A stretch of 43,904 nucleotides of DNA from Thermoplasmata archaeon (GTDB taxonomy: Archaea; Thermoplasmatota; Thermoplasmata; Lutacidiplasmatales; UBA184). This document shows positions 1 to 43,904 of this stretch, piece by piece. Every line of letters starts with the position of its first letter. Positions within the stretch are counted from its first letter, which is position 1. The stretch spans positions 1 to 43,904 of the forward strand of contig JASIBA010000027.1 in assembly GCA_030041735.1 (NCBI GenBank), read 5' to 3'. A program made the position numbers and the translations under genes. A model generated the notes under the pieces. That model saw only the letters and a program-made list of their open reading frames with translations. It was not told the origin of the DNA and ran no database searches.

Positions 1-21
1 AACTACGCCGAGGATGCGCAG

Positions 22-1797
22 GTGGCGCATCACGCCGCGGTGCGCGCGCTCGGCGACGAGCTCGACGACCTGCTCGGCCGCCCCCTCATCGGACCCTCGA
101 AGATCGGGCTCGCATGGGAGGCCGGGCTGCGGAGCGTGGAGGACTTCCGTACCGCGGAATGGTCCACGCTGGTCGCGATCCCGGGGTTCGGACCTCCGGT
201 CGCGACGGCGTTGGTAGAGAAGCTCGGCGGAGTGGTCCCCCCGCCCCCACCCCGCGTTCCCCGCATCCGGCTCATCGCTCCGGGCGAGAACGGCGGCCAC
301 GCTCCCGCCGGGCCGGAGCCCCTGGTCCCCCCGTCGGAACTCCCAGCGCTGGTCGCCACCGCTCCGGCGAACTCCGCGCCGCGCTTGCCTCCGCTTCCTC
401 GGCCGCTCGTGGCGCCGTCTCCCGCCCCGTTCGTCGCCGCGCCGGTGGCCCCGGAACCGCCCCCGGCCCCGCCGATCGCGGTCCCCGTTCCGCCGCCAGC
501 CCCTCCCCCAGAGGAGGTCGGCGATGCCCCGACCCGATCCGCCTCGGTGGAGGCAGAACCCGCGCCGGTCGACTTCGATCGAGGGGAGGGCGCCTCCCCC
601 TCGCCCGATCTGGCCGCGGAGTCGTCGTCGCCGGATACTCCGGCTCCCTACGTTCCCCCCGAGCCCGGAGGAGAGTCCACCCACCCGGTCGATACTCCGG
701 CGGAGCCCGAAGTCCCGGTGACGGCCGACGAGGGAGGTCCACCGCAAGTAGCACCGACGGAGATCACGGGTCCGGAGCCTGCGCTCCCGGCGCCCCAGCC
801 CGAGGTCGCACTCCCGCCGCCGGAGGTCACTCTGGAAGCGCTTCCTTCACCGCCACCGATACCCGCGCTCGCCGAGCCCGGCGCCGCGGCGCCCGGAGGA
901 GCCCCCGTGTTGGATCCCCCGGAATCGACGCCCGCCTCGATCGAATCGCCCCGAGACCTCGCGAGCGGTGGGCCCGAGCCGAGCGAGACTCCCGTGGCGT
1001 CGGAGGCCGAGCTCTCGCCAGCCCCGACCGAACAGCCACCGCCGCCAGAAGCGATCCCTGAGCCTCCCCCCGCGGCCGCAGAGGGTCCGGAGCCGGCCGC
1101 GTCGGTCACGGGATCCCCCGAGTCGCCGCCTCTTGCGGAGCCTCGGCCGCCGACGACCGGAGATCTCGACTCCCCCCTACCGGCTCAGGTCCCCGAAGCC
1201 CCCGCGTCTCCGTTGGGGCCGGCGCCCGCACCCGCCGAAGCGCCCCTGGCTCCCGAAGGACCGGAGCGCCCGGTCGAGGCGGCGCCGCCTCTCGGTCCCA
1301 CTCCGACGGCGGTTCCCGAGCTCGCCGATCCGGCGCCGGCTCCCACCGGGGGGATCGAACTCGACCTGGGGACCAGCTACCTGCCCGGACTGGAGCGCTT
1401 CCTGGATGCGACGGCCGCCGGACATCTCGGAGTCTGCGTCGTCCGCGACTCTCCCGAGCGGGTGCGCGCCTACGCGGGCCCACGCCCGGTCGAGATCCGC
1501 TGGCTCACGAACATCGGACGCGGCGCGACCCTCAAGCCGACGGACCTGGAGGGGTTCGCCGCGTTCCTCGCGCACTCGGTCTCGCAGGGCCGCGCGACGG
1601 TGTTCTTCCTGGAAGGGATCGAGTACCTCATCCGGCTGCACGGGCTCGACCGCATGATCGCCCAGCTCACCGTGTTCGACGAGCTCGCGCGGGCTCACTC
1701 GGCCCGTGTCTGGCTGCACCTGAACCCCAAGCTCCTCTCGCCGGCCGAACTGGAGCGCTTTGTCGCGACGTTCGGTCCGACGGGCACGACCGGTTGA
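22..1797 (+). CDS. (HhH)2 / Pro-Ala-Glu-rich linker / DUF835-like C-terminal domain protein; may be 5'-truncated by the window edge
   Basis: The frame is open from nt 1, with the first GTG at 22. The N-terminus has helix-hairpin-helix-like 'IGPSKIGLAWEAGLRSVEDF...IPGFGPPVATALVEKLGG'. A low-complexity P/A/E region of about 400 aa follows. The C-terminus 'GVCVVRDSPERV...IRWLTNI...ATVFFLEGIEYLIRLHGLDRMIAQLTVFDELARAHSARVWLHLNPKLLSPAELERF' matches the DUF835 pattern from memory. Confidence 0.7.
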   Translation: MAHHAAVRALGDELDDLLGRPLIGPSKIGLAWEAGLRSVEDFRTAEWSTLVAIPGFGPPVATALVEKLGGVVPPPPPRVPRIRLIAPGENGGHAPAGPEPLVPPSELPALVATAPANSAPRLPPLPRPLVAPSPAPFVAAPVAPEPPPAPPIAVPVPPPAPPPEEVGDAPTRSASVEAEPAPVDFDRGEGASPSPDLAAESSSPDTPAPYVPPEPGGESTHPVDTPAEPEVPVTADEGGPPQVAPTEITGPEPALPAPQPEVALPPPEVTLEALPSPPPIPALAEPGAAAPGGAPVLDPPESTPASIESPRDLASGGPEPSETPVASEAELSPAPTEQPPPPEAIPEPPPAAAEGPEPAASVTGSPESPPLAEPRPPTTGDLDSPLPAQVPEAPASPLGPAPAPAEAPLAPEGPERPVEAAPPLGPTPTAVPELADPAPAPTGGIELDLGTSYLPGLERFLDATAAGHLGVCVVRDSPERVRAYAGPRPVEIRWLTNIGRGATLKPTDLEGFAAFLAHSVSQGRATVFFLEGIEYLIRLHGLDRMIAQLTVFDELARAHSARVWLHLNPKLLSPAELERFVATFGPTGTTG

Positions 1798-1847
1798 CCG
1801 CCCTCGGGTCACGAGCTCTCTCGGAAGATAGATAACCCCGAAGACGG

Positions 1848-2624
1848 GTGCGCCCGAGAATGGCGAGCGGCCGTCCGGGAACCTTCGGGACCCGTCGCTG
1901 GGTCCCGCTCGCGGCGGTCGGGATGCTCGCCGTGGTGCTGTTCGCTCTCCCGGCGGCGTCGCTGGCGTCGCCGACGGCGGCGTCCGTCCGCACCAGCCTC
2001 GCACCGGCCGCCTCCAACGGCCTGTACGCCCAGGCGACCTGGAACGGCGCGAACATCCGAAACTATCCGTCCGCGACGTCGGCCGCCCACATCGGCTTCA
2101 ACGGCGTCGCGAACGTCTACTACAACTGGTCGTCGCTCGGCGGCGTCGCCGGGGTCGGCGCGCCCCTGTACACGATCAACGATTCGCGGCTCCAGATCTT
2201 CTACTTCGGGTTCGCGCTCGCGACCCGGGATGTGATCAACTCGGCCGCGGCCCCCGCGACGAGCGGCTCGTTCTCGATGAACTGGTCGACGGGCGCGCTC
2301 GAGTACGTGCTCGAGGGCAGCTACAAGCTCGTGGCGAGCCTCATCGCGACCAACGGGACCACCGTGTGGAGCCAGGCGTTCTGGGTGTACGTCGCCGCTC
2401 CGTTCTACGTCGGGGCTGTGCTTCCGATCGTCCTGATCCTCCTGCTCATCTGGGAGCTCTACAACGTCGCCACCGTCGGCAAGTACGCGACGCTCGGCGC
2501 CTCGAAGGCCCCGCCCACCCCGCCCGCGGGCGAGGAGACCCCGAGCACTCCTCCGGCCGCCCCGGAATCCGCCGAACCCTCGCCGACCGAGTCGCCGACC
2601 CCGCCGAGTGAGGGAGGCTCGTGA
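1848..2624 (+). CDS. Hypothetical secreted or membrane-anchored protein (signal peptide, one C-terminal TM helix, Pro-rich tail)
   Basis: Hydrophobic N-terminus 'WVPLAAVGMLAVVLFALPAASLA', an extracellular part with NxS/T sequons, the TM 'APFYVGAVLPIVLILLLIWELY', and the tail 'PPTPPAGEETPSTPPAAPESAEPSPTESPTPP'. An alternative ATG at 1860 fits a TATA-like 'aagatagataa' at about 1825-1835. Confidence 0.6.
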   Translation: MRPRMASGRPGTFGTRRWVPLAAVGMLAVVLFALPAASLASPTAASVRTSLAPAASNGLYAQATWNGANIRNYPSATSAAHIGFNGVANVYYNWSSLGGVAGVGAPLYTINDSRLQIFYFGFALATRDVINSAAAPATSGSFSMNWSTGALEYVLEGSYKLVASLIATNGTTVWSQAFWVYVAAPFYVGAVLPIVLILLLIWELYNVATVGKYATLGASKAPPTPPAGEETPSTPPAAPESAEPSPTESPTPPSEGGS

Positions 2625-2857
2625 GCGCCACCACCTCAGGGGTCGCCGCTGGCATCGTCCTGGGGATCGTCGGCGTGCTGCTGGCGCAGCAGCTCGGGTT
2701 CCTGGGGCTCAGCGACCTCGTGCGCGCGATTGAGTACCTGGTGGTCGCCGCGATCGTGGGCGGCATCCTGTTCGGTGTGATCGGATGGGCACTGGGTCGG
2801 CGCTACCTCGCCCGGCACGCGTCCACCTCCGGGACACCTCCCGGTTCGGACGACTAG
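2621..2857 (+). CDS. Small two-TM membrane protein
   Basis: The GTG start overlaps the upstream stop (GTGA). Two hydrophobic helices 'GVAAGIVLGIVGVLLAQQLGFLGL' and 'YLVVAAIVGGILFGVIGWALG'. High GC3. Confidence 0.5.
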   Translation: MSATTSGVAAGIVLGIVGVLLAQQLGFLGLSDLVRAIEYLVVAAIVGGILFGVIGWALGRRYLARHASTSGTPPGSDD

Positions 2858-3006
2858 GGCGCGTCGCCGGCGACGCGCCCGGAACGGTACGCGCGTCCCT
2901 ACCCTTAAGAGGGGGAGGCCCACCTCAATTCGGTGTGACCTTCCGTCCCCCGATCGGGCGGTCGGCCGCCGTTGTCGTTCGGGCCGGGGGGAGAGGCGTC
3001 TAGCGG

Positions 3007-4062
3007 ATGTCGTGGGTCGAAGATAGCCCGCGGTCCGCGCCCCCTCCCCCACCGCCTCCACCTCCGCCGCCGCCTCCGACGCCCCCGGTCGGTCCCGGAC
3101 CGTCCCCTCCCCGTTCGAGGGGCCGGCTCGCCCAGCGCCTCTCGGACCCTCGGGTCCGACGCCTCGCGCTTTCGCTCTCGCTGCTCGTGGGCTTCGTCCT
3201 CAGTGTCGTGTCGCTCGGCACGGCGTGGTGGGCGTACAGCTACTCGGGCGGCGGCACGTCCGACTCCGTCCTCTTCGATCCCGGCGCCACCTACTCGGTC
3301 AGCTGCTCCGGCTCGGGGTGCGGCGGCTTCGTCTCCGGCGCGTCCTCGTACAGTTCCTGGGGGGGCTCGATCGCGTCGATCTACGGGGGCCTGGAAGTCG
3401 GGCTCATCGCGGCGGTGGCGGTCGCGGGGGTCGCCACGCTGTTCGGCCTGCTCTTCATCTTCGGCCGCGGTCCCCGGATGCTCGGGTTCGTGGGCCCGCT
3501 GCTGGGCGTGGTCTCCGGGGCGACGCTGCTCGGGTTGGGCGCGTGGGTCGTCTCGAGCCAGCCCGGAGCGTTCGGAAGCGGGGTGACCTTCCTGGGGACC
3601 CACTCCGGGGGGCCCTCCCCCGCGAGCTCGTTCTGGGGATCCGCCGCCGGCGGAGGCGCGACGGCCACCTGGGGCGCCGGTGCGGGGTGGTACGGAGCGC
3701 TCGTCGGCGGGGTGCTCCTCTTGGCGGTCTCGTGCGTGCTCGTCCTGCTCGTGCGGGCGCGCGCTCCCCGCCCCTCCCCGTACACCGAACGTGCGTTCGC
3801 GACCAGCGCCCGTCACGAGACCGGGACGCCGCCGGTCTACGCGCCCACGGTCCGCGTCGCCGCCGCGCCGACCCCGCCGCGCGCGTACACCGCGCCTCCG
3901 CTCAGCGCGCCCGTGCAGGCGTCCGCGAAGACGCCGGTGCCCGTACTCATCAAGAAGTCCGGCGCGCCCGAGCCCACCGTCGACTGCCCGGCCTGCGGCT
4001 ACGCGAACTCGAGCCGCGCGAAGACCTGCGCGTACTGCCAGCGCCCGATGCGGTCGACCTAG
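3007..4062 (+). CDS. Polytopic membrane protein with an N-terminal 13-proline run and a C-terminal zinc ribbon
   Basis: The N-terminal 'SAPPPPPPPPPPPPPTPP' run, several TM helices, and C-terminal 'CPACGYANSSRAKTCAYC' (CxxC-N10-CxxC). Confidence 0.65.
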   Translation: MSWVEDSPRSAPPPPPPPPPPPPPTPPVGPGPSPPRSRGRLAQRLSDPRVRRLALSLSLLVGFVLSVVSLGTAWWAYSYSGGGTSDSVLFDPGATYSVSCSGSGCGGFVSGASSYSSWGGSIASIYGGLEVGLIAAVAVAGVATLFGLLFIFGRGPRMLGFVGPLLGVVSGATLLGLGAWVVSSQPGAFGSGVTFLGTHSGGPSPASSFWGSAAGGGATATWGAGAGWYGALVGGVLLLAVSCVLVLLVRARAPRPSPYTERAFATSARHETGTPPVYAPTVRVAAAPTPPRAYTAPPLSAPVQASAKTPVPVLIKKSGAPEPTVDCPACGYANSSRAKTCAYCQRPMRST

Positions 4063-5828
4063 CGGGCCGCGCGCGGCGCGCCGGCCTGTTCGACCCACGC
4101 GCGGACGCGGGCCTCGACCTCCCCCAGGGGGAGGCCTCCCTCGCCCAGGACGACGTCGTGGAACGCGCGGACGTCGAACCGGTCGCCCAGCGCGCGCTCC
4201 GCGTACGTCCGCAGTTCACGGAACTTGAGCTGCCCGATCTTGTACGCGAGGGCCTGGCCAGGCACGACGATGTACCGGTCGACCTCGACCTGGATATCGA
4301 GGTCGCTCATCCCGGTGTGCTCGCGGAAGAACGCGATCGCCCGGTCTCGGCTCCACCCGAGGGCGTGCATGCCCGTGTCCACGACCAGGCGGATCGACCG
4401 CCACATCTCGAAGTCCAGCGACCCGAACTTCGAGTACGGGTCCTTGTAGAGGCCGAGCTCCTCACCGAGGCTCTCGGCATAGAGCCCCCACCCCTCCACG
4501 AAGGCGGTCTCGCCGCTGTGCTTGCGGAAGTCGGGGACGTCCTCGAGCTCCTCGGCCAGCGCGATCTGGAGATGGTGGCCGGGCACCGCCTCGTGAAGGG
4601 TGAGCGCCTCCATCCGCCAGCGCGGGCGTGCGGTGAGGTCGTAGGTGTTCGCGAAGTAGATCCCGGGCCGGCCGGTCTCGGGCGAGCCCGACATGTAGTA
4701 GGCCCCGGGGCTGCTCGGTGCGGCGTAGTCGGGCACCGCCTGCACCCCGTACGGCAGGCGCGGCAGCCGCCCGAACCTCCGAGGGAGCTCGGGATCGATC
4801 CGCTTCGCGAGGGCGCGCACGCTCTCGATCATCTCCTCGGGCGTGCGGTACCGGAACTGCGCGTCGCTCCGCAGGAAGCGGTAGAACTCGGGGAGGTCCC
4901 CTCCGAAGCCGGTGGCGTGGAGCAGCGCCCCCATCTCCTCCTGGATCCGGCGGACCTCGGAGAGCCCGATCTCGTGGATCTGCTCGGCCGAGAGGTCGAG
5001 CGTGGTCGTCCAGCGGACGTGGTGGTCGTACATCGGCCGACCGCCGGGAAGATCGGAGAACGCGATGGTCGACCGCGCCGCCGGAAGATATTCGTCGACG
5101 AGGTAACGGTGGAGGCGGAGCACCGCCGGTCGCACGTCCGCCCGGTACGCGGCGCGGGCCTCGTCGGTCAGCCGCACCCGATCCGCCTCGGGGATCGACC
5201 GGGGGAGCTCCTTGAACGCGTCGAGGAGGGCGCTCTGGTCCGGGTCCTCGGGCGCGAGCCCCTCGACCTGCGCCGGCAGACCCGCGATCGCCACGCGGGG
5301 CGGCAGGAATCCCTGTCGGACGCCTTCGCGCAGGAGCGCCAGGTTCTGATCGAGCGCCGTCGGGAGCGCCCGGATCCGGGCGACGATCGCGGCGACGTCG
5401 CGCGCGTGCTCCCGGGGCTGGACCGGCAGCAGCTGGCCCGCCGTGAGGTGGATCCCGTCCATCTGGCTGAGCGGCATCCGCAGATTGTGCGCCCACCCGA
5501 AGTGGAACGGGATCGCGTCGTCGCCGTACCCCACCCCGACCTCGGCGAGCGTGACGAGCCGGTCGTAGAGGCGATGGTTCAGCTGCTCGGGAGGCGACAG
5601 GCGATTCGGATCGATCCGCCGGAGACCGACCGCCGTCGCCTCGAGGTGCCGTCGGCGCGTCGCGATCCCCGCCGGGGAATCGTCCGTCCACCGGTCGTCC
5701 TGGCCCGGGTACCCGGTCGCGGTGGCGACCTCGGGCGCCTCTTCCATCCAATGGGCCCAGTCGTCCTTCAGGAAGGTCCGGAAGTCGCGGTCCGCCTCGC
5801 TTCGCCGATGGGCCTCGCGCTCGACCAA
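4059..5828 (-). CDS. DUF885 family protein (putative metallopeptidase-like)
   Basis: Carries 'HEAVPGHHLQ' (the HExxPGHHxQ hallmark) and family-like blocks 'FVEGWGLYAE' and 'YIVVPGQALAYKIG'. The start is uncertain. TTG at 5828 precedes the conserved N-terminal block 'FRTFLKDDWAHWMEEAPEVATATGYPG'. The upstream part of the track ORF to 6158 looks non-coding (R/P/A-rich). Confidence 0.75.
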   Translation of the reverse strand: MVEREAHRRSEADRDFRTFLKDDWAHWMEEAPEVATATGYPGQDDRWTDDSPAGIATRRRHLEATAVGLRRIDPNRLSPPEQLNHRLYDRLVTLAEVGVGYGDDAIPFHFGWAHNLRMPLSQMDGIHLTAGQLLPVQPREHARDVAAIVARIRALPTALDQNLALLREGVRQGFLPPRVAIAGLPAQVEGLAPEDPDQSALLDAFKELPRSIPEADRVRLTDEARAAYRADVRPAVLRLHRYLVDEYLPAARSTIAFSDLPGGRPMYDHHVRWTTTLDLSAEQIHEIGLSEVRRIQEEMGALLHATGFGGDLPEFYRFLRSDAQFRYRTPEEMIESVRALAKRIDPELPRRFGRLPRLPYGVQAVPDYAAPSSPGAYYMSGSPETGRPGIYFANTYDLTARPRWRMEALTLHEAVPGHHLQIALAEELEDVPDFRKHSGETAFVEGWGLYAESLGEELGLYKDPYSKFGSLDFEMWRSIRLVVDTGMHALGWSRDRAIAFFREHTGMSDLDIQVEVDRYIVVPGQALAYKIGQLKFRELRTYAERALGDRFDVRAFHDVVLGEGGLPLGEVEARVRAWVEQAGAPRAAR

Positions 5829-5946
5829 CGTCGGTCCGCTCCCGGTTCGCCCCCACCGGCTCTTCGGATATGAATCCCGTTGATGGGTTCGGGACGGGGA
5901 GGCGCGGGGCGTCCCGGGGAGACCCGCGCCCTCGCGCGAAGGGTAG

Positions 5947-8900
5947 ATGTGGAGTGCCTGCGAATCCGGGTCAATGCGGGCCGGCCCAGTCGTCGTGGCC
6001 TTTCTCCTCGCCTCGCTGACGGCGGTCGGCGGAGCGATTCCCGCGGGGGCCCTCGCCGGCGACCTGACCGCGCGCGCCCACGCGAGTCCCGCGATCGCGA
6101 GCCGCGCCTCCGGCCCGCGGCCCGGCGTGCACGACGCGGCTGCCGGTCCGGCCACCATCTACCCGAACTGCACGGTGTCCCCGGGGGCGCCGCTCGCACG
6201 ATCGGGGGGGGTGTTCACGCTCACCGGTGACTACGCCGGCTCGGTGCTCGACGAGTGCGCCGGAAGCTTCCTCAACGGGGACGGCGCCACGATCACTTCC
6301 TCCGCCGCGCTCCTCTTCGGAGTGAGTCTCAACACCACCGCGAATGTCACCGTCGAGAACCTCACGGTCGCCGGGGATCCGGTCTACGGCGTGGCGGTCC
6401 TGAACACGTCCGATGCGCTCGTGGAGAACGTCAGCGTCGCCGCCGGGGTAGGATCCGGGGTCTACGCGGTCGACGACTCGGGCGTCGTCGTGGACCGGGT
6501 CGGCGCGAACGGCACGACGGGGTACGGCGTGTTCTTCGGCGTCGTGAGCGGCGGGAGGATCGCCGCCTCGTACGCGGAGGGCGGCAGCACAGGCTTCGCG
6601 ATCGAGGGATCCTCCGCCGTCGCGCTCACGAGCTCGAACGGCGACGCGAACCCTGCGGCCGTGGTCGCGGTCGGCAGCACGAACGTCACCCTCGCGGGGG
6701 ACGAGCTCAACGGTGCGGAGGTCGGGATCTACGCGGTCCTCAGCTCGGGCCTCCACGTCCGGGCCGTGAACTCCACGGACTCGGAGTACGGGATCTTCGC
6801 CCGTCAGACCGATGACCTTGCGGTGGCCGACTCGAACTTCAGCGACGCGACGGACGACGGCCTCAACGCGCTCCTCGCGGACGGCCTCGAGCTGAGCGAC
6901 TCGAATCTCTCCGGCGCTGCGGACGTCGGCGTCGAGCTGAACCAGAGCTCGGGCGCCGAGCTCGTGGGCGACCTCGCGAATTCGACGGGGGGCGACGGGA
7001 TCGACGTCCAGGACTCCGCGCAGGTCACGCTCGAGGACTCGTTCGCGTCGGCGGACCGGTACACGGGACTGCGGATCGCCAACTCCTCGGGGGTCGCGAG
7101 CGTCGACGATCACTTCGACGATGAGACCGCGCCCGCGGCGAACGGGACCCTCGTGTCCCACTCGTCGAACGTCTCGGTCACCGGCGACTCCGACGACGGG
7201 GAGCTCGTGGGCCTGCTCGACGCGGGCTCCAGCGGCGTCGCGGTGACCGCGGCGAACGCGAGCCACGACTTCGAGGGATTCGCGTTCGTCAACGACCGGG
7301 GCATCGCGCTGGACGGCCTGTCCGCGTTCCACGACTCCTTCGGCGTGACGCTCGTCGGGTCCACCGACGATTCGGTCGCGGGTACGTCGGTGGTCGATCC
7401 GGTCGCGGAAGTACCGGAGCTGGGGTCCGCCGGATTCGACCTCGAGTTCACCGACGAGGTGACGCTCGCGAACTCCTCGGTGCGCGGGGCCGCCTCGACG
7501 CCGGCGACCTACGGCGTCGAGGACGTCAACGGGACGTCCGACCTGCTCGAGAACCTCTCGGTGAGCGACGTCGACTACGGCGTCTGGGCCAACATCACGC
7601 TGAACTCGACCTTCGACGCGGTCAACGTCTCGGCGGCGACCGACGCCGCCCTCGCGCTCAACGGGACGTTCGGGCTGCTCGTGGAGAACGGGAACTTCTC
7701 CGACAGCGGTGCCGGTTTCACCGCCGGATCGCTGATCGGGGCGGACCAGATCCTGGGGAACACCTTCTACAACGACACGGAGGACTTCGCGTTCGCCGCC
7801 GACCACCTGTTCGACGTCGCGATCTACTGGAACAATTTCATCGACGGGCACGGCTGGTCCGTCCAGGCGGACGGGGCCTCGAACGCCTCGGTCCGCTTCG
7901 CGGACGGGTACCCGGGCGGCGGCAACTACTGGAGCAACTGGACGAGTCCCGACACTCAGCACGGCCCGTACCAGAACCTGTCGGGGCCGGACGGCATCGT
8001 CGACCAGCCGCTCCTCATCAACGGCTCGATCGAGGACCCCTATCCGCTGACCTTCCCCATCTCGCTCTCGGTCCTCAGCGTCACCTTCAACGAGACCGGG
8101 CTGCCCGCCGGAGATGCCTGGACCGTCAACTTCAACGGCACCAACCAGACGACGGTCGGAACGTGGATGTCGTTCCCGATGAACGTCGCCGCGTTCGGGT
8201 TCCCGTTCGACTACTACGTGACGGCTCCGAGCGGCTGGCGCACCGAGCCCTCGGTCGGCCTCGTCGTCACGGACGGCCGCCCGCAGACGGTCACGATCGA
8301 CTTCCTTCCGGACCTCTACCCGGCGACGATCAACGCCACCGGGCTCCCGGCGGGCAATCCGTGGACGATCTCGTTGAACGGGACGTCGTACACCAGCATC
8401 ATGGAGACCCTGGAGCTACCGCTGGCGGACGGGACGTACCCGTTCTCCGTGCTGCCGGTCGCGGGCTACGTCGGCTCGCCGATGTCGGGAGATCTCGTCG
8501 TGCGCGGAGGCCCGGCGTCGCTCAACCTCACGTTCGTCCCGGTCCTCTATCCCATCTCCGTCACCGAGCGCGGACTCCCGGCGGGGACGAACTGGAGCGT
8601 GACCCTGGGCAGCGCGACCCGGTCGTCCACGTCGGCGACGATCTCGTTCGCGGTCGCCAACGGCAGCGTCGCCTTCGCCGTGGCCAACGTCACCGGCTAT
8701 TCGCTCGAAAACGGCGCCGGCTCCCTGACGATCGCCGGCACCGGGGTCGCGATCTTCGTCGGGTTCGTCGCGAACGCCACCTCGCCCTCGTCGGCGACGA
8801 GCAGCCCGCTCTTCTGGGGCCTGCTCGCCGTGATCGGGGTCCTCGCTATCGCGCTCGTCGTCGTCGCGCTCTCGCGCGGCCGCCGGCGCGCCCCTCCGAC

Positions 8901-9012
8901 CGCCGGGTCCGGAGCTCCGGTCGCCGCCCCCGCCGCCGGTCCGACGAGCACGGGAGCGCCGGCCGAGGGGCCGGGACCGCCGACCCTGCCCGAGGCCGAC
9001 TGGAAGGAGTGA
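5947..9012 (+). CDS. Large cell-surface glycoprotein: signal peptide, right-handed beta-helix (PbH1/NosD-like) repeats, three 'ETGLP' domains, TM anchor and Pro-rich tail
   Basis: Signal peptide 'MRAGPVVVAFLLASLTAVGGAIPAGALA' (alternative ATG at 5974). Periodicity of about 22 aa, for example 'NVTVENLTVAG..YGVAVLNTSDALVENVSVAAG..GVYAVDDSGVVVDRVGANG'. Dozens of NxS/T sequons. C-terminal TM 'LFWGLLAVIGVLAIALVVVAL' followed by 'SRGRRR'. Confidence 0.8.
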   Translation: MWSACESGSMRAGPVVVAFLLASLTAVGGAIPAGALAGDLTARAHASPAIASRASGPRPGVHDAAAGPATIYPNCTVSPGAPLARSGGVFTLTGDYAGSVLDECAGSFLNGDGATITSSAALLFGVSLNTTANVTVENLTVAGDPVYGVAVLNTSDALVENVSVAAGVGSGVYAVDDSGVVVDRVGANGTTGYGVFFGVVSGGRIAASYAEGGSTGFAIEGSSAVALTSSNGDANPAAVVAVGSTNVTLAGDELNGAEVGIYAVLSSGLHVRAVNSTDSEYGIFARQTDDLAVADSNFSDATDDGLNALLADGLELSDSNLSGAADVGVELNQSSGAELVGDLANSTGGDGIDVQDSAQVTLEDSFASADRYTGLRIANSSGVASVDDHFDDETAPAANGTLVSHSSNVSVTGDSDDGELVGLLDAGSSGVAVTAANASHDFEGFAFVNDRGIALDGLSAFHDSFGVTLVGSTDDSVAGTSVVDPVAEVPELGSAGFDLEFTDEVTLANSSVRGAASTPATYGVEDVNGTSDLLENLSVSDVDYGVWANITLNSTFDAVNVSAATDAALALNGTFGLLVENGNFSDSGAGFTAGSLIGADQILGNTFYNDTEDFAFAADHLFDVAIYWNNFIDGHGWSVQADGASNASVRFADGYPGGGNYWSNWTSPDTQHGPYQNLSGPDGIVDQPLLINGSIEDPYPLTFPISLSVLSVTFNETGLPAGDAWTVNFNGTNQTTVGTWMSFPMNVAAFGFPFDYYVTAPSGWRTEPSVGLVVTDGRPQTVTIDFLPDLYPATINATGLPAGNPWTISLNGTSYTSIMETLELPLADGTYPFSVLPVAGYVGSPMSGDLVVRGGPASLNLTFVPVLYPISVTERGLPAGTNWSVTLGSATRSSTSATISFAVANGSVAFAVANVTGYSLENGAGSLTIAGTGVAIFVGFVANATSPSSATSSPLFWGLLAVIGVLAIALVVVALSRGRRRAPPTAGSGAPVAAPAAGPTSTGAPAEGPGPPTLPEADWKE
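8079..8780 (+). repeat. Three tandem protein-domain repeats of about 80-90 aa of the 'TGLPAGxxW' type inside the surface protein
   Basis: 'VTFNETGLPAGDAWTVNFNGT', 'ATINATGLPAGNPWTISLNGT' and 'ISVTERGLPAGTNWSVTLGSA'. This is the same repeat family as in 36599-39054. The boundaries are approximate. Confidence 0.6.
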
Positions 9013-9047
9013 CCGACCCGAACGGCCGGGGTCGGCGCGGACGGCCC

Positions 9048-9803
9048 CTACTGCACCGGTCCCATCTCGAGCGATCGGAACGAGAGCACGGCGAGCCCGA
9101 AGGTGATGGCGGCCAGACCGGCGAGGATCGAGGCGCCGATGAGGTCGGACGGCCCGAACGAGTGCGTGAAGCCGTCCCGGACGGTGTTCGCGGCATAGGT
9201 CAGCGGGTTCGCGTACACGATCGCGCGGAGCACCACGGGAGTCTTGGCGGTCACCGGATAGTAGACCGTCGAGATGAAGATCAGGAAGTACTGCAGCAGC
9301 GACTGGATCGTGAAGTAGAGGTTCGCGGACCGGATCCGGCCGCCGATCGCGATGAGGAGACCCCCGAAGCACAGGCTGCCGAGCGCGATCGTGCCGAGGA
9401 TGACGAACCCCTCGAACGGGGAGAGCGGGGTGAGCCCGATGAGCGGGAGCGCCACCAGCACCATGATCCCCACGCCGACGAGGGAGAACAGCAGCGCCGT
9501 CAGCAGGAGCGCGGCGAGATACTCGGCGCGGAGGAACGGACCCGAGAAGATCTGCTCGACCATCGCCCAGCGGCGGTCGAGCCAGAAGATCCGACCTGCG
9601 AGCACGGCGCCGGTGATCATCTGCGACGCGATCATGCCCGGGACGAGGTAGGCCACGTAGGATCCCGAGGCGCCGACCGACGGGATCAGCTGCGAGAACA
9701 TCGTGCCCAGGATCACGATCAGGAACGCCGGCTGGCCGAACATGACGAGCAGCGTGATCGGGTCGAGCGTCGCGACGAAGTTCCGGGCCACGAGCCGGAG
9801 CAC
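9048..9803 (-). CDS. ABC-2 type transporter permease
   Basis: Six predicted TM helices with ABC-2-like sequence ('FLRAEYLAALLLTALLFSLVGVGIMVLV...ANPLTYAANTVRDG'). The GTG at 9803 lies just downstream of the ATPase stop (9815), so the start is uncertain by a few codons. Confidence 0.75.
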   Translation of the reverse strand: MLRLVARNFVATLDPITLLVMFGQPAFLIVILGTMFSQLIPSVGASGSYVAYLVPGMIASQMITGAVLAGRIFWLDRRWAMVEQIFSGPFLRAEYLAALLLTALLFSLVGVGIMVLVALPLIGLTPLSPFEGFVILGTIALGSLCFGGLLIAIGGRIRSANLYFTIQSLLQYFLIFISTVYYPVTAKTPVVLRAIVYANPLTYAANTVRDGFTHSFGPSDLIGASILAGLAAITFGLAVLSFRSLEMGPVQ

Positions 9804-9814
9804 CGGCGGCAGCT

Positions 9815-10714
9815 TCAGGGCGCCCCCGGCGTGCCGGGACCCTCGGTCGCGTCCTCCGACACGAGGGTCACGAACGCTTCCTCGAGCGTCGTCTCCCGGA
9901 CCGAGATGCGCACGAGGTCCAGGTCCGCCCCGTGGGCCCATCGGGACAGCTCGGCGACCAGGTCCTCGGCGTTGGCAGCGCGGAACGTCAGCACCCCGCG
10001 CGCATCCGACAGGATCGCCAGCGACTCCCCGCGGGCCGCGAGCAGGGCCCCGACCGCCCGGCGCTCCGCCTCCGAGAGCGGGCGCTCGAACTCGGCCTCC
10101 ACCGCGCGCGCGCCCCGGTACCGGCGCTTGATCTCCGACGGGGGCCCCACCGCCCGCAGCCGTCCGGCCTGCAGCACGCCGATCCGGTCGCAGAGCTGGT
10201 CGGCCTCCTGGAGGATGTGGGTGGTGAACACGATCGCGAGGCCGCCCCGGGCCCGCATCGCGAGGTAGTCCAGGATGCGGCGCCGCGTCAGCGCGTCGAG
10301 TCCGACCGTCGGCTCGTCCAGGAAGAGGAGCTCCATGTCGTGCATGAGCTCGCGCGCGACCTGGAAGCGACGCCGCTCGCCGCCCGAGAGCCCCCAGGGC
10401 TTGCGCTTGCGCATCGGCCCGAGCTCGAACAGCTCGAGCATCTCCTCGGCGCGACTCTTCGCGACCTCGCGGGGCACCCCCCACAGGAACGCATAGAGCG
10501 TGAGGTTCGTCTCCACCGAGACGAAATCGAGCGACTCGGACTGGAGGACCACGCCGAGACGGCGGCGCTGCTCGCGGCCGGCGTGCCGCAGCTCGGTGCC
10601 GAACAGGTATCCGCGTCCCTCGGTCGGCGGCAGGAGCGTCGTGAGGACGCGGACGGTCGTCGTCTTGCCGGCCCCGTTGCGGCCGAGCAGTCCGAACACC
10701 TCGCCCGGTCGCAC
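9815..10714 (-). CDS. ABC transporter ATP-binding protein (partner of the ABC-2 permease)
   Basis: Walker A 'GRNGAGKTT', signature 'LSGGERRR', Walker B 'LLFLDEPT'. The first canonical start (GTG 10714) sits only 9 codons before Walker A. The conserved N-terminal strands continue in frame upstream with no ATG, GTG or TTG (see findings). Confidence 0.85.
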   Translation of the reverse strand: MRPGEVFGLLGRNGAGKTTTVRVLTTLLPPTEGRGYLFGTELRHAGREQRRRLGVVLQSESLDFVSVETNLTLYAFLWGVPREVAKSRAEEMLELFELGPMRKRKPWGLSGGERRRFQVARELMHDMELLFLDEPTVGLDALTRRRILDYLAMRARGGLAIVFTTHILQEADQLCDRIGVLQAGRLRAVGPPSEIKRRYRGARAVEAEFERPLSEAERRAVGALLAARGESLAILSDARGVLTFRAANAEDLVAELSRWAHGADLDLVRISVRETTLEEAFVTLVSEDATEGPGTPGAP

Positions 10715-10871
10715 GTCGAACGAGAGGCCCCGGATCGCGAACCGGTCCGCCGTGTAGGCGAAGCCGAGCTCGTCGGCGATGAGTACCGGCGACCGATCGG
10801 ACGTCGCGACCCCCTCCCGAGGGCGCGCGCTGCCGTCGCGAAGATAAGAGCCGTTCCCTCGAGCGGGGCCG

Positions 10872-11831
10872 TCACGGCGGCTCGCCGACGCGCGTGCCCG
10901 CGCGCCCGGCGAGCCCGCGGGCCAGGGAGGGGATGTCGGTGATCACGAGGTACCGGCCGCCGGCCGCGAGAAACTCCAGCCCGGCCGTCACCTTCGGCCC
11001 CATGCTCCCCTCGGCGAACTCGCCCGCGCGCCGGTACCGGCGCAGCTCCGCCGCGTCGACGCGGCCCAGCCAGCGCTGGCGCGGCGTGCCGTACCCCACG
11101 GCCGCTCCCGGAACGTCGGTCACGATCGCGAGGGTGGCCGCCCCGATCTGCGCCGCGACCACGGCGGCCGCTCGGTCCTTGTCGATGACGGCCTCCACGC
11201 CCTCGTAGCGCCCGCCCCCACCCCGCACCACCGGGATCCCCCCTCCCCCGGTGACGACGAACACACAGCTCCGCCCCAGCCGTCCGTCGAGCGCGGCCCG
11301 GACCGCGTCGCCCTCGAGCCACCGCCGGGGCCGGGGGGACGGGACGACCCGCCGCCATCCTCCCCGCGCCGCGTCCTCGCGGAGGGTCCATCCGGCCGTC
11401 CGACGCAGGCGAGCGGCCTCCGCGGCCGAGTAGAACCGGCCGACCGGCTTCGTTGGGTGGCGGAACGCCGGGTCCCGCCGCGCGACCTCCGTGCGGCTCA
11501 CGATCGGGACGACGACGCGCGGGACCCGCGCGGTCCGGAGTGCCGCGCTCAGCTCCTGGGCGATCAGGTAGCCGATCTGGCCCTCCGACTCGGCGTCGAG
11601 CACGTGCATCGGCGGGGGCGGCACCTCCCGCGCCCCCAGCTCCGCCTCGCGGAGGAGGTCCCCGACCTGCGGACCGTTCCCGTGCGTGACGACGAGCTCG
11701 TGGCCCCGCGCGACGATCGCGGCGAGGACGGGGGCGGTCCGGCGCATCTGGCGGGTCGCGTCCGCCCAGGTCCCCGCGTCGTGGGCGCGCTGGATCGCGT
11801 TGCCGCCCAGCGCGACCAGGACGCGCGCCAC
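10872..11831 (-). CDS. arcC: Carbamate kinase
   Basis: 'VLVALGGNAI...VVTHGNGPQVG' and other family-typical blocks, about 319 aa, sitting in an arcA-arcB-arcC context. Confidence 0.9.
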   Translation of the reverse strand: MARVLVALGGNAIQRAHDAGTWADATRQMRRTAPVLAAIVARGHELVVTHGNGPQVGDLLREAELGAREVPPPPMHVLDAESEGQIGYLIAQELSAALRTARVPRVVVPIVSRTEVARRDPAFRHPTKPVGRFYSAAEAARLRRTAGWTLREDAARGGWRRVVPSPRPRRWLEGDAVRAALDGRLGRSCVFVVTGGGGIPVVRGGGGRYEGVEAVIDKDRAAAVVAAQIGAATLAIVTDVPGAAVGYGTPRQRWLGRVDAAELRRYRRAGEFAEGSMGPKVTAGLEFLAAGGRYLVITDIPSLARGLAGRAGTRVGEPP

Positions 11832-11855
11832 CGGATCCGTTCTCCCCCGGGGGCG

Positions 11856-12818
11856 TCAGGGCGCGCGCGGCGGGATCAGCAGCTCGAGGATCGCTTTCTG
11901 GGCGTGGAGACGGTTCTCGGCCTGGTCCCAGATCGCCTGCCGGGTCCCGTCGAGGACCGCGTCGGTTATCTCGAGGCCGCGGTGGGCGGGAAGGTCGTGC
12001 ATCGCGAAGGCGCCGGGCCGGCCGAGGTCGAGGAGCGCGTCGTCGACGGTGAACCCCTGGAAGTCGTGGGTCCTCTTCGCAGCCTCGGCCTCCTCGCCCA
12101 TCGACACCCAGACATCCGTGTAGATCGCATCCGACCCGCGAGCCGCCTGCTTCGGATCGCCCACGATCTCGCTGGTCGCGCCGCTCGCGCGCGTGAACGT
12201 CGCGACCCGGGCGAGGAAGTCGGCGTCCGGACGGTAACCGGCTGGGATCGCCGCCGCGAAGTCGATCCCCAGGATCGCGCTCCCGAGCATCAGCGAGCGG
12301 AGCACGTTGTTCCCGTCCCCGATGAACGCGAGCCGATGGCCCCGGAACTGGCCGGCCCAGCGCTCGCGGAGCGTGAGGAAGTCGGCCGCCGCCTGGCAGG
12401 GATGTTCCCGGTCGTCCAGGGCGTTGATCACCGGGATCGACGCCCACCGCGCGAGCTCCTCCTCGTTCTGCCAACGGAACGCCCGGTAGACCAGCGCGTC
12501 GTAGTAGCGCGACAGCACGCGGGCGGTGTCCGCGATCGTCTCCCCCCGGCCCAGCTGCATCTCGGACGACGAAAGGTAGACCGGGTGCCCGCCGAGGTCC
12601 TCGATCCCGACCTCGAAGGAGCTCCGGGTCCGAGTCGACGGCTTCTCGAAGATCATCGCGACGTCGCGATCCTTCAGCGGGCGGGGGAACTGCCCGGCGC
12701 GCCGCAGCCCCTTCAGCTCCTCGGCCCGCGCGAGGAGGCGCGGAAGGTCGGGAGCCAGGTCGGCGATGGAGAGCAGGTCGCGGTGGGGGGGGTACGCGGG
12801 GGGAGCGGCGGACGCCAT
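11856..12818 (-). CDS. arcB: Ornithine carbamoyltransferase (catabolic by context)
   Basis: 'STRTRSSFE', 'HPCQAAADFLT' and 'DVWVSMGEE' motifs. The usual HCLP motif reads 'HDLPAHRG'. Confidence 0.9.
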   Translation of the reverse strand: MASAAPPAYPPHRDLLSIADLAPDLPRLLARAEELKGLRRAGQFPRPLKDRDVAMIFEKPSTRTRSSFEVGIEDLGGHPVYLSSSEMQLGRGETIADTARVLSRYYDALVYRAFRWQNEEELARWASIPVINALDDREHPCQAAADFLTLRERWAGQFRGHRLAFIGDGNNVLRSLMLGSAILGIDFAAAIPAGYRPDADFLARVATFTRASGATSEIVGDPKQAARGSDAIYTDVWVSMGEEAEAAKRTHDFQGFTVDDALLDLGRPGAFAMHDLPAHRGLEITDAVLDGTRQAIWDQAENRLHAQKAILELLIPPRAP

Positions 12819-12828
12819 CGAACGGTCC

Positions 12829-14133
12829 TCAGCGCCCTGCCCGCTCGATGACGCACGTCATGCAGTGGGCCCCGCCGTAGCCGCCCGTGATCTCGCGCAG
12901 GTTGAGCGGCACCACGTCGATCCCGCGGTCCCGGAGATCGGCCGTGTGCGGGAAGTACCCCCGGCCCTCGCGGAGCTCCTCGCGCTCCTTCCGGACGAGA
13001 GCGAGCAGGGCCCGGTACCGGTGCGGGTCCGCGCGCGCCGCCGTCGCGAGGCCGGCGAGGACCCGGTCGATCTCCTGCTCCACCTCCACCGCGAGGATGC
13101 GGTGGTCCCGGAGGCACAGGAAGTTCGAGGCGTAGCTCATCTGCTCCAGCGTCGAGAGGGGCAGCACCTCAAACCTCTTTTCGGCCAGGAAGTCGAGGAG
13201 CGTCCGTGCGCCCGGCACCCGACGCAGGGGCCCCCCGCCGGTCCGCCGGTACACGTCCACGCGGGCCACGCGCAGCAGGGCCTCGCAGCCGACCACGAGC
13301 CGTTCGCCCGGGACGTTGAGGTACGTGTCGAGGTGCATGTCGATCATCGGATCCGGGTCGTCCCCCGGGATCGCCGGATGCGCGGGCTGGTGGACGACGC
13401 CGACCTCGTCGACCCCGAGCGGTGCCGCGAGCACCTGGCGGACCCCGCTCGCGTTGGTCCGGTCCCCGGTGCCGAGGAGCGCGAACTCGCCGAGCGGCAT
13501 GAAATCGCCGCCCTCGAACGTGCCCGGGCTGCGGACCTCCCCGGCGATCCGAGCGCCCCAGGCCCGGAGGAGGCTGCCGGTCAGGGCGGGCTCCTGGGCG
13601 CGTTGCGGCTTCGACATCCGGCCCAGGACGAAGCCCCCGGGCGTCAGCGCCTGCTGGTCCCGCATGAAGTACAGGTTCGCGAGCGGCGTGTCGAGCACGA
13701 CCTTCGGGAGGATCACGCGCGCGCCGGCGTGCCGCTCGAGACGGACCGAGGGTCGGAGGAGCAGGATGTTGAACAGGGTCTCCGAGTCGAAGCGGTCGAG
13801 GTTGCGCTTCAGCGCGGCTCGCGACCGCTCGACCATGACCTTCGGGCCCGAGTACTGGATCGTCGCGAGGGCGAAGCGGCGCACGCGCTCGACGAGCGCG
13901 GGGTCGCGCGCGGCGACCTCGACCCCGAGCCGCTTCAGGCGCCGGACGGTGATCCCCTCTTCCTCGAGGGCGTGCTCGAGCTCGGCGTGCTCGTGGACGG
14001 CCTCGTCGATGCTGAAGGCGCGCTCGTAGAGGAAGGAGTACGGCTCGGTGAGGCCGAAGAACATCTCGATGCCGGGACGATGGATCAGCACCTCCCGCAG
14101 CCGGTCCCACTCCGCGTGCGCCCGATTCCGCAT
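12829..14133 (-). CDS. arcA: Arginine deiminase
   Basis: N-terminal 'LREVLIHRPGIE', 'GGDFMPLG', and C-terminal 'GGAHCMTCVIER' containing the catalytic-Cys motif. An SD-like GAGGA sits in the 10-nt gap before arcB. Confidence 0.85.
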   Translation of the reverse strand: MRNRAHAEWDRLREVLIHRPGIEMFFGLTEPYSFLYERAFSIDEAVHEHAELEHALEEEGITVRRLKRLGVEVAARDPALVERVRRFALATIQYSGPKVMVERSRAALKRNLDRFDSETLFNILLLRPSVRLERHAGARVILPKVVLDTPLANLYFMRDQQALTPGGFVLGRMSKPQRAQEPALTGSLLRAWGARIAGEVRSPGTFEGGDFMPLGEFALLGTGDRTNASGVRQVLAAPLGVDEVGVVHQPAHPAIPGDDPDPMIDMHLDTYLNVPGERLVVGCEALLRVARVDVYRRTGGGPLRRVPGARTLLDFLAEKRFEVLPLSTLEQMSYASNFLCLRDHRILAVEVEQEIDRVLAGLATAARADPHRYRALLALVRKEREELREGRGYFPHTADLRDRGIDVVPLNLREITGGYGGAHCMTCVIERAGR

Positions 14134-14155
14134 CGCTCCCCTCCGGCCGACGGCG

Positions 14156-15994
14156 TCACTCCGCCGCGGGCACCGCCGGGGGCGGCTCGGCGGCCGGTCC
14201 CGGGTGGGCCGTCGACGCCCCGAGGAAGGTCCGCAGCGCGGAACGGTAGCCCCAGACGAACATCAGCAGGCCGAAGACCGTGAGGGCCACCAGGTCCCAC
14301 GGCAGGTTCAGGATCCCCATCGGCTGCAGGGTGATCGGGTACGTGGGCGGCGTGAGGAAGTTCTCGTACACGAAGAACGGGTCGCCGATGTACGAGATGA
14401 TCCCGATCCCGGCGATGTAGGTCACGATCCACAGGATCCCTTTCGATTCCGCGATCGCGCTCCGGCGGGCCAGGAACGTCAGAAAGTACGCGGGCAGCCC
14501 GACGAACAGGAGGACCGTTCCCAGCAGGGGCATCGCCGCGACGCCCAGCAGCGGGCCGCCGGGCGGCACCACGTAGATCAGGAGCAGCGACGCGACCACG
14601 AGGACGGTCACGATGCTCGCGACCGTGATCGCGCTCTTCAGGGTGCGGAGGGCGGGCGCCGTGAACAGGAAGTAGAGCGGCACCCCGATCAGCATCAGGA
14701 ACACCCCGACGAGGGTCCACGGCCAGGACGCCCAGTAGATCAGCACGGTCGCGAACACGAACGCGATCGGGGTCAGCAGCCACGCGCCGGGCAGCCGGTA
14801 CGGGCGCTCGGCGTGCGGGTCCGTGCGGCGGAGGACCAGCAGCGCGAGGGACGCGGCCCCGTACGGCAGGAGCGTGGTGATCGAGGCGACCAGCGCCACC
14901 TCGGGGAAGCTCGGCAGCGCGATGAGCACGACCCCGGTGAGCACGCTCGCGAAGATCAGCGCCACCGCCGGCGTGCCGAACTTCGGATGGATCCGCGCCA
15001 TGGACTTGAAGAAGAGATTGTCCTTCGCCATCGCGTACGGCATCCGGCCCTGCAGCAGGACCCAGTCGCCGCCGGCGCCGAGGGTCGACAGGATCGCGCC
15101 CACGACCACGATCGTTCCGAGCAGCGCGAGGCCCCAGCCGTCCGCGATGTTGTTGAGGAGCAGCGAGCCGGTGCCGCCCCAGTCGCCCGGGGCGACCCCC
15201 ACCGCGAACCAGCGGATGCCGCCGAGGAACGAGACCGCCACGAGCGCGTAGATCGCCGTCACGATCCCGACGCTGAGGATCGTCGCGCGGGGCAGGGTCC
15301 GCTTGGGGTCCCGCACCTCCTCCGCCGGGATCGAGGCCGCCTCGAACCCCGTGAACGCGAAGAAGCCGAGGCTCATCGCGAACATCACGCCCGTCCAGCC
15401 GAACGGGGAGAACCCGAACATCGTGAAGTTCCCCACCCGAAGGAACAGCAGCCCGATCAGGCCGAAGAGGAGGAGCGGGATCACCTTCGAGAAGGTCGTG
15501 ACGATGGCGAACGCCGAGCCCCACTTGATCCCCGCGATGTTCAGCAGCGTATAGGCCACGAGGAAGGCGAGCGCGATCAGGACCCCGGCGAGGGTCAGCG
15601 TGAGCACGCCCGTGCTGTTGACGAAGGTCAGACCCCCGACGTACGTGCCGAGGTACTCGATGAACACGTCGATGATCGCGGCCGTCCCGATGAACGCGTA
15701 GAGGAAGTAGCCCCAGCCGATCAGGAATCCTCCGAAGTTCCCGAGGGCGCGCCGCGGCAGCGAGTACGGGCCGCCGGTGATCGGGTAGGCCGCGGACAGC
15801 TCCGCGTACGGCAGGGCGAGCAGGATCACGACGATCCCGAGCAGCACGAGGGCGACGATCGCCGCCGGCCCGGCGGTCGAGCCCATCGTCGCGGCGAGTG
15901 CGAAGATCCCCGATCCGATGATCCCGCCCACCGTGATGGAGGTGAGGCCGAGCATCCCGACTTCCCGCTTGAGCTTCGGCTGATCCGCTGGCAT
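14156..15994 (-). CDS. APC-family amino acid permease with extra C-terminal TM helices; candidate arginine/ornithine antiporter by context
   Basis: 'LGLTSITVGGIIGSGIFAL' APC signature and more than 12 TM helices. It is the first gene of the arc operon. Its substrate is inferred only from the neighbourhood. Confidence 0.8.
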   Translation of the reverse strand: MPADQPKLKREVGMLGLTSITVGGIIGSGIFALAATMGSTAGPAAIVALVLLGIVVILLALPYAELSAAYPITGGPYSLPRRALGNFGGFLIGWGYFLYAFIGTAAIIDVFIEYLGTYVGGLTFVNSTGVLTLTLAGVLIALAFLVAYTLLNIAGIKWGSAFAIVTTFSKVIPLLLFGLIGLLFLRVGNFTMFGFSPFGWTGVMFAMSLGFFAFTGFEAASIPAEEVRDPKRTLPRATILSVGIVTAIYALVAVSFLGGIRWFAVGVAPGDWGGTGSLLLNNIADGWGLALLGTIVVVGAILSTLGAGGDWVLLQGRMPYAMAKDNLFFKSMARIHPKFGTPAVALIFASVLTGVVLIALPSFPEVALVASITTLLPYGAASLALLVLRRTDPHAERPYRLPGAWLLTPIAFVFATVLIYWASWPWTLVGVFLMLIGVPLYFLFTAPALRTLKSAITVASIVTVLVVASLLLIYVVPPGGPLLGVAAMPLLGTVLLFVGLPAYFLTFLARRSAIAESKGILWIVTYIAGIGIISYIGDPFFVYENFLTPPTYPITLQPMGILNLPWDLVALTVFGLLMFVWGYRSALRTFLGASTAHPGPAAEPPPAVPAAE

Positions 15995-16040
15995 ACACTA
16001 CCTCGGCACCCCACGCGGCCGGCCAGTACTTGGGTCGGGC

Positions 16041-16056
16041 GTCAAGCCGAGTTGAC
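16041..16056 (-). promoter_or_regulatory. Palindromic operator/UAS GTCAActcggcTTGAC upstream of the arc operon
   Basis: Read on the minus strand: GCGTCAACTCGGCTTGACGC, then 6 nt, then CCCAAGTAC (16034-16026), with the ATG 46 nt after the motif. Four other promoters share this architecture. Confidence 0.55.
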
Positions 16057-16122
16057 GCGGCCGCCGGGCGACCGAGGACGCAACGCCGCAGTCGCAGCGC
16101 CGACTCGCCCCGCTCGCGGGAG

Positions 16123-16707
16123 CTACGCCTGGAGCGGCGCGTCCGCGACCTGCGACTGCGCGGCGAACGCCGCCCGGACCGCCAGGCCGCGGCCGTAGAG
16201 CATGCCGATGCTGACGCCGAAGAGCAGGTCGACCCCGATCAGCACGAGCAGCGTTCCGAGCGGGAGGGTGGTCGGGAAGGTGAACGAGAACAGGTTCGCG
16301 AGCCCGAAGGCCCAGATCTCGACCCCCACCCGGACGAGGAACACGACGAGCGATAGGAGCGGGAGGAGGATCGGCAACCGGTAGTACGTCAGCCCGTCGG
16401 ACCGCTTCTCGAACCGGACCCTTCGACGAACGTGCGGGATCGCGATCCAGGCGGCGGCGACCGGGACCGCCGCGTACGGGGCCAGGAGCGCGAACCCCAC
16501 CGGTCCCCACAGCCCGTAGGCCACGTAGATGGTCGAGGCCGCGAAGAACAGGAACAGCGCGGTCGAGAACGCGCCGTACGCGAAGATCCGCGTGGGCCCA
16601 TACTGGGCGCCCTGCGTGAGCGCGTAGGTCCGCCGGGCCATGACGAAGACGATGATCGCCAGGATCACGAGACCCGAGGTGACCGGCGTGCTGACCGAGC
16701 CCGACAT
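16123..16707 (-). CDS. Hypothetical polytopic membrane protein (possibly DUF1453-like)
   Basis: Five to six hydrophobic helices, a basic loop 'HVRRRVRFEKRSDGLTYYRL', and high GC3. The family assignment is from memory only. Confidence 0.55.
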   Translation of the reverse strand: MSGSVSTPVTSGLVILAIIVFVMARRTYALTQGAQYGPTRIFAYGAFSTALFLFFAASTIYVAYGLWGPVGFALLAPYAAVPVAAAWIAIPHVRRRVRFEKRSDGLTYYRLPILLPLLSLVVFLVRVGVEIWAFGLANLFSFTFPTTLPLGTLLVLIGVDLLFGVSIGMLYGRGLAVRAAFAAQSQVADAPLQA

Positions 16708-16916
16708 CGAGGTTCGGGCGCCCAGTTAGGCCCGACTCAAACCATCTTCGGTCGGGCGATCCTCGTCGCGACACACCGGGCGCCCGCAACGCGGAGCCCA
16801 CTCTAGGTTCCCGCGCCGGGCCTCCCGATCAACGGGCACGATCCCCGACGAAGGGTCCCGCACCGAGGCGCGGCCCTGCGGCAGAATGTCACCCCCGCCC
16901 ACCGCAGGCAATCTCG

Positions 16917-16948
16917 ATTATAATGGGTTAAGGACGAAAACTATATAG
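16917..16948. promoter_or_regulatory. AT-rich island with two TATA-box-like elements (ATTATAAT 16917-16924 and CTATATAG 16941-16948)
   Basis: This is the strongest AT-rich patch in a GC-rich intergenic region. Both elements are near-palindromic and the target transcript is unclear. Confidence 0.45.
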
Positions 16949-17056
16949 AAACGCGTTCGGCCTCGTCCGCGCGTTGCGCGCCCACCTCGGGCGAGGCGAG
17001 GGAAATCTGCGCCTCCCCGTGGGTTCGTCGCGGGTCCCGGACCTCGCGGGGCTGCC

Positions 17057-17072
17057 GTCAAGTCGACTTCAC
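17057..17072 (+). promoter_or_regulatory. Palindromic operator/UAS GTCAAgtcgacTTCAC upstream of the racemase gene
   Basis: Followed by 6 nt, then CCTAAGTAC (17079-17087). The ATG at 17119 lies exactly 46 nt after the motif. Confidence 0.5.
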
Positions 17073-17118
17073 CTCGGCCCTAAGTACCGACGGCCCGGAT
17101 CCATCGACGGGCCTGAGG

Positions 17119-17880
17119 ATGCGGACGATCGGGGTGCTCGGCGGGATGGGCCCGGTGGCCACGGTGGAGTTCCTGCATCGCGTCCTCACCCTCAGTCAGC
17201 GCGAGCACGGCGCCGTGCAGGACGGAGAGTACCCGCCGATCCTCGCCTACTCGCTCTCGCTGCAGGGCTCGAGCGAACAGGGCGTGCGGAGCCCCCGCCT
17301 CCTCGCCCACGAGCTCGTCCATGGGATCGAGGCGCTCCAGCGGGGCGGGGCCGATTTCGTCGTCATCCCGTGCAACACGGCCCATCGGTTCGTGACCCGT
17401 CTGCGGCGGGCCGTGTCGATCCCGATCCTCAGCATCGTCGACCTCACCGTCCGGGAAGTGGCGCACCGCGATCGACGTCGCGTCGGCGTCCTCGCCTCCG
17501 AGAGTTCCCTGGCCGAAGGATTGTACGCCCGACCGCTGCTGTCCGAGCGGATCGTAGCGATCGACCCGACCGGCCCCGAGCGCGGGGAGCTCACCCGCGT
17601 CATTCTCAACGTGATGGGCGGCAGGCGCGCCCTGTCCGATCGCCTCGCGGTCCAGCGGATCGTCGAGCGGATGCGGCGCGTCGACGGGATCGATGGCATC
17701 ATCGTCGGATGCACCGAGCTCTCGCTCGTGCAGCCGGCGAGCGACTACAGCGTGGCCGCCGTCGACGCGATGGACGTGCTCGCCGAGGCCGCGGTCCGGA
17801 CGGCGTACGGCTCCGATGCGATCCCGGGGGCTCCCGGGCTGACGAGCCACGCGTCCGCCGCGCCCATTCTGGCCGGATGA
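17119..17880 (+). CDS. Aspartate/glutamate-type amino acid racemase family protein
   Basis: 'IGVLGGMGP', first catalytic-Cys block 'IPCNTAH', second 'GCTELSL'; about 253 aa. Confidence 0.85.
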   Translation: MRTIGVLGGMGPVATVEFLHRVLTLSQREHGAVQDGEYPPILAYSLSLQGSSEQGVRSPRLLAHELVHGIEALQRGGADFVVIPCNTAHRFVTRLRRAVSIPILSIVDLTVREVAHRDRRRVGVLASESSLAEGLYARPLLSERIVAIDPTGPERGELTRVILNVMGGRRALSDRLAVQRIVERMRRVDGIDGIIVGCTELSLVQPASDYSVAAVDAMDVLAEAAVRTAYGSDAIPGAPGLTSHASAAPILAG

Positions 17881-17931
17881 TCGGGGTCCGACGGCCCCCG
17901 GTGCCGGGAAGCGAGCCAGTTCGGACCGAAT

Positions 17932-17940
17932 CATAAATAT
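17932..17940 (+). promoter_or_regulatory. TATA-box-like element (CATAAATAT) upstream of the G1 peptidase gene
   Basis: It is the only AT-rich stretch in the intergenic region, centred about 38 nt upstream of the ATG at 17974. Confidence 0.5.
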
Positions 17941-17973
17941 GGGGACCGGGTCGGCGCCGCGAGGCTGCGTCCG

Positions 17974-18903
17974 ATGCGGAAGAGCACCGTCCTCGCGATC
18001 GTCCTGGCCGGAGTCCTCGCGGCGTCGGCGACCGCCTACGTGGCCTCGGTCGCGATCGCCACGCATGGGGGCGACGACACCTCGCCGCCGGTGGTGCCGG
18101 TGGCCCAGCTCCCTCACATCGGGCAACCGATCTCGGGGGCCACGGCGCTCGGCACCTCGGAGGCGACCGCGGTCGCCTGCCCTGAGCCGACCAGCGAATG
18201 CTCTTCGTCGTTCAACTGGGGCGGCTACATCGTGACGGCCGCCGCGGGCTCGGTCAGCGAGGTCTCCGGTAGCTGGAAGATCCCCGCCGTGACGGGCGCC
18301 GGCGGCACTTCGTGCCCGGACGCGCAGAAGGAGTGGCTGGCGAACGCGGTCTGGGTCGGGATCGACGGGTTCAACGACGGGACCGTGGAGCAGACCGGCA
18401 CGGAATCCGAGTGCTTCTACGGGCACGTCTACTACTACGCTTGGTACGAGTTCTACCCCGGGGCTCCCAAGACGGCTTCGTTCGCCGTCGCCGCGGGGGA
18501 CTCCATCTCGGCCTCGGTTACCTACACGGGGGTCACGCTGGCCGGCGTGCTGAAGTTCCAGACCACGCTGACCGACCTGACGACCGGGAACACGCTCACC
18601 AGCCCGAAGACCGGCGTGAGCGGAGCCGATCGGGACAGCGCCGAATGGATCAGCGAGTCGCCGTACTACGATGGGATCCTCGGGCTCACGCCGGTCTCGA
18701 CCGTGAAGTTCACCGGGGCCTCGGCCTCCATCGGCGGGGTCACCGGATCGATCGGGAGCTGGGGCACGAACGTGTACTGGGCGGTCCTGGTGGACTACTA
18801 CTTCCCCGACGATCCGGTCCTGAAGTACGTCAAGGATCTGCCGTCCGCCCTCAACAAGGCCGGCAACAGCTTCTCCTTCGCATGGAAGGGCTCCGGCCCG
18901 TAG
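17974..18903 (+). CDS. Peptidase family G1 (eqolisin / glutamic peptidase, Peptidase_A4) homolog, membrane-anchored or secreted
   Basis: N-terminal hydrophobic 'VLAIVLAGVLAASATAYVASVAI'. Also 'NWGGY', 'WVGIDGFNDGTVEQTG' (candidate catalytic Gln) and 'SAEWISE' (candidate catalytic Glu). Confidence 0.8.
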   Translation: MRKSTVLAIVLAGVLAASATAYVASVAIATHGGDDTSPPVVPVAQLPHIGQPISGATALGTSEATAVACPEPTSECSSSFNWGGYIVTAAAGSVSEVSGSWKIPAVTGAGGTSCPDAQKEWLANAVWVGIDGFNDGTVEQTGTESECFYGHVYYYAWYEFYPGAPKTASFAVAAGDSISASVTYTGVTLAGVLKFQTTLTDLTTGNTLTSPKTGVSGADRDSAEWISESPYYDGILGLTPVSTVKFTGASASIGGVTGSIGSWGTNVYWAVLVDYYFPDDPVLKYVKDLPSALNKAGNSFSFAWKGSGP

Positions 18904-18996
18904 TCCACCGTGGCCGGGTCCGCTGCCGCCCGCGGGGCACGGCGCCGGGCCGGCCGCGGGTCGGGTGGATGACGGAGATGCGCGGCCGGCGCTCGC

Positions 18997-19239
18997 TCAC
19001 GAGTTCGTCGGTTCCTGGGGCGGATCGTCGGAGCCCTTCGCGCCCTTCTTCACGCTCTGGCCGAATCCCTTGATCCCGCCCACGAGGCCCCGACCGGCCT
19101 TGCCGAGCGCCTCGCCGGTCTCCTTCGCGACGTGAGCCGTCTCGGCTCCCGCGCGCTGAACCGAGCCGACGGCCCGCCCGCACGCGCTGCAGCTCTTCGC
19201 CCCTTCCGCCAGCTCGGCCCCGCATCCTTCGCATTTCAT
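18997..19239 (-). CDS. Small zinc-ribbon protein (80 aa)
   Basis: 'MKCEGCGAELAEGAKSCSACG' (CxxC-N10-CxxC) followed by a Gly/Lys-rich tail. Uses the internal ATG of the longer track ORF. Confidence 0.55.
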   Translation of the reverse strand: MKCEGCGAELAEGAKSCSACGRAVGSVQRAGAETAHVAKETGEALGKAGRGLVGGIKGFGQSVKKGAKGSDDPPQEPTNS

Positions 19240-19273
19240 GGGTGGCCCCGTTCCCGGAACCCGATCCCCGTAT

Positions 19274-19984
19274 TCATCCCTTCGAGCGGGGCTCCTCACG
19301 GTCCCGGTCACCGGTCTCGTTGCCCGGCGCACGCCCCGCGGCGAGGATCGCCCGGACCTCTTCGTCGGAGACCGGGGCGAAGTCTCGGAACCATTCCCCC
19401 ACGGCCGACAAGTGGGCGGGCGTCCGAAGCACTTCGACGGCGTCGGCCTCGGCTCGGAGGGCCGGGATCGCGTCCGGCGGGGCCACGCCGAGCGCGACCA
19501 CGATCCGGTCCGGCCGCCGGCGACGGAGCGCCCGGAGCGCCGCGCGCATCGTGCCGCCGGTCGCCACGCCATCGTCCACCACGATCACGACGCGACCCTC
19601 CACGGGAACGATCGTGCGGCCGCTCCTCAGTTCGCGGGCCCGTCGGTCCACTTCGGCCCGGGCCCGCGCGACGATCGGATCCAGCTGTTCCCGGGAGTAG
19701 CCCTCGCGCCGGGCGCGTTCGAGGTCGAGCTCGACCAGGTCGGGCTCGGCCACCGCTCCGAGGCCATACTCCGGGAAGTCCGGCGCCCCGATCTTGCGGA
19801 CGACCAGGAGGTCGAGGTCGGCCCCGAGCGCCCGGGCGATCGCCCGGGCGACCGTCACGCCCCCTCGGGGTACCCCGAGGACCAGGGGGTTCCACGATCG
19901 GAGACCGATCAACCGGCGACCGAGCAGGTCGCCCGCCTCGGCTCGGTCGCGGAGGACTCGCGGCCGGTCGACGTCGGGCTCCAT
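19274..19984 (-). CDS. Phosphoribosyltransferase-family protein
   Basis: 'LVLGVPRGGVTVA' and the PRPP-binding loop 'VVIVVDDGVATGGT'. The ATG at 19984 was chosen because the upstream part of the track ORF lacks protein-like character. Confidence 0.75.
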   Translation of the reverse strand: MEPDVDRPRVLRDRAEAGDLLGRRLIGLRSWNPLVLGVPRGGVTVARAIARALGADLDLLVVRKIGAPDFPEYGLGAVAEPDLVELDLERARREGYSREQLDPIVARARAEVDRRARELRSGRTIVPVEGRVVIVVDDGVATGGTMRAALRALRRRRPDRIVVALGVAPPDAIPALRAEADAVEVLRTPAHLSAVGEWFRDFAPVSDEEVRAILAAGRAPGNETGDRDREEPRSKG

Positions 19985-20077
19985 CGATCGGCAGCGTAGC
20001 CGGCGGAACGACTTGGCTCTCTCCCCTCGACGGTCACTGCGGCAACCGTCAACTACCCCACGGGAGATCCGGGATCG

Positions 20078-20383
20078 ATGAGCGAGAACGGACCCCGGGA
20101 AGGCACGCGCGACCTCCCGCGCCGTGACCCCGAGGCCGGTCGCCGGGGCGTCGACGCGGGCTCGCTCACGGGAGCCGCGTACGACACCCACGGCCGCCAG
20201 CAGCGAAGGCGGACACGCGACGTCCTCGAGCTCGCGCGGGAGGGCCTCCCGCCCGAGGAGGTCGTCCGCCGGTATGGCCGCGACCACCCGGCCGAGCGCC
20301 CTCCGACCGTCGGCGAGGTCGAAGAGATCGTGGCCGCGGGGGGATCCGGGACCACGTCGTCCCGGGGCCGTCGCCCGGCCTGA
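20078..20383 (+). CDS. Hypothetical small protein (101 aa)
   Basis: ATG start and consistently high GC3. 'RDVLELAREGLPPEEVVRRYG' is helix-turn-helix-like. No family was recognised. Confidence 0.35.
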   Translation: MSENGPREGTRDLPRRDPEAGRRGVDAGSLTGAAYDTHGRQQRRRTRDVLELAREGLPPEEVVRRYGRDHPAERPPTVGEVEEIVAAGGSGTTSSRGRRPA

Positions 20384-20413
20384 CGGGAGATCGAAGGACC
20401 CCCGACGCGACGC

Positions 20414-21607
20414 TCAGCCGCGGAAGTCCACGTTGATGGCGCAGCACCGGACGCAGCCGGGATACAGCCCTCGCGCGTCGAGCTTCTCGCGGAACGTGCG
20501 CGCCTTGTCCCCGTTCCAGAGCTGCTCGATCGGGGCGTCCCGCACGTTCCCGATCGAGTAGGAGATCCACTGGTCGGGGCAGAACACCACCTCGCCGCTC
20601 GCCTTGATCGTCGGATTTCCCCACGGCCGACTGCAGTGCCCGACCACGCTGTAGTTGAGGTCCGAGTAGTAGCGCGCCGCTTGTTCCTCGTTGAGGTTCG
20701 GGCGGACGTCGACGCGGTAGGGGAAGTTCCGGCGCTGGACCTCCCGCAGCTCCCGCGCGACGCGACGGCCGTACTCCGCGCCGGGCACCGGCATCACGTG
20801 GGCGTCCGCCCCGTGGTCCTCGATCCCGAAGTCGGCCTTGAGCGCCTGCGCGTGGACCAGCGCCGTCGCCGGGTCGGCGAACCAGAGGTGCTGGAAGCGG
20901 ACCTCGTCGAACCCCACCGACCGCGCCGTCTCGACGACCTCGTTCATCCGGCCCAGGATCCCGCTGGTCACGGTGGAGTTCACGGCGAACAGCGGCGTCG
21001 TCCGATCCCCGCGGAGGGCGATCAGGCGGCGGATGGTCTCCGTGGTCTTCCGGAACATCCCCTGGCCCCGGATCGCGTCGTGCACATCCTCCGGGCCATC
21101 GATCGACACGACGATCGTCCGGACGCGGGCGGCGGCGATGCGCTCGAGCCAGCCCGGGCGCGAGTCGAGCAGGGTGCCGTTCGTCGTGAACGAGCACGTC
21201 ATCCCGAGCCGGGAGGCGTACTCCAGCACCTCGATCGTATCCGCCCGCGCGAAGGTCTCCGCTCCGGAGAGGTGGAGGTGCTCGACCTCGCCGCGGACCC
21301 CGTCGAGGATCCGGAAGATCTCGTCCTTCGTCAGCTGCTTCGACCACAACGGATCGCCGTTCCGGATGAGCGTGGGGGCGACCCCGTTGGTGCCGTACCA
21401 CCAGCACATCGGGCACCGCAGGTTGCACAGGATGGTCATCTCGATGTTCAGCGTGCGCAGCGGGCCCGCCTCGGGCGTCCGGAACAGATGGGAAAGACCG
21501 TCGCGGGCCCGGAGCCCCCGCCCGATCACGCGCGTGCGCGCCTCTCGCAGGGACATCCCGTCCATCGACCGACCGGCCACCGGCCCGGGGATCCGCGCCC
21601 GGGTCAC
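20414..21607 (-). CDS. Radical SAM protein with a SPASM/twitch-like C-terminal Cys cluster
   Basis: 'CNLRCPMC' (CxxxCxxC), 'CSRPWGNPTIKASGEVVFC' (GxxxxC) and 'CVRCC'. Confidence 0.85.
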   Translation of the reverse strand: MTRARIPGPVAGRSMDGMSLREARTRVIGRGLRARDGLSHLFRTPEAGPLRTLNIEMTILCNLRCPMCWWYGTNGVAPTLIRNGDPLWSKQLTKDEIFRILDGVRGEVEHLHLSGAETFARADTIEVLEYASRLGMTCSFTTNGTLLDSRPGWLERIAAARVRTIVVSIDGPEDVHDAIRGQGMFRKTTETIRRLIALRGDRTTPLFAVNSTVTSGILGRMNEVVETARSVGFDEVRFQHLWFADPATALVHAQALKADFGIEDHGADAHVMPVPGAEYGRRVARELREVQRRNFPYRVDVRPNLNEEQAARYYSDLNYSVVGHCSRPWGNPTIKASGEVVFCPDQWISYSIGNVRDAPIEQLWNGDKARTFREKLDARGLYPGCVRCCAINVDFRG

Positions 21608-21717
21608 CGGTCGTACGACGCGAGCGTGGAAAAAGGTCGCGGTGGCGGGGCGAGCGGCGGCGGGGGCACGCGGTCCCTCTCCCGGGGACTCTTCCGCGCG
21701 GGGGACTTGGCCCCGGC

Positions 21718-22392
21718 GTGCGCGTGCTGCTGTTCGGCGCTTCCGGCATGGTCGGCCAGGGCGTGCTCCGCGAGTGCCTCGCGGCCGCCGACGTGGAACG
21801 CGTGACCGCCGTGGTGCGCCGACCTCTCGGCGTCCCGGACGCGAAGCTCGAGGAGATTGTCGTGCCGGATCCCGGACGGCTGGAGGCGATCTCCGATCGC
21901 CTGACCGGGTACGACGCCTGCTTCTTTCCGCTCGGCACGACGTCCGTGGGAAAGAGCGAGGCCGAGTACGCGCGGGTCACCTACGATCTCACCCTCGGGG
22001 CGGCGACGACGATCGCGCGGGCCAATCCGGGTCGCCTCACGTTCGTGTACGTTTCCGGCGCCGGCACGGACAGTACCGAGCACGGTCCCCGGATGTGGGC
22101 GCGCGTCAAGGGCCGCACCGAGAACGCGCTCCTTCGGCTCCCGTTCCGCGGGGCCTACATGCTCCGACCGGGGCTCATCCAGGCCCGAGGAGGGATCCGC
22201 TCCCGCACCCGCGCGTACCGCATCGGGTACGCGCTGCTCAGCCCGATCGTCGTCCTCGCGGTCGCGCTGGGCGCCGGTACCACCACCGATCGTGTGGGGC
22301 GCGCGATGCTCCAGCTCGCCCGGGTCGGCTTTCCCCGTCCCATCCTCGACACGCGCGCGATCAACGAGATCGGCCGGGCCCCGCGGTCCTGA
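21718..22392 (+). CDS. NAD(P)-binding (atypical SDR / NmrA-like) protein
   Basis: Rossmann motif 'VLLFGASGMVG' at the N-terminus; about 224 aa. Confidence 0.75.
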   Translation: MRVLLFGASGMVGQGVLRECLAAADVERVTAVVRRPLGVPDAKLEEIVVPDPGRLEAISDRLTGYDACFFPLGTTSVGKSEAEYARVTYDLTLGAATTIARANPGRLTFVYVSGAGTDSTEHGPRMWARVKGRTENALLRLPFRGAYMLRPGLIQARGGIRSRTRAYRIGYALLSPIVVLAVALGAGTTTDRVGRAMLQLARVGFPRPILDTRAINEIGRAPRS

Positions 22393-22417
22393 CGCCGGGA
22401 CCCCCGGCATCGAACGC

Positions 22418-22433
22418 GTCAAGGTCACTTGAC
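22418..22433 (+). promoter_or_regulatory. Palindromic operator/UAS GTCAAggtcacTTGAC upstream of the GNAT gene
   Basis: Perfect 5+5 palindrome. After 6 nt comes the AT-rich TTCATTTGC (22440-22448). The ATG at 22480 lies exactly 46 nt after the motif. Confidence 0.5.
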
Positions 22434-22479
22434 GGGCCCTTCATTTGCCGCGTGGCGGCTCCCCCCGATCGGGGACGCC

Positions 22480-23118
22480 ATGAGGCCGGAGCCGGGCGGG
22501 GAACCGACGGGGTCCCGCGATCCCGTGGAGGTGGACGCGCTGCGCGACGGGACCCGCGTACGGATCCGCCCGCTCCAGACCGGCGATCGACCAGGAGTCG
22601 AGGAGTTCGCGCGGCGGCTCTCGCTGGAAGCGGTCGAGCTCCGGTACTTCGTCCCGCTCCCGCCCGCGCGCGTCGTCGAGGAGCTGCTCGGCTCGGACCG
22701 GGTCACCGGCCGATACGCGGCGCTCATGGAGACCGTCGGGCCGGGGCCCGTCCGGATCGTGGGGCACGCGGAGTACGTTCGACCGAAGGACGGACGCGCG
22801 GTGGCCGAGGCGGCCTTCGTGATCGCGGACTCGTTCCAGGGTCGGGGTGCCGCCACGCTCCTCCTCTGGCACCTGGCGGCCGTGGCCCGGTCCGAGGGCA
22901 TCCGGACCCTGGAAACGGTCGCGCTCCGGACGAACGCGGCCATGCTGCAGGTCTGTTTCGACGCCGGGTACCCCTTCTCGGTCGCGCTCGAGGAGGACAC
23001 GGTGCGGGTCTCGCTGGACATCTCGGGGGAACGACAGACCGCGCTCTCCTCCCTCGCCGACCGCCCGGAGGCGTTCCTCGAGCGGCGGGCTCGGCCCTCC
23101 ACTGGCCCGGCGGCCTGA
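22480..23118 (+). CDS. GNAT-family N-acetyltransferase (Pat-like acetyltransferase domain)
   Basis: 'IRPLQTGD...', 'FVIADSFQGRGAATLLLWHLAAVARSEGIRTL'. The ATG at 22480 is preferred over the TTG at 22429, which lies inside the palindrome. Confidence 0.75.
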   Translation: MRPEPGGEPTGSRDPVEVDALRDGTRVRIRPLQTGDRPGVEEFARRLSLEAVELRYFVPLPPARVVEELLGSDRVTGRYAALMETVGPGPVRIVGHAEYVRPKDGRAVAEAAFVIADSFQGRGAATLLLWHLAAVARSEGIRTLETVALRTNAAMLQVCFDAGYPFSVALEEDTVRVSLDISGERQTALSSLADRPEAFLERRARPSTGPAA

Positions 23119-23170
23119 GCCCGATGGTCCGGGCGCCGACGCCGGAGGGGTCGGACCGACCTCGCCCCGC

Positions 23171-23509
23171 CTACTCGACGAGCGATCGGACGAGCTGCAC
23201 AAAGGGAGCGGGGACGAGGGGGAGCCCGACCGGATGGACGCCACCCCCCGCGACGGCCAGCGGATCGCGCGAGCCCACGACCACGAGCTCGGGCCCGGCG
23301 AGCTCGCCGCGCAGGTAGGACCGGAGGGTCGGACAGTGTCCGCTGTTGGCCGCGGCCACGATGACGCGGACGCCCCGGAGCCCCGCGCGTTGGGCCGCGT
23401 CGACCTCCGGTGCGAACCGGGTGGGGACCCCGTAGGCGTCGAGCAGGTCCACGATCGCCCGCCCAAGGCTCGGGGTCTCGCCCACGACGAGGACCCGGGC
23501 CCCGTTCAT
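23171..23509 (-). CDS. Small receiver-like (pseudo-receiver) protein lacking the phospho-acceptor Asp
   Basis: The alternating beta/alpha pattern 'RVLVVGETPSLGRAIVDLL...VRVIVAAANSGHCPTL...ELVVVGSRD...' resembles CheY-like REC domains. The acidic pocket (GE instead of DD) and the Asp (Ala) are replaced. High GC3. Fold assignment is inference. Confidence 0.55.
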   Translation of the reverse strand: MNGARVLVVGETPSLGRAIVDLLDAYGVPTRFAPEVDAAQRAGLRGVRVIVAAANSGHCPTLRSYLRGELAGPELVVVGSRDPLAVAGGGVHPVGLPLVPAPFVQLVRSLVE

Positions 23510-23546
23510 ACCGGCCGCCGTCGCGCCCCGCCGATTTAGCCCGCCC

Positions 23547-23562
23547 GTGAACTTTACTTGAC
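23547..23562. promoter_or_regulatory. Palindromic site GTGAActttacTTGAC (minus strand: GTCAAgtaaagTTCAC) in the divergent pseudo-receiver/kinase intergenic region
   Basis: In the minus orientation it is followed by 7 nt, then CTAAATC (23539-23533), with the ATG at 23509 37 nt after the motif. The AT-rich spacer CTTTAC could serve as the TATA element for the plus-strand kinase gene (GTG 23589). Confidence 0.5.
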
Positions 23563-23588
23563 CCGCGCGCCGTAGCCGGCCCGCCGCC

Positions 23589-25061
23589 GTGCCCGAGACC
23601 GAACCGGACCCGGAACGCTCGCTCGCGCTCCTCGAGAGCGCCCCCGTAGGGATCGCGCTGCTGCGGGCCCCGGGCGTGGTCCGGTGGGCGAACGCGGCCT
23701 ACTTCGAGGTCACGGGCCGCTCCCGCGAGCTGCTCGGCAAGGACATCCACGACATCCTGGAGGCGGACGGGAGCTGGTCGGCTCCGATCCGCAGCGCGGT
23801 CGACGCGGCCCTCACGGCGGGCGCCGCCGCGACGTTCCGGAACGTGCGCGCCGTCTACCGGCCCCAGGCCGCGCCGGTCTACCTCGACGTCGACATCCGG
23901 CGCCTTCCCGGGCCGGACCGCCCGCCCGCGGAGGCGCTGCTGATGGTCCGCGACGTGACCGACCGGGTCGCCGAACGCGAGCGGGCCGACGTGTTCCAGC
24001 TGGCCTTCCGGAGCTCGACGAACGCGATGCAGCTGACCGACGCGCGCGGGATCATGGTCGACGTGAACCCGGCCTTCGAGCGGATCTACGGGTACTCTCG
24101 GGCCGAGTGCGTGGGCCGGAAGCCGAACCTCGTCCGGAGCCGGTACACGCCGGTCGAGCTGTACGAGCGGATGTGGGCCGACCTGAAGGACCCGAGCCGG
24201 GGCGCGTGGTCCGGCGAGCTGCTCAACCGCGACCGGTACGGTCGCGAGCACCCGGTTCTCCTCTCGATCACGGCGATCCGCGACGCCCGCGACGAGATCA
24301 CGCATTACCTCGGCGTGGCCGTCGACCGGACCGAGCAACGCGAGTGGGAGATGGCGTCCGCGCACATGGAGCGGCTGGCCTCCATGGGCCAGCTGGCGGC
24401 CGGGATCGCGCACGAGATCAACACGCCGATGGCGAACGTGATGCTCATCGCGGAGAGCCTCCGCCGACGGTCGTCCGACCCGGAGATCCGCCACCGGCTG
24501 GAGACGCTCCAGGGCCAGGTCGAGGTCGCGGCCCGCATCGTCCGCAGTCTGCTCGACTTCGCGCGCCGCGACGAGCCGACCGTGGCCGACGTGGACCTCG
24601 CGGAGATCGCGCGGGCGTCGGTGGGATTCCTCCGCGGCAAGCAGTCGATGGACGTCGAGGTCCTCGAGGACCTGCCCGACGGAGGCCTCCCGGTGCGGGG
24701 CGATCGGGGCCAGCTCATCCAGGTCGTGACGAACCTGCTCAACAACGCCTACGACGCGGAGCATGGGGAGGGACGCATCGTCGTACGCGGCCATCGGCGG
24801 GGCTCGTGGGCGGAGCTCGAGGTCCGCGACAACGGGCCCGGCATCCCGGAGGAAGCGCTCACCCATCTGTTCGAGCCGTTCTTCACGACCAAACCCGAGG
24901 GCGAGGGCACCGGGCTCGGCCTCGCCATCTGCCACGGGATCGTCCAATCGCACCACGGTTCGATCCGCGGTCAGAACCTCCCCGAAGGAGGGGCCTCGTT
25001 CGTGGTGGTGCTCCCGCTCCGGGAGGGCCGGGCCGTCTCGGCGGGCGGAACCCCCGCCTGA
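23589..25061 (+). CDS. Cytoplasmic PAS-domain sensor histidine kinase
   Basis: Two PAS-like regions ('[12 protein letters not shown]', '[38 protein letters not shown]'). H-box '[12 protein letters not shown]', N-box 'NLLNNAYDA', G-boxes 'DNGPGIP' and 'GTGLGLAI'. Confidence 0.9.
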
Positions 25062-25086
25062 AGCCGGGACCGAGATCCCCCGGCCC

Positions 25087-25102
25087 GTCAATTCGGCTTC
25101 AT
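25087..25102 (+). promoter_or_regulatory. Degenerate copy of the palindromic site (GTCAAttcggcTTCAT) upstream of the DUF981-like gene
   Basis: Followed by 6 nt, then CCCAAGTAG (25109-25117), nearly identical to the arc promoter's CCCAAGTAC. An ATG at 25150 lies 47 nt after the motif. Confidence 0.45.
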
Positions 25103-25226
25103 GGAGCGCCCAAGTAGCGCGGGGCGCGATCCGTCGGCCGGTGAGACCCATGACGGAGCCGAGAACCTGCCCGAAGACCGAGCGATCGATCGCGGACCGA
25201 GGGACCGAGGACGGGAGGGAAGGACG

Positions 25227-26030
25227 ATGAGCTTCACCACGTTCGTCGACGACCTCGCGCTCGTGCAGGTGCTGCTCGCGCTCGTGGCGAGCGTGCTCGC
25301 CTACGCCGGCGTGCGCGTCTGGTGGGCCCTCCGGACCAACGATCCCGAGGGACTGCGGGGCGTGCTCCGAGGCGCCGCGGTGCCGATGGCGGGCCTCGGC
25401 CTCGTGGCGCTCGTGCTCGCCCTGTGGGGCGAGATGACCTGGCCGTTCCTCTCGTCCGACGGGCTGGGCGGCTACAACATCTTCTTCTTCGACCCGATCG
25501 TGCTGCTCGGCATCGTCCTGGTCTCGTACGCGGCCACGGTCGTCCTCTCGGCGAAGCTGCAGTACGTGGGTCTGATCGCGTTCGTCGCCGGAGCGGTGAC
25601 GATGTTCTACGGATACACGGGATACACCGCGAGCCCCGCGTTCACGAAGGACCCGCTGGACACCCTGCTGCTCTACCTCGCCTTCGGCGCGGCGGGGCTC
25701 TTCGCGTTGCCGGCCTCGATCGTGGTCGACTACTTCCTCGGGGCTTCCGACGCGGGTCGCGTGCCCTTCGCCTTCGCGATCGGTCGGAGCCACCGCCGCG
25801 GAACCGGGCTGGGGACCCGGGCCGTACAGCCCGTCGTGCCGGCGGTCGACGTGGCGTCCAACGCTGCAGAGGACGGGACCGGATCCACCACCTTCCGCGT
25901 CCCGGCCTGGGCCCAGGTGCTGGTGCTCCTCTTCCCGGTGTTCGTCGCGCTCGCCGGGATCGCGGCGTTCTGGTACTTCGGCGTCACGCTGCCGGGCCAC
26001 CTGGGCAGCGGCCCCGCCGGCGCGCCCTGA
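25227..26030 (+). CDS. DUF981-like integral membrane protein with a C-terminal extension
   Basis: Strong SD 'GGGAGGGAAGG' 3-13 nt upstream of the ATG. Multiple TM helices and a 'GGYNIFFFDP' block recalled from DUF981 proteins. An extra C-terminal TM 'WAQVLVLLFPVFVALAGIAAFWYF'. Confidence 0.65.
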   Translation: MSFTTFVDDLALVQVLLALVASVLAYAGVRVWWALRTNDPEGLRGVLRGAAVPMAGLGLVALVLALWGEMTWPFLSSDGLGGYNIFFFDPIVLLGIVLVSYAATVVLSAKLQYVGLIAFVAGAVTMFYGYTGYTASPAFTKDPLDTLLLYLAFGAAGLFALPASIVVDYFLGASDAGRVPFAFAIGRSHRRGTGLGTRAVQPVVPAVDVASNAAEDGTGSTTFRVPAWAQVLVLLFPVFVALAGIAAFWYFGVTLPGHLGSGPAGAP

Positions 26031-26066
26031 ACGGTCGACCCGGCGCGCGGCGCAACCCCTTCCTCC

Positions 26067-26094
26067 GTCCCCGGGCCGGCGCGGGCCCGGGGAC
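26067..26094 (+). terminator. GC-rich perfect 11-bp hairpin (GTCCCCGGGCC-ggcgcg-GGCCCGGGGAC) after the DUF981-like gene, with a T-tract about 25 nt downstream
   Basis: Begins 37 nt after the stop at 26030. 'gattttcc' lies at about 26118-26125. It could be a transcript 3' end or stabiliser, but archaeal terminators are normally T-tracts, so the function is uncertain. Confidence 0.35.
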
Positions 26095-26134
26095 GCGCTC
26101 TCCCGCCCGCAAAGCTTGATTTTCCGGCACCTCG

Positions 26135-27229
26135 TTGCGGCCCCCCGTGCGCGTCCTCGTGGTCGACGACGACGCGGTGTTCCGGGAGGAGCTCGCCGAG
26201 CTCTTGCGGGACGAGCGCCACCAGGTCGAGGCGGCTCCCTCGGTCGGCAAGGCGCTGGAGTGGCTGGAACGCGAGGAAGCGGACGTCGTGCTCACCGACC
26301 TGCGCATGCCGAGGCACAGCGGCCTCGAGCTGCTGCGAGAGGTCCGCACCCGCTGGCCACGGACGCTGGTCGTCGTGATCACCGGCTTCGCCTCGGTCGA
26401 CACGGCCCTGGAGGCGATGAAGGCCGGCGCGTTCGATTACGTGCGCAAGCCGTTCCGGATCGAGGCGCTCCGCGCGACTCTCGAGCTCGCGGCCCAGCAG
26501 CGAGCGTTCGCGCCACCTCCGGCGGCCGAGCGGGACCCGTCCGCGGAGGCGCGGGCGCTCGCACGCCCCGGCGACGTCGAGGTCCTCTACCTGGCGAGCG
26601 ATCCTCCCCGGGCCACCGCGCACCTCCACTTCGCCGCCCTGGACCCGGGGGACCTCGCCGCGGCCGTGGATCGGGTGCGCGACTTCGTGGGAGAGCACGC
26701 GCGGGCGGCCGTCGTCCTCGCTGACGTGGGACCGGTCCTCGCCCGCCACCGACTGGGCGATGTCCTCGGCGCGCTCGATTCGATGCGGGCGCTGCTCGAG
26801 GGCCACGGTGCCCTCCGGGTGGGATTCGATCCCGCGCGGGTCGCTCCCGACGTCGCGACGGCCGTCGCCGGCGCGGTCGCCGCGGACGAGACGCAGAGTA
26901 CGATGGAAGCGCTGGCCAATCCCATCCGGCGCAAGGCGCTCGAGCGTGTCGCGCACGCCCCCGCCCCGTTCGGGGAGCTCATGGCGGCGGCCGGGCTCGA
27001 CGACTCGCCGAAGATGTCGTTCCATCTTCGCAAGCTGGTCGACGCCGGTCTGCTCGCGCACGAAGGGGAGGAGTATCGACTGACCTCGCGCGGCGGCGCG
27101 GTCCTGCGGCTCCTGACCGACGCCACGCTCCTTCCTCCGACCGGGGCGACCTCGAACCGGGCGTTCGCGCACGCGGAGCCGGCGGGGTCCGAGCCGGCCG
27201 GCCGGCCGAAGCCCCGACGCGACCCCTAG
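26135..27229 (+). CDS. Response regulator: REC / DUF835-like middle domain / ArsR-type winged HTH
   Basis: Canonical REC ('VLVVDDD', 'VVLTDLRMP', 'VVITG', 'DYVRKPF'). The middle 'AAVVLADVGPVLARHRLGDVLGALDSMRALLEGHGALRVGFDP' resembles the DUF835 core. The C-terminus 'LANPIRRKALERVAHAPAPFGELMAAAGLDDSPKMSFHLRKLVDAGLL' is wHTH. An alternative leaderless GTG at 26147 sits downstream of the AT-rich 'aaagcttgatttt'. Confidence 0.85.
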   Translation: MRPPVRVLVVDDDAVFREELAELLRDERHQVEAAPSVGKALEWLEREEADVVLTDLRMPRHSGLELLREVRTRWPRTLVVVITGFASVDTALEAMKAGAFDYVRKPFRIEALRATLELAAQQRAFAPPPAAERDPSAEARALARPGDVEVLYLASDPPRATAHLHFAALDPGDLAAAVDRVRDFVGEHARAAVVLADVGPVLARHRLGDVLGALDSMRALLEGHGALRVGFDPARVAPDVATAVAGAVAADETQSTMEALANPIRRKALERVAHAPAPFGELMAAAGLDDSPKMSFHLRKLVDAGLLAHEGEEYRLTSRGGAVLRLLTDATLLPPTGATSNRAFAHAEPAGSEPAGRPKPRRDP

Positions 27230-27348
27230 TGGCCCCATCGTGCGCCGGGCGAGCCGACCTCGCGCACGCGGGGGGACCCGGCCGGGCGACGGGGGGGCGA
27301 GTGGGGATCGGACCGGGGAGTCATACGCGCGCGGCGTGTCGGCGTGGC

Positions 27349-28116
27349 ATGCGGTCCTGGCCGAGTGTGCTCGCGATCGCCGTCGTGCTGCTCATGGTCG
27401 GTGCCGGAGGCCTGACGCTCCGGGCGGGGTCGGCGGTCGAGCGTGACGCCGCCGCCCCGATGATCGTGCCGGCCGGATCCGTCTGGAACAACGCCAGCAA
27501 CTGGGCCGGGTACGCCGCGATTCCCGGCTCGGGGACGGTCACGAAGGTCTCGGCGGCCTGGATCGAGCCCACGGTGTCCTGCACGGGGGCTACGACGTTC
27601 GCCGCGTTCTGGGTCGGGATCGATGGCGCCAGCACGCAGACCGTCGAGCAGACCGGGACGGCCGTCGAGTGTGTGGGAGGCGTCGCGTACTACTGGGCCT
27701 GGTGGGAGCTCTACCCCAGCCCGATGGAGGTCATCGATAAGATCACTGTGAGCCCGGGGGACCACTTCTCCGCCTCGGTGAGCTACACTCCGCCCCACAC
27801 CTTTTCGATGAAGATCAAGGACGTCACGACGGGGGTCGAGTCGGCGAAGGCCGGCACGCTCTCCTCCGCGAAGCGTGCGGACGCCGAGTGCATCGCCGAG
27901 CGGCCGGAGGTGGACAATACCCTCGCGGCGCTCGCCCCGTTCGGCGTGGTGAAGTTCTCGTCGTGCACGGCGACGGTGTCGGGCTCGAGCGGCGGGATCG
28001 GCTCGTTCGCTCCGCTCTGGCGCATCGACATGGTCTCGGGCAGCACCGTGCTGGCCGCGACCGGGACCCTCGGGAAGGAGACGTCGTTCAAGGTCACCTG
28101 GGAGAACAGCGGCTGA
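27349..28116 (+). CDS. Peptidase family G1 (glutamic peptidase) homolog, second paralog
   Basis: Signal/anchor 'WPSVLAIAVVLLMVGAGGL'. Also 'NWAGY', 'FWVGIDGASTQTVEQTG' and 'DAECIAERP'. Colinear with the 17974-18903 product. Confidence 0.8.
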   Translation: MRSWPSVLAIAVVLLMVGAGGLTLRAGSAVERDAAAPMIVPAGSVWNNASNWAGYAAIPGSGTVTKVSAAWIEPTVSCTGATTFAAFWVGIDGASTQTVEQTGTAVECVGGVAYYWAWWELYPSPMEVIDKITVSPGDHFSASVSYTPPHTFSMKIKDVTTGVESAKAGTLSSAKRADAECIAERPEVDNTLAALAPFGVVKFSSCTATVSGSSGGIGSFAPLWRIDMVSGSTVLAATGTLGKETSFKVTWENSG

Positions 28117-28187
28117 GGTTCCCGGACTCGACTCGGCCGAGTTCCGCCGGGCAGGGCGGTTAAGCCTCGGGAGCGTCTCGACCGTCG

Positions 28188-29675
28188 GTGGACGGCGTCG
28201 CGCGCGCGACCGAGCAGTTCCGCTTCCCGGAGACCCTGTCCCTCACGGCCGCCCGACTCCTGGCCGAGGCGTTCCGCGCCCACTACCTCGGAGTCCGGGT
28301 CCCACCGTCCGCACCCGGCGCGGTAGAGTCGTCGACCGATCCCACGACCGGGCGGACGGAGTTCCGATGGGTCCAGGACCCGACCCCGCCGATCCCCTGG
28401 GGACCGACGCTCGGGACCGGCCCGGTCACCGTCCACGTCACGATCGCGCCGGACCGACTGACCATCGAATTCGGGTCGGCCCGCCCGCTCGACACGAGCG
28501 CGCGGCAGGCTCTGGCGCGACTGGCCGACGAGGTGCAGGCCTTTTCGACCCGATATCTGAGGGTGGAACGGCTCTCCTCGGTCTATCTGGCGCTCCCCTG
28601 GGGGACCGGGGCCGCGGTCGGCGAGACCGTCGGGAGCCACGAGGTGGTCCGCCGCATCGTTTCGGGGAACTCCACGAACGTGTTCCTCCTGATCATCGTG
28701 ATCTCACTCCCGGCGGTGTTCTTCCTGGGCATCTACGCGTTCGTTCTGATGATCGGGCTGCAGGGCGCGGTGCTCGTGTTCATCGACCGCATCGCGGCCG
28801 CCTCGGGACCGGTGCGTCCATCCCCGGAACGCCCGCAGGTGCTGGTCGTCGGCGTGGCAGAAACCCCGGAGGGCGGCCGCGCGCTCCGGAAATCCGTCAA
28901 ACGCACGCTGCCAGCCCTCCGCCGGGAGCTGGGGCATCTCACGGCGGGATCGACGGCGCCCCCCTCGGGGGCCGACGTGACCGCAGTGTTCGCCCGTCTG
29001 GGCATCCCGTGCACCGAGGCCGACGTTCGGATCACGCTGCGGGACGTCTATGCCCCCGTCGCGCGTGTCGCCGCGCGCTTCGGACTTCCGGTCCCCCGCT
29101 TGGTCGTTTCGGACCAGCCGCTCTCGAACGCCGCGGCGACCGGCGTCTCTCCGGGTCACGCGACGGTCGTCGTGACGGCAGGCGCGATCGAGCAGCTGGA
29201 CGACGGGGAGCTGGCGGCCGTGATCGGGCACGAGTTCGGTCACCTGCGCGGTCGCGATCCGATCGTGCTGTTCGGGACCAACGCGGTGCTCTACCTCGGT
29301 GCCGTCTTCCTCTGGCTGCCGCTCTTCCTCGAGCTCGGCCTGTTCTACCTGCTCCTCGCATTCGCCCTCCTGTTCGCGGTGGGCAAGGTACTCGAGACTC
29401 GGGCCGATACGCTCAGCGCGCTCGTCCTCGGTGAGGGCGCGGATCTCGCGCGGGCCCTCGAGGCGAGCGAGTTTGACGAGGAGTACGTCGAGGGACGATC
29501 GTACGGCGCGCGCGTTCTCGGCTGGCTCTCGCTCGACTCGCACCCTCCGATCTACTTCCGCGTTCGGAGATTGTTCCGGATCTCGAGGGACGTCCGGACC
29601 GCCCGCCACCCCCTGTGGGCCTCGGTACGAGACTGCGCCTCGGGGTTCCTGCATGCGGTCGCCGGCGGGGCGTGA
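28188..29675 (+). CDS. M48-family (HtpX-like) zinc metallopeptidase with a long N-terminal domain
   Basis: 'AVIGHEFGHLRGRD' (HExxH) between TM helices, with downstream TMs 'LYLGAVFLWLPLFLELGLFYLLLAFALLFAV'. About 170 aa of soluble N-terminal region of unknown family. Confidence 0.8.
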   Translation: MDGVARATEQFRFPETLSLTAARLLAEAFRAHYLGVRVPPSAPGAVESSTDPTTGRTEFRWVQDPTPPIPWGPTLGTGPVTVHVTIAPDRLTIEFGSARPLDTSARQALARLADEVQAFSTRYLRVERLSSVYLALPWGTGAAVGETVGSHEVVRRIVSGNSTNVFLLIIVISLPAVFFLGIYAFVLMIGLQGAVLVFIDRIAAASGPVRPSPERPQVLVVGVAETPEGGRALRKSVKRTLPALRRELGHLTAGSTAPPSGADVTAVFARLGIPCTEADVRITLRDVYAPVARVAARFGLPVPRLVVSDQPLSNAAATGVSPGHATVVVTAGAIEQLDDGELAAVIGHEFGHLRGRDPIVLFGTNAVLYLGAVFLWLPLFLELGLFYLLLAFALLFAVGKVLETRADTLSALVLGEGADLARALEASEFDEEYVEGRSYGARVLGWLSLDSHPPIYFRVRRLFRISRDVRTARHPLWASVRDCASGFLHAVAGGA

Positions 29676-29865
29676 GGGCGGCGCGCCCACCCCAGGTTGC
29701 CCCATCGCCCGGCGACCCGCGGCGCTCCCCCACCAGGGTCAGTCGATTCTCGGACCTCGGAGCCCGCGTCGTCGCCGGTCGTGCGGCCCCCGAACTCGCG
29801 CGGCCGAGCCCCGAACCACGCATCGTGGACGCGGCGCCGCTCCCCGACCGCGGGGGCGCGCCACG

Positions 29866-30975
29866 CTACACGATCTTGCCGGCGCGCAGGACCGGGGTCC
29901 CATCGATCGCGACGTCCGCACCGGCCAGCGTGACCCAGTTCATGAAGTTCGACCGGTTGGAGCCGTGCAGGTGCCCGTTCCGCCCGACGACCAGCGTGAC
30001 ACACCCCTGCTCGATGGTCTCCAGGTTGGGGACGTCTTCGGCCGCCGGATTCAGCCCGAACATGAGCGCCCCCGTGCGGTCCTTGCCGGGCGTACCCTTC
30101 CGGAACCTCCGAGCGAACTCCTCCCCCCCGTGATCGAACGAGTAGGACGTGAGCCTTCCCTCCGCAAACTCGAGCGTCCCCCCGTCGCTCCAGTACCACC
30201 AGATGTTGGTGCGGCGGTTCGCGCGGATCCGGCCTTCGGCGGTCTTCGAGTCGAGGGCTACGTCGATGCGCCCGGCGGGAATCTGGGCGAGCATATCGGC
30301 CGGTCCGTAGCGCTTGTCGCGCGGATGGGGCGTGCCATCCTGCAGGCGGGGCGGGGTCCCCGCCAGCGCGACCTCGAGGTCCGTGCCGTTCGGATGCGAG
30401 ATGCGGACCCGAGTGCCTCGGGCGAGCGCCCGGAACAGGCGAGCCCCGCGCCGTCCCGCCTCCCCGGGGTCCGTGAGACAGGCGCGCAGGATGCGGTCCT
30501 CCCATTCGGTGCGGTCCAGGCCCCATTGCCGGGCGCGCCCTTCGGTCGCGAATCCGAGGGTGACCCGTGCTCCGCGCAGCCCGGATTTCCGGGCCGCATC
30601 GTACCAGGGCGAGAACCAGGCGATCGCTTCGTCGAACGTCTTTTCGGGCAGCCGTTCGATCCGATCGGTGTCCCCCGGCCCCCAGAAGTGGACGTAGAGA
30701 TTCGCGGCGACCAGCGCGGCCCACTCCGGCGCGCTCGCTCTCCCGAGGAGCCTGCTCTGCTTCCGGTCGATCGCGGCCCACCACGCGCCCTCGTCCTCCT
30801 GAATGTGCAGGGTCCGGCCCCCCGCGCGTCGGATCTCGTCGACCATGACCGCCGCGAAGGGCATCGTGTGGTCCCAGGACTCGAGGACCGCGTTCTCCCC
30901 CGGCCGGACCCGGAGGTACCGGGTCACGATCTGACGGGCGGCGTCGTGCTGCAGCTTCGAGCGAGCCTCGGACAT
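29866..30975 (-). CDS. M29/AmpS-like (aminopeptidase T superfamily) protein, paralog 1
   Basis: Clear paralog of 31903-33039 ('RYLRVRPGENAVLESWDHT...VDEIRRAGGR...EDEGAWWAAIDRKQ'). The overall length and block pattern recall the COG2309 superfamily. This assignment is tentative. Confidence 0.6.
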   Translation of the reverse strand: MSEARSKLQHDAARQIVTRYLRVRPGENAVLESWDHTMPFAAVMVDEIRRAGGRTLHIQEDEGAWWAAIDRKQSRLLGRASAPEWAALVAANLYVHFWGPGDTDRIERLPEKTFDEAIAWFSPWYDAARKSGLRGARVTLGFATEGRARQWGLDRTEWEDRILRACLTDPGEAGRRGARLFRALARGTRVRISHPNGTDLEVALAGTPPRLQDGTPHPRDKRYGPADMLAQIPAGRIDVALDSKTAEGRIRANRRTNIWWYWSDGGTLEFAEGRLTSYSFDHGGEEFARRFRKGTPGKDRTGALMFGLNPAAEDVPNLETIEQGCVTLVVGRNGHLHGSNRSNFMNWVTLAGADVAIDGTPVLRAGKIV

Positions 30976-30997
30976 GGCGGGCGAAGGATAAGCGTTA

Positions 30998-31009
30998 GTT
31001 TATATAAAC
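30998..31009. promoter_or_regulatory. Perfectly palindromic TATA box GTTTATATAAAC shared by two divergent, apparently leaderless genes
   Basis: Its centre lies 28.5 nt from the minus-strand ATG (30975) and 25.5 nt from the plus-strand GTG (31029). The whole intergenic region is 53 bp. Confidence 0.7.
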
Positions 31010-31028
31010 ATGCACCTATGCCTCCCAC

Positions 31029-31373
31029 GTGCCGAACCCCTCCCGCGCGTTCCGAGTCCTCGGTGAGCCCAATCGGCGCCGCATCGTCGAACAGCTCCGA
31101 CCCGGCGAGCGCTCGGTCGGCGCCCTCGTCTCGGCGCTCGGGATCTCCCAGCCGGGGGTCTCCCGCCACCTGCGGATCCTCCACCGGGCGGGATTCGTGC
31201 ACGTGCGCGCGGACGGTCAGCGGCGCCTCTATTCCCTGCGGCGCGAGCCGTTCCGGGACCTCGATGCCTGGATCCACGACTACCGGGACCTGGTCGAGGC
31301 GCGTCTCGACCGGCTCGAAGAACTCGTGACGTCGGAAGGGGCCGTCCCACCGCGGAAAGGGAGAGACCAGTGA
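31029..31373 (+). CDS. ArsR/SmtB-family transcriptional regulator
   Basis: 'FRVLGEPNRRRIVEQLRPGERSVGALVSALGISQPGVSRHLRILHRAGFV...RRLYSL'. Confidence 0.85.
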   Translation: MPNPSRAFRVLGEPNRRRIVEQLRPGERSVGALVSALGISQPGVSRHLRILHRAGFVHVRADGQRRLYSLRREPFRDLDAWIHDYRDLVEARLDRLEELVTSEGAVPPRKGRDQ

Positions 31374-31906
31374 TGGACGCCGACGCAGGGGGCGGGGCGC
31401 GGGAACGGACGAAGACCGAGTTTTCCCGGGTCAGCGAGCTCGAGAACGAGGTGACCCGCCTCTTCCACGCCTCGCCCGAGCGGGTCTTCCGGTTCTTCAC
31501 CGATCCCGCGACCTTTCCGTATGTGTTCTCGCCGGATCTGTCCCGGGTCACGATGGAAAAGATGGACCTGCGTCCGGGCGGCTCCTACTCCGCCGTGGTC
31601 CGATTTCCCAACGGCGTCACGATGCGCTTCTCCGGGGAGTTCCGGGAGATCGATCCCCCGCGCCGTATCGTCAACACGTTCTCCGCCAGCAGTTGGCCGG
31701 GGGTGGTCGCCCTGGAGACCGATACCTTCGAACCGGTCGGCCCCTTCACGCGCGTCCGCGTGCGGTACCGATTCGCGAGCCGGGAGGACCGGGACCGGAT
31801 GGGCGGGTCCGGGGGCGAGGGCGGCACCGCCGATGTGTGGGACCACATCGATCGGCTCCTCCAGCAGGGAGGCGCGGTCCCGGCGACCGCCGGGGGCCCG
31901 GCATGA
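31370..31906 (+). CDS. SRPBCC (AHSA1/START-like) family protein
   Basis: 'VTRLFHASPERVFRFFTDPATFPYVF'. Typical partner of ArsR regulators. The start overlaps the ArsR stop (GTGATG) and the stop overlaps the next start (ATGA). Confidence 0.75.
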   Translation: MMDADAGGGARERTKTEFSRVSELENEVTRLFHASPERVFRFFTDPATFPYVFSPDLSRVTMEKMDLRPGGSYSAVVRFPNGVTMRFSGEFREIDPPRRIVNTFSASSWPGVVALETDTFEPVGPFTRVRVRYRFASREDRDRMGGSGGEGGTADVWDHIDRLLQQGGAVPATAGGPA

Positions 31907-33039
31907 CCGGCCGGTCGTCGACGACCCCCTCGAGCCTCGAGCGCGCCGCGGCGCGGAACCTCGTCCGCCGCTTCCTCCGCGTCCAGCCCGGGGAGAACGT
32001 CGTCGTGGAAGCCTGGTCCCACACGATCTCGACGTCGTCCGCGATCGTGGACGAGGTCCGCCGGGCCGGCGGGCGCGCGTTCCTGTCCTACGAGGACGAC
32101 GATGCGTGGTGGCGGGCCATCGGGCGCAAGGAGGCCAAGCCCCTCGGTCGCCTGTCCGACCCCGAGTGGGCCGCGATCGCCGCCGCCGACGTCTACGTCC
32201 AGTTCTGGGGACCGGCGGACTCGGCGCGGCTCGAGAAGCTCGGCCCGACGAAGGTGGACGAGTGGGGCGACGGCTGGTTCGACCGGTGGTACAAGCTCGC
32301 ACAGTCCACCGGCCTGCGCGGCGGAAGGATGGCCACCGGTTGGGTCACCGACGCTCGGGTACGGCATTGGCAGGTTAGCAAGCCGCGCTGGAAGACCGCT
32401 CTCCTCGAGGGGTGTCTCGTGGATCCCCAGGAGATCGCCGAGAGCGGTCGCCGCCTCGCGCGGACCCTGGCCCGCGGTCGGAAGGTCCGGATCACGCACG
32501 CCAACGGGACCGACCTCGAGGTCGCGGTGGCCGGGCTCCCGGCGCGCGTGTACGAAGGCTACCCCCATCCCCACGACCCCGCCTACAGCGAGTACGACCT
32601 CCTCGGGAACCTCCCCGAGGGGAGGCTGCGCGTCGCGCTGGACGGCAAGACCGCGGAAGGCCGGATCGTCGCGAACCGCCGCAGCTACGACGAGGTCTGG
32701 TTCCCCTGGGCGATCTACTCGGGCGGCACGTTCGAGTTCTCGGACGGGAAGCTCACGTCGTTCTCGTTCGCCGAGGGCGGCGCCGAGTTCTCCCGAAAGT
32801 ACGCGCGCGCCTCCCCCGGGAAGGATCGGCCCGGCACGCTCTCCATCGGCCTGAATCCCCGGCTCCGGAACGTCCCGTACCTGGAAGGACGGGAGCGCGG
32901 CTGCGTCCAGGTGGCGGTCGGTCGGAACGCCTACCTGGGAGGGAGCAACCCCTCCGACTTCGCCGGCTGGATCTGCCTCGCCGGTTCGGAGATCGAGGTC
33001 GACGGCGTTCCGGTCGTTCGCGCGGGCAAACTCCTCTAG
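31903..33039 (+). CDS. M29/AmpS-like (aminopeptidase T superfamily) protein, paralog 2
   Basis: 'RFLRVQPGENVVVEAWSHT...VDEVRRAGGR...EDDDAWWRAIGRKE...GCVQVAVGRNAYLGGSN', colinear with 29866-30975. The ATG at 31903 overlaps the upstream stop. Confidence 0.6.
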   Translation: MTGRSSTTPSSLERAAARNLVRRFLRVQPGENVVVEAWSHTISTSSAIVDEVRRAGGRAFLSYEDDDAWWRAIGRKEAKPLGRLSDPEWAAIAAADVYVQFWGPADSARLEKLGPTKVDEWGDGWFDRWYKLAQSTGLRGGRMATGWVTDARVRHWQVSKPRWKTALLEGCLVDPQEIAESGRRLARTLARGRKVRITHANGTDLEVAVAGLPARVYEGYPHPHDPAYSEYDLLGNLPEGRLRVALDGKTAEGRIVANRRSYDEVWFPWAIYSGGTFEFSDGKLTSFSFAEGGAEFSRKYARASPGKDRPGTLSIGLNPRLRNVPYLEGRERGCVQVAVGRNAYLGGSNPSDFAGWICLAGSEIEVDGVPVVRAGKLL

Positions 33040-33095
33040 GCAGGGAACCCCCGCGACCGCATCTCGGCGCCCGGCGGGGGGTCGGTGGGGCACCG

Positions 33096-33998
33096 TCAGG
33101 CGAACAGGTCTTCCAAGGGGTTGCTCATCTCCCGCGCCTCGCGGACCCGGACGCCCTGCGCGTCCAGCTCCCGGAGCAGCCCGGGGACGGACTCCGGACC
33201 GGGCAGCTCTCGCAGGTAGTAGTCGCCCTGCCGCGTGAAGTCCGACAGGGCGGCGGGCGTCCCGGGATCGAGCACCCGGATGCCGATCACGTAGTGCTCG
33301 CCGCGAAGGTTCTCGATCCGGTCGAACAAGGCCAGGCGCCCGCCTTTGATCGCGATCACGTAGCGGCCGATCTCCCGGGCCTCGAACAGGTTGTGCGACG
33401 AGTACAGGACGATCTTCTCGTGGCTGAGCGAAAGGATGAGCTCCCGGATCTCGCGGGAGAGCTTCGGGTCGAGGTTGGCCGTGGGCTCGTCCAAGAGATA
33501 GATCTCCCGCTCGTGCAGGAACACTCGGGCGATCGAGACCCGCTTGCGCTGACCTGCACTCAGCTGCGCCAGGTACCGGCCGGCCATCGGCTCGATGTCG
33601 AGCAACCGCAGCACCCGATCGACGTCGTCGAGCTCCGCGCGCTCGACCCGGGCGTAGAACCGGAGCGCCTCCCGGACGGTGAGCCCGTCGGGGATCCCGT
33701 CCATGTGGGACAGGTAGTGGAGGTGGTCGCGGGACGCCTGGACGTCGATCCGCTCCCCGCCCACGAGGACCTCCCCCTCGTACGGGCGGAGGATGCCCGC
33801 GAGCGTGCGGAAGAGCGTCGTCTTCCCGGCGCCGTTCGGACCGAGCACCACGTAGACGGCCGGCTCGTCGATGTCGAACGAGATGTCCTCGAGGACCCGG
33901 GACCCCAGATAGCCGGCGCTCACGCCCCGACAGGAGATTCCGGCGCGCGTCGCCGAGCGGACCGACGAGGGGCGCGAGAGCAGCGGATCGCTCGACAT
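33096..33998 (-). CDS. ABC transporter ATP-binding protein
   Basis: Walker A 'GPNGAGKTT', signature 'LSAGQRKRV', Walker B 'IYLLDEPTANLD'. Confidence 0.85.
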   Translation of the reverse strand: MSSDPLLSRPSSVRSATRAGISCRGVSAGYLGSRVLEDISFDIDEPAVYVVLGPNGAGKTTLFRTLAGILRPYEGEVLVGGERIDVQASRDHLHYLSHMDGIPDGLTVREALRFYARVERAELDDVDRVLRLLDIEPMAGRYLAQLSAGQRKRVSIARVFLHEREIYLLDEPTANLDPKLSREIRELILSLSHEKIVLYSSHNLFEAREIGRYVIAIKGGRLALFDRIENLRGEHYVIGIRVLDPGTPAALSDFTRQGDYYLRELPGPESVPGLLRELDAQGVRVREAREMSNPLEDLFA

Positions 33999-34010
33999 GG
34001 CCCCGAACCC

Positions 34011-34706
34011 CTACGCGGGCGAGAGGAGCCGCTCCCGCGGCATGAGGCGGCTTTCCAGCAGGAGGAGGACCGTGGCCAGCACGACCACGACCGCAACGGC
34101 GCCGATCAGCACGTAGATCCGAACCCCCGGCCCGGCCCCTTCGGCGGCCACGAGGGCGAGCCCGCCCGGAGCGATCCCCAGCATCGGCAGCAGGCCGAGC
34201 GGGCTGTTCATCCCCGTGCGCGGGCTCGACAACGAGGTCCAGTACATGCCGGCGGCCGTGGTCAGCGCCGTGGCCCCGAAGCTCATCGGCAGCGAGTAGC
34301 CCAACAGCGCCTCCGTGAACGCGAGCGGGACGGCGAGCCCGAGCGCCGCACGCAGGGAGAGCGCGACCGCGAGCGTGAGCCCGTCGACGACCCCCACCAT
34401 CGTGAGCGCGGCGGCGAGGACGTTCACGAAGATCCGGTGGGTGGGCACGCCGTACGCGATCAGGTACTCGAACACCCCCTTCGTGCGGTCGTTCGTGAAC
34501 ACGAGCATCGGGCCGGCGGTGCCGATGGTGCCGAGCACCGGCAGGAGGAGCGGGAACAGCGAGGCGAAGGCGCCCCCCGAGGTGAGGCTGAGCAGCGTCC
34601 CCCAGACCAGGCTCGCCCCGGTCGCGACGACCAGGTTGACTCTCCCCACGATGAACGACCGACGGATGGTCGTCCTCAGGAGGGAAGGCAGCGGCTCGGA
34701 GGCCAT
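34011..34706 (-). CDS. ABC-transporter-associated permease-like membrane protein
   Basis: Six hydrophobic helices, located 12 nt upstream of the ATPase gene on the same strand. Confidence 0.65.
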   Translation of the reverse strand: MASEPLPSLLRTTIRRSFIVGRVNLVVATGASLVWGTLLSLTSGGAFASLFPLLLPVLGTIGTAGPMLVFTNDRTKGVFEYLIAYGVPTHRIFVNVLAAALTMVGVVDGLTLAVALSLRAALGLAVPLAFTEALLGYSLPMSFGATALTTAAGMYWTSLSSPRTGMNSPLGLLPMLGIAPGGLALVAAEGAGPGVRIYVLIGAVAVVVVLATVLLLLESRLMPRERLLSPA

Positions 34707-34859
34707 CGGAAGGCTTCGTACTCCCGGTGCGGAATAAGCGTGGCGAACCGCGGGCCGCCATCGGGGCCGACGGTGGCCGAGGAGCGATCACGGGCGCGGC
34801 GGCCCGTCGCCCCCGACCTCAGTCGGACCCGACCCCGCTCGGGAAACCGCGACACGCGC

Positions 34860-35255
34860 CTATCCGGTTGCCGCCGGGGTCGTAGCCGGCGACGCCAGAG
34901 GTGCCCCGCACTCGTGGCAGAACTTTCCGGAACGCGTCGACTGAAGCGAGTGACAGTTGGGGCAGACGACGTGGACGGGGCGCACGTGATCGGCCGACGG
35001 CGTACGGTCGTCGATGACGTCGACGCCGTACATCCCGAGTCCGAGCGCGGGCATCGGAAACCGACCGCCGTGATCGTCCAACCGACCGCGCACGAGCCAG
35101 AACTGGAGCGGGAGGACCAGGGCGCCGGTCAAGGCGAGCGCGACGACGAAGGCGATGGCCAGGCCCACCGAGACCAGGAGGCCGACCAAGCCGAACGCGG
35201 CGGTCAACGCGATCCAACCGACGACGAGGGCACGGCGGTAGGCGCTGTAGTACAT
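34860..35255 (-). CDS. Two-TM membrane protein with a C-terminal zinc ribbon
   Basis: 'MYYSAYRRALVVGWIALTAAFGLVGLLVSVGLAIAFVVALALTGALVLPL' followed by 'CPNCHSLQSTRSGKFCHEC'. Uses the internal ATG at 35255. Confidence 0.6.
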   Translation of the reverse strand: MYYSAYRRALVVGWIALTAAFGLVGLLVSVGLAIAFVVALALTGALVLPLQFWLVRGRLDDHGGRFPMPALGLGMYGVDVIDDRTPSADHVRPVHVVCPNCHSLQSTRSGKFCHECGAPLASPATTPAATG

Positions 35256-35432
35256 CCTGGGACCGGGGCGCCACGGGGTATCGCCCGGACTCCGTAAAGT
35301 CTCCCCCCGGTCGCTCGGATGGGACTCCCGCGCGGAGCCGAGGCTTGGCGCGAGCATTCCCGCCCTCCGACCCGTTCGGCACACGCCGCGACCGGCGGCG
35401 GCGTTTCCGGCGCCCGTGAGAAAGTGGCCCTA

Positions 35433-38400
35433 ATGTTTATGCGGGGGTCGCGGTGCCGCCCGCGGCAGGCCAACCCGCCCATGGACGAGAATTCCGGGAA
35501 CGATGCGACCCACTACCGCCGAACGAAGCGAGGACCGGTGCTGGCGACGCTCGCCGTGCTGGTCATCCTCCTCGGCGCCGCCTACGCGTACGGTCACGAG
35601 GGCATCCCTGCTTCCCCGGGGTCCCCGTCAGCCTCCTCGTCCGCTCCCGCGGCGCATGCCGCGGCGCAGCCCACGTCTACCCCGACCGCCGGGGCCTGCC
35701 AGCAGCAGGGAACCTCGGCCAGCCCGGACAACGGCGCGCGCGCGGCGGGCGATCCGACGCCCAGCGCCACCGGTCCCGGTCCGCTGTTCAACTCCCAGAT
35801 GCAGCCGTACGCCACGCTCACCGGTCCCTACTCCTACGTCGCCGGGGGCGCGGCGCTCCGGGACCAGGGGTACGGCGCGATCGATCTCACCTGGACCGGC
35901 GGCTCGACCGCCAACCTCGTCGCGGCCTACATGGTCTGGTCCATCCTGAACAACTCCGTCCCCCCCGACAACGCCACGCTCAACGGGCACCCGGTCACCG
36001 GGACCTGGACCGCGTACGCGACGCCGTCGCCGTGCTGGGCGCCCACGTACATCTACACGTTCATCGCCGACGTCACCAGCGATGTGGTGTACGGGAACAA
36101 CACGCTCTCGGGTTTCCCCTCGGGCAACACCGACGGCGGAAGCCCCTGGGTCGACAACGAGATCGACCCGCTGGACGAGGGGGCCTCGCTGATCGCGATC
36201 TTCACGAACGGCTCCGACCTCCACGAGGTCACGGTCTACACGGGCGCGCTCCCGATCGGGAACACCGCGCCCGACACGCAGACGAGCCAGCTCAACTACT
36301 CGACCACGAACTCCTCGACCGCCGAGTCGACCTTCATCGTTGCCGACGGCCAGCTCCCCGACAACCCGGCCTCCTGGAACGGGACCGTGGTCGACTCCAA
36401 CGCCTTCTACGGCTCGGACCCGAAGGAGAGCCACCAGACCTGGGCCGAGGGTAACCTCTCCGACACCGTCACATTCAACAACCTGCCGGTCCGGGTCGGC
36501 GGCAACAACACCACCGCCGCCGCCGGCTCGGGAGGGGACGACTGCCTCACGTGGGTCGGCCAGGTCCTCAGCGTCGGGGTCGCCGCGAAGAAGGGGCCCT
36601 ACGCGGTCAAGTTTGTCGAGCAGGGTCTTCCGAGCGGGGCGTCCTGGAACGTCACGACGGACAGCAAGACGAAGGACGGCACCGCGGGCTCGGGCCCAAC
36701 CGCGATCGCGTTCTCGCTGGCCAACGGGACCTACAGCTACAGCGTCGGAAACCCCGCCGGATATCTGACCGCCCCGCTCTCCGGGACCTACACCGTGGCC
36801 GGCGGACCGATCACGATCCGGATCATCTTCCACGCGTTCGTGTATCCGCTGCTGTTCGTCGAGACCGGCCTGCCCAGCGGAACCGATTGGTGGGTCGACC
36901 TCACCAACTCGTCGCAGTCCCTGACCTCGAACCTCAGCGTGTACAGTCCCGCCCCGATCGGCTACAACGTCTCGAACGGATCCTTCGACTACATCACCGG
37001 CGATATCGGGCTGTACCTGCCCGACGCGGGCAGTGGGACCGTGACGATCGCGGGCACGAGCCTGGTGGTCACCATCGCCTTCCGTCCCCCGCCGCTCTAC
37101 ACCGTGACCTTCGTCGAGCAGAACCTCACGCTCCCGACCCCGTGGGGCGCGTACGTGTACTCGAACTGGGAGGACACGGAGAACCTCACCAGCGACGCGT
37201 CGTACATCCTCGCCCTTCCGAACGCGACCTACGGGACGGACTACGCGCTCCCCGTCGGGGTGCCGGGCTTCACCCACGCGACCGAGATCTACTTCGGCGT
37301 CGACGGGGGCCCCGTCACGGTCTATGTGAACTACACCCAGGTCTACGGCGTCCGGTTCGTCGAGACCGGTCTGCCGTCGGACACCGGCTGGGAGGTCTAC
37401 GTCAGCGGACCGGACTACTCCGACTACGGGTACACCACCAACGGTACGGTCTACTTCTCGCTCCCGAACGGGACGTACACGTTCGACGTGGACCCGGTCT
37501 ACGCCTACGTCGCGACGCCCGCGAGCGGGTCGATCCCGGTGGCCGGGGCGAACTACACCCAGGACATCCTGTTCACGCTCGCGGCGACCTACGCGCTGAC
37601 CGTTCAGGAGACGGGCCTCGCCACGGGGTCGAACTGGTCCGTGACGCTCGAACTGCCGAACGACACGTACGAGGCGAAGTACTCGACCGGCCCGTCGATC
37701 ACGTTCCAGGTGGCGAACGGGTCGTACTACTGGGAGCCGAAGGCGACCGGCTTTCAGCCGAACGTGACCGAGGGGTACCTCTACGTCGAGGGCGCCCCGG
37801 TCGACGGGTTCGTCCTGTTCACGCAGGTGTTCGCCGTCACGTTCGAGGAGACCGGCCTGCCCACCGGCAGCTTCTGGGAGCTGTACTACGCCGACGCGTA
37901 CATCTACAGCTACGGCTCGACGATCGTGGCCAACGAACCGAACGGAGACTACCAGTTCGACGCGTACGAGGAGTACGGATTCTCGCCCGACCCGACCGCG
38001 GGCTGGGTCAACGTCACCGGAGCGGCCGCGGAGCAGACGATCGCGTTCACGGACCCCGACGAACCGGTGTATTCGCTCACGTTCACCGAGACCGGGCTCA
38101 CCGCCGGGACGAACTGGACGGCCTACGTCAACGACGTGGCCCTCTACTCCCTCACGACCTCGATCGTGTTCACCGAGCCGGACGGAACGTACTCGTTCTC
38201 CGTGCCGGACGCCGACGGGCTCGCCCCGAACGTCACGAGCGGGTACGCGGACATCTCGGGCGCGAACGTGCTGGTGCCGCTGCAGTTCGGCGCGCCGGCG
38301 GGCTCCTTCACCGTGACGTTCACGGAATCCGGGCTGCCGAGCGGGGCCACGTGGTACATCAACATCACCGGGGAGAGCCCGCTCTCGGCGATCGTCGACG

Positions 38401-39254
38401 GGAGCTCGGGCACGACGATCGAGACGGCGCTCGTCAACGCGTCGTACACCTACACCGCGACGACCGATGAGGCCGGCTGGACGTCGCCGGGCGGTACCTT
38501 CCAGGTCCAGGGCGTGGCCCTCCAGATCCCGGTGCCGTACACCGCGGCCGCGCCCGGTACTTTCCTGGTGACGTTCACGGAAACCGGGCTGCCGACCGGC
38601 TCGACGTGGTACGTGAACATCACCGGCGAGCCGTCGCTCAGCGCCACCGTCTCGAGCTCCGGCGGCACGACGGTGTCGATCTCCCTCGCCGACGGCAGCT
38701 ACTCGTTCACGGCGGCGACCAGCAACCGCGCGTGGACCACGGCGAGCGGCGGACCGTTCACGGTGAGTGGCGCGCCCGTGGACGAGGCCGTTACCTTCAC
38801 GGCCGCCCCCACCTACACGGTGACGTTCCAGGAAACCGGTCTTCCGAACGGCGCGACGTGGTACGTCAACGTCTCCGGCCAGAGCCTTCGCGCCACGGTG
38901 AGCGGGTCGAGCGGGACCTCCCTCACGATCTCGCTCCTGGACGGTGGGTACTCCGTCACGGCGGCGAGCGCGTGGAAGAACTGGTCGACGACCAGCCCCT
39001 TCACGCTCACGGTCAGTGGCGCGGCGAAGACCGTCCCGGTCGCCTTCGCGGCCTCGAACTCGGGCAGCTCCGGATCCGGCCTGGGTGGGCTCACGCTGTG
39101 GATCGGGCTCGCGGTCCTCGTGATCGCGCTCTTGGCGCTCTTCCTCCTGCTCGCGGCCCGCCGCCGCAAGAAGAAGGAGCCGCCGACCTCGGCCGGCACC
39201 GACACCGCCGGAGCGGGCGGCGCGCCCCCTCCTCCCCCGGGCAGCTCGCCCTAG
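35433..39254 (+). CDS. Giant cell-surface glycoprotein: N-terminal anchor/signal, non-repeat beta-rich domain, 10 'ETGLPxGxxW' domains, TM anchor and Pro-rich tail
   Basis: TM 'VLATLAVLVILLGAAYAY', a very high density of NxS/T sequons, C-terminal TM 'LTLWIGLAVLVIALLALFLLLAA' followed by 'RRRKKK' and 'APPPPPGSSP'. The start is ambiguous (ATG at 35319, 35433, 35439 or 35481). The AT-rich 'ctaatgtttat' at 35429-35439 may be the TATA box, which would favour 35481. Confidence 0.8.
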   Translation: MFMRGSRCRPRQANPPMDENSGNDATHYRRTKRGPVLATLAVLVILLGAAYAYGHEGIPASPGSPSASSSAPAAHAAAQPTSTPTAGACQQQGTSASPDNGARAAGDPTPSATGPGPLFNSQMQPYATLTGPYSYVAGGAALRDQGYGAIDLTWTGGSTANLVAAYMVWSILNNSVPPDNATLNGHPVTGTWTAYATPSPCWAPTYIYTFIADVTSDVVYGNNTLSGFPSGNTDGGSPWVDNEIDPLDEGASLIAIFTNGSDLHEVTVYTGALPIGNTAPDTQTSQLNYSTTNSSTAESTFIVADGQLPDNPASWNGTVVDSNAFYGSDPKESHQTWAEGNLSDTVTFNNLPVRVGGNNTTAAAGSGGDDCLTWVGQVLSVGVAAKKGPYAVKFVEQGLPSGASWNVTTDSKTKDGTAGSGPTAIAFSLANGTYSYSVGNPAGYLTAPLSGTYTVAGGPITIRIIFHAFVYPLLFVETGLPSGTDWWVDLTNSSQSLTSNLSVYSPAPIGYNVSNGSFDYITGDIGLYLPDAGSGTVTIAGTSLVVTIAFRPPPLYTVTFVEQNLTLPTPWGAYVYSNWEDTENLTSDASYILALPNATYGTDYALPVGVPGFTHATEIYFGVDGGPVTVYVNYTQVYGVRFVETGLPSDTGWEVYVSGPDYSDYGYTTNGTVYFSLPNGTYTFDVDPVYAYVATPASGSIPVAGANYTQDILFTLAATYALTVQETGLATGSNWSVTLELPNDTYEAKYSTGPSITFQVANGSYYWEPKATGFQPNVTEGYLYVEGAPVDGFVLFTQVFAVTFEETGLPTGSFWELYYADAYIYSYGSTIVANEPNGDYQFDAYEEYGFSPDPTAGWVNVTGAAAEQTIAFTDPDEPVYSLTFTETGLTAGTNWTAYVNDVALYSLTTSIVFTEPDGTYSFSVPDADGLAPNVTSGYADISGANVLVPLQFGAPAGSFTVTFTESGLPSGATWYINITGESPLSAIVDGSSGTTIETALVNASYTYTATTDEAGWTSPGGTFQVQGVALQIPVPYTAAAPGTFLVTFTETGLPTGSTWYVNITGEPSLSATVSSSGGTTVSISLADGSYSFTAATSNRAWTTASGGPFTVSGAPVDEAVTFTAAPTYTVTFQETGLPNGATWYVNVSGQSLRATVSGSSGTSLTISLLDGGYSVTAASAWKNWSTTSPFTLTVSGAAKTVPVAFAASNSGSSGSGLGGLTLWIGLAVLVIALLALFLLLAARRRKKKEPPTSAGTDTAGAGGAPPPPPGSSP
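36599..39054 (+). repeat. Ten tandem domain repeats of about 80-95 aa; the last three (from 38307, 38562 and 38814) are near-identical at DNA level at their 5' ends
   Basis: Examples: 'FVEQGLPSGASW', 'FVETGLPSGTDW', 'FVETGLPSDTGW', 'VQETGLATGSNW', 'FEETGLPTGSFW', 'FTETGLTAGTNW', 'FTESGLPSGATWYINITGE', 'FTETGLPTGSTWYVNITGE', 'FQETGLPNGATWYVNVSGQ'. The period of the last three is 255 and 252 bp. Confidence 0.75.
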
Positions 39255-39503
39255 GCGCGCCTCGGTGGCCCGGGGGCTGCCCTATCGCCGTCGCCCATCG
39301 CCCCGGTCTTCGGCCGGGGGACCGGCGCGAGGACGGTCCGAGGGGCCGCGCGGGGGTCCGGCGCGATCGGGCGCTCTAGGAACGGCGCAGGGGCGCAGTC
39401 CCCGGCGTGGGCCGGCGCGCGCGGGAACCCCCGCCGCCGAAGCTCACCCTCGGAGACGGAAGTTAGTTATCGCGCGCGGGCATGCCCCGGTCGCCGTCCC
39501 GAT

Positions 39504-40820
39504 ATGAACGACCGGCGAGGGCGAATGGCGCTGGCCGCGATCTTCGGCCTGGCCCTGGCGGCGCTCGCCGTCACCGCCTCGGCCGCGGAGACCTCCGCAT
39601 CGGGCGCCGGCTCCCAAGGCTCGTTCGGTCTCATCGCCACGGTCCCCCTCAACGTCGTGGGCGGGCCCTGGAGCCTGGGGCTCAACCCGGTCGATGGCGA
39701 CCTGTACATCGGGCTCTCGCCCGCCTTCTCGGGCACCGGGCTGGTCGTGGTCGTCTCTTCGACCACCGACGCGGTGCTCGGATCGGTCGCGACCTCGCAA
39801 GATCCGCTCGACACGGCCACCGACCCCGTGAACGGCAACACGTACGTGCCGAACTACGTCGGGTACAACATCACCGTGATCTCGGGAGCGACCGCTCCGA
39901 CGGCATCGAACCTGTCGGTCGGTACGGACCCACAGACGGTCGCGTTCGATCCTGCGAACGGCGACCTCTACGTGGGAACGGCCGCGGCGATCGTGGTGCT
40001 CTCGGGATCTTCGAACTCGGTCGTGGCGACGATCCCGACGGACGAGGGCGTGAGCGACCTCGTGTACGCTCCCTCCACGACCGAGATCTATGCGCTCGTG
40101 GGCGACAACGTGACCGTCGTATCGTCGGCAACGAACACCGTGACGTCCTCCATCCCCTTGCCGGGCAGCCGGTTGGGGCCGGGGCAGTCCGTGCTCTACC
40201 CCATGCTGCTGGATCCGGCGACCGGCGACCTCTACATCGGCGTGAGCGTGGACTCGAGCGATCTGATCTCGACGGCGGTCGTCTCGACCCTCACGGATTC
40301 GGTGCTGGCCACCATCCTGAACACGGGAGAGCCGGTCGCGGCCGGTGCGGGCGACGTCGTCTATGGCTTCGCGCCCGGCGCACCGGCGAACGTGTCCGTG
40401 ATCTCGGGGTCCGCCAACAGCGTGACGACCACGTTCGGCCTGAGCCAGGACGATTTCGATCTGATCTACGACTCCGCCAATGGGGGCCTCGTCGCCTTCC
40501 CCACCAACCCCGACGGGAACGACCTCGAGCTCCTGTCCGGGGCGACCGGTCGCGTCGAGACGACGGTGGACCTCCCGAGGGACAGCGCCGGGGACGGGGG
40601 CTTCGGCCTCTACGACCCGGCGAACGGACGCGTGTACCTCGTTTCGGGTCTCACCGACCTCACGCTGTTCGCCTTTGGACCGGTCTCCGCGCCTGGGGCG
40701 GGCCCCTTCGCGACCGTGACCTTCGTCGAGGGGATCGCGCTCGGAGGAACTCTCGTCGCGGCGACCGCAGCCGGCCTGATGCTCTGGCAACGCCGTCGCG
40801 CGCGTCGCCTCGCCCCCTAG
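39504..40820 (+). CDS. YVTN-family beta-propeller repeat surface protein with signal peptide and C-terminal TM anchor
   Basis: Signal 'MALAAIFGLALAALAVTASA'. Repeated units of about 40 aa ('NPVDGDLYIG', 'DPVNGNTYVPN', 'DPANGDLYVG', 'DPATGDLYIG', 'DPANGRVYLV'). C-terminal 'GGTLVAATAAGLMLW' followed by 'QRRRARR'. Confidence 0.8.
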   Translation: MNDRRGRMALAAIFGLALAALAVTASAAETSASGAGSQGSFGLIATVPLNVVGGPWSLGLNPVDGDLYIGLSPAFSGTGLVVVVSSTTDAVLGSVATSQDPLDTATDPVNGNTYVPNYVGYNITVISGATAPTASNLSVGTDPQTVAFDPANGDLYVGTAAAIVVLSGSSNSVVATIPTDEGVSDLVYAPSTTEIYALVGDNVTVVSSATNTVTSSIPLPGSRLGPGQSVLYPMLLDPATGDLYIGVSVDSSDLISTAVVSTLTDSVLATILNTGEPVAAGAGDVVYGFAPGAPANVSVISGSANSVTTTFGLSQDDFDLIYDSANGGLVAFPTNPDGNDLELLSGATGRVETTVDLPRDSAGDGGFGLYDPANGRVYLVSGLTDLTLFAFGPVSAPGAGPFATVTFVEGIALGGTLVAATAAGLMLWQRRRARRLAP

Positions 40821-40842
40821 CGGCGGAGCCAGCGGCGGGACC

Positions 40843-41334
40843 GTGAGCGTCCGCAGTCGGCCGATCCCTACCGGTGTGAACCTGGTGTACTTCGAGGACC
40901 GAGGAGCCGTGTACGACGCTCCGCCCGACGTGGTCTGGGACTTCATGACCAAAGACCAGACGTTCCATCCCCGGGCGCACAAGGGCTCCGTTCGTAAGTT
41001 CCGTAGCCGGAAGCTCTCGGACGTCAGCGAGCTCCTCTCGTGGGAGGAGCGGGAGGGGCGGTCCTGGCGAGCGAGGTCGGCCCGGATGACGGAGATTCGA
41101 CCCGCCGTTCGCATCCAAGAAGACCTCGACGGCCGATACGCAGGATCGACGCTGGTGTTCCTGTACGCTCCGCTGGGCCGGAAGACCCGCGTCGACGTGC
41201 TGTGCTACATGAGGTCCACGGAACAGACTCCCCGACAGATCGAGGCTTGGTGGCGCCGGAACTTTGCCGACAACTTCCGAGAGGATCGACCCTGGCTCCG
41301 GAGGTACGCGAAGTCGGTGAGGCGCTCCCCCTGA
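40843..41334 (+). CDS. Hypothetical protein, possibly SRPBCC-fold
   Basis: GTG start 22 nt after the upstream stop, with protein-like composition. 'YDAPPDVVWDFMTKDQTF' resembles the N-terminal strand/helix of SRPBCC proteins. Weak call. Confidence 0.5.
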   Translation: MSVRSRPIPTGVNLVYFEDRGAVYDAPPDVVWDFMTKDQTFHPRAHKGSVRKFRSRKLSDVSELLSWEEREGRSWRARSARMTEIRPAVRIQEDLDGRYAGSTLVFLYAPLGRKTRVDVLCYMRSTEQTPRQIEAWWRRNFADNFREDRPWLRRYAKSVRRSP

Positions 41335-41440
41335 GGAACCGGGGATCGCTCGGCGCTCGTTCGTTTCCGGACGGGAGCGTGCGGTATCCTGAGCGCGCGA
41401 TGTGACCCGGCGGGTGCCCCAATGGACACCGAGGCGGGAT

Positions 41441-41965
41441 CTACCCGGGCCACCAGGCGATGGGCGGCGGGTCGACGTCCATCTGCCAGAAGAGCGCGTT
41501 GAGCTCCCCGAGGTGCTGGAGCTCCTCTTCGTGCATGTGCCAGAGGATGTCGGCGAGACTCAGTTCGGCGTGGTACGGCTGCCCGTCCCCGCCGACTCCG
41601 TCGATCACGCACCGACGCCCGAGCGTCCCCGGTGTGAGCGACCTCAGCAGACGGCTCGTGATCCGGTCGACCCGAAGGCTCGTCCGCTGGAGCTCGGACG
41701 CGCGGAGCACCCGCGGGTCGAGCGCCCGGTACTCGGTCTGTCGGTCCTGGGGGACGAACTCGAACCACCAGAGAAAGTCGTCGAGGATGTGGACGAAGAT
41801 CGCGTGCATCGAGCCAAAGGAGGCGCCACGATCCTTCTCCCGATCCGCCGTCGGAAGGTCCAGCAGCGCGCGCAGATACTTGCGGCGCGCTCGCGCGCCC
41901 CACGCCGTCCACTCGCGCAGGAGCTCGAGCTCGCTCTTGGATCGCCGCGCGCCTCGCTTCGTCAT
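41441..41965 (-). CDS. DinB-family (four-helix bundle, His-triad) protein
   Basis: 'MHAIFVHILDDFLWW' and 'ILWHMHEEELQHLGEL'. The internal ATG at 41965 is used because the upstream part of the track ORF is R/S-rich and not protein-like. Confidence 0.7.
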   Translation of the reverse strand: MTKRGARRSKSELELLREWTAWGARARRKYLRALLDLPTADREKDRGASFGSMHAIFVHILDDFLWWFEFVPQDRQTEYRALDPRVLRASELQRTSLRVDRITSRLLRSLTPGTLGRRCVIDGVGGDGQPYHAELSLADILWHMHEEELQHLGELNALFWQMDVDPPPIAWWPG

Positions 41966-42160
41966 GGTTCGCGATCTCAAGCACCGGTGCCGGCGAAGTT
42001 CGGCTCGGCCTTTAGGGCTCCAGGGGCCAAGCTGCGGGCTCCGGGGTCCGGGCCGGGGGCGTCGTCTGTGGTCGGTCCGACTCGGACGACCGCGTGCGAC
42101 GGGGCGGCCGTGGCCGTCCCTTCGATCGGAGAGAAGTCGAACTCCTTCGTTTTTCACAAA

Positions 42161-42191
42161 TGTTAAACAATAAATAAATAGCAGTTTAACA
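42161..42191 (+). promoter_or_regulatory. Promoter/operator: perfect 8-bp inverted repeat TGTTAAAC-N15-GTTTAACA bracketing the TATA box AATAAATAAATA
   Basis: The arms lie at 42161-42168 and 42184-42191. The TATA centre is about 29 nt upstream of the GTG at 42204, so the RHH regulator gene is leaderless or nearly so. Confidence 0.6.
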
Positions 42192-42203
42192 CCTCTCACC
42201 GCC

Positions 42204-42602
42204 GTGCGGACTGCTCGGGCCGACGCTCCGGCGACCCGATTCTTGGGCGTGCGCCTCACGCTCGAGGAGGAGGCGCTCCTCGAACAGTTCCGGTCGGAGA
42301 ACGAACTCGCGAACCGCTCGGAGGCGGTGCGGACGCTGGTGCGGCGGGCCACGGAAACGCGGCCGCCGGACGTCGCGCTCCCCGTCACCCTGCGCCACGA
42401 GCTCGAGGACCTGATCGAAGAGGGGTACGTCCAGAGCCTCGACAGCGCGGTGACGCTGCTCGTGAACCTGGGCCTGACCGAGATGGAGCGGATCCACGCC
42501 GAGCGGCTGGCGGCGCTGCGCGAGCACGCGCGCGCCTCCGCCGCGCGACGGGAGAGTCGGCGACGGGCGGATCGCGAGGGACGGGGACTCCTCGGGCGCT
42601 AG
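42204..42602 (+). CDS. Ribbon-helix-helix (CopG/Arc/MetJ-type) DNA-binding protein, apparently with two RHH-like halves
   Basis: 'RFLGVRLTLEEEALLEQFRSENELANRSEAVRTLVRRA' (beta strand and two helices), and a second similar segment 'VTLRHELEDLIEEGYVQSLDSAVTLLVNLGL'. Confidence 0.75.
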   Translation: MRTARADAPATRFLGVRLTLEEEALLEQFRSENELANRSEAVRTLVRRATETRPPDVALPVTLRHELEDLIEEGYVQSLDSAVTLLVNLGLTEMERIHAERLAALREHARASAARRESRRRADREGRGLLGR

Positions 42603-42769
42603 GTCCCCACGAGCGGGTTGGGTTGCAACATGGAGACCATCGGGAAAGCGTGGAGCGCGCGGAGCGGGTTCATCTGCCGACTGTGCCGTCAGGACGCCAA
42701 GCATAATGAGGTGCTGCACATCTCGTATTGCCCCGTCCACGGGCTGAGCTCCCCGCTCGATGCGCTGCC

Positions 42770-43345
42770 GTGGCGCCCGGAGATGAGAACATCCCGCGTC
42801 TCTACACCCGAACGGGCGACCGAGGCACGACCGGTCTCTCCGGTGGTGCGCGCGTAGACAAGGACTCGGCGCGGATCCGCGCCTACGGCACCTTCGACGA
42901 GCTGGGGGCCCACCTCGGGTTCGTCGAGAACGAGCTGCCCGAGTCGCTCGGCGACGCGCGGTCGGTGGTCCGCCGCCTCGAGCACGAGCTGTTCATCGCC
43001 CAGAGCGAGCTGGCCCGGTCCCCGACCGCGTCGCCCCCGGCGACCCGGATCGAGGTGCGCCACGTCGAGCGGCTCGAGCACGACATCGACCGGTTCGATG
43101 CCGCGCATCCCCCCCTCACGTCCTTCGTGCTCTGCCGCGGATCCCGGCCCGCGGTCGCGTTCCATCTCGCGCGGACGGTGGCGCGGCGCGCGGAGCGCGA
43201 GCTGTGGGCCCTGCACCGCACCGAGCCCCAGCGCGCCGAGCTGCTCCAGTGGTCGAACCGGCTGAGCGACCTCCTGTTCGCGATGGCGCTCGCCGCGAAC
43301 CACGCCCTCGGCGTGCCCGAGGTCGCCCCCGACTACTCGACGTGA
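42770..43345 (+). CDS. PduO-type ATP:cob(I)alamin adenosyltransferase
   Basis: 'LYTRTGDRGTTGLSGGARVDKDSARIRAYGTFDELGAHLG' is the family's N-terminal signature. The GTG at 42770 is preferred over the TTG at 42728 because family members start just before the YTRTGD block. Confidence 0.85.
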   Translation: MAPGDENIPRLYTRTGDRGTTGLSGGARVDKDSARIRAYGTFDELGAHLGFVENELPESLGDARSVVRRLEHELFIAQSELARSPTASPPATRIEVRHVERLEHDIDRFDAAHPPLTSFVLCRGSRPAVAFHLARTVARRAERELWALHRTEPQRAELLQWSNRLSDLLFAMALAANHALGVPEVAPDYST

Positions 43346-43358
43346 CCCCGAGGCGCCG

Positions 43359-43904
43359 ATGGAGGTCGGGATCGTCGGCAAGCCGAACGTCGGGAAGTCG
43401 ACGTTCTTCAACGCGCTCACCCTGCTCGAGGTCCCGATGGCCCCGTACCCGTTCACGACCACGATCCCGAACCGGGGGGTCGGGCTCCTCCGCGCGAAGT
43501 GCCCGCACGTCGAGAAGGGCGTCCCCTGCACTCCCGGTAACGCGCGGTGCGTGAACGGCGTACGTTGGATCCCGGTGAACCTGGTCGACGTCCCCGGCCT
43601 CGTGCCGGGGGCGCACGAGGGCAAGGGCCTGGGCCACCAGTTCCTCGACGACCTCCGCGCCGCCGACGGCTTCGTCCAGGTGGTCGATCTCTCGGGGGCG
43701 ACGAACGCCGAGGGCCAAATCGTACCGCCGGGCTCGCACGATCCGGCGTCCGAGGTCGGCTGGCTCGAGGTCGAGCTCGTCGACTGGGTCGCCGGCATCC
43801 TCGCGCGGGACTTCGAGCGCCACGCCCGGTCGACGGAGCTCGACGGCAAGAAGGTCGAGGAGTTCCTGGCCCAGCGCCTCACCGGCCTCTCGATCTCGGC
43901 CGCG
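43359..43904 (+). CDS. ychF: YchF/OLA1-type P-loop GTPase/ATPase, 3'-truncated by the window end
   Basis: 'MEVGIVGKPNVGKSTFFNALT' (G1) and 'LVDVPGLVPGAHEGKGLG' (G3). The frame stays open to nt 43904. Confidence 0.8.
   Translation, partial: MEVGIVGKPNVGKSTFFNALTLLEVPMAPYPFTTTIPNRGVGLLRAKCPHVEKGVPCTPGNARCVNGVRWIPVNLVDVPGLVPGAHEGKGLGHQFLDDLRAADGFVQVVDLSGATNAEGQIVPPGSHDPASEVGWLEVELVDWVAGILARDFERHARSTELDGKKVEEFLAQRLTGLSISAA

Follow-up and report, generated by a model that had tools for sequence, protein, structure and literature searches.

Bacterial arc operons are controlled by regulators of the Crp/Fnr family, namely ANR in Pseudomonas and ArcR in Bacillus, Staphylococcus and Enterococcus. These proteins bind as dimers to a 5-N-5 palindrome whose centre is about 40-45 bp upstream of the arcD/arcA start, and arginine fermentation is turned on when respiration is limited. 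The boxes recognized by Crp/Fnr-type proteins read TTGAT-N4-ATCAA or TGTGA-N6-TCACA. In Mycobacterium, the cytoplasmic redox/oxygen-type sensor kinases DosS and DosT act with the palindrome-binding regulator DosR, whose autoregulated regulon is rich in universal stress and fermentative/dormancy functions. DosS and DosT sense through a GAF-haem domain and DosR carries a LuxR-type HTH. Archaeal activators usually bind immediately upstream of the BRE, as described for Ptr2, for TrmBL1 at gluconeogenic promoters and for TFB-RF1. Among archaeal arc clusters, we know of an assigned regulator only for arcRACB of Halobacterium. This regulator, ArcR, is encoded beside the arc genes and is attributed to the IclR family in the part of PMC2841640 that cites Ruepp and Soppa 1996.

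Few response regulators of archaea bind DNA, and these have hardly been characterised (PMC5847659). The FilI-FilR1/FilR2 system of Methanosaeta harundinacea associates a kinase with DNA-binding regulators for catabolic control (PMC3991700; domains in PMC5847659). FilR1 contains a DUF1724 middle domain and is concerned with the methanogenesis genes of a methanogen. A DNA-binding output, present in few archaeal response regulators, is also found in LtrK/LtrR of Methanococcoides burtonii and in the haloarchaeal Bat-type proteins (PMC5847659).

The locus described here lies in a 43,904-nt stretch of DNA that was analysed over its full length and is called the window below (71% GC; Thermoplasmata, apparently of the order Lutacidiplasmatales). 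The GC content and some domain names had first pointed to a haloarchaeon, but this origin was rejected because the close relatives are all Thermoplasmata MAGs. As judged from sequence comparison, the 16-bp palindrome found 5' of five promoters in the window is a genuine regulatory site and has been conserved among uncultured Thermoplasmata of acid soils. One of these promoters is that of an arc operon, which neighbours genes for an ABC ATPase and a 194-aa membrane protein. A dimeric-type palindrome placed near -45 of this operon would follow the same logic as ANR and ArcR. The motif GTCAA-N6-TTGAC nevertheless differs from their boxes in half-site and spacing, the basal machinery is archaeal, and no Crp/Fnr, cNMP-binding or HTH_Crp domain was detected among the about 40 window ORFs scanned. 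The same ORFs, arc neighbours included, contained no IclR domain: whereas Halobacterium ArcR is an IclR-type one-component regulator, the regulator linked to the site in the window belongs to a two-component pair.

The closest parallel to this pair is FilI-FilR1/FilR2, in which the regulator likewise consists of a receiver, a winged helix and, between them, an uncharacterised domain, and which also includes a stand-alone receiver-type protein. In contrast to FilR1, the middle domain of the window regulator has no Pfam match, its winged helix is of the DUF7347/HTH_20 type, its host is a member of the Thermoplasmata and its presumed targets are arc and stress genes. LtrR displays the reversed order, HTH-REC, and the Bat-type architecture also differs. 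Similarly to the sites of Ptr2, TrmBL1 and TFB-RF1, the palindrome appears to end directly 5' of the BRE in fixed phase with the TATA box, but the protein families and motifs are unrelated and activation is here what we infer. The likeness to DosR would be functional only and depends on the proposed signal sensing, as domains and motif differ.

The palindrome and its promoter geometry

All five copies of GTCAA-N6-TT(G/C)A(C/T) (GTCAANNNNNNTTSAY) in the window are located in promoters and are grouped within 9 kb (Table 1). This count compares with 0.08 expected from dinucleotide shuffles and was reached in none of 100 shuffles. The gap-free alignment of the five upstream regions reported in the first-pass annotation was reproduced, as were its palindrome-to-ATG distances of 46, 46, 46, 37 and 47 nt. 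Its claim that the window contains no further copy was upheld by a relaxed search allowing two mismatches to GTCAA-N6-TTGAC, in which only four extra matches (1783, 2924, 29462 and 43829) were obtained, corresponding to the background level. The match at 1783, the one among the four whose context was inspected, is not followed by the A/W box defined below. The motif is absent from the promoters with a strong TATA box near 17932, 30998 and 42169, as had been stated. Since these five sites are also those from which the pattern was built, the statistic obtained within the window is circular; the unchanged pattern was thus applied to other DNA.

Table 1. Position of the palindromes, the associated boxes and the genes of interest in the window.
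Feature	Coordinates	Strand	Details
Palindrome GTCAACTCGGCTTGAC, arc operon promoter	16041-16056	-	Exact pattern match
Degenerate TATA-like box CCCAAGTA, arc promoter	16027-16034	-	+7 to +14 after palindrome in the 47-site ungapped alignment
6 nt (gcccga) at BRE position, arc promoter	16035-16040	-	Between palindrome and box
arc operon	10872-15994	-	Pfam AA_permease_2, ADI, OTCace, AA_kinase
Amino-acid permease, arc operon	14156-15994	-	ATG 46 nt 3' of palindrome
Arginine deiminase, arc operon	12829-14133	-	
Ornithine carbamoyltransferase, arc operon	11856-12818	-	
Carbamate kinase, arc operon	10872-11831	-	
Racemase promoter	17057-17086	+	Palindrome GTCAAGTCGACTTCAC 17057-17072; box CCTAAGTA 17079-17086
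Asp/Glu/hydantoin racemase family gene	17119-17880	+	Pfam Asp_Glu_race 2.8e-31; ATG 46 nt after palindrome
GNAT promoter	22418-22447	+	Palindrome GTCAAGGTCACTTGAC 22418-22433; box TTCATTTG 22440-22447
GNAT acetyltransferase gene	22480-23118	+	Pfam Acetyltransf_1; ATG 46 nt after palindrome
Pseudo-receiver promoter	23533-23562	-	Palindrome GTCAAGTAAAGTTCAC 23547-23562; box GCTAAATC 23533-23540
Receiver-like protein, 112 aa	23171-23509	-	ATG 37 nt after palindrome; predicted leaderless
Cytoplasmic PAS-PAS-HisKA-HATPase histidine kinase	23589-25061	+	Pfam HisKA 2.1e-14, HATPase_c 1.2e-28, PAS domains
DUF981-side promoter	25087-25116	+	Palindrome GTCAATTCGGCTTCAT 25087-25102; box CCCAAGTA 25109-25116
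26-codon upstream ORF	25150-25230	+	ATG 47 nt after palindrome; TGA overlaps DUF981 ATG (ATGA)
DUF981 membrane protein (MSFTTF...)	25227-26030	+	Pfam DUF981 1.6e-25
Response regulator, candidate palindrome binder	26135-27229	+	REC, central alpha/beta domain, C-terminal ArsR-like winged helix (DUF7347/HTH_20)

Sites from the window and from related loci were compiled in an alignment of 47 sites, many of which were chosen by the A/W rule, i.e. an A at +10 followed by A or T at +11 after the palindrome. The element is composite and ungapped: the palindrome is followed by 6 nt that are GC-rich and occupy the BRE position, by a degenerate TATA-like box of 8 nt and then by the start codon. The half-sites GTCAA and TTGAC are two-fold symmetric, with a spacer of 6 nt and a centre-to-centre distance of 11 bp, and the variants GTGAA, TTCAC and CTGAC occur. 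Over the 47 sites, the half-site columns are 85-100% conserved (G1, T2 and A15 in 47/47, A4 and A5 in 46/47), whereas the spacer and the flanks are variable, the spacer showing a central CG preference. Such conserved half-sites set against a variable spacer and flanks support the earlier suggestion that a single dimeric factor may recognize the element.

The AT box was previously described as starting at a variable 7-9 nt after the palindrome. Its register is in fact fixed, from +7 to +14. An A is found at +10 in 43 and an A or T at +11 in all of the 47 sites, counts that are not independent because many sites were selected by the A/W rule. By our own tally, both are present in 24 of the 27 exact-pattern sites. 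The sites with an A/W box are located 35-54 nt upstream of start codons. For about 20 of them, the start codon follows the palindrome at 35-39 nt, which places it about 26-29 nt beyond the centre of the box. This is the canonical archaeal TATA-to-start distance (~26-29 nt from the box centre) and the corresponding mRNAs are therefore predicted to be leaderless. For about 26 sites, the start codon comes 40-54 nt after the palindrome (mostly 42-51), leaving a short leader. In the window, the arc, racemase and GNAT leaders carry GAGG or GGGG shortly 5' of the ATG.

Given this geometry, the AT box is probably the TATA box. As the 3' end of the palindrome is 6 nt away from the box, the palindrome centre would lie at about -45 from the predicted transcription start. 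The fixed register with the TATA-like box and the start codons supports the initial placement of the site just upstream of the BRE/TATA. A role as an RNA hairpin is unlikely because the palindrome is 5' of the predicted TATA box.

The possibility that the motif promoters have weak TATA boxes needing an activator was dropped: in a crude test of the 8-mers between -50 and -15, promoters with the motif had a maximum AT content of 5.18 and those without it 5.10 (p = 0.72). An Rfam scan of the window matched no RNA family and the single ARAGORN tRNA call in the window was not confirmed by Rfam. No match was obtained in a plasmid megablast with the arc-racemase intergenic region. Folding of the RNA of the region 5' of the racemase palindrome gave a z-score of -0.85.

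Conservation of the site in related Thermoplasmata

With the pattern left unchanged, 22 distinct exact sites were found in 34 related Thermoplasmata loci (543 kb) versus a mean of 0.4 and a maximum of 2 in Markov resamples. In 49 unrelated archaeal and bacterial arcA loci (752 kb), the same pattern gave 4 sites, each of them in an AT-rich genome. The site is kept 5' of orthologues whose protein identity ranges from 92% down to 43%. These orthologues are those of the arc permease, the racemase, the GNAT, the pseudo-receiver, the DUF981/uORF unit, a Zn-ADH, EamA and DoxX. At the arc permease, the site is present with at most one mismatch in eight related loci and degenerate copies with an unchanged register are found at the arc promoter of five more, so that the conservation at orthologous arc promoters suggested as a check by the first-pass annotation was found in multiple loci. 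Three arc loci of the same clade are devoid of the site and a fourth has it only at the cassette described below. Among the other targets, one racemase orthologue (58% identity) is preceded by GTCAAGCAAAGTTCAC, GNAT orthologues carry the site in six loci, and a site 3' of the kinase gene, equivalent to the copy at 25087, is found in five.

Additional genes with the site upstream in the relatives code for Zn-ADH, SDR, class IV aminotransferase, EamA, DoxX, Usp and CBS proteins. The regulon is wider than the five genes initially proposed. It had also been called undescribed, and a search of the literature with several spellings of the motif retrieved no paper containing it.

A kinase-regulator cassette linked to the site

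The cassette is composed of the pseudo-receiver, the PAS histidine kinase, in some cases the uORF-DUF981 unit, and the response regulator, which combines a REC domain with an ArsR-like winged helix. The site is present in 16/16 cassettes, including two with no arc operon in view. The kinase and/or the regulator adjoins arc in 11 loci, the kinase itself being syntenic with arc in 11 loci, and kinase and regulator genes are adjacent or split only by DUF981 in 12 loci. The pseudo-receiver site is intergenic, with the pseudo-receiver on one side and the histidine kinase on the other, and its position and register are kept in 16/16 cassettes.

The 112-aa pseudo-receiver was labelled receiver-like from its sequence, by eye; it has no Pfam match and lacks the acidic pocket, VVGETP replacing VDDDP. 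Its orthologues were detected in 11 loci by tblastn. In the histidine kinase, the best PDB sequence matches of the second PAS domain are MmoS (1.3e-15), NifL (7.4e-10) and Aer (1.7e-8). A 12-residue segment of this domain was aligned with the FAD-PAS matches (compared feature: WSG...NR..G). In sequence, the second PAS domain resembles FAD-binding redox-sensing PAS domains. Downstream of the kinase, the ATG at 25150 had been taken as the start of the DUF981-like gene. Its frame differs from that of DUF981 and contains stops, and this ATG opens the 26-codon upstream ORF. The true DUF981 ATG is at 25227, close to the point where the domain match sets in at profile position 3. At the place equivalent to that of the upstream ORF, four related loci also have small ORFs, of 25-29 codons.

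The receiver of the response regulator (Response_reg 3.9e-30; 41% identity to the NtrC1 receiver) has a complete phospho-acceptor set, D11-13, D55, T83 and K105, which is invariant or nearly so in 45 homologues. Its C-terminal domain scored 28.8 bits with HTH_20 (cut-off 27) and 41.4 bits with DUF7347 (cut-off 27.6), and gave weak PDB sequence matches to NmtR, SrnR and ArsR. Its input presumably comes from the receiver. An AlphaFold2 model of the regulator (mean pLDDT 85.8) has a wHTH topology at residues 251-329, with four helices, a beta-hairpin and a final helix (mean pLDDT of about 85-95 per 10-residue block). Foldseek searches with the full model were dominated by receiver-domain matches and were uninformative for the output domain. 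At the middle domain, a DUF835 assignment was precomputed for one regulator homologue. At least 572 homologues exist, and the named ones are all from Thermoplasmata. The start of the recognition helix, DDSPK, is at least 95% conserved among 120 homologues, paralleling the conserved half-site. In a paralogue group, DDSPK is replaced by DDTS(K/L), and no palindrome site was found near these paralogues in 82 kb. An alternative palindrome shared near the DDTS paralogues, which would amount to covariation, was also sought with perfect 5-mers and spacers of 4-8 nt and none was found.

Three HTH proteins of the window had been put forward as candidate binders. The response regulator stands as the only one syntenic with the sites in the relatives; for the genes at 31029-31373 and 42204-42602, none of the related arc loci contains a counterpart. 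The palindrome is most likely bound by the neighbouring response regulator, which would control arginine fermentation together with a small number of stress and amino-acid genes.

Proposed circuit and alternatives

It is somewhat probable, in our estimation, that the palindrome is the operator of a small clustered regulon of Lutacidiplasmatales type, at which the response regulator binds 5' of the BRE and activates transcription. The cytoplasmic PAS histidine kinase would phosphorylate the regulator, a dimer of which would then bind the two half-sites via its ArsR-like winged helices. Next to the BRE, the bound dimer would help TFB/TBP to load. Activation is favoured since a site immediately 5' of the BRE is at the usual activator position. 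The targets would be the arginine deiminase operon, yielding ATP and ammonia from arginine, the racemase and the GNAT, together with the Zn-ADH, SDR, class IV aminotransferase, EamA, DoxX, Usp and CBS genes in the relatives. The pseudo-receiver and the uORF-DUF981 unit, as targets of their own system, would provide feedback. The signal may be redox or oxygen, perceived via the FAD-type second PAS. We propose only tentatively a lineage-wide circuit in which a flavin-type redox kinase would drive, through a REC-wHTH activator at a BRE-touching palindrome, both arginine fermentation and a stress programme, with the pseudo-receiver and the uORF-coupled membrane protein as feedback elements.

The link between regulator and site comes from synteny and self-targeting, and the same pattern would be expected if the cassette were merely a target of another factor. 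Operator and regulon would then be unchanged and the binder would be another dimeric protein encoded elsewhere, for example of the Lrp/AsnC, MarR or TrmB type. The permease, aminotransferase, racemase and dehydrogenase targets would suit a global amino-acid regulator, and the palindrome is missing from the promoter of the response regulator gene, a separate one of classical appearance (AAAG-N4-TAAT-like). Seven site-bearing arc loci have no cassette in view, although many cassette-less loci sit on short contigs or break off close to arc. However, no further regulator gene shows conservation in the neighbourhood of the sites, and the occurrence of the site in every cassette, even in the two without a nearby arc operon, makes a binder from elsewhere rather unlikely. 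The response regulator could also be a repressor that sits against the BRE and blocks TFB, with de-repression upon a change of signal. The closest relatives of its DNA-binding domain, the ArsR/SmtB-family proteins, are classically repressors, the TATA boxes of the motif promoters are no weaker than average, and a bound dimer could clash with TFB as the proximal half-site ends 6 nt from the TATA-like box. Most characterised archaeal repressors nevertheless bind over the TATA box or the start site, neither of which is overlapped here, and a strict single register over 47 sites is more in keeping with a protein contact to the basal machinery than with simple occlusion; we regard repression as improbable.

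Very improbable is an origin of the shared sequence in a promoter cassette copied by duplication or recombination, or in chance, with no factor recognizing it. The sites are clustered, and three window promoters combine the palindrome with a near-identical box (CCCAAGTA, CCTAAGTA). Yet the conservation is confined to the half-sites and the A/W of the box, while spacer, flanks and leader differ in every copy. The sites also persist 5' of orthologues diverged to 43-60% protein identity, and their numbers contrast with those expected by chance (0.08 for the window, 0.4 for the relatives).

If activation by the response regulator holds true, this protein would to our knowledge join a very small group of archaeal response regulators for which the operator is defined, the promoter geometry is fixed and a regulon is predicted. 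As far as we know, the crosstalk of bacterial-type two-component systems with the eukaryote-like TBP/TFB machinery is largely unresolved. A precise 16-bp operator, a fixed BRE/TATA register, 47 aligned sites and a single well-supported candidate regulator are supplied here, and the operator set and candidate regulator make this question testable with purified proteins despite the uncultured hosts. For the soil order Lutacidiplasmatales, the arginine deiminase pathway was proposed as a key trait in acid tolerance (PMC9287336). The site provides a regulatory context for this pathway and suggests that it may undergo redox-type switching together with stress and amino-acid genes. The system would then represent an archaeal counterpart of ANR/ArcR or DosR.

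Architecture of the palindromic promoter element

The pattern GTCAANNNNNNTTSAY has five distinct matches in the 43.9-kb window (16041, 17057, 22418, 23547 and 25087), for an expectation of 0.08 in dinucleotide shuffles. Permitting two mismatches added just four window matches, which is the background level. The single relaxed match whose context was inspected, at 1783, is not followed by an A/W box (A at +10 and A or T at +11, counted from the 3' end of the palindrome). The gap-free alignment of the five upstream regions proposed in the first-pass annotation, oriented to the downstream gene, was reproduced and its palindrome-to-ATG spacings (46, 46, 46, 37 and 47 nt) were right. The ATG at 25150, previously taken as the DUF981 start, lies in another frame. 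It begins a 26-codon ORF, and the TGA of this ORF overlaps the DUF981 start codon, an ATG at 25227. The surrounding genes were named from Pfam matches.

Genes surrounding the palindromic sites in the window
Feature	Position	Strand	Basis
Amino-acid permease, arc operon	14156-15994	-	Pfam
Arginine deiminase (arcA)	12829-14133	-	Pfam
Ornithine carbamoyltransferase	11856-12818	-	Pfam
Carbamate kinase	10872-11831	-	Pfam
Asp/Glu racemase family	17119-17880	+	Pfam
GNAT acetyltransferase	22480-23118	+	Pfam
112-aa receiver-like protein (pseudo-receiver)	23171-23509	-	without Pfam match
PAS-PAS-HisKA-HATPase kinase	23589-25061	+	Pfam
DUF981 membrane protein	25227-26030	+	Pfam
Response regulator, REC + winged helix	26135-27229	+	Pfam

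The aligned sites define a composite element without gaps. The half-site GTCAA, now and then with G at position 3, is followed by a spacer of six variable bases with C/G preferred centrally and by the second half-site TTGAC, in which T12, T13 and G14 are at times C. Six G+C-rich bases and the 8-mer YYCAWGTA come next. A is found at +10 in 43/47 and A/T at +11 in 47/47 compiled sites, but since many of these were chosen by this very rule, the fairer figure is that of exact-pattern sites, 24 of 27 of which have both (own tally). The 8-mer resembles an archaeal TATA box (TTTAWATA) with G+C substitutions; by their geometry, the six bases ahead of it would sit at the BRE position. At about 20 sites, including those of the pseudo-receiver, the aminotransferase, one EamA gene and some GNAT and alcohol dehydrogenase (ADH) genes, the start codon lies 35-39 nt past the palindrome. 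Counted from the box centre this is 26-29 nt, which is the canonical spacing of TATA box and start, and leaderless mRNAs are therefore predicted for this class. At about 26 others (arc permease, racemase, GNAT, ADH, DoxX, small ORF) it lies at 40-54 nt, mostly 42-51, and GAGG or GGGG stands close ahead of the ATG in the arc, racemase and GNAT leaders of the window. From the same TATA-to-start geometry, the palindrome would run from about -53 to about -38 and so abut the BRE on its upstream side.

An upstream ORF of 25-29 codons precedes DUF981 in the window (25150-25230) and in the related loci L008 (16162-16250), L016 (~6384-6470), L022 (~16234-16320) and L081 (after 8974). It starts 40-47 nt past the palindrome and is rich in R, P, T, D and E, with a poorly conserved sequence. 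Its TGA overlaps the DUF981 ATG (ATGA) or, in L008, ends 6 nt ahead of it. This ORF may be a leader peptide translationally coupled to DUF981.

Other features were observed in the window. Two paralogous Peptidase A4 (acid glutamic peptidase) genes, at 17974-18903 and 27229-28116, lie on either side of the regulon region, which fits an acidophilic, peptide-using lifestyle. An AT-rich island at 16905-16945, which precedes the racemase palindrome by 110-150 nt, carries two TATA-like boxes (gattataatgg, aactatataga) in DNA that is otherwise 71% GC; it has no Rfam match, and the 102 nt that follow it show no more stable folding than shuffled sequences (z = -0.85). The interval 30976-31028 is a divergent promoter region that contains a palindromic TATA element, GTTTATATAAAC. 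On one side of it lies the gene of a distantly M29-like aminopeptidase (29866-30975, -; Pfam score under the curated cut-off), on the other a gene of the ArsR family (31029-31373, +). ARAGORN predicted an 80-nt tRNA-Arg (CCG) at 963-1042 (-) with the anticodon at position 40, and Rfam found no tRNA in the window at the gathering threshold; either the prediction is spurious or the gene is atypical and may contain an intron.

Conservation in related Thermoplasmata

The arginine deiminase of the window is 96% identical to a protein of a Thermoplasmata MAG, and the closest ~30 loci all belong to uncultured soil or peat Thermoplasmata of 65-75% GC. Judging by their names, several isolates (AcS, SubAcS, UBA184) appear to be Lutacidiplasmatales (TMEG), an acid-soil order of ~69% GC for which arcA was proposed as an acid-tolerance gene (PMC9287336). 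The window does not come from a haloarchaeon. Since the pattern was derived from the window, it was applied unchanged to other DNA, the related DNA being sampled as ~20-kb pieces around arcA or the regulator. It gave 22 distinct exact sites against 0.4 expected in 34 related loci (543 kb), and 4 sites, all in AT-rich genomes, in 49 unrelated arcA loci (752 kb). Allowing at most one mismatch with A at +10 and A/T at +11, 48 oriented matches were obtained in the window and its relatives; metagenome loci supply additional sites.

The arc permease is preceded by a site with at most one mismatch in eight related loci (L002, L008, L009, L012, L015, L019, L022, L052) and by a degenerate site in the same register in five (L011, L013, L018, L024, L054). 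Arc loci of some clade members (L014, L021, L025) have no site. Upstream sites were also found for orthologues of the racemase (L015), GNAT (L008, L010, L016, L022, L083, L090), the pseudo-receiver and the uORF-DUF981 unit. Outside the window set, they precede genes for Zn-dependent alcohol dehydrogenase (four loci), EamA transporters (two), DoxX (two), a short-chain dehydrogenase, a class IV aminotransferase, a universal stress protein and a CBS-pair protein. The downstream orthologous proteins are just 43-92% identical, and the half-sites are near invariant while spacer and flanks differ in each copy. Such alignments are what selection on a protein-binding site would be expected to produce. 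The element is very likely a real operator that is conserved and keeps a fixed spacing to the core promoter.

In L007 (~9630-10000) and L017 (9606-10000), the arc permease has shrunk to a short remnant, a ~25-aa N-terminal stretch fused to part of the C-terminus. Upstream, palindrome and TATA-like box persist (in degraded form in L007), and arcA is therefore probably now driven directly from the former permease promoter.

The adjacent response regulator as candidate binder

In 11 loci the kinase and/or response regulator adjoins the arc operon, and the pseudo-receiver and GNAT are often present there as well. In a second set of loci, fetched via regulator homologues and not via arcA, the pseudo-receiver-kinase-(DUF981)-regulator cassette is conserved, including in L083 and L084 where no arc operon is in view, and the palindrome is still present at the pseudo-receiver promoter. 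All 16 loci in which pseudo-receiver and kinase are both in view carry a site in standard register between these two genes, with at most one mismatch in most (L013 has two, in the promoter-proximal half). For two other HTH genes of the window (31029-31373, 42204-42602), none of the related arc loci has a counterpart. A conserved CAACCC(C/T)TTCC element precedes the start of the response regulator gene by 75-90 nt (window ~26040-26065, L008, L016). Between this element and the gene stands a promoter that looks classical, of the AAAG-N4-TAAT type, so the regulator appears to be transcribed from a promoter of its own that lacks the palindrome.

The receiver of the regulator carries the acidic pocket, D55, T83 and K105. 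In its AlphaFold2 model (mean pLDDT 85.8), the receiver is followed by an alpha/beta domain in the middle and a winged helix at the C-terminus. The output domain was assigned to the ArsR/SmtB superfamily by Pfam (DUF7347, HTH_20) and weak PDB matches (NmtR, SrnR, ArsR). Members of this superfamily are dimers binding inverted repeats. Across 120 homologues, conservation is at least 95% where the recognition helix begins (GLDDSPK..FHLRKL), which would match the conserved half-site. In a paralogous REC-wHTH family of 41-46% identity from metagenomes (L089, L093 with two copies, L094, L096, L097, L098), this helix begins DDTS(K/L), not DDSPK. No GTCAA-type site was found in 82 kb of DNA flanking these paralogues, and tblastn detected no pseudo-receiver or kinase beside them. 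They may use a different operator; since a shared motif of their own was looked for and not found, the covariation would be only weak evidence for the regulator-site link. Overall, the response regulator looks competent as a DNA-binding factor and is probably the protein that binds the palindrome.

Sign, signal and relation to known systems

The position immediately upstream of the BRE is the usual place of archaeal activators, and because the site sits there, activation is favoured and considered reasonably probable. Repression, with the regulator at the palindrome blocking TFB, is kept as an alternative since the TATA-like boxes of the motif promoters are, in a crude comparison, not weaker than those of other promoters of the clade and since the output domain belongs to a family of classical repressors; it is considered less probable. 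Taken together, a conserved operator to which the adjacent response regulator binds as an activator stands at slightly better than even chances.

In bacteria, arc genes are controlled by Crp/Fnr-type ArcR or ANR, and by ArgR. To our knowledge, only one archaeal arc cluster has an assigned regulator, an IclR-type ArcR (PMC2841640). No IclR or Crp/Fnr domain was found among the window ORFs scanned, and a literature search for the palindrome motif turned up no paper containing it. In the archaeal two-component census, DNA-binding response regulators are rare; entries include FilR1 (REC-DUF1724-wHTH), LtrR (HTH-REC) and the haloarchaeal Bat type, and REC-DUF835 proteins of Methanomicrobia and Thermoplasmata are listed without DNA-binding assignment (PMC5847659). 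With its predicted signal, binder and sign, the present system would resemble the bacterial ANR/ArcR and DosR circuits in its working but differ from them in its parts, with a response regulator family specific to archaea and a promoter of archaeal type.

Among PDB sequences, the second PAS domain of the kinase (23985-24400) is closest to the FAD-binding PAS domains of MmoS (3ewk), NifL (2gj3) and Aer (8dik), with E = 1e-15 to 2e-8 and the WSG...NR..G segment aligned. This similarity suggests, as a hypothesis, that the domain may be a flavin sensor of redox or oxygen. Such a signal would fit a fermentative, ATP-yielding pathway together with the Usp, CBS, DoxX and dehydrogenase genes.

Follow-up and report, generated by a model that had tools for sequence, protein, structure and literature searches.

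A putative autoregulated two-component system with a REC-DUF835-winged-helix regulator and a conserved palindrome in uncultured Thermoplasmata

Four adjacent genes in a Thermoplasmata metagenome-assembled genome, encoding a small receiver-like protein, a histidine kinase, a DUF981 membrane protein, and a response regulator, raise the question of whether these components constitute one sensory unit, and which protein acts on the 16-bp palindrome GTCAA-N6-TTGAC (hereafter, the dyad) that recurs between them. The window, namely the whole stretch of 43,904 nucleotides analyzed here, contained all four genes, with contents close to those in an earlier note made from the sequence alone (Table 1). 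The regulator family was widespread in Thermoplasmata (588 confirmed stretches in genomes of species representatives), and two samples were compared: 15 "close" species with a regulator identity of at least 56% and 28 "more distant" loci with 46-55%. The (divergent) small gene, kinase, and regulator occurred together in all 15 close species, and the kinase preceded the regulator in the same orientation in 15/15 close and 25/28 more distant loci. This gene order, observed in the neighborhood comparison that the earlier note had proposed, is therefore conserved beyond the window, in contrast to an arrangement kept nowhere else. On the other hand, the four-gene sensory unit proposed there held for these three genes, but not for DUF981 (6/15). 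The best reading is that the cluster belongs to uncultured acid-soil/peat Thermoplasmata as a lineage-specific two-component system.

Table 1. Features of the window (positions in the whole stretch) and their main evidence.
Feature	Position	Strand	Remarks
Operon of amino-acid permease, arginine deiminase, ornithine carbamoyltransferase, and carbamate kinase	10872..15994	-	Pfam, NCBIfam
Putative operator copy (strongest), GTCAAGCCGAGTTGAC	16041..16056		24.9 bits; 47 nt upstream of permease gene
Putative operator copy before racemase gene, GTCAAGTCGACTTCAC	17057..17072		24.0 bits; 47 nt upstream
Asp/Glu-type amino-acid racemase	17119-17880	+	Pfam, NCBIfam
Peptidase A4 (acid peptidase), paired with racemase	17974-18903	+	Pfam, NCBIfam
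Putative operator copy before GNAT gene, GTCAAGGTCACTTGAC	22418..22433		19.2 bits; exact match
GNAT acetyltransferase, Pat-like catalytic domain	22480..23118	+	Pfam Acetyltransf_1; NCBIfam Pat GNAT region, E = 2e-16
Small receiver-like protein, 112 aa	23171..23509	-	First gene downstream of best-conserved operator copy
TATA-like box of small gene, CTAAATC	23533..23539	-	23 nt from ATG
Putative operator copy 1, GTGAACTTTACTTGAC	23547..23562		PWM 20.5 bits; 1 mismatch
PAS-PAS-HisKA-HATPase_c histidine kinase (soluble), 490 aa	23589..25061	+	Pfam, NCBIfam; AtoS/NtrB/FixL-like
Putative operator copy 2 (weak), GTCAATTCGGCTTCAT	25087..25102		PWM 15.2 bits; 2 mismatches, right half TTCAT
Conserved upstream ORF/leader, 26 codons	25150..25230	+	Stop codon overlaps DUF981 start codon
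DUF981 polytopic membrane protein, 267 aa	25227..26030	+	Pfam, E = 1e-25
Response regulator, REC-DUF835-winged helix	26135..27229	+	Public-record start, 26147

The kinase was found to contain two PAS domains followed by HisKA and HATPase_c, and no hydrophobic or transmembrane segment was detected in a hydropathy scan (maximum KD19 1.41), in agreement with the earlier description. Its best NCBIfam similarity was AtoS (E = 5e-66), and sequence matches in the PDB were LOV/FixL-type kinases. This cytoplasmic enzyme would sense an intracellular cue (redox, energy, or metabolite signals are typical for soluble PAS kinases), and would phosphorylate Asp55 of the regulator. The REC domain of the latter (residues 7-116; best NCBIfam similarities AtoC, NtrC, and FixJ) retained D11/D13, D55, T83, and K105. 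A DUF7347/HTH_20/ArsR-type winged helix, whose closest solved relatives among PDB matches were of the ArsR/SmtB type, occupied residues 255-325 (up to 329 in the wider delimitation), followed by a conserved disordered tail. Matches of the full regulator model in a PDB search were dominated by REC. The intervening segment (about residues 130-250) did not match Pfam DUF835 at E <= 1 in the window protein itself; however, 14 of 35 close family members did (best E = 1.6e-5), and the family aligned end to end with distant relatives above the Pfam DUF835 threshold (hhalign probability 100%, E = 6e-79). These sequence comparisons support a divergent DUF835 (inactivated KaiC-like) domain, as the earlier note had suggested together with REC and the ArsR-type winged helix, both found by Pfam.

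In its layout of REC, a P-loop-NTPase-like central domain, and HTH, the regulator resembles NtrC-type proteins (NtrB/NtrC, AtoS/AtoC, ZraS/ZraR), to which the similarities of kinase and REC also point. The central domain, however, is a truncated RecA/KaiC-like DUF835 without Walker A rather than a sigma-54 AAA+ module, the HTH is of the ArsR rather than the Fis type, and the full-length structural match was poor (TM about 0.3); to our knowledge, sigma-54 is absent from archaea. The earlier note also regarded the architecture as uncharacterized, and this was partly correct: full-text literature searches found no experimental characterization of DUF835 or DUF7347, but a 2018 census of archaeal two-component systems (Galperin et al.; PMC5847659) lists REC-DUF835 ("inactivated KaiC") for Methanomicrobia and Thermoplasmata. 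The listed proteins share the N-terminal receiver, the DUF835 middle domain, and (in Thermoplasmata) the taxon with the present family, although the table there gives no DNA-binding domain, function, operator, or partner genes (PMC5847659). In the window family, an ArsR-type winged helix (DUF7347) is invariably present at the C-terminus, and the DUF835 of the window protein is divergent enough to miss the Pfam model. Among archaeal regulators, FilR1 of Methanosaeta (wHTH-DUF1724-REC), LtrR of Methanococcoides (HTH-REC), and QarA of Haloferax (REC-HalX-GAF-BAT-HTH_10) similarly fuse a receiver to an HTH and are paired with a cytoplasmic PAS/GAF kinase, and the Qar system has an additional receiver-type protein (PMC5847659; PMC13464002). 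They differ in domain order and intervening domains, none having DUF835, and the parts of these sources consulted do not mention a palindromic operator abutting BRE/TATA (PMC5847659; PMC13464002).

The dyad was distributed non-randomly in the window. Although the number of matches at 2 mismatches (9 versus 6.3 expected) was not above chance, a PWM scan of the 44 kb yielded only five sites of at least 12 bits versus 0.66 in shuffles, all of them upstream of gene starts and with a shared layout: dyad (half-site centers 11 bp apart), 9 nt, and an A/T-rich box. This box was AAGTAC past the copies at 16041 (minus strand) and 17057, and AAGTAG (25112-25117) past copy 2. The likely ATG of the GNAT gene lies 47 nt past its copy. 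The short distance between the TATA-like box and the ATG of the small gene (TATAAT, GATAGT, or GATGAA at this position in orthologues) implies a leaderless or near-leaderless mRNA. The spacing common to every window copy places the dyad against the BRE/TATA region (about -40 to -60), the site from which TBP- or TFB-recruiting activators of archaea operate. The earlier note had placed two copies within the module, in front of the small gene and DUF981; both are imperfect, but both are real because their positions are conserved in orthologous loci.

A dyad with at least 8/10 matches was observed in 38/38 orthologous small-gene/kinase spacers versus 0.84 expected by chance, and was located 32-39 nt from the small-gene start codon in 37/39 spacers, beside a TATA-like box; in contrast to this fixed distance, that to the kinase start varied from 26 to 132 nt. 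The dyad symmetry was kept in a variant, GTAAA-N6-TTTAC (L026). At loci without a detectable small gene, the dyad was 43-58 nt upstream of the kinase in 11/20, and where the regulator was separated from the kinase (L029, L032, and L050), it was 41-71 nt upstream of the regulator, a region that otherwise mostly scored below 5 bits and thereby served as a control; the regulator gene itself seems to be served by a separate A/T-rich promoter that lacks a dyad. Weaker copies (14-24 bits) preceded DUF981 in 12/12 kinase-DUF981 spacers (11 orthologues and the window), 113-162 nt upstream in most and 202 nt in L015, the right half ending in T (TTGAT or TTCAT) in nine of the 12. Sites of at least 16 bits were also found upstream of GNAT homologues in 9/16 loci.

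Which factor would bind these sites, and with what sign? Since the palindrome follows the two-component genes through rearrangements, and orphan paralogues of the regulator with a different recognition helix (DDTS(K/L)IAFHLRKL versus DDSPK(M/L)SFHLRKL in the family) have no dyad nearby, putative binding by the regulator accounts best for the comparative data, consistent with the earlier view of the winged-helix protein as the natural candidate. This link is one of co-localization, and the strongest window copies (16041 and 17057) lie outside the signaling cluster, before metabolic genes; a factor encoded elsewhere, for example, one responsive to arginine or amino acids, might thus control both arginine catabolism and the two-component genes, while the regulator binds other sites. 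Such a factor is unlikely, however, because several different rearrangements leave the dyad together with the two-component genes, it is missing around the orphan paralogues, autoregulation through a site in the own promoter region is a common pattern of two-component regulators, and a non-systematic look at the loci examined noted no further DNA-binding gene beside the cluster. It appears similarly improbable that dyad binding by the regulator serves repression or a dual function, phosphorylation relieving or imposing repression rather than leading to recruitment of the basal machinery. ArsR/SmtB proteins (NmtR, SrnR, and ArsR), whose HTH_20/HTH_5 profiles and PDB chains match the winged helix, are classically repressors and, as would the regulator, bind an inverted repeat as a dimer; furthermore, the kinase begins as close as 26-29 nt to the dyad in the window and in L007, L037, and L077, where the site would overlap a kinase promoter; for the window and L007 (27-28 nt), repression of this promoter is likewise conceivable. 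At the five window sites and in orthologues, however, the dyad lies upstream of the TATA-like box, covering neither this box nor the start site of the gene from which it keeps a fixed distance. This operator position suggests activation, and the input, in contrast to that of ArsR/SmtB repressors, would come through a receiver domain.

The roles of the two remaining proteins can be weighed similarly. The small protein had no Pfam match in a profile search, nor had any of its 86 homologues, and its profile comparison with the regulator REC gave no support (probability 0.9%). Its AlphaFold2 model was confident (pLDDT 93.9) and adopted a (beta-alpha)5 fold, for which the top PDB matches were receiver domains, including the pseudo- or atypical receivers CikA, FrzS, and HP1043 (TM 0.65-0.71, with Foldseek E of only ~1e-3). 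The acceptor Asp after beta3 (VIVAA-AN) and Lys after beta5 (G-LPL) were missing, and its conserved residues map to the face that holds the active site in true receivers. "Pseudo-receiver", the term of the earlier note, is thus a structural reading: the fold and the missing Asp were found, but sequence-level similarity to REC was not. This lack of similarity, together with SIS, B12-binding, and Rossmann-like domains among the fold matches, would also suit a small accessory protein of the arginine/amino-acid pathway, flavodoxin- or Rossmann-like and either ligand-binding or enzymatic, whose gene is simply the first of a regulated operon. In L017 and L003, the small gene is followed on the same strand by permease-arginine deiminase-carbamate kinase or carbamate kinase genes, and the N-terminus VLVVGETPSLGRAI resembles an SDR dinucleotide-binding motif (faint NCBIfam SDR match, E = 0.0016). 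We consider an accessory of this kind doubtful, though less so than the two alternatives above, because the highest TM-scores are all to receivers (other folds, 0.5-0.63), and the gene is strictly paired with the kinase (15/15), not with metabolic genes (6/15). The earlier note further assigned DUF981, with its about six hydrophobic segments (hydropathy scan) in agreement with the predicted membrane protein, to the missing membrane input of one obligatory four-gene unit. Indeed, the window and 11 related loci carry the gene between those for kinase and regulator, and the kinase itself has no membrane segment; however, the kinase-regulator pair occurs without DUF981 in 9/15 close loci and in all 28 more distant loci that keep the pair, and unrelated genes (for a DoxX-looking membrane protein and a KaiC-like ATPase) occupy its slot in L017 and L025. 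DUF981 is therefore an optional cluster member. Its upstream region also carries features expected for a target, namely a TATA-like box, a leader ORF, and an operator copy of its own. An ORF of 22-29 codons was present in 11/11 aligned kinase-DUF981 spacers (the window and 10 orthologues), starting from an aligned ATG (TTG in L005) and preceded in most by a GTGAG-like motif. A membrane sensor feeding the soluble kinase, already disfavored, is very unlikely; DUF981 looks like a regulated target rather than a required sensor.

The preferred reading, which we regard as reasonably probable, is a two-component system that controls its own expression and, through its regulator, activates a small regulon of arginine/amino-acid catabolism. 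The regulator would bind GTCAA-N6-TTGAC as a dimer and activate from the dyad abutting BRE/TATA. The divergent pseudo-receiver gene would be the most constant target, and its product, incapable of being phosphorylated, would most likely provide feedback as a partner of either the kinase or the KaiC-like domain of the regulator. This is reminiscent of the cyanobacterial clock: the model matches the CikA pseudo-receiver (2j48, TM 0.68), the acceptor Asp is missing in CikA/KaiA N-terminal domains as well, and the small gene adjoins the gene for a protein with a KaiC-like domain. The small protein, however, is stand-alone, with no detectable sequence similarity to CikA/KaiA, and what resembles KaiC here is an inactivated fragment that forms part of a response regulator. 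Any interaction is speculative. Further predicted targets are the Pat-like GNAT acetyltransferase, located near the system in 9/15 close loci, DUF981 or another small membrane protein, read through the leader ORF, and, in this genome, the permease-arginine deiminase-OTC-carbamate kinase operon and the racemase/acid-peptidase pair. Arginine deiminase pathway genes were within 7 kb of the system in 6/15 close loci (adjacent in L003, L010, L017, L077, L078, and L079), and in L093 operator copies precede both the racemase and the permease-arginine deiminase operon; this pathway is not a universal target, because two of four extra arginine-deiminase loci (L090 and L091) had no dyad. While REC-DUF835 proteins were already catalogued in 2018, no earlier description of the operator GTCAA-N6-TTGAC and its regulon was found in the literature searched. 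The output of the system would be the catabolism of arginine and amino acids, a process that provides ammonia and ATP and has been linked to acid tolerance in this lineage.

All four genes of the signalling module described in the earlier note were present in the window (72% G+C), for which contig JASIBU010000055.1 (Thermoplasmata MAG GCA_030044985.1, JOPF series) was a match. A scan for the regulator family, using one genome per species (GTDB), gave 588 confirmed stretches, from which 80 loci were kept: 76 were titled Thermoplasmata, and the others Thermoplasmatota (L082), "bacterium" (L054), and Hadarchaeota (L084 and L085). The window proteins were mapped on these loci by tblastn, and 60 loci had enough upstream DNA for comparison. 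When regulator identity was at least 56% (15 loci), the kinase was found upstream on the same strand in 15, the small gene divergent from the kinase in 15, DUF981 between kinase and regulator in 6, an acetyltransferase (GNAT) gene nearby in 9, and an arginine-pathway gene within 7 kb in 6. The corresponding numbers were 25, 14, 0, 2, and 1 at 46-55% identity (28 loci), and 5, 0, 0, 0, and 1 below 46% (17 loci, mostly orphan paralogues). The conserved core consists of the small gene, the kinase, and the regulator, while DUF981 is optional; the proposal of a four-gene unit was therefore retained for three genes, which occurred together in all of the close loci.

Predicted features of the window (operator copies with weight-matrix score, downstream gene, and A/T-rich hexamer)
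Feature	Position	Strand	Description
Permease-ADI-OTC-carbamate kinase operon	10872-15994	-	contiguous genes, APC-family permease first
Operator copy	16041		24.9 bits; permease of arginine deiminase operon; AAGTAC
194-aa ORF	16123-16707	-	no family match
A/T-rich island	16905-16965		gattataatgggttaaggacgaaaactatatagaaac
Operator copy	17057		24.0 bits; Asp/Glu-type racemase, then peptidase A4; AAGTAC
Peptidase A4	17974-18903		behind operator-bearing racemase gene
Operator copy	22418		19.2 bits; GNAT; ATTTGC
Small protein, 112 aa	23171-23509	-	no Pfam match
Operator copy	23547		20.5 bits; small gene; AAATCG
Histidine kinase	23589-25061	+	Pfam: two PAS, HisKA, HATPase_c
Operator copy	25087		15.2 bits; DUF981; AAGTAG
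Upstream ORF, 26 codons	25150-25230		MTEPRTCPKTERSIADRGTEDGREGR; between DUF981 operator copy and DUF981
DUF981 membrane protein	25227-26030	+	Pfam PF06168, E = 1e-25
G+C-rich inverted repeat	~26053-26085		ahead of regulator A/T-rich box
A/T-rich box	26105-26125		aaagcttgattttcc; ~25-35 nt upstream of regulator start
Response regulator	26135 or 26147 to 27229	+	REC, DUF835-like, ArsR-type winged helix
Regulator tail	27122-27229		residues 330-364
Peptidase A4	27229-28116		directly downstream of regulator
Peptidase M48	28188-29675		after the preceding A4 gene

The histidine kinase (HK) was described as a protein with two PAS domains and no TM segment, and this was borne out by Pfam (HisKA, E = 2e-14; HATPase_c, E = 1e-28; plus the two PAS domains) and by a search for hydrophobic segments, in which none was seen. 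Solved kinases in PDB matched by sequence with E values down to 4e-35, and the closest types were AtoS, NtrB, and FixL. The membrane protein scored 91.2 bits with DUF981 (Pfam gathering cut-off, 29) and contained approximately six hydrophobic segments, indicating a polytopic protein. Its suggested role as the missing membrane input is disfavoured since the gene lies between kinase and regulator in only 6/15 close loci; as an obligatory sensor it was rejected, being optional and replaced in two related loci from other genomes. In one of these (L025, 4620-6209), the slot is occupied by a KaiC-like ATPase of 529 aa in which the Walker A motif (GPPGAGKTS) is intact, and in the other (L017, 5923-6420) by a 165-aa DoxX-looking membrane protein, the gene of which has a TTGAT-type operator copy upstream, as DUF981 does. 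The TGA stop of the short ORF preceding DUF981 overlaps the DUF981 ATG, and all 11 aligned HK-DUF981 spacers (window and 10 orthologues) contained an ORF of 22-29 codons with an aligned ATG start, preceded in most by a GTGAG-like motif. Since the position and length of this ORF were kept, but not its peptide sequence, a regulatory leader or translational coupling is suggested.

Two copies of the palindrome GTCAA-N6-TTGAC had been placed inside the module. Exact copies in the window were limited to 16041 and 22418, neither of which is inside it, and the module-internal copies carried 1 and 2 mismatches. The palindrome count in the window at 2 mismatches was not above chance, and the case for both internal copies rests on conservation in orthologues, by which their positions were confirmed in spite of the imperfect sequence. 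At least 8 of the 10 positions matched in 38/38 distinct orthologous small-gene/kinase spacers and at least 9 in 31, against 0.84 and 0.05, respectively, predicted from shuffles of the same spacers. The site was located 32-39 nt from the small-gene start codon in 37/39 spacers, adjoined by a TATA-like box (TATAAT, GATAGT, or GATGAA), and its distance to the kinase start was variable (26 to 132 nt). A weight matrix derived from these orthologous sites, applied to the 44-kb window at a threshold of 12 bits, gave five sites, versus 0.66 in shuffles. All five had a common layout: the dyad, 9 nt, an A/T-rich hexamer, 23-37 nt, and a start codon, this last interval ending at the leader ORF rather than the gene start codon for the site at 25087. 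All 12 HK-DUF981 spacers contained a site of 14-24 bits, mostly 113-162 nt upstream (202 nt in L015), and in nine of these sites the right half ended in T (TTGAT or TTCAT).

As a control, the 200-nt region ahead of the regulator gene mostly scored less than 5 bits; the exceptions were four loci (L029, L032, L040, and L050) with a dyad 40-71 nt upstream of a regulator that was not directly behind the kinase. Among loci without a detectable small gene, the dyad was found 43-58 nt upstream of the kinase in 11/20, and one locus (L026) had the symmetric variant GTAAA-N6-TTTAC. No recognisable palindrome was found upstream in the Hadarchaeota relatives (L084 and L085), and Rfam and tRNA scans of the spacers gave nothing relevant. 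In three more distant loci (L044, L047, and L051), GTTAGTTnnGnTTTAC was located at a fixed distance of ~68 nt upstream of the kinase, and may represent an operator variant that diverged in a sister clade. The regulator gene probably has a promoter of its own, independent of the operator; besides the A/T-rich box of the window, a similar box was present 14-26 nt before the regulator in L003, L009, L018, L077, and L079, with the palindrome in none of them.

The receiver domain of the regulator (PF00072) was detected with a Pfam E value of 4e-30; D11, D13, D55, T83, and K105 were invariant across 35 family members, and the REC part of the AlphaFold2 model (mean pLDDT 82) superposed on solved receivers with an rmsd of 1.1-2 Å. 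A winged helix of the DUF7347/HTH_20/ArsR type makes up the C-terminus, with scores of 41 bits for DUF7347, 28.8 for HTH_20 (cut-off 27), and 21.4 for HTH_5 (cut-off 22); NmtR, SrnR, and ArsR in PDB matched at E = 1e-3 to 1e-2, and residues 263-316 were modelled as three helices plus a β-hairpin. The region of ~120 residues between these domains had no match at E ≤ 1 to the DUF835 model (PF05763, gathering score 33.1 bits), and the model matched 14/35 close relatives, all under the gathering threshold (best E = 1.6e-5). A full-library phmmer search using residues 125-364 reached distant proteins of 350-390 aa, and in seven of the ten scanned, DUF835 exceeded the gathering score (40-66 versus 33.1 bits), as REC-DUF835-DUF7347 in six and HisKA_7TM-DUF835-wHTH in one. 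In a profile-profile comparison, the window family aligned with the distant members without a break through all three domains (probability 100%, E = 6e-79). Because this alignment is continuous with above-threshold DUF835 proteins, homology bears out the "DUF835-like" assignment even though the strict Pfam threshold was missed, and the middle domain is, on this basis, a divergent DUF835.

Residues 135-248 of the model formed an α/β domain (pLDDT ~90); matches in a PDB fold search with the whole model were dominated by REC, and a PDB sequence search with the DUF835 and winged-helix part returned ArsR-type matches only, none for DUF835. A family-wide conserved motif, ATFLPPxGxxGNLAFP, is present in the regulator tail, in a segment predicted to be disordered (pLDDT below 50), and could act as a short linear motif on which a partner docks. 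The HisKA_7TM-type library protein (P0238, 488 aa) had no receiver; its N-terminal part was a HisKA_7TM sensor region, joined to DUF835 and the winged helix also seen in the regulator. Given this pairing, DUF835 plus winged helix appears to behave as a portable output module.

The small protein had been described as receiver-like without the acceptor Asp. Only a faint SDR match, regarded as a lead, was obtained in NCBIfam, none of its 86 homologues contained a Pfam domain, and those with an organism name were all assigned to Thermoplasmata. The predicted structure (pLDDT 93.9) was a (βα)5 flavodoxin-like fold, for which the best PDB folds were 3lte, DivK, HP1043, the CikA pseudo-receiver, FrzS, PhoB, and CheY; the receiver matches had TM values of 0.65-0.71 and E values of ~1e-3, none ≤ 0.001. 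β3 ends in A53-A54-N55, leaving no acceptor Asp, and β5 is followed by L96-P97-L98, leaving no conserved Lys; A53/A54 and L96-P97-L98 were invariant or nearly so among 41 homologues. Furthermore, E11, P13, S14, A53, and G79 were invariant, and R81, D82, and P83 nearly so, the conserved residues being located in loops matching the active-site face of a receiver. On the other hand, REC homology was unsupported in a comparison of the small-protein and regulator families by hhalign (probability 0.9%). The predicted fold and the lack of Asp and Lys thus agreed with the description, but REC sequence similarity did not; the protein, if a receiver at all, may reasonably be called a pseudo-receiver, and this label is structural only, rather than demonstrated family membership, because the receiver-like model is accompanied by no REC profile signal.

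The operon behind the operator copy at 16041 is predicted to encode the arginine deiminase pathway (arcA, arcB, and arcC) with a transporter. Ornithine carbamoyltransferase (OTC) scored 376 bits (cut-off 306) and carbamate kinase 277 bits (266 for one subfamily model); arginine deiminase (ADI) was matched by Pfam (E = 2e-36) but scored below the NCBIfam equivalog cut-offs, and its substrate is therefore presumptive. The GNAT gene product has a catalytic domain resembling that of mycobacterial Pat, and in 9/16 loci GNAT homologues were preceded by a site scoring 16 bits or more. Several other species had arginine-pathway genes next to the system: behind the small gene and co-oriented with it in L017 and L003, and between kinase and regulator in L077. 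Among four further arginine-deiminase loci fetched, L093 had one dyad 55 nt from the racemase start and another 43 nt from the permease-ADI operon start, L092 had one dyad, and L090 and L091 had none; since the palindrome was absent from the last two, the arginine pathway was dropped as a universal target and is regarded as a frequent one. In a genome survey of the related order Lutacidiplasmatales (PMC9287336), arcA and A4 peptidases are put forward as traits of acid adaptation, and the words "two-component", "histidine kinase", and "response regulator" do not occur in the text. Both peptidase A4 genes in the window are of the acid-active, scytalidoglutamic type. The A/T-rich island is inside a 411-nt divergent spacer between the 194-aa ORF and the racemase gene, within DNA of 72% G+C; Rfam and tRNA scans of it gave nothing.

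Taken together with gene order, these sequences make the following circuit most likely. The cytoplasmic PAS kinase would phosphorylate the regulator, as suggested by the adjacency of their genes (15/15 loci at ≥ 56% identity and 25/28 at 46-55%), and a regulator dimer would bind the dyad abutting the BRE/TATA region, with GTCAAGCCGAGTTGAC as its candidate DNA target. The binding of another factor to the dyad is a main rival to this assignment, which we infer from the conserved inverted repeat beside the genes; the orphan paralogues had no dyad in their vicinity, and their recognition helix starts with DDTS(K/L)IAFHLRKL versus DDSPK(M/L)SFHLRKL in the window family. The regulator would activate the small pseudo-receiver gene, GNAT, and DUF981, and, in the window genome, arginine/amino-acid catabolic genes as well. 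The sign of this regulation is the second point at which a main rival, a repressor rather than an activator, has to be weighed; the common layout, with the dyad ahead of the hexamer at all five sites, is what the proposed activation draws on.

Feedback from the pseudo-receiver probably acts on the kinase or the KaiC-like domain. The main rival here is a metabolic accessory: the lower-TM fold matches of the small protein included SIS, B12-binding, and Rossmann-like domains, and receivers were the better matches. A more specific version of the proposed feedback appears unlikely to us, namely that regulator and pseudo-receiver are a Kai-like partner-switching pair, in which the regulator-induced pseudo-receiver docks on the inactivated KaiC-like domain or the kinase and closes a feedback loop. 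If true, this loop would set the timing or amplitude of a response in acid stress and arginine catabolism. DUF835 plus winged helix would then serve in archaea as a reusable output module, driven by a receiver or by a 7TM sensor (as in P0238), and, among archaeal response regulators, this one would be the first for which an operator, a regulon, and a dedicated pseudo-receiver partner are defined.

DNA-binding response regulators are rare among archaea, and, to our knowledge, experiments have been done on very few archaeal two-component systems. The window system resembles NtrB/NtrC as a kinase-regulator pair, but where NtrC has the AAA+ domain and Fis, the window regulator has an inactivated RecA/KaiC-like module and an ArsR-type winged helix, respectively. 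FilR1, LtrR, and QarA, archaeal DNA-binding regulators that have been characterised, are built differently from the window regulator. REC-DUF835, taken as inactivated KaiC-like, has an entry for Methanomicrobia and Thermoplasmata in a census of two-component systems of archaea published in 2018 (PMC5847659), so that the architecture is partly catalogued; a full-text literature search for DUF835 and DUF7347 returned this census alone and no functional work. The literature searched yielded no mention of the operator, the promoter geometry, the pseudo-receiver partner, or the predicted regulon.

The locus would represent a complete, testable circuit for abundant, uncultured archaea of acid soil and peat, comprising a kinase, a regulator whose middle domain is of an unusual, KaiC-like kind, a 16-bp operator in a precise position, and a few target promoters. 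Its predicted targets include the arginine deiminase pathway, put forward in earlier genome surveys of the lineage as an acid-tolerance trait with no known regulation. Three domains of unknown function (DUF835, DUF7347, and DUF981) and a new family of pseudo-receiver-like proteins that stand alone would also gain a first functional context from the circuit; its value lies in being an archaeal circuit that is complete and open to testing, and not in a new principle.

Follow-up and report, generated by a model that had tools for sequence, protein, structure and literature searches.

How can two divergent genes of a two-component signalling locus be controlled from a gap of 79 nt that holds a single palindrome? 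The question is raised by positions 23510–23588 of the window (hereafter, the whole 43,904-nt stretch of DNA that was analysed), which separate the ATG of a pseudo-receiver gene (23509, minus strand) from the GTG of a histidine kinase gene (23589, plus strand). The palindrome, of which there is likewise one in the gap of all orthologous loci, lies 37 nt from the ATG and 26 nt (23563–23588) from the GTG. The gap, the palindrome, the CTAAATC box, and both of these intervals had been given in the original prediction as gap counts, and they are correct when read directly from the sequence. Public gene calls of conspecific MAGs give identical 112-aa and 490-aa products with the same 79-nt gap, and no within-species variation was found across the gap, where the conspecific MAG sequences are identical.

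Contig C146 of an incomplete genome (164 contigs, 1.85 Mb, 71% GC) makes up the window. This genome encodes a TATA-binding protein (TBP) with two repeats in a single 190-aa frame (contig C41, E = 1e-30), whose matches among the control genomes were archaeal only; thus, the organism is an archaeon. Runs of at least four T occur genome-wide at only 0.16 per kb per strand, so that oligo-T termination signals are scarce. The features discussed below are as follows (coordinates in the window, strand, and description).

16041–16056, minus: candidate operator copy ahead of an amino-acid permease gene (ATG 15994, minus)
17057–17072, plus: candidate operator copy ahead of an Asp/Glu racemase gene (ATG 17119)
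22418–22433, plus: candidate operator copy ahead of a GNAT gene (ATG 22480)
23171–23509, minus: pseudo-receiver gene (112 aa), predicted leaderless; receiver fold with Ala for the acceptor Asp
23532–23539, minus: TATA-like box of the pseudo-receiver, CTAAATC at 23538–23532 (PWM core CTAAAT at 23539–23534), 7.3 bits
23534–23539, plus: ATTTAG, rival candidate for the kinase TATA box, 5.5 bits; core at −55 to −50 from the GTG
23540–23546, minus: GC-rich spacer of 7–8 nt from operator to TATA box; putative BRE position according to archaeal promoter geometry
23547–23562, in the divergent gap: 16-bp imperfect palindrome GTGAACTTTACTTGAC, that is, GTGAAC-TTTA-CTTGAC
23553–23558, plus: TTTACT, candidate kinase TATA box, 6.0 bits; core at −36 to −31 from the GTG
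23556–23561, plus: ACTTGA, third candidate, 3.2 bits; core at −33 to −28 from the GTG
23589–25061, plus: soluble histidine kinase gene (PAS, PAS, HisKA, HATPase) with GTG start; H-box AHEINTP
25087–25102, plus: fifth, weaker candidate operator copy GTCAATTCGGCTTCAT, followed after 8 nt by CAAGTAG (box of 6.1 bits)
26135–27229, plus: response regulator with intact REC and C-terminal winged helix; candidate binder of the palindrome

The divergent genes and the palindrome between them

The 112-aa product of the minus-strand gene matched no family in a Pfam search, even at E = 1. A profile of 45 orthologues run against PDB matched receiver domains over their full length (RegX3, E = 0.007), and the AlphaFold2 model (pLDDT 92.4), in which strands and helices alternate, gave its best Foldseek superpositions with receiver domains, including the CikA pseudo-receiver (TM 0.65–0.70), at weak E-values of ~2e-3. 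Ala53, which is aligned with the acceptor Asp, is invariant, the acidic pair is changed to GE, and the conserved Lys to Leu. The name pseudo-receiver for the product of 23171–23509 is thus justified. The family has (near-)invariant residues of its own, namely GETPSLGRS near the N-terminus, A53, W65, VVGSRDP, and LPL, and the model is devoid of the fourth helix of a receiver; these residues or the missing helix may provide a surface for binding of the kinase or the regulator.

The kinase start at GTG 23589 is sound in view of the homologue N-termini and the public gene calls: the N-termini of the relatives' kinases align at residue 1–2, with start codons where projected. Alternative starts were considered and rejected, because the open frame extends no further upstream than 23562 and includes a single start ahead of the PAS domain, GTG 23589. 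On its upstream side, the frame is closed by an in-frame TGA in the right half-site TTGAC of the palindrome (23560–23562), present also in several relatives, and the operator therefore also bounds any upstream extension of the kinase ORF. When the kinase was used as a query against the genome contigs, only generic bacterial histidine kinases with 25–43% identity were matched.

Encoded downstream on the same strand is a response regulator (Response_reg, E = 4e-30; DUF7347/HTH_20) with the domain order REC, unassigned middle region, and winged helix-turn-helix (wHTH), in which the residues DD, D55, T83, and K105 are all present. The phosphorelay residues of both the kinase and the regulator are thus intact, and the regulator is syntenic with the palindrome in 15 of 15 extended loci. 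From co-location and this conserved synteny, we infer that the palindrome is the site of the neighbouring regulator (26135–27229).

The palindrome is more than a chance pattern. GTSAA-N6-TTSAC was observed four times in the window against 0.04 expected, none of 100 shuffles reached four, and the whole 1.85-Mb genome contains five matches, four of which are inside 7.5 kb. The copy in the divergent gap carries the 6-nt spacer CTTTAC (23552–23557), the only AT-rich spacer among the five window copies. The four copies outside the gap share one layout, in which the palindrome is followed by 8 nt, a weak AT-containing box (CAAGTAC, TAAGTAC, CATTTGC, or CAAGTAG), and an ATG 47–48 nt past the palindrome; the genes downstream are those for the amino-acid permease, the Asp/Glu racemase, the GNAT acetyltransferase, and the DUF981/regulator unit. 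The 8-nt gap from operator to box holds at all five copies, and the distance from palindrome to ATG is 9 nt less at the pseudo-receiver than at the others. The copy at 25087–25102 lies 3′ of the kinase stop and 5′ of the DUF981 and regulator genes, a position from which the DUF981/regulator unit seems to have its own regulator-dependent promoter, an arrangement that would amount to positive autoregulation. If the DUF981 gene is given its longest ORF, the start (ATG 25101) falls within this operator copy, and the true start is therefore probably the in-frame ATG 25227.

Homologues of the pseudo-receiver (E ≤ 1e-10) were found in 74 of the 149 other species-level genomes of the genus. Among 80 loci gathered around homologues, with a few weaker matches included, the palindrome (up to 4 mismatches to the consensus) was present in 77, and in 75 of these 77 orthologous loci it lies 35–41 nt from the pseudo-receiver ATG. 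The genus also retains the order pseudo-receiver, palindrome, kinase, (DUF981), and regulator. At every copy, the better conserved half-site is the one distal to the regulated gene; in the 23547–23562 palindrome, this is the pseudo-receiver-distal half-site CTTGAC (23557–23562), and the kinase-side hexamer NTTGAC is found in 68 of 77 orthologous gaps. The better conservation of the kinase-side half-site agrees with a site built for the pseudo-receiver gene.

Beyond these loci, most of the 150 genomes in the genus (for example, G062, G018, and G066) contain the palindrome pattern in excess of the reversed pattern used as a control, among them genomes in which no pseudo-receiver was found. The regulon or the regulator family is thus wider than the pseudo-receiver/kinase module, and a comparison of motif count with pseudo-receiver presence over the 150 genomes proved uninformative for the same reason.

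Promoter candidates on the two strands

Promoter elements were scored with a BRE/TATA matrix of the form gAA-N3-TTAWAT, trained on the genome without the contig that forms the window; the training cores lay mostly from −28 to −23 up to −31 to −26 of start codons, and the matrix is based on crude gene calls in one incomplete genome. In upstream regions genome-wide, positions −1 and −2 are strongly G/C (AT 0.15 and 0.21) and a weak G-rich stretch occurs at −13 to −7, which suggests a mix of leaderless and short-leader transcripts, although the crude gene calls may contribute to this pattern.

On the minus strand, CTAAAT was the top match in the gap (background tail 0.0006). Its core lies at −30 to −25 from the ATG, where the genome-wide AT peak is at −29 to −26, with the leaderless mode nearby, and in the pseudo-receiver promoters of relatives, TATA-like boxes (CTATAAT, CTATAGT, CATATG, GATTTAT, and similar) invariably stand at the same place, at about −30 to −25, between palindrome and ATG. 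The original prediction had proposed for the pseudo-receiver a layout of palindrome, 8 nt, CTAAATC, and ATG with a near-leaderless transcript; the 7.3-bit box and the spacing kept in 75 of 77 loci bear it out. Collectively, these comparisons of sequence support well that the palindrome is a conserved operator in the upstream-activator position of a predicted leaderless pseudo-receiver gene. With the operator a mere 8 nt away from the TATA box, interference with TFB is also conceivable, which leaves activation of the pseudo-receiver gene less than certain.

On the plus strand, the top match was TTTACT (background tail 0.0015), which consists of the palindrome spacer and the first base of the right half-site. 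Its 6.0 bits compare with a median of 5.2 bits for the best matches of 588 real upstream regions, and 3.7% of random 60-nt windows reach this score. The core starts at −36, close to the kinase boxes of relatives (median −38, interquartile range −40 to −33, n = 50, these being the scorable non-compact loci with the best box taken in the −50 to −20 zone), and the window's remaining regulon boxes have their cores at −40 to −31. Archaeal transcription starts ~26 nt downstream of the TATA centre, and the start from TTTACT is predicted near 23581–23583 (23583 is a G after a C), leaving a leader of ~6 nt. The second-ranking candidate, ATTTAG, is the pseudo-receiver TATA box read on the opposite strand, for which the predicted start is at ~23562–23565. 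As only 26 nt are left before the GTG, a kinase promoter active inside the gap cannot avoid overlap with either the operator or the pseudo-receiver promoter.

By these measures, the spacer element TTTACT is the best candidate for the kinase TATA box. The proposal that the spacer doubles as this box was thus upheld as regards its top plus-strand score and its position, which is that of the relatives' boxes, but not as regards its being the sole candidate, since ATTTAG reaches 5.5 bits. Moreover, in the sister species G035, the palindrome contains no TATA-like match (the best of the zone being 2.3 bits), and the top plus-strand match is ATTTAT, the equivalent of ATTTAG, at 8.2 bits. The idea that the right half-site CTTGAC has taken over the role of the ACTTGA-type kinase box of several relatives was rejected as the main interpretation: ACTTGA scores only 3.2 bits here, and the distance from box to start is ~31–36 nt in relatives versus 24–27 nt from the end of the palindrome in this gap.

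Compaction of the operator–kinase interval and its possible consequence

Over all loci, the palindrome and the kinase start are separated by 25 to 135 nt. Only three loci are compact, namely that of the species studied here (G000; 27 nt), G035 (28 nt), and G029 (25 nt), and the next shortest distance is ~35 nt. In the non-compact loci, the best kinase box lies beyond the palindrome in 50 of the 50 that could be scored; these boxes include ACTTGA, AGATGA, AGAAAT, TTTTGA, and CCATAG, often with CGACAG or CGAAAG just before. In a tree of the kinases, the three compact species form one clade (100/100) nested among long-gap lineages, and the palindrome-to-kinase distances in the sister pair of this clade are 63 and 90 nt. 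On this tree, the compaction is a single derived event. The overlap of operator and promoter, which the original prediction had taken as a property of the signalling module itself, must accordingly be narrowed to a derived state of one three-species clade, the 50 other scorable loci all having a separate box.

The spacer is TTTAC in both G000 and G029, whereas G035, which is sister to G000, has the GC-rich GTGCAG in the same compact geometry. AT-rich spacers occur in 2 of the 3 compact loci as compared with 8 of the 74 non-compact ones. The branch on which the contraction falls is also the one on which the TTTA spacer and a C-to-G change of the left half-site appear, a coincidence that is suggestive at the level of sequence. 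As the three compact loci represent one event, the co-occurring changes count as one observation, and the link between AT-rich spacer and compaction carries no statistical weight. In G035, the 27 nt past the palindrome include a hairpin with a stem of 7 bp and a loop of 3 nt (CGCGACC-CTG-GGTCGCG), after which GAGGG occurs 8–11 nt ahead of the ATG; nothing equivalent is present in the window.

The gap layout, its conservation, and the promoter fit are observed, and a switch may be proposed on them as follows. The regulator (REC plus winged helix) would bind the 23547–23562 palindrome, which at the pseudo-receiver would act as an upstream activating site 8 nt before a TATA box located ~27 nt ahead of the ATG. 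The DNA between operator and kinase has shrunk to 25–28 nt in the three compact species, and an interval of this length would place the kinase core promoter on the operator. In the most likely arrangement, TTTACT (23553–23558) would be the kinase TATA box with the left half-site at the BRE position, and kinase transcription would start near 23583 with a leader of ~6 nt. From left to right, the gap would then contain the pseudo-receiver TATA box (23534–23539), its BRE (23540–23546), the kinase BRE (23547–23552), and the kinase TATA box (23553–23558), that is, two minimal promoters back to back with the operator over the kinase half. A winged-helix dimer, with half-site centres 10 bp apart, would occupy the same stretch as TBP. 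As the regulator dimer and the TBP/TFB of the kinase could not share these bases, the phosphorylated regulator should turn the pseudo-receiver up and the kinase down, which would amount to a negative feedback loop on the kinase. For this scheme, we infer which protein binds, whether each gene is turned up or down, and where transcription starts. We give an even chance to its core, namely that the operator overlaps the kinase core promoter and that the bound regulator raises the pseudo-receiver and lowers the kinase. The further proposal, that the operator was remodelled in the three-species clade so that it serves the pseudo-receiver as its activating site and, at the same time, the regulator's own kinase as its BRE/TATA, is put forward tentatively, as possible but doubtful. 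If true, it would constitute a hard-wired toggle in an archaeal two-component system, whereby signalling lowers the kinase and raises a decoy receiver.

Other explanations of the same layout have to be weighed against this switch. The kinase might use the pseudo-receiver TATA box in reverse (ATTTAG, 23534–23539), with a start at ~23562–23565 and a leader of ~24 nt, in which case the operator would lie between TATA box and start, repression would occur through blocked entry of the polymerase rather than through TBP, and the divergent promoters would compete for one TBP site. ATTTAG at 5.5 bits on the plus strand comes close to TTTACT at 6.0 bits, and the reversed box fits G035 better, where ATTTAT scores 8.2 bits and the palindrome offers no candidate. 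This score is unspecific, however, as TATA boxes that are nearly palindromic give matches on both strands in most relatives, with the kinase start at least 100 nt off, and a core at −55 to −50 from the GTG is unlike the kinase box of relatives (median −38). GUG starts are poorly used on leaderless mRNAs in haloarchaea; the kinase starts with GTG, and leaders of both 24 nt (reversed box) and 6 nt (spacer box) would avoid a leaderless GUG. On balance, we regard the use of the reversed box as unlikely. We assign a similarly low probability to an operator that exerts no control over the kinase, the AT-rich spacer being neutral and the kinase being made at a low constitutive level, either from a weak promoter that escapes recognition or from GNAT-unit transcripts that run on across the pseudo-receiver gene in antisense. 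Such read-through is possible in that no run of four or more T exists on either strand in 22400–25300, and the neutrality of the spacer accords with the GC-rich spacer of G035 and with the AT-rich spacers at non-compact loci; a promoter-like kinase box independent of the operator is also present in all 50 scorable relatives. Nevertheless, any start within the 26 nt needs factor binding on the operator, read-through would meet pseudo-receiver transcription head-on, and the orientation of the GNAT gene varies among relatives (L119), so that read-through is no general solution.

The activation assumed in the preferred scheme could itself be mistaken, if the regulator were a repressor at all copies whose dimer covers the BRE and blocks TFB, the copy in the gap shutting off both genes. 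The fixed 8-nt gap from palindrome to box, which leaves room for the BRE only, is in keeping with such a repressor. Against it, the regulon boxes are weak (2.2–6.1 bits) and have no purine-rich BRE of the genome consensus, as is typical of activator-dependent promoters, and sites directly upstream of the BRE likewise activate in CopR (PMC7830388) and GvpE (PMC2241852); we therefore consider general repression quite improbable.

Comparison with known archaeal switches

By analogy, the closest precedent for the proposed switch is CopR of Pyrococcus furiosus at copR/copA, where the TBP/TFB sites of the two divergent genes flank a single semi-palindromic site, located directly upstream of the BRE of copA, and more regulator raises copA and lowers copR in vitro (PMC7830388). 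As with CopR, a lone operator is situated in a divergent gap, 8 nt from the TATA box of the gene presumed to be activated, a likeness known here from sequence alone. CopR is a one-component metal sensor (HTH plus TRASH) that represses its own gene; here, by contrast, the presumed binder is a response regulator that depends on phosphorylation and has its gene 2.5 kb off, the predicted loss of expression concerns the kinase with which it is paired, and the operator would extend over the very TATA box. Placement of the operator on or downstream of the TATA box of the gene presumed to be repressed would be forced by the geometry in G000, G035, and G029, and was not encountered in the 50 scorable non-compact loci.

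Very compact divergent control regions are also represented in archaea by the PA/PD gas-vesicle promoters of Halobacterium and Haloferax, which are 35 nt apart and both activated by GvpE via two overlapping sites, the activator sequence standing directly upstream of each BRE at a critical distance (PMC2241852). In contrast to GvpE, the one site here would lie upstream of the first promoter but within the core promoter of its neighbour, and opposite effects are predicted. For SurR and TrmBL1/Tgr of Thermococcales, an operator upstream of BRE/TATA activates and one over or downstream of the TATA box represses; these regulators act through separate sites at separate promoters and sense redox or sugars, with no phosphorelay. 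The rule that the position of the site relative to BRE/TATA sets the sign is thus already established for CopR, SurR, and TrmBL1, and what the present locus would add is one more natural example, which can be dated on the phylogeny, and not a new mechanism.

Archaeal regulators with a DNA-binding output are called "quite rare" in a census (PMC5847659). The kinase–regulator pairs FilI-FilR1 of Methanosaeta harundinacea and LtrK-LtrR of Methanococcoides burtonii, as presented there, resemble the pair studied here in joining a histidine kinase to a winged-helix or HTH response regulator, and differ from it in domain order, FilR1 being wHTH-DUF1724-REC and LtrR HTH-REC as against REC, middle region, and wHTH here; the passages on these two pairs describe no operator over the kinase promoter (PMC5847659). 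If the overlap works, one 16-bp site would be activator site and core promoter together, and the negative feedback on the kinase, which has a promoter of its own in sister lineages, would be the product of a short deletion. To our knowledge, DNA sites are known for very few archaeal response regulators, and the feedback wiring of archaeal two-component systems is essentially undescribed. Presumably, then, the overlap is sensibly viewed as an example, confined to three related species, of a known kind of archaeal gene switch, which would be unusual here in its player, a DNA-binding response regulator, and in its target, the partner kinase.
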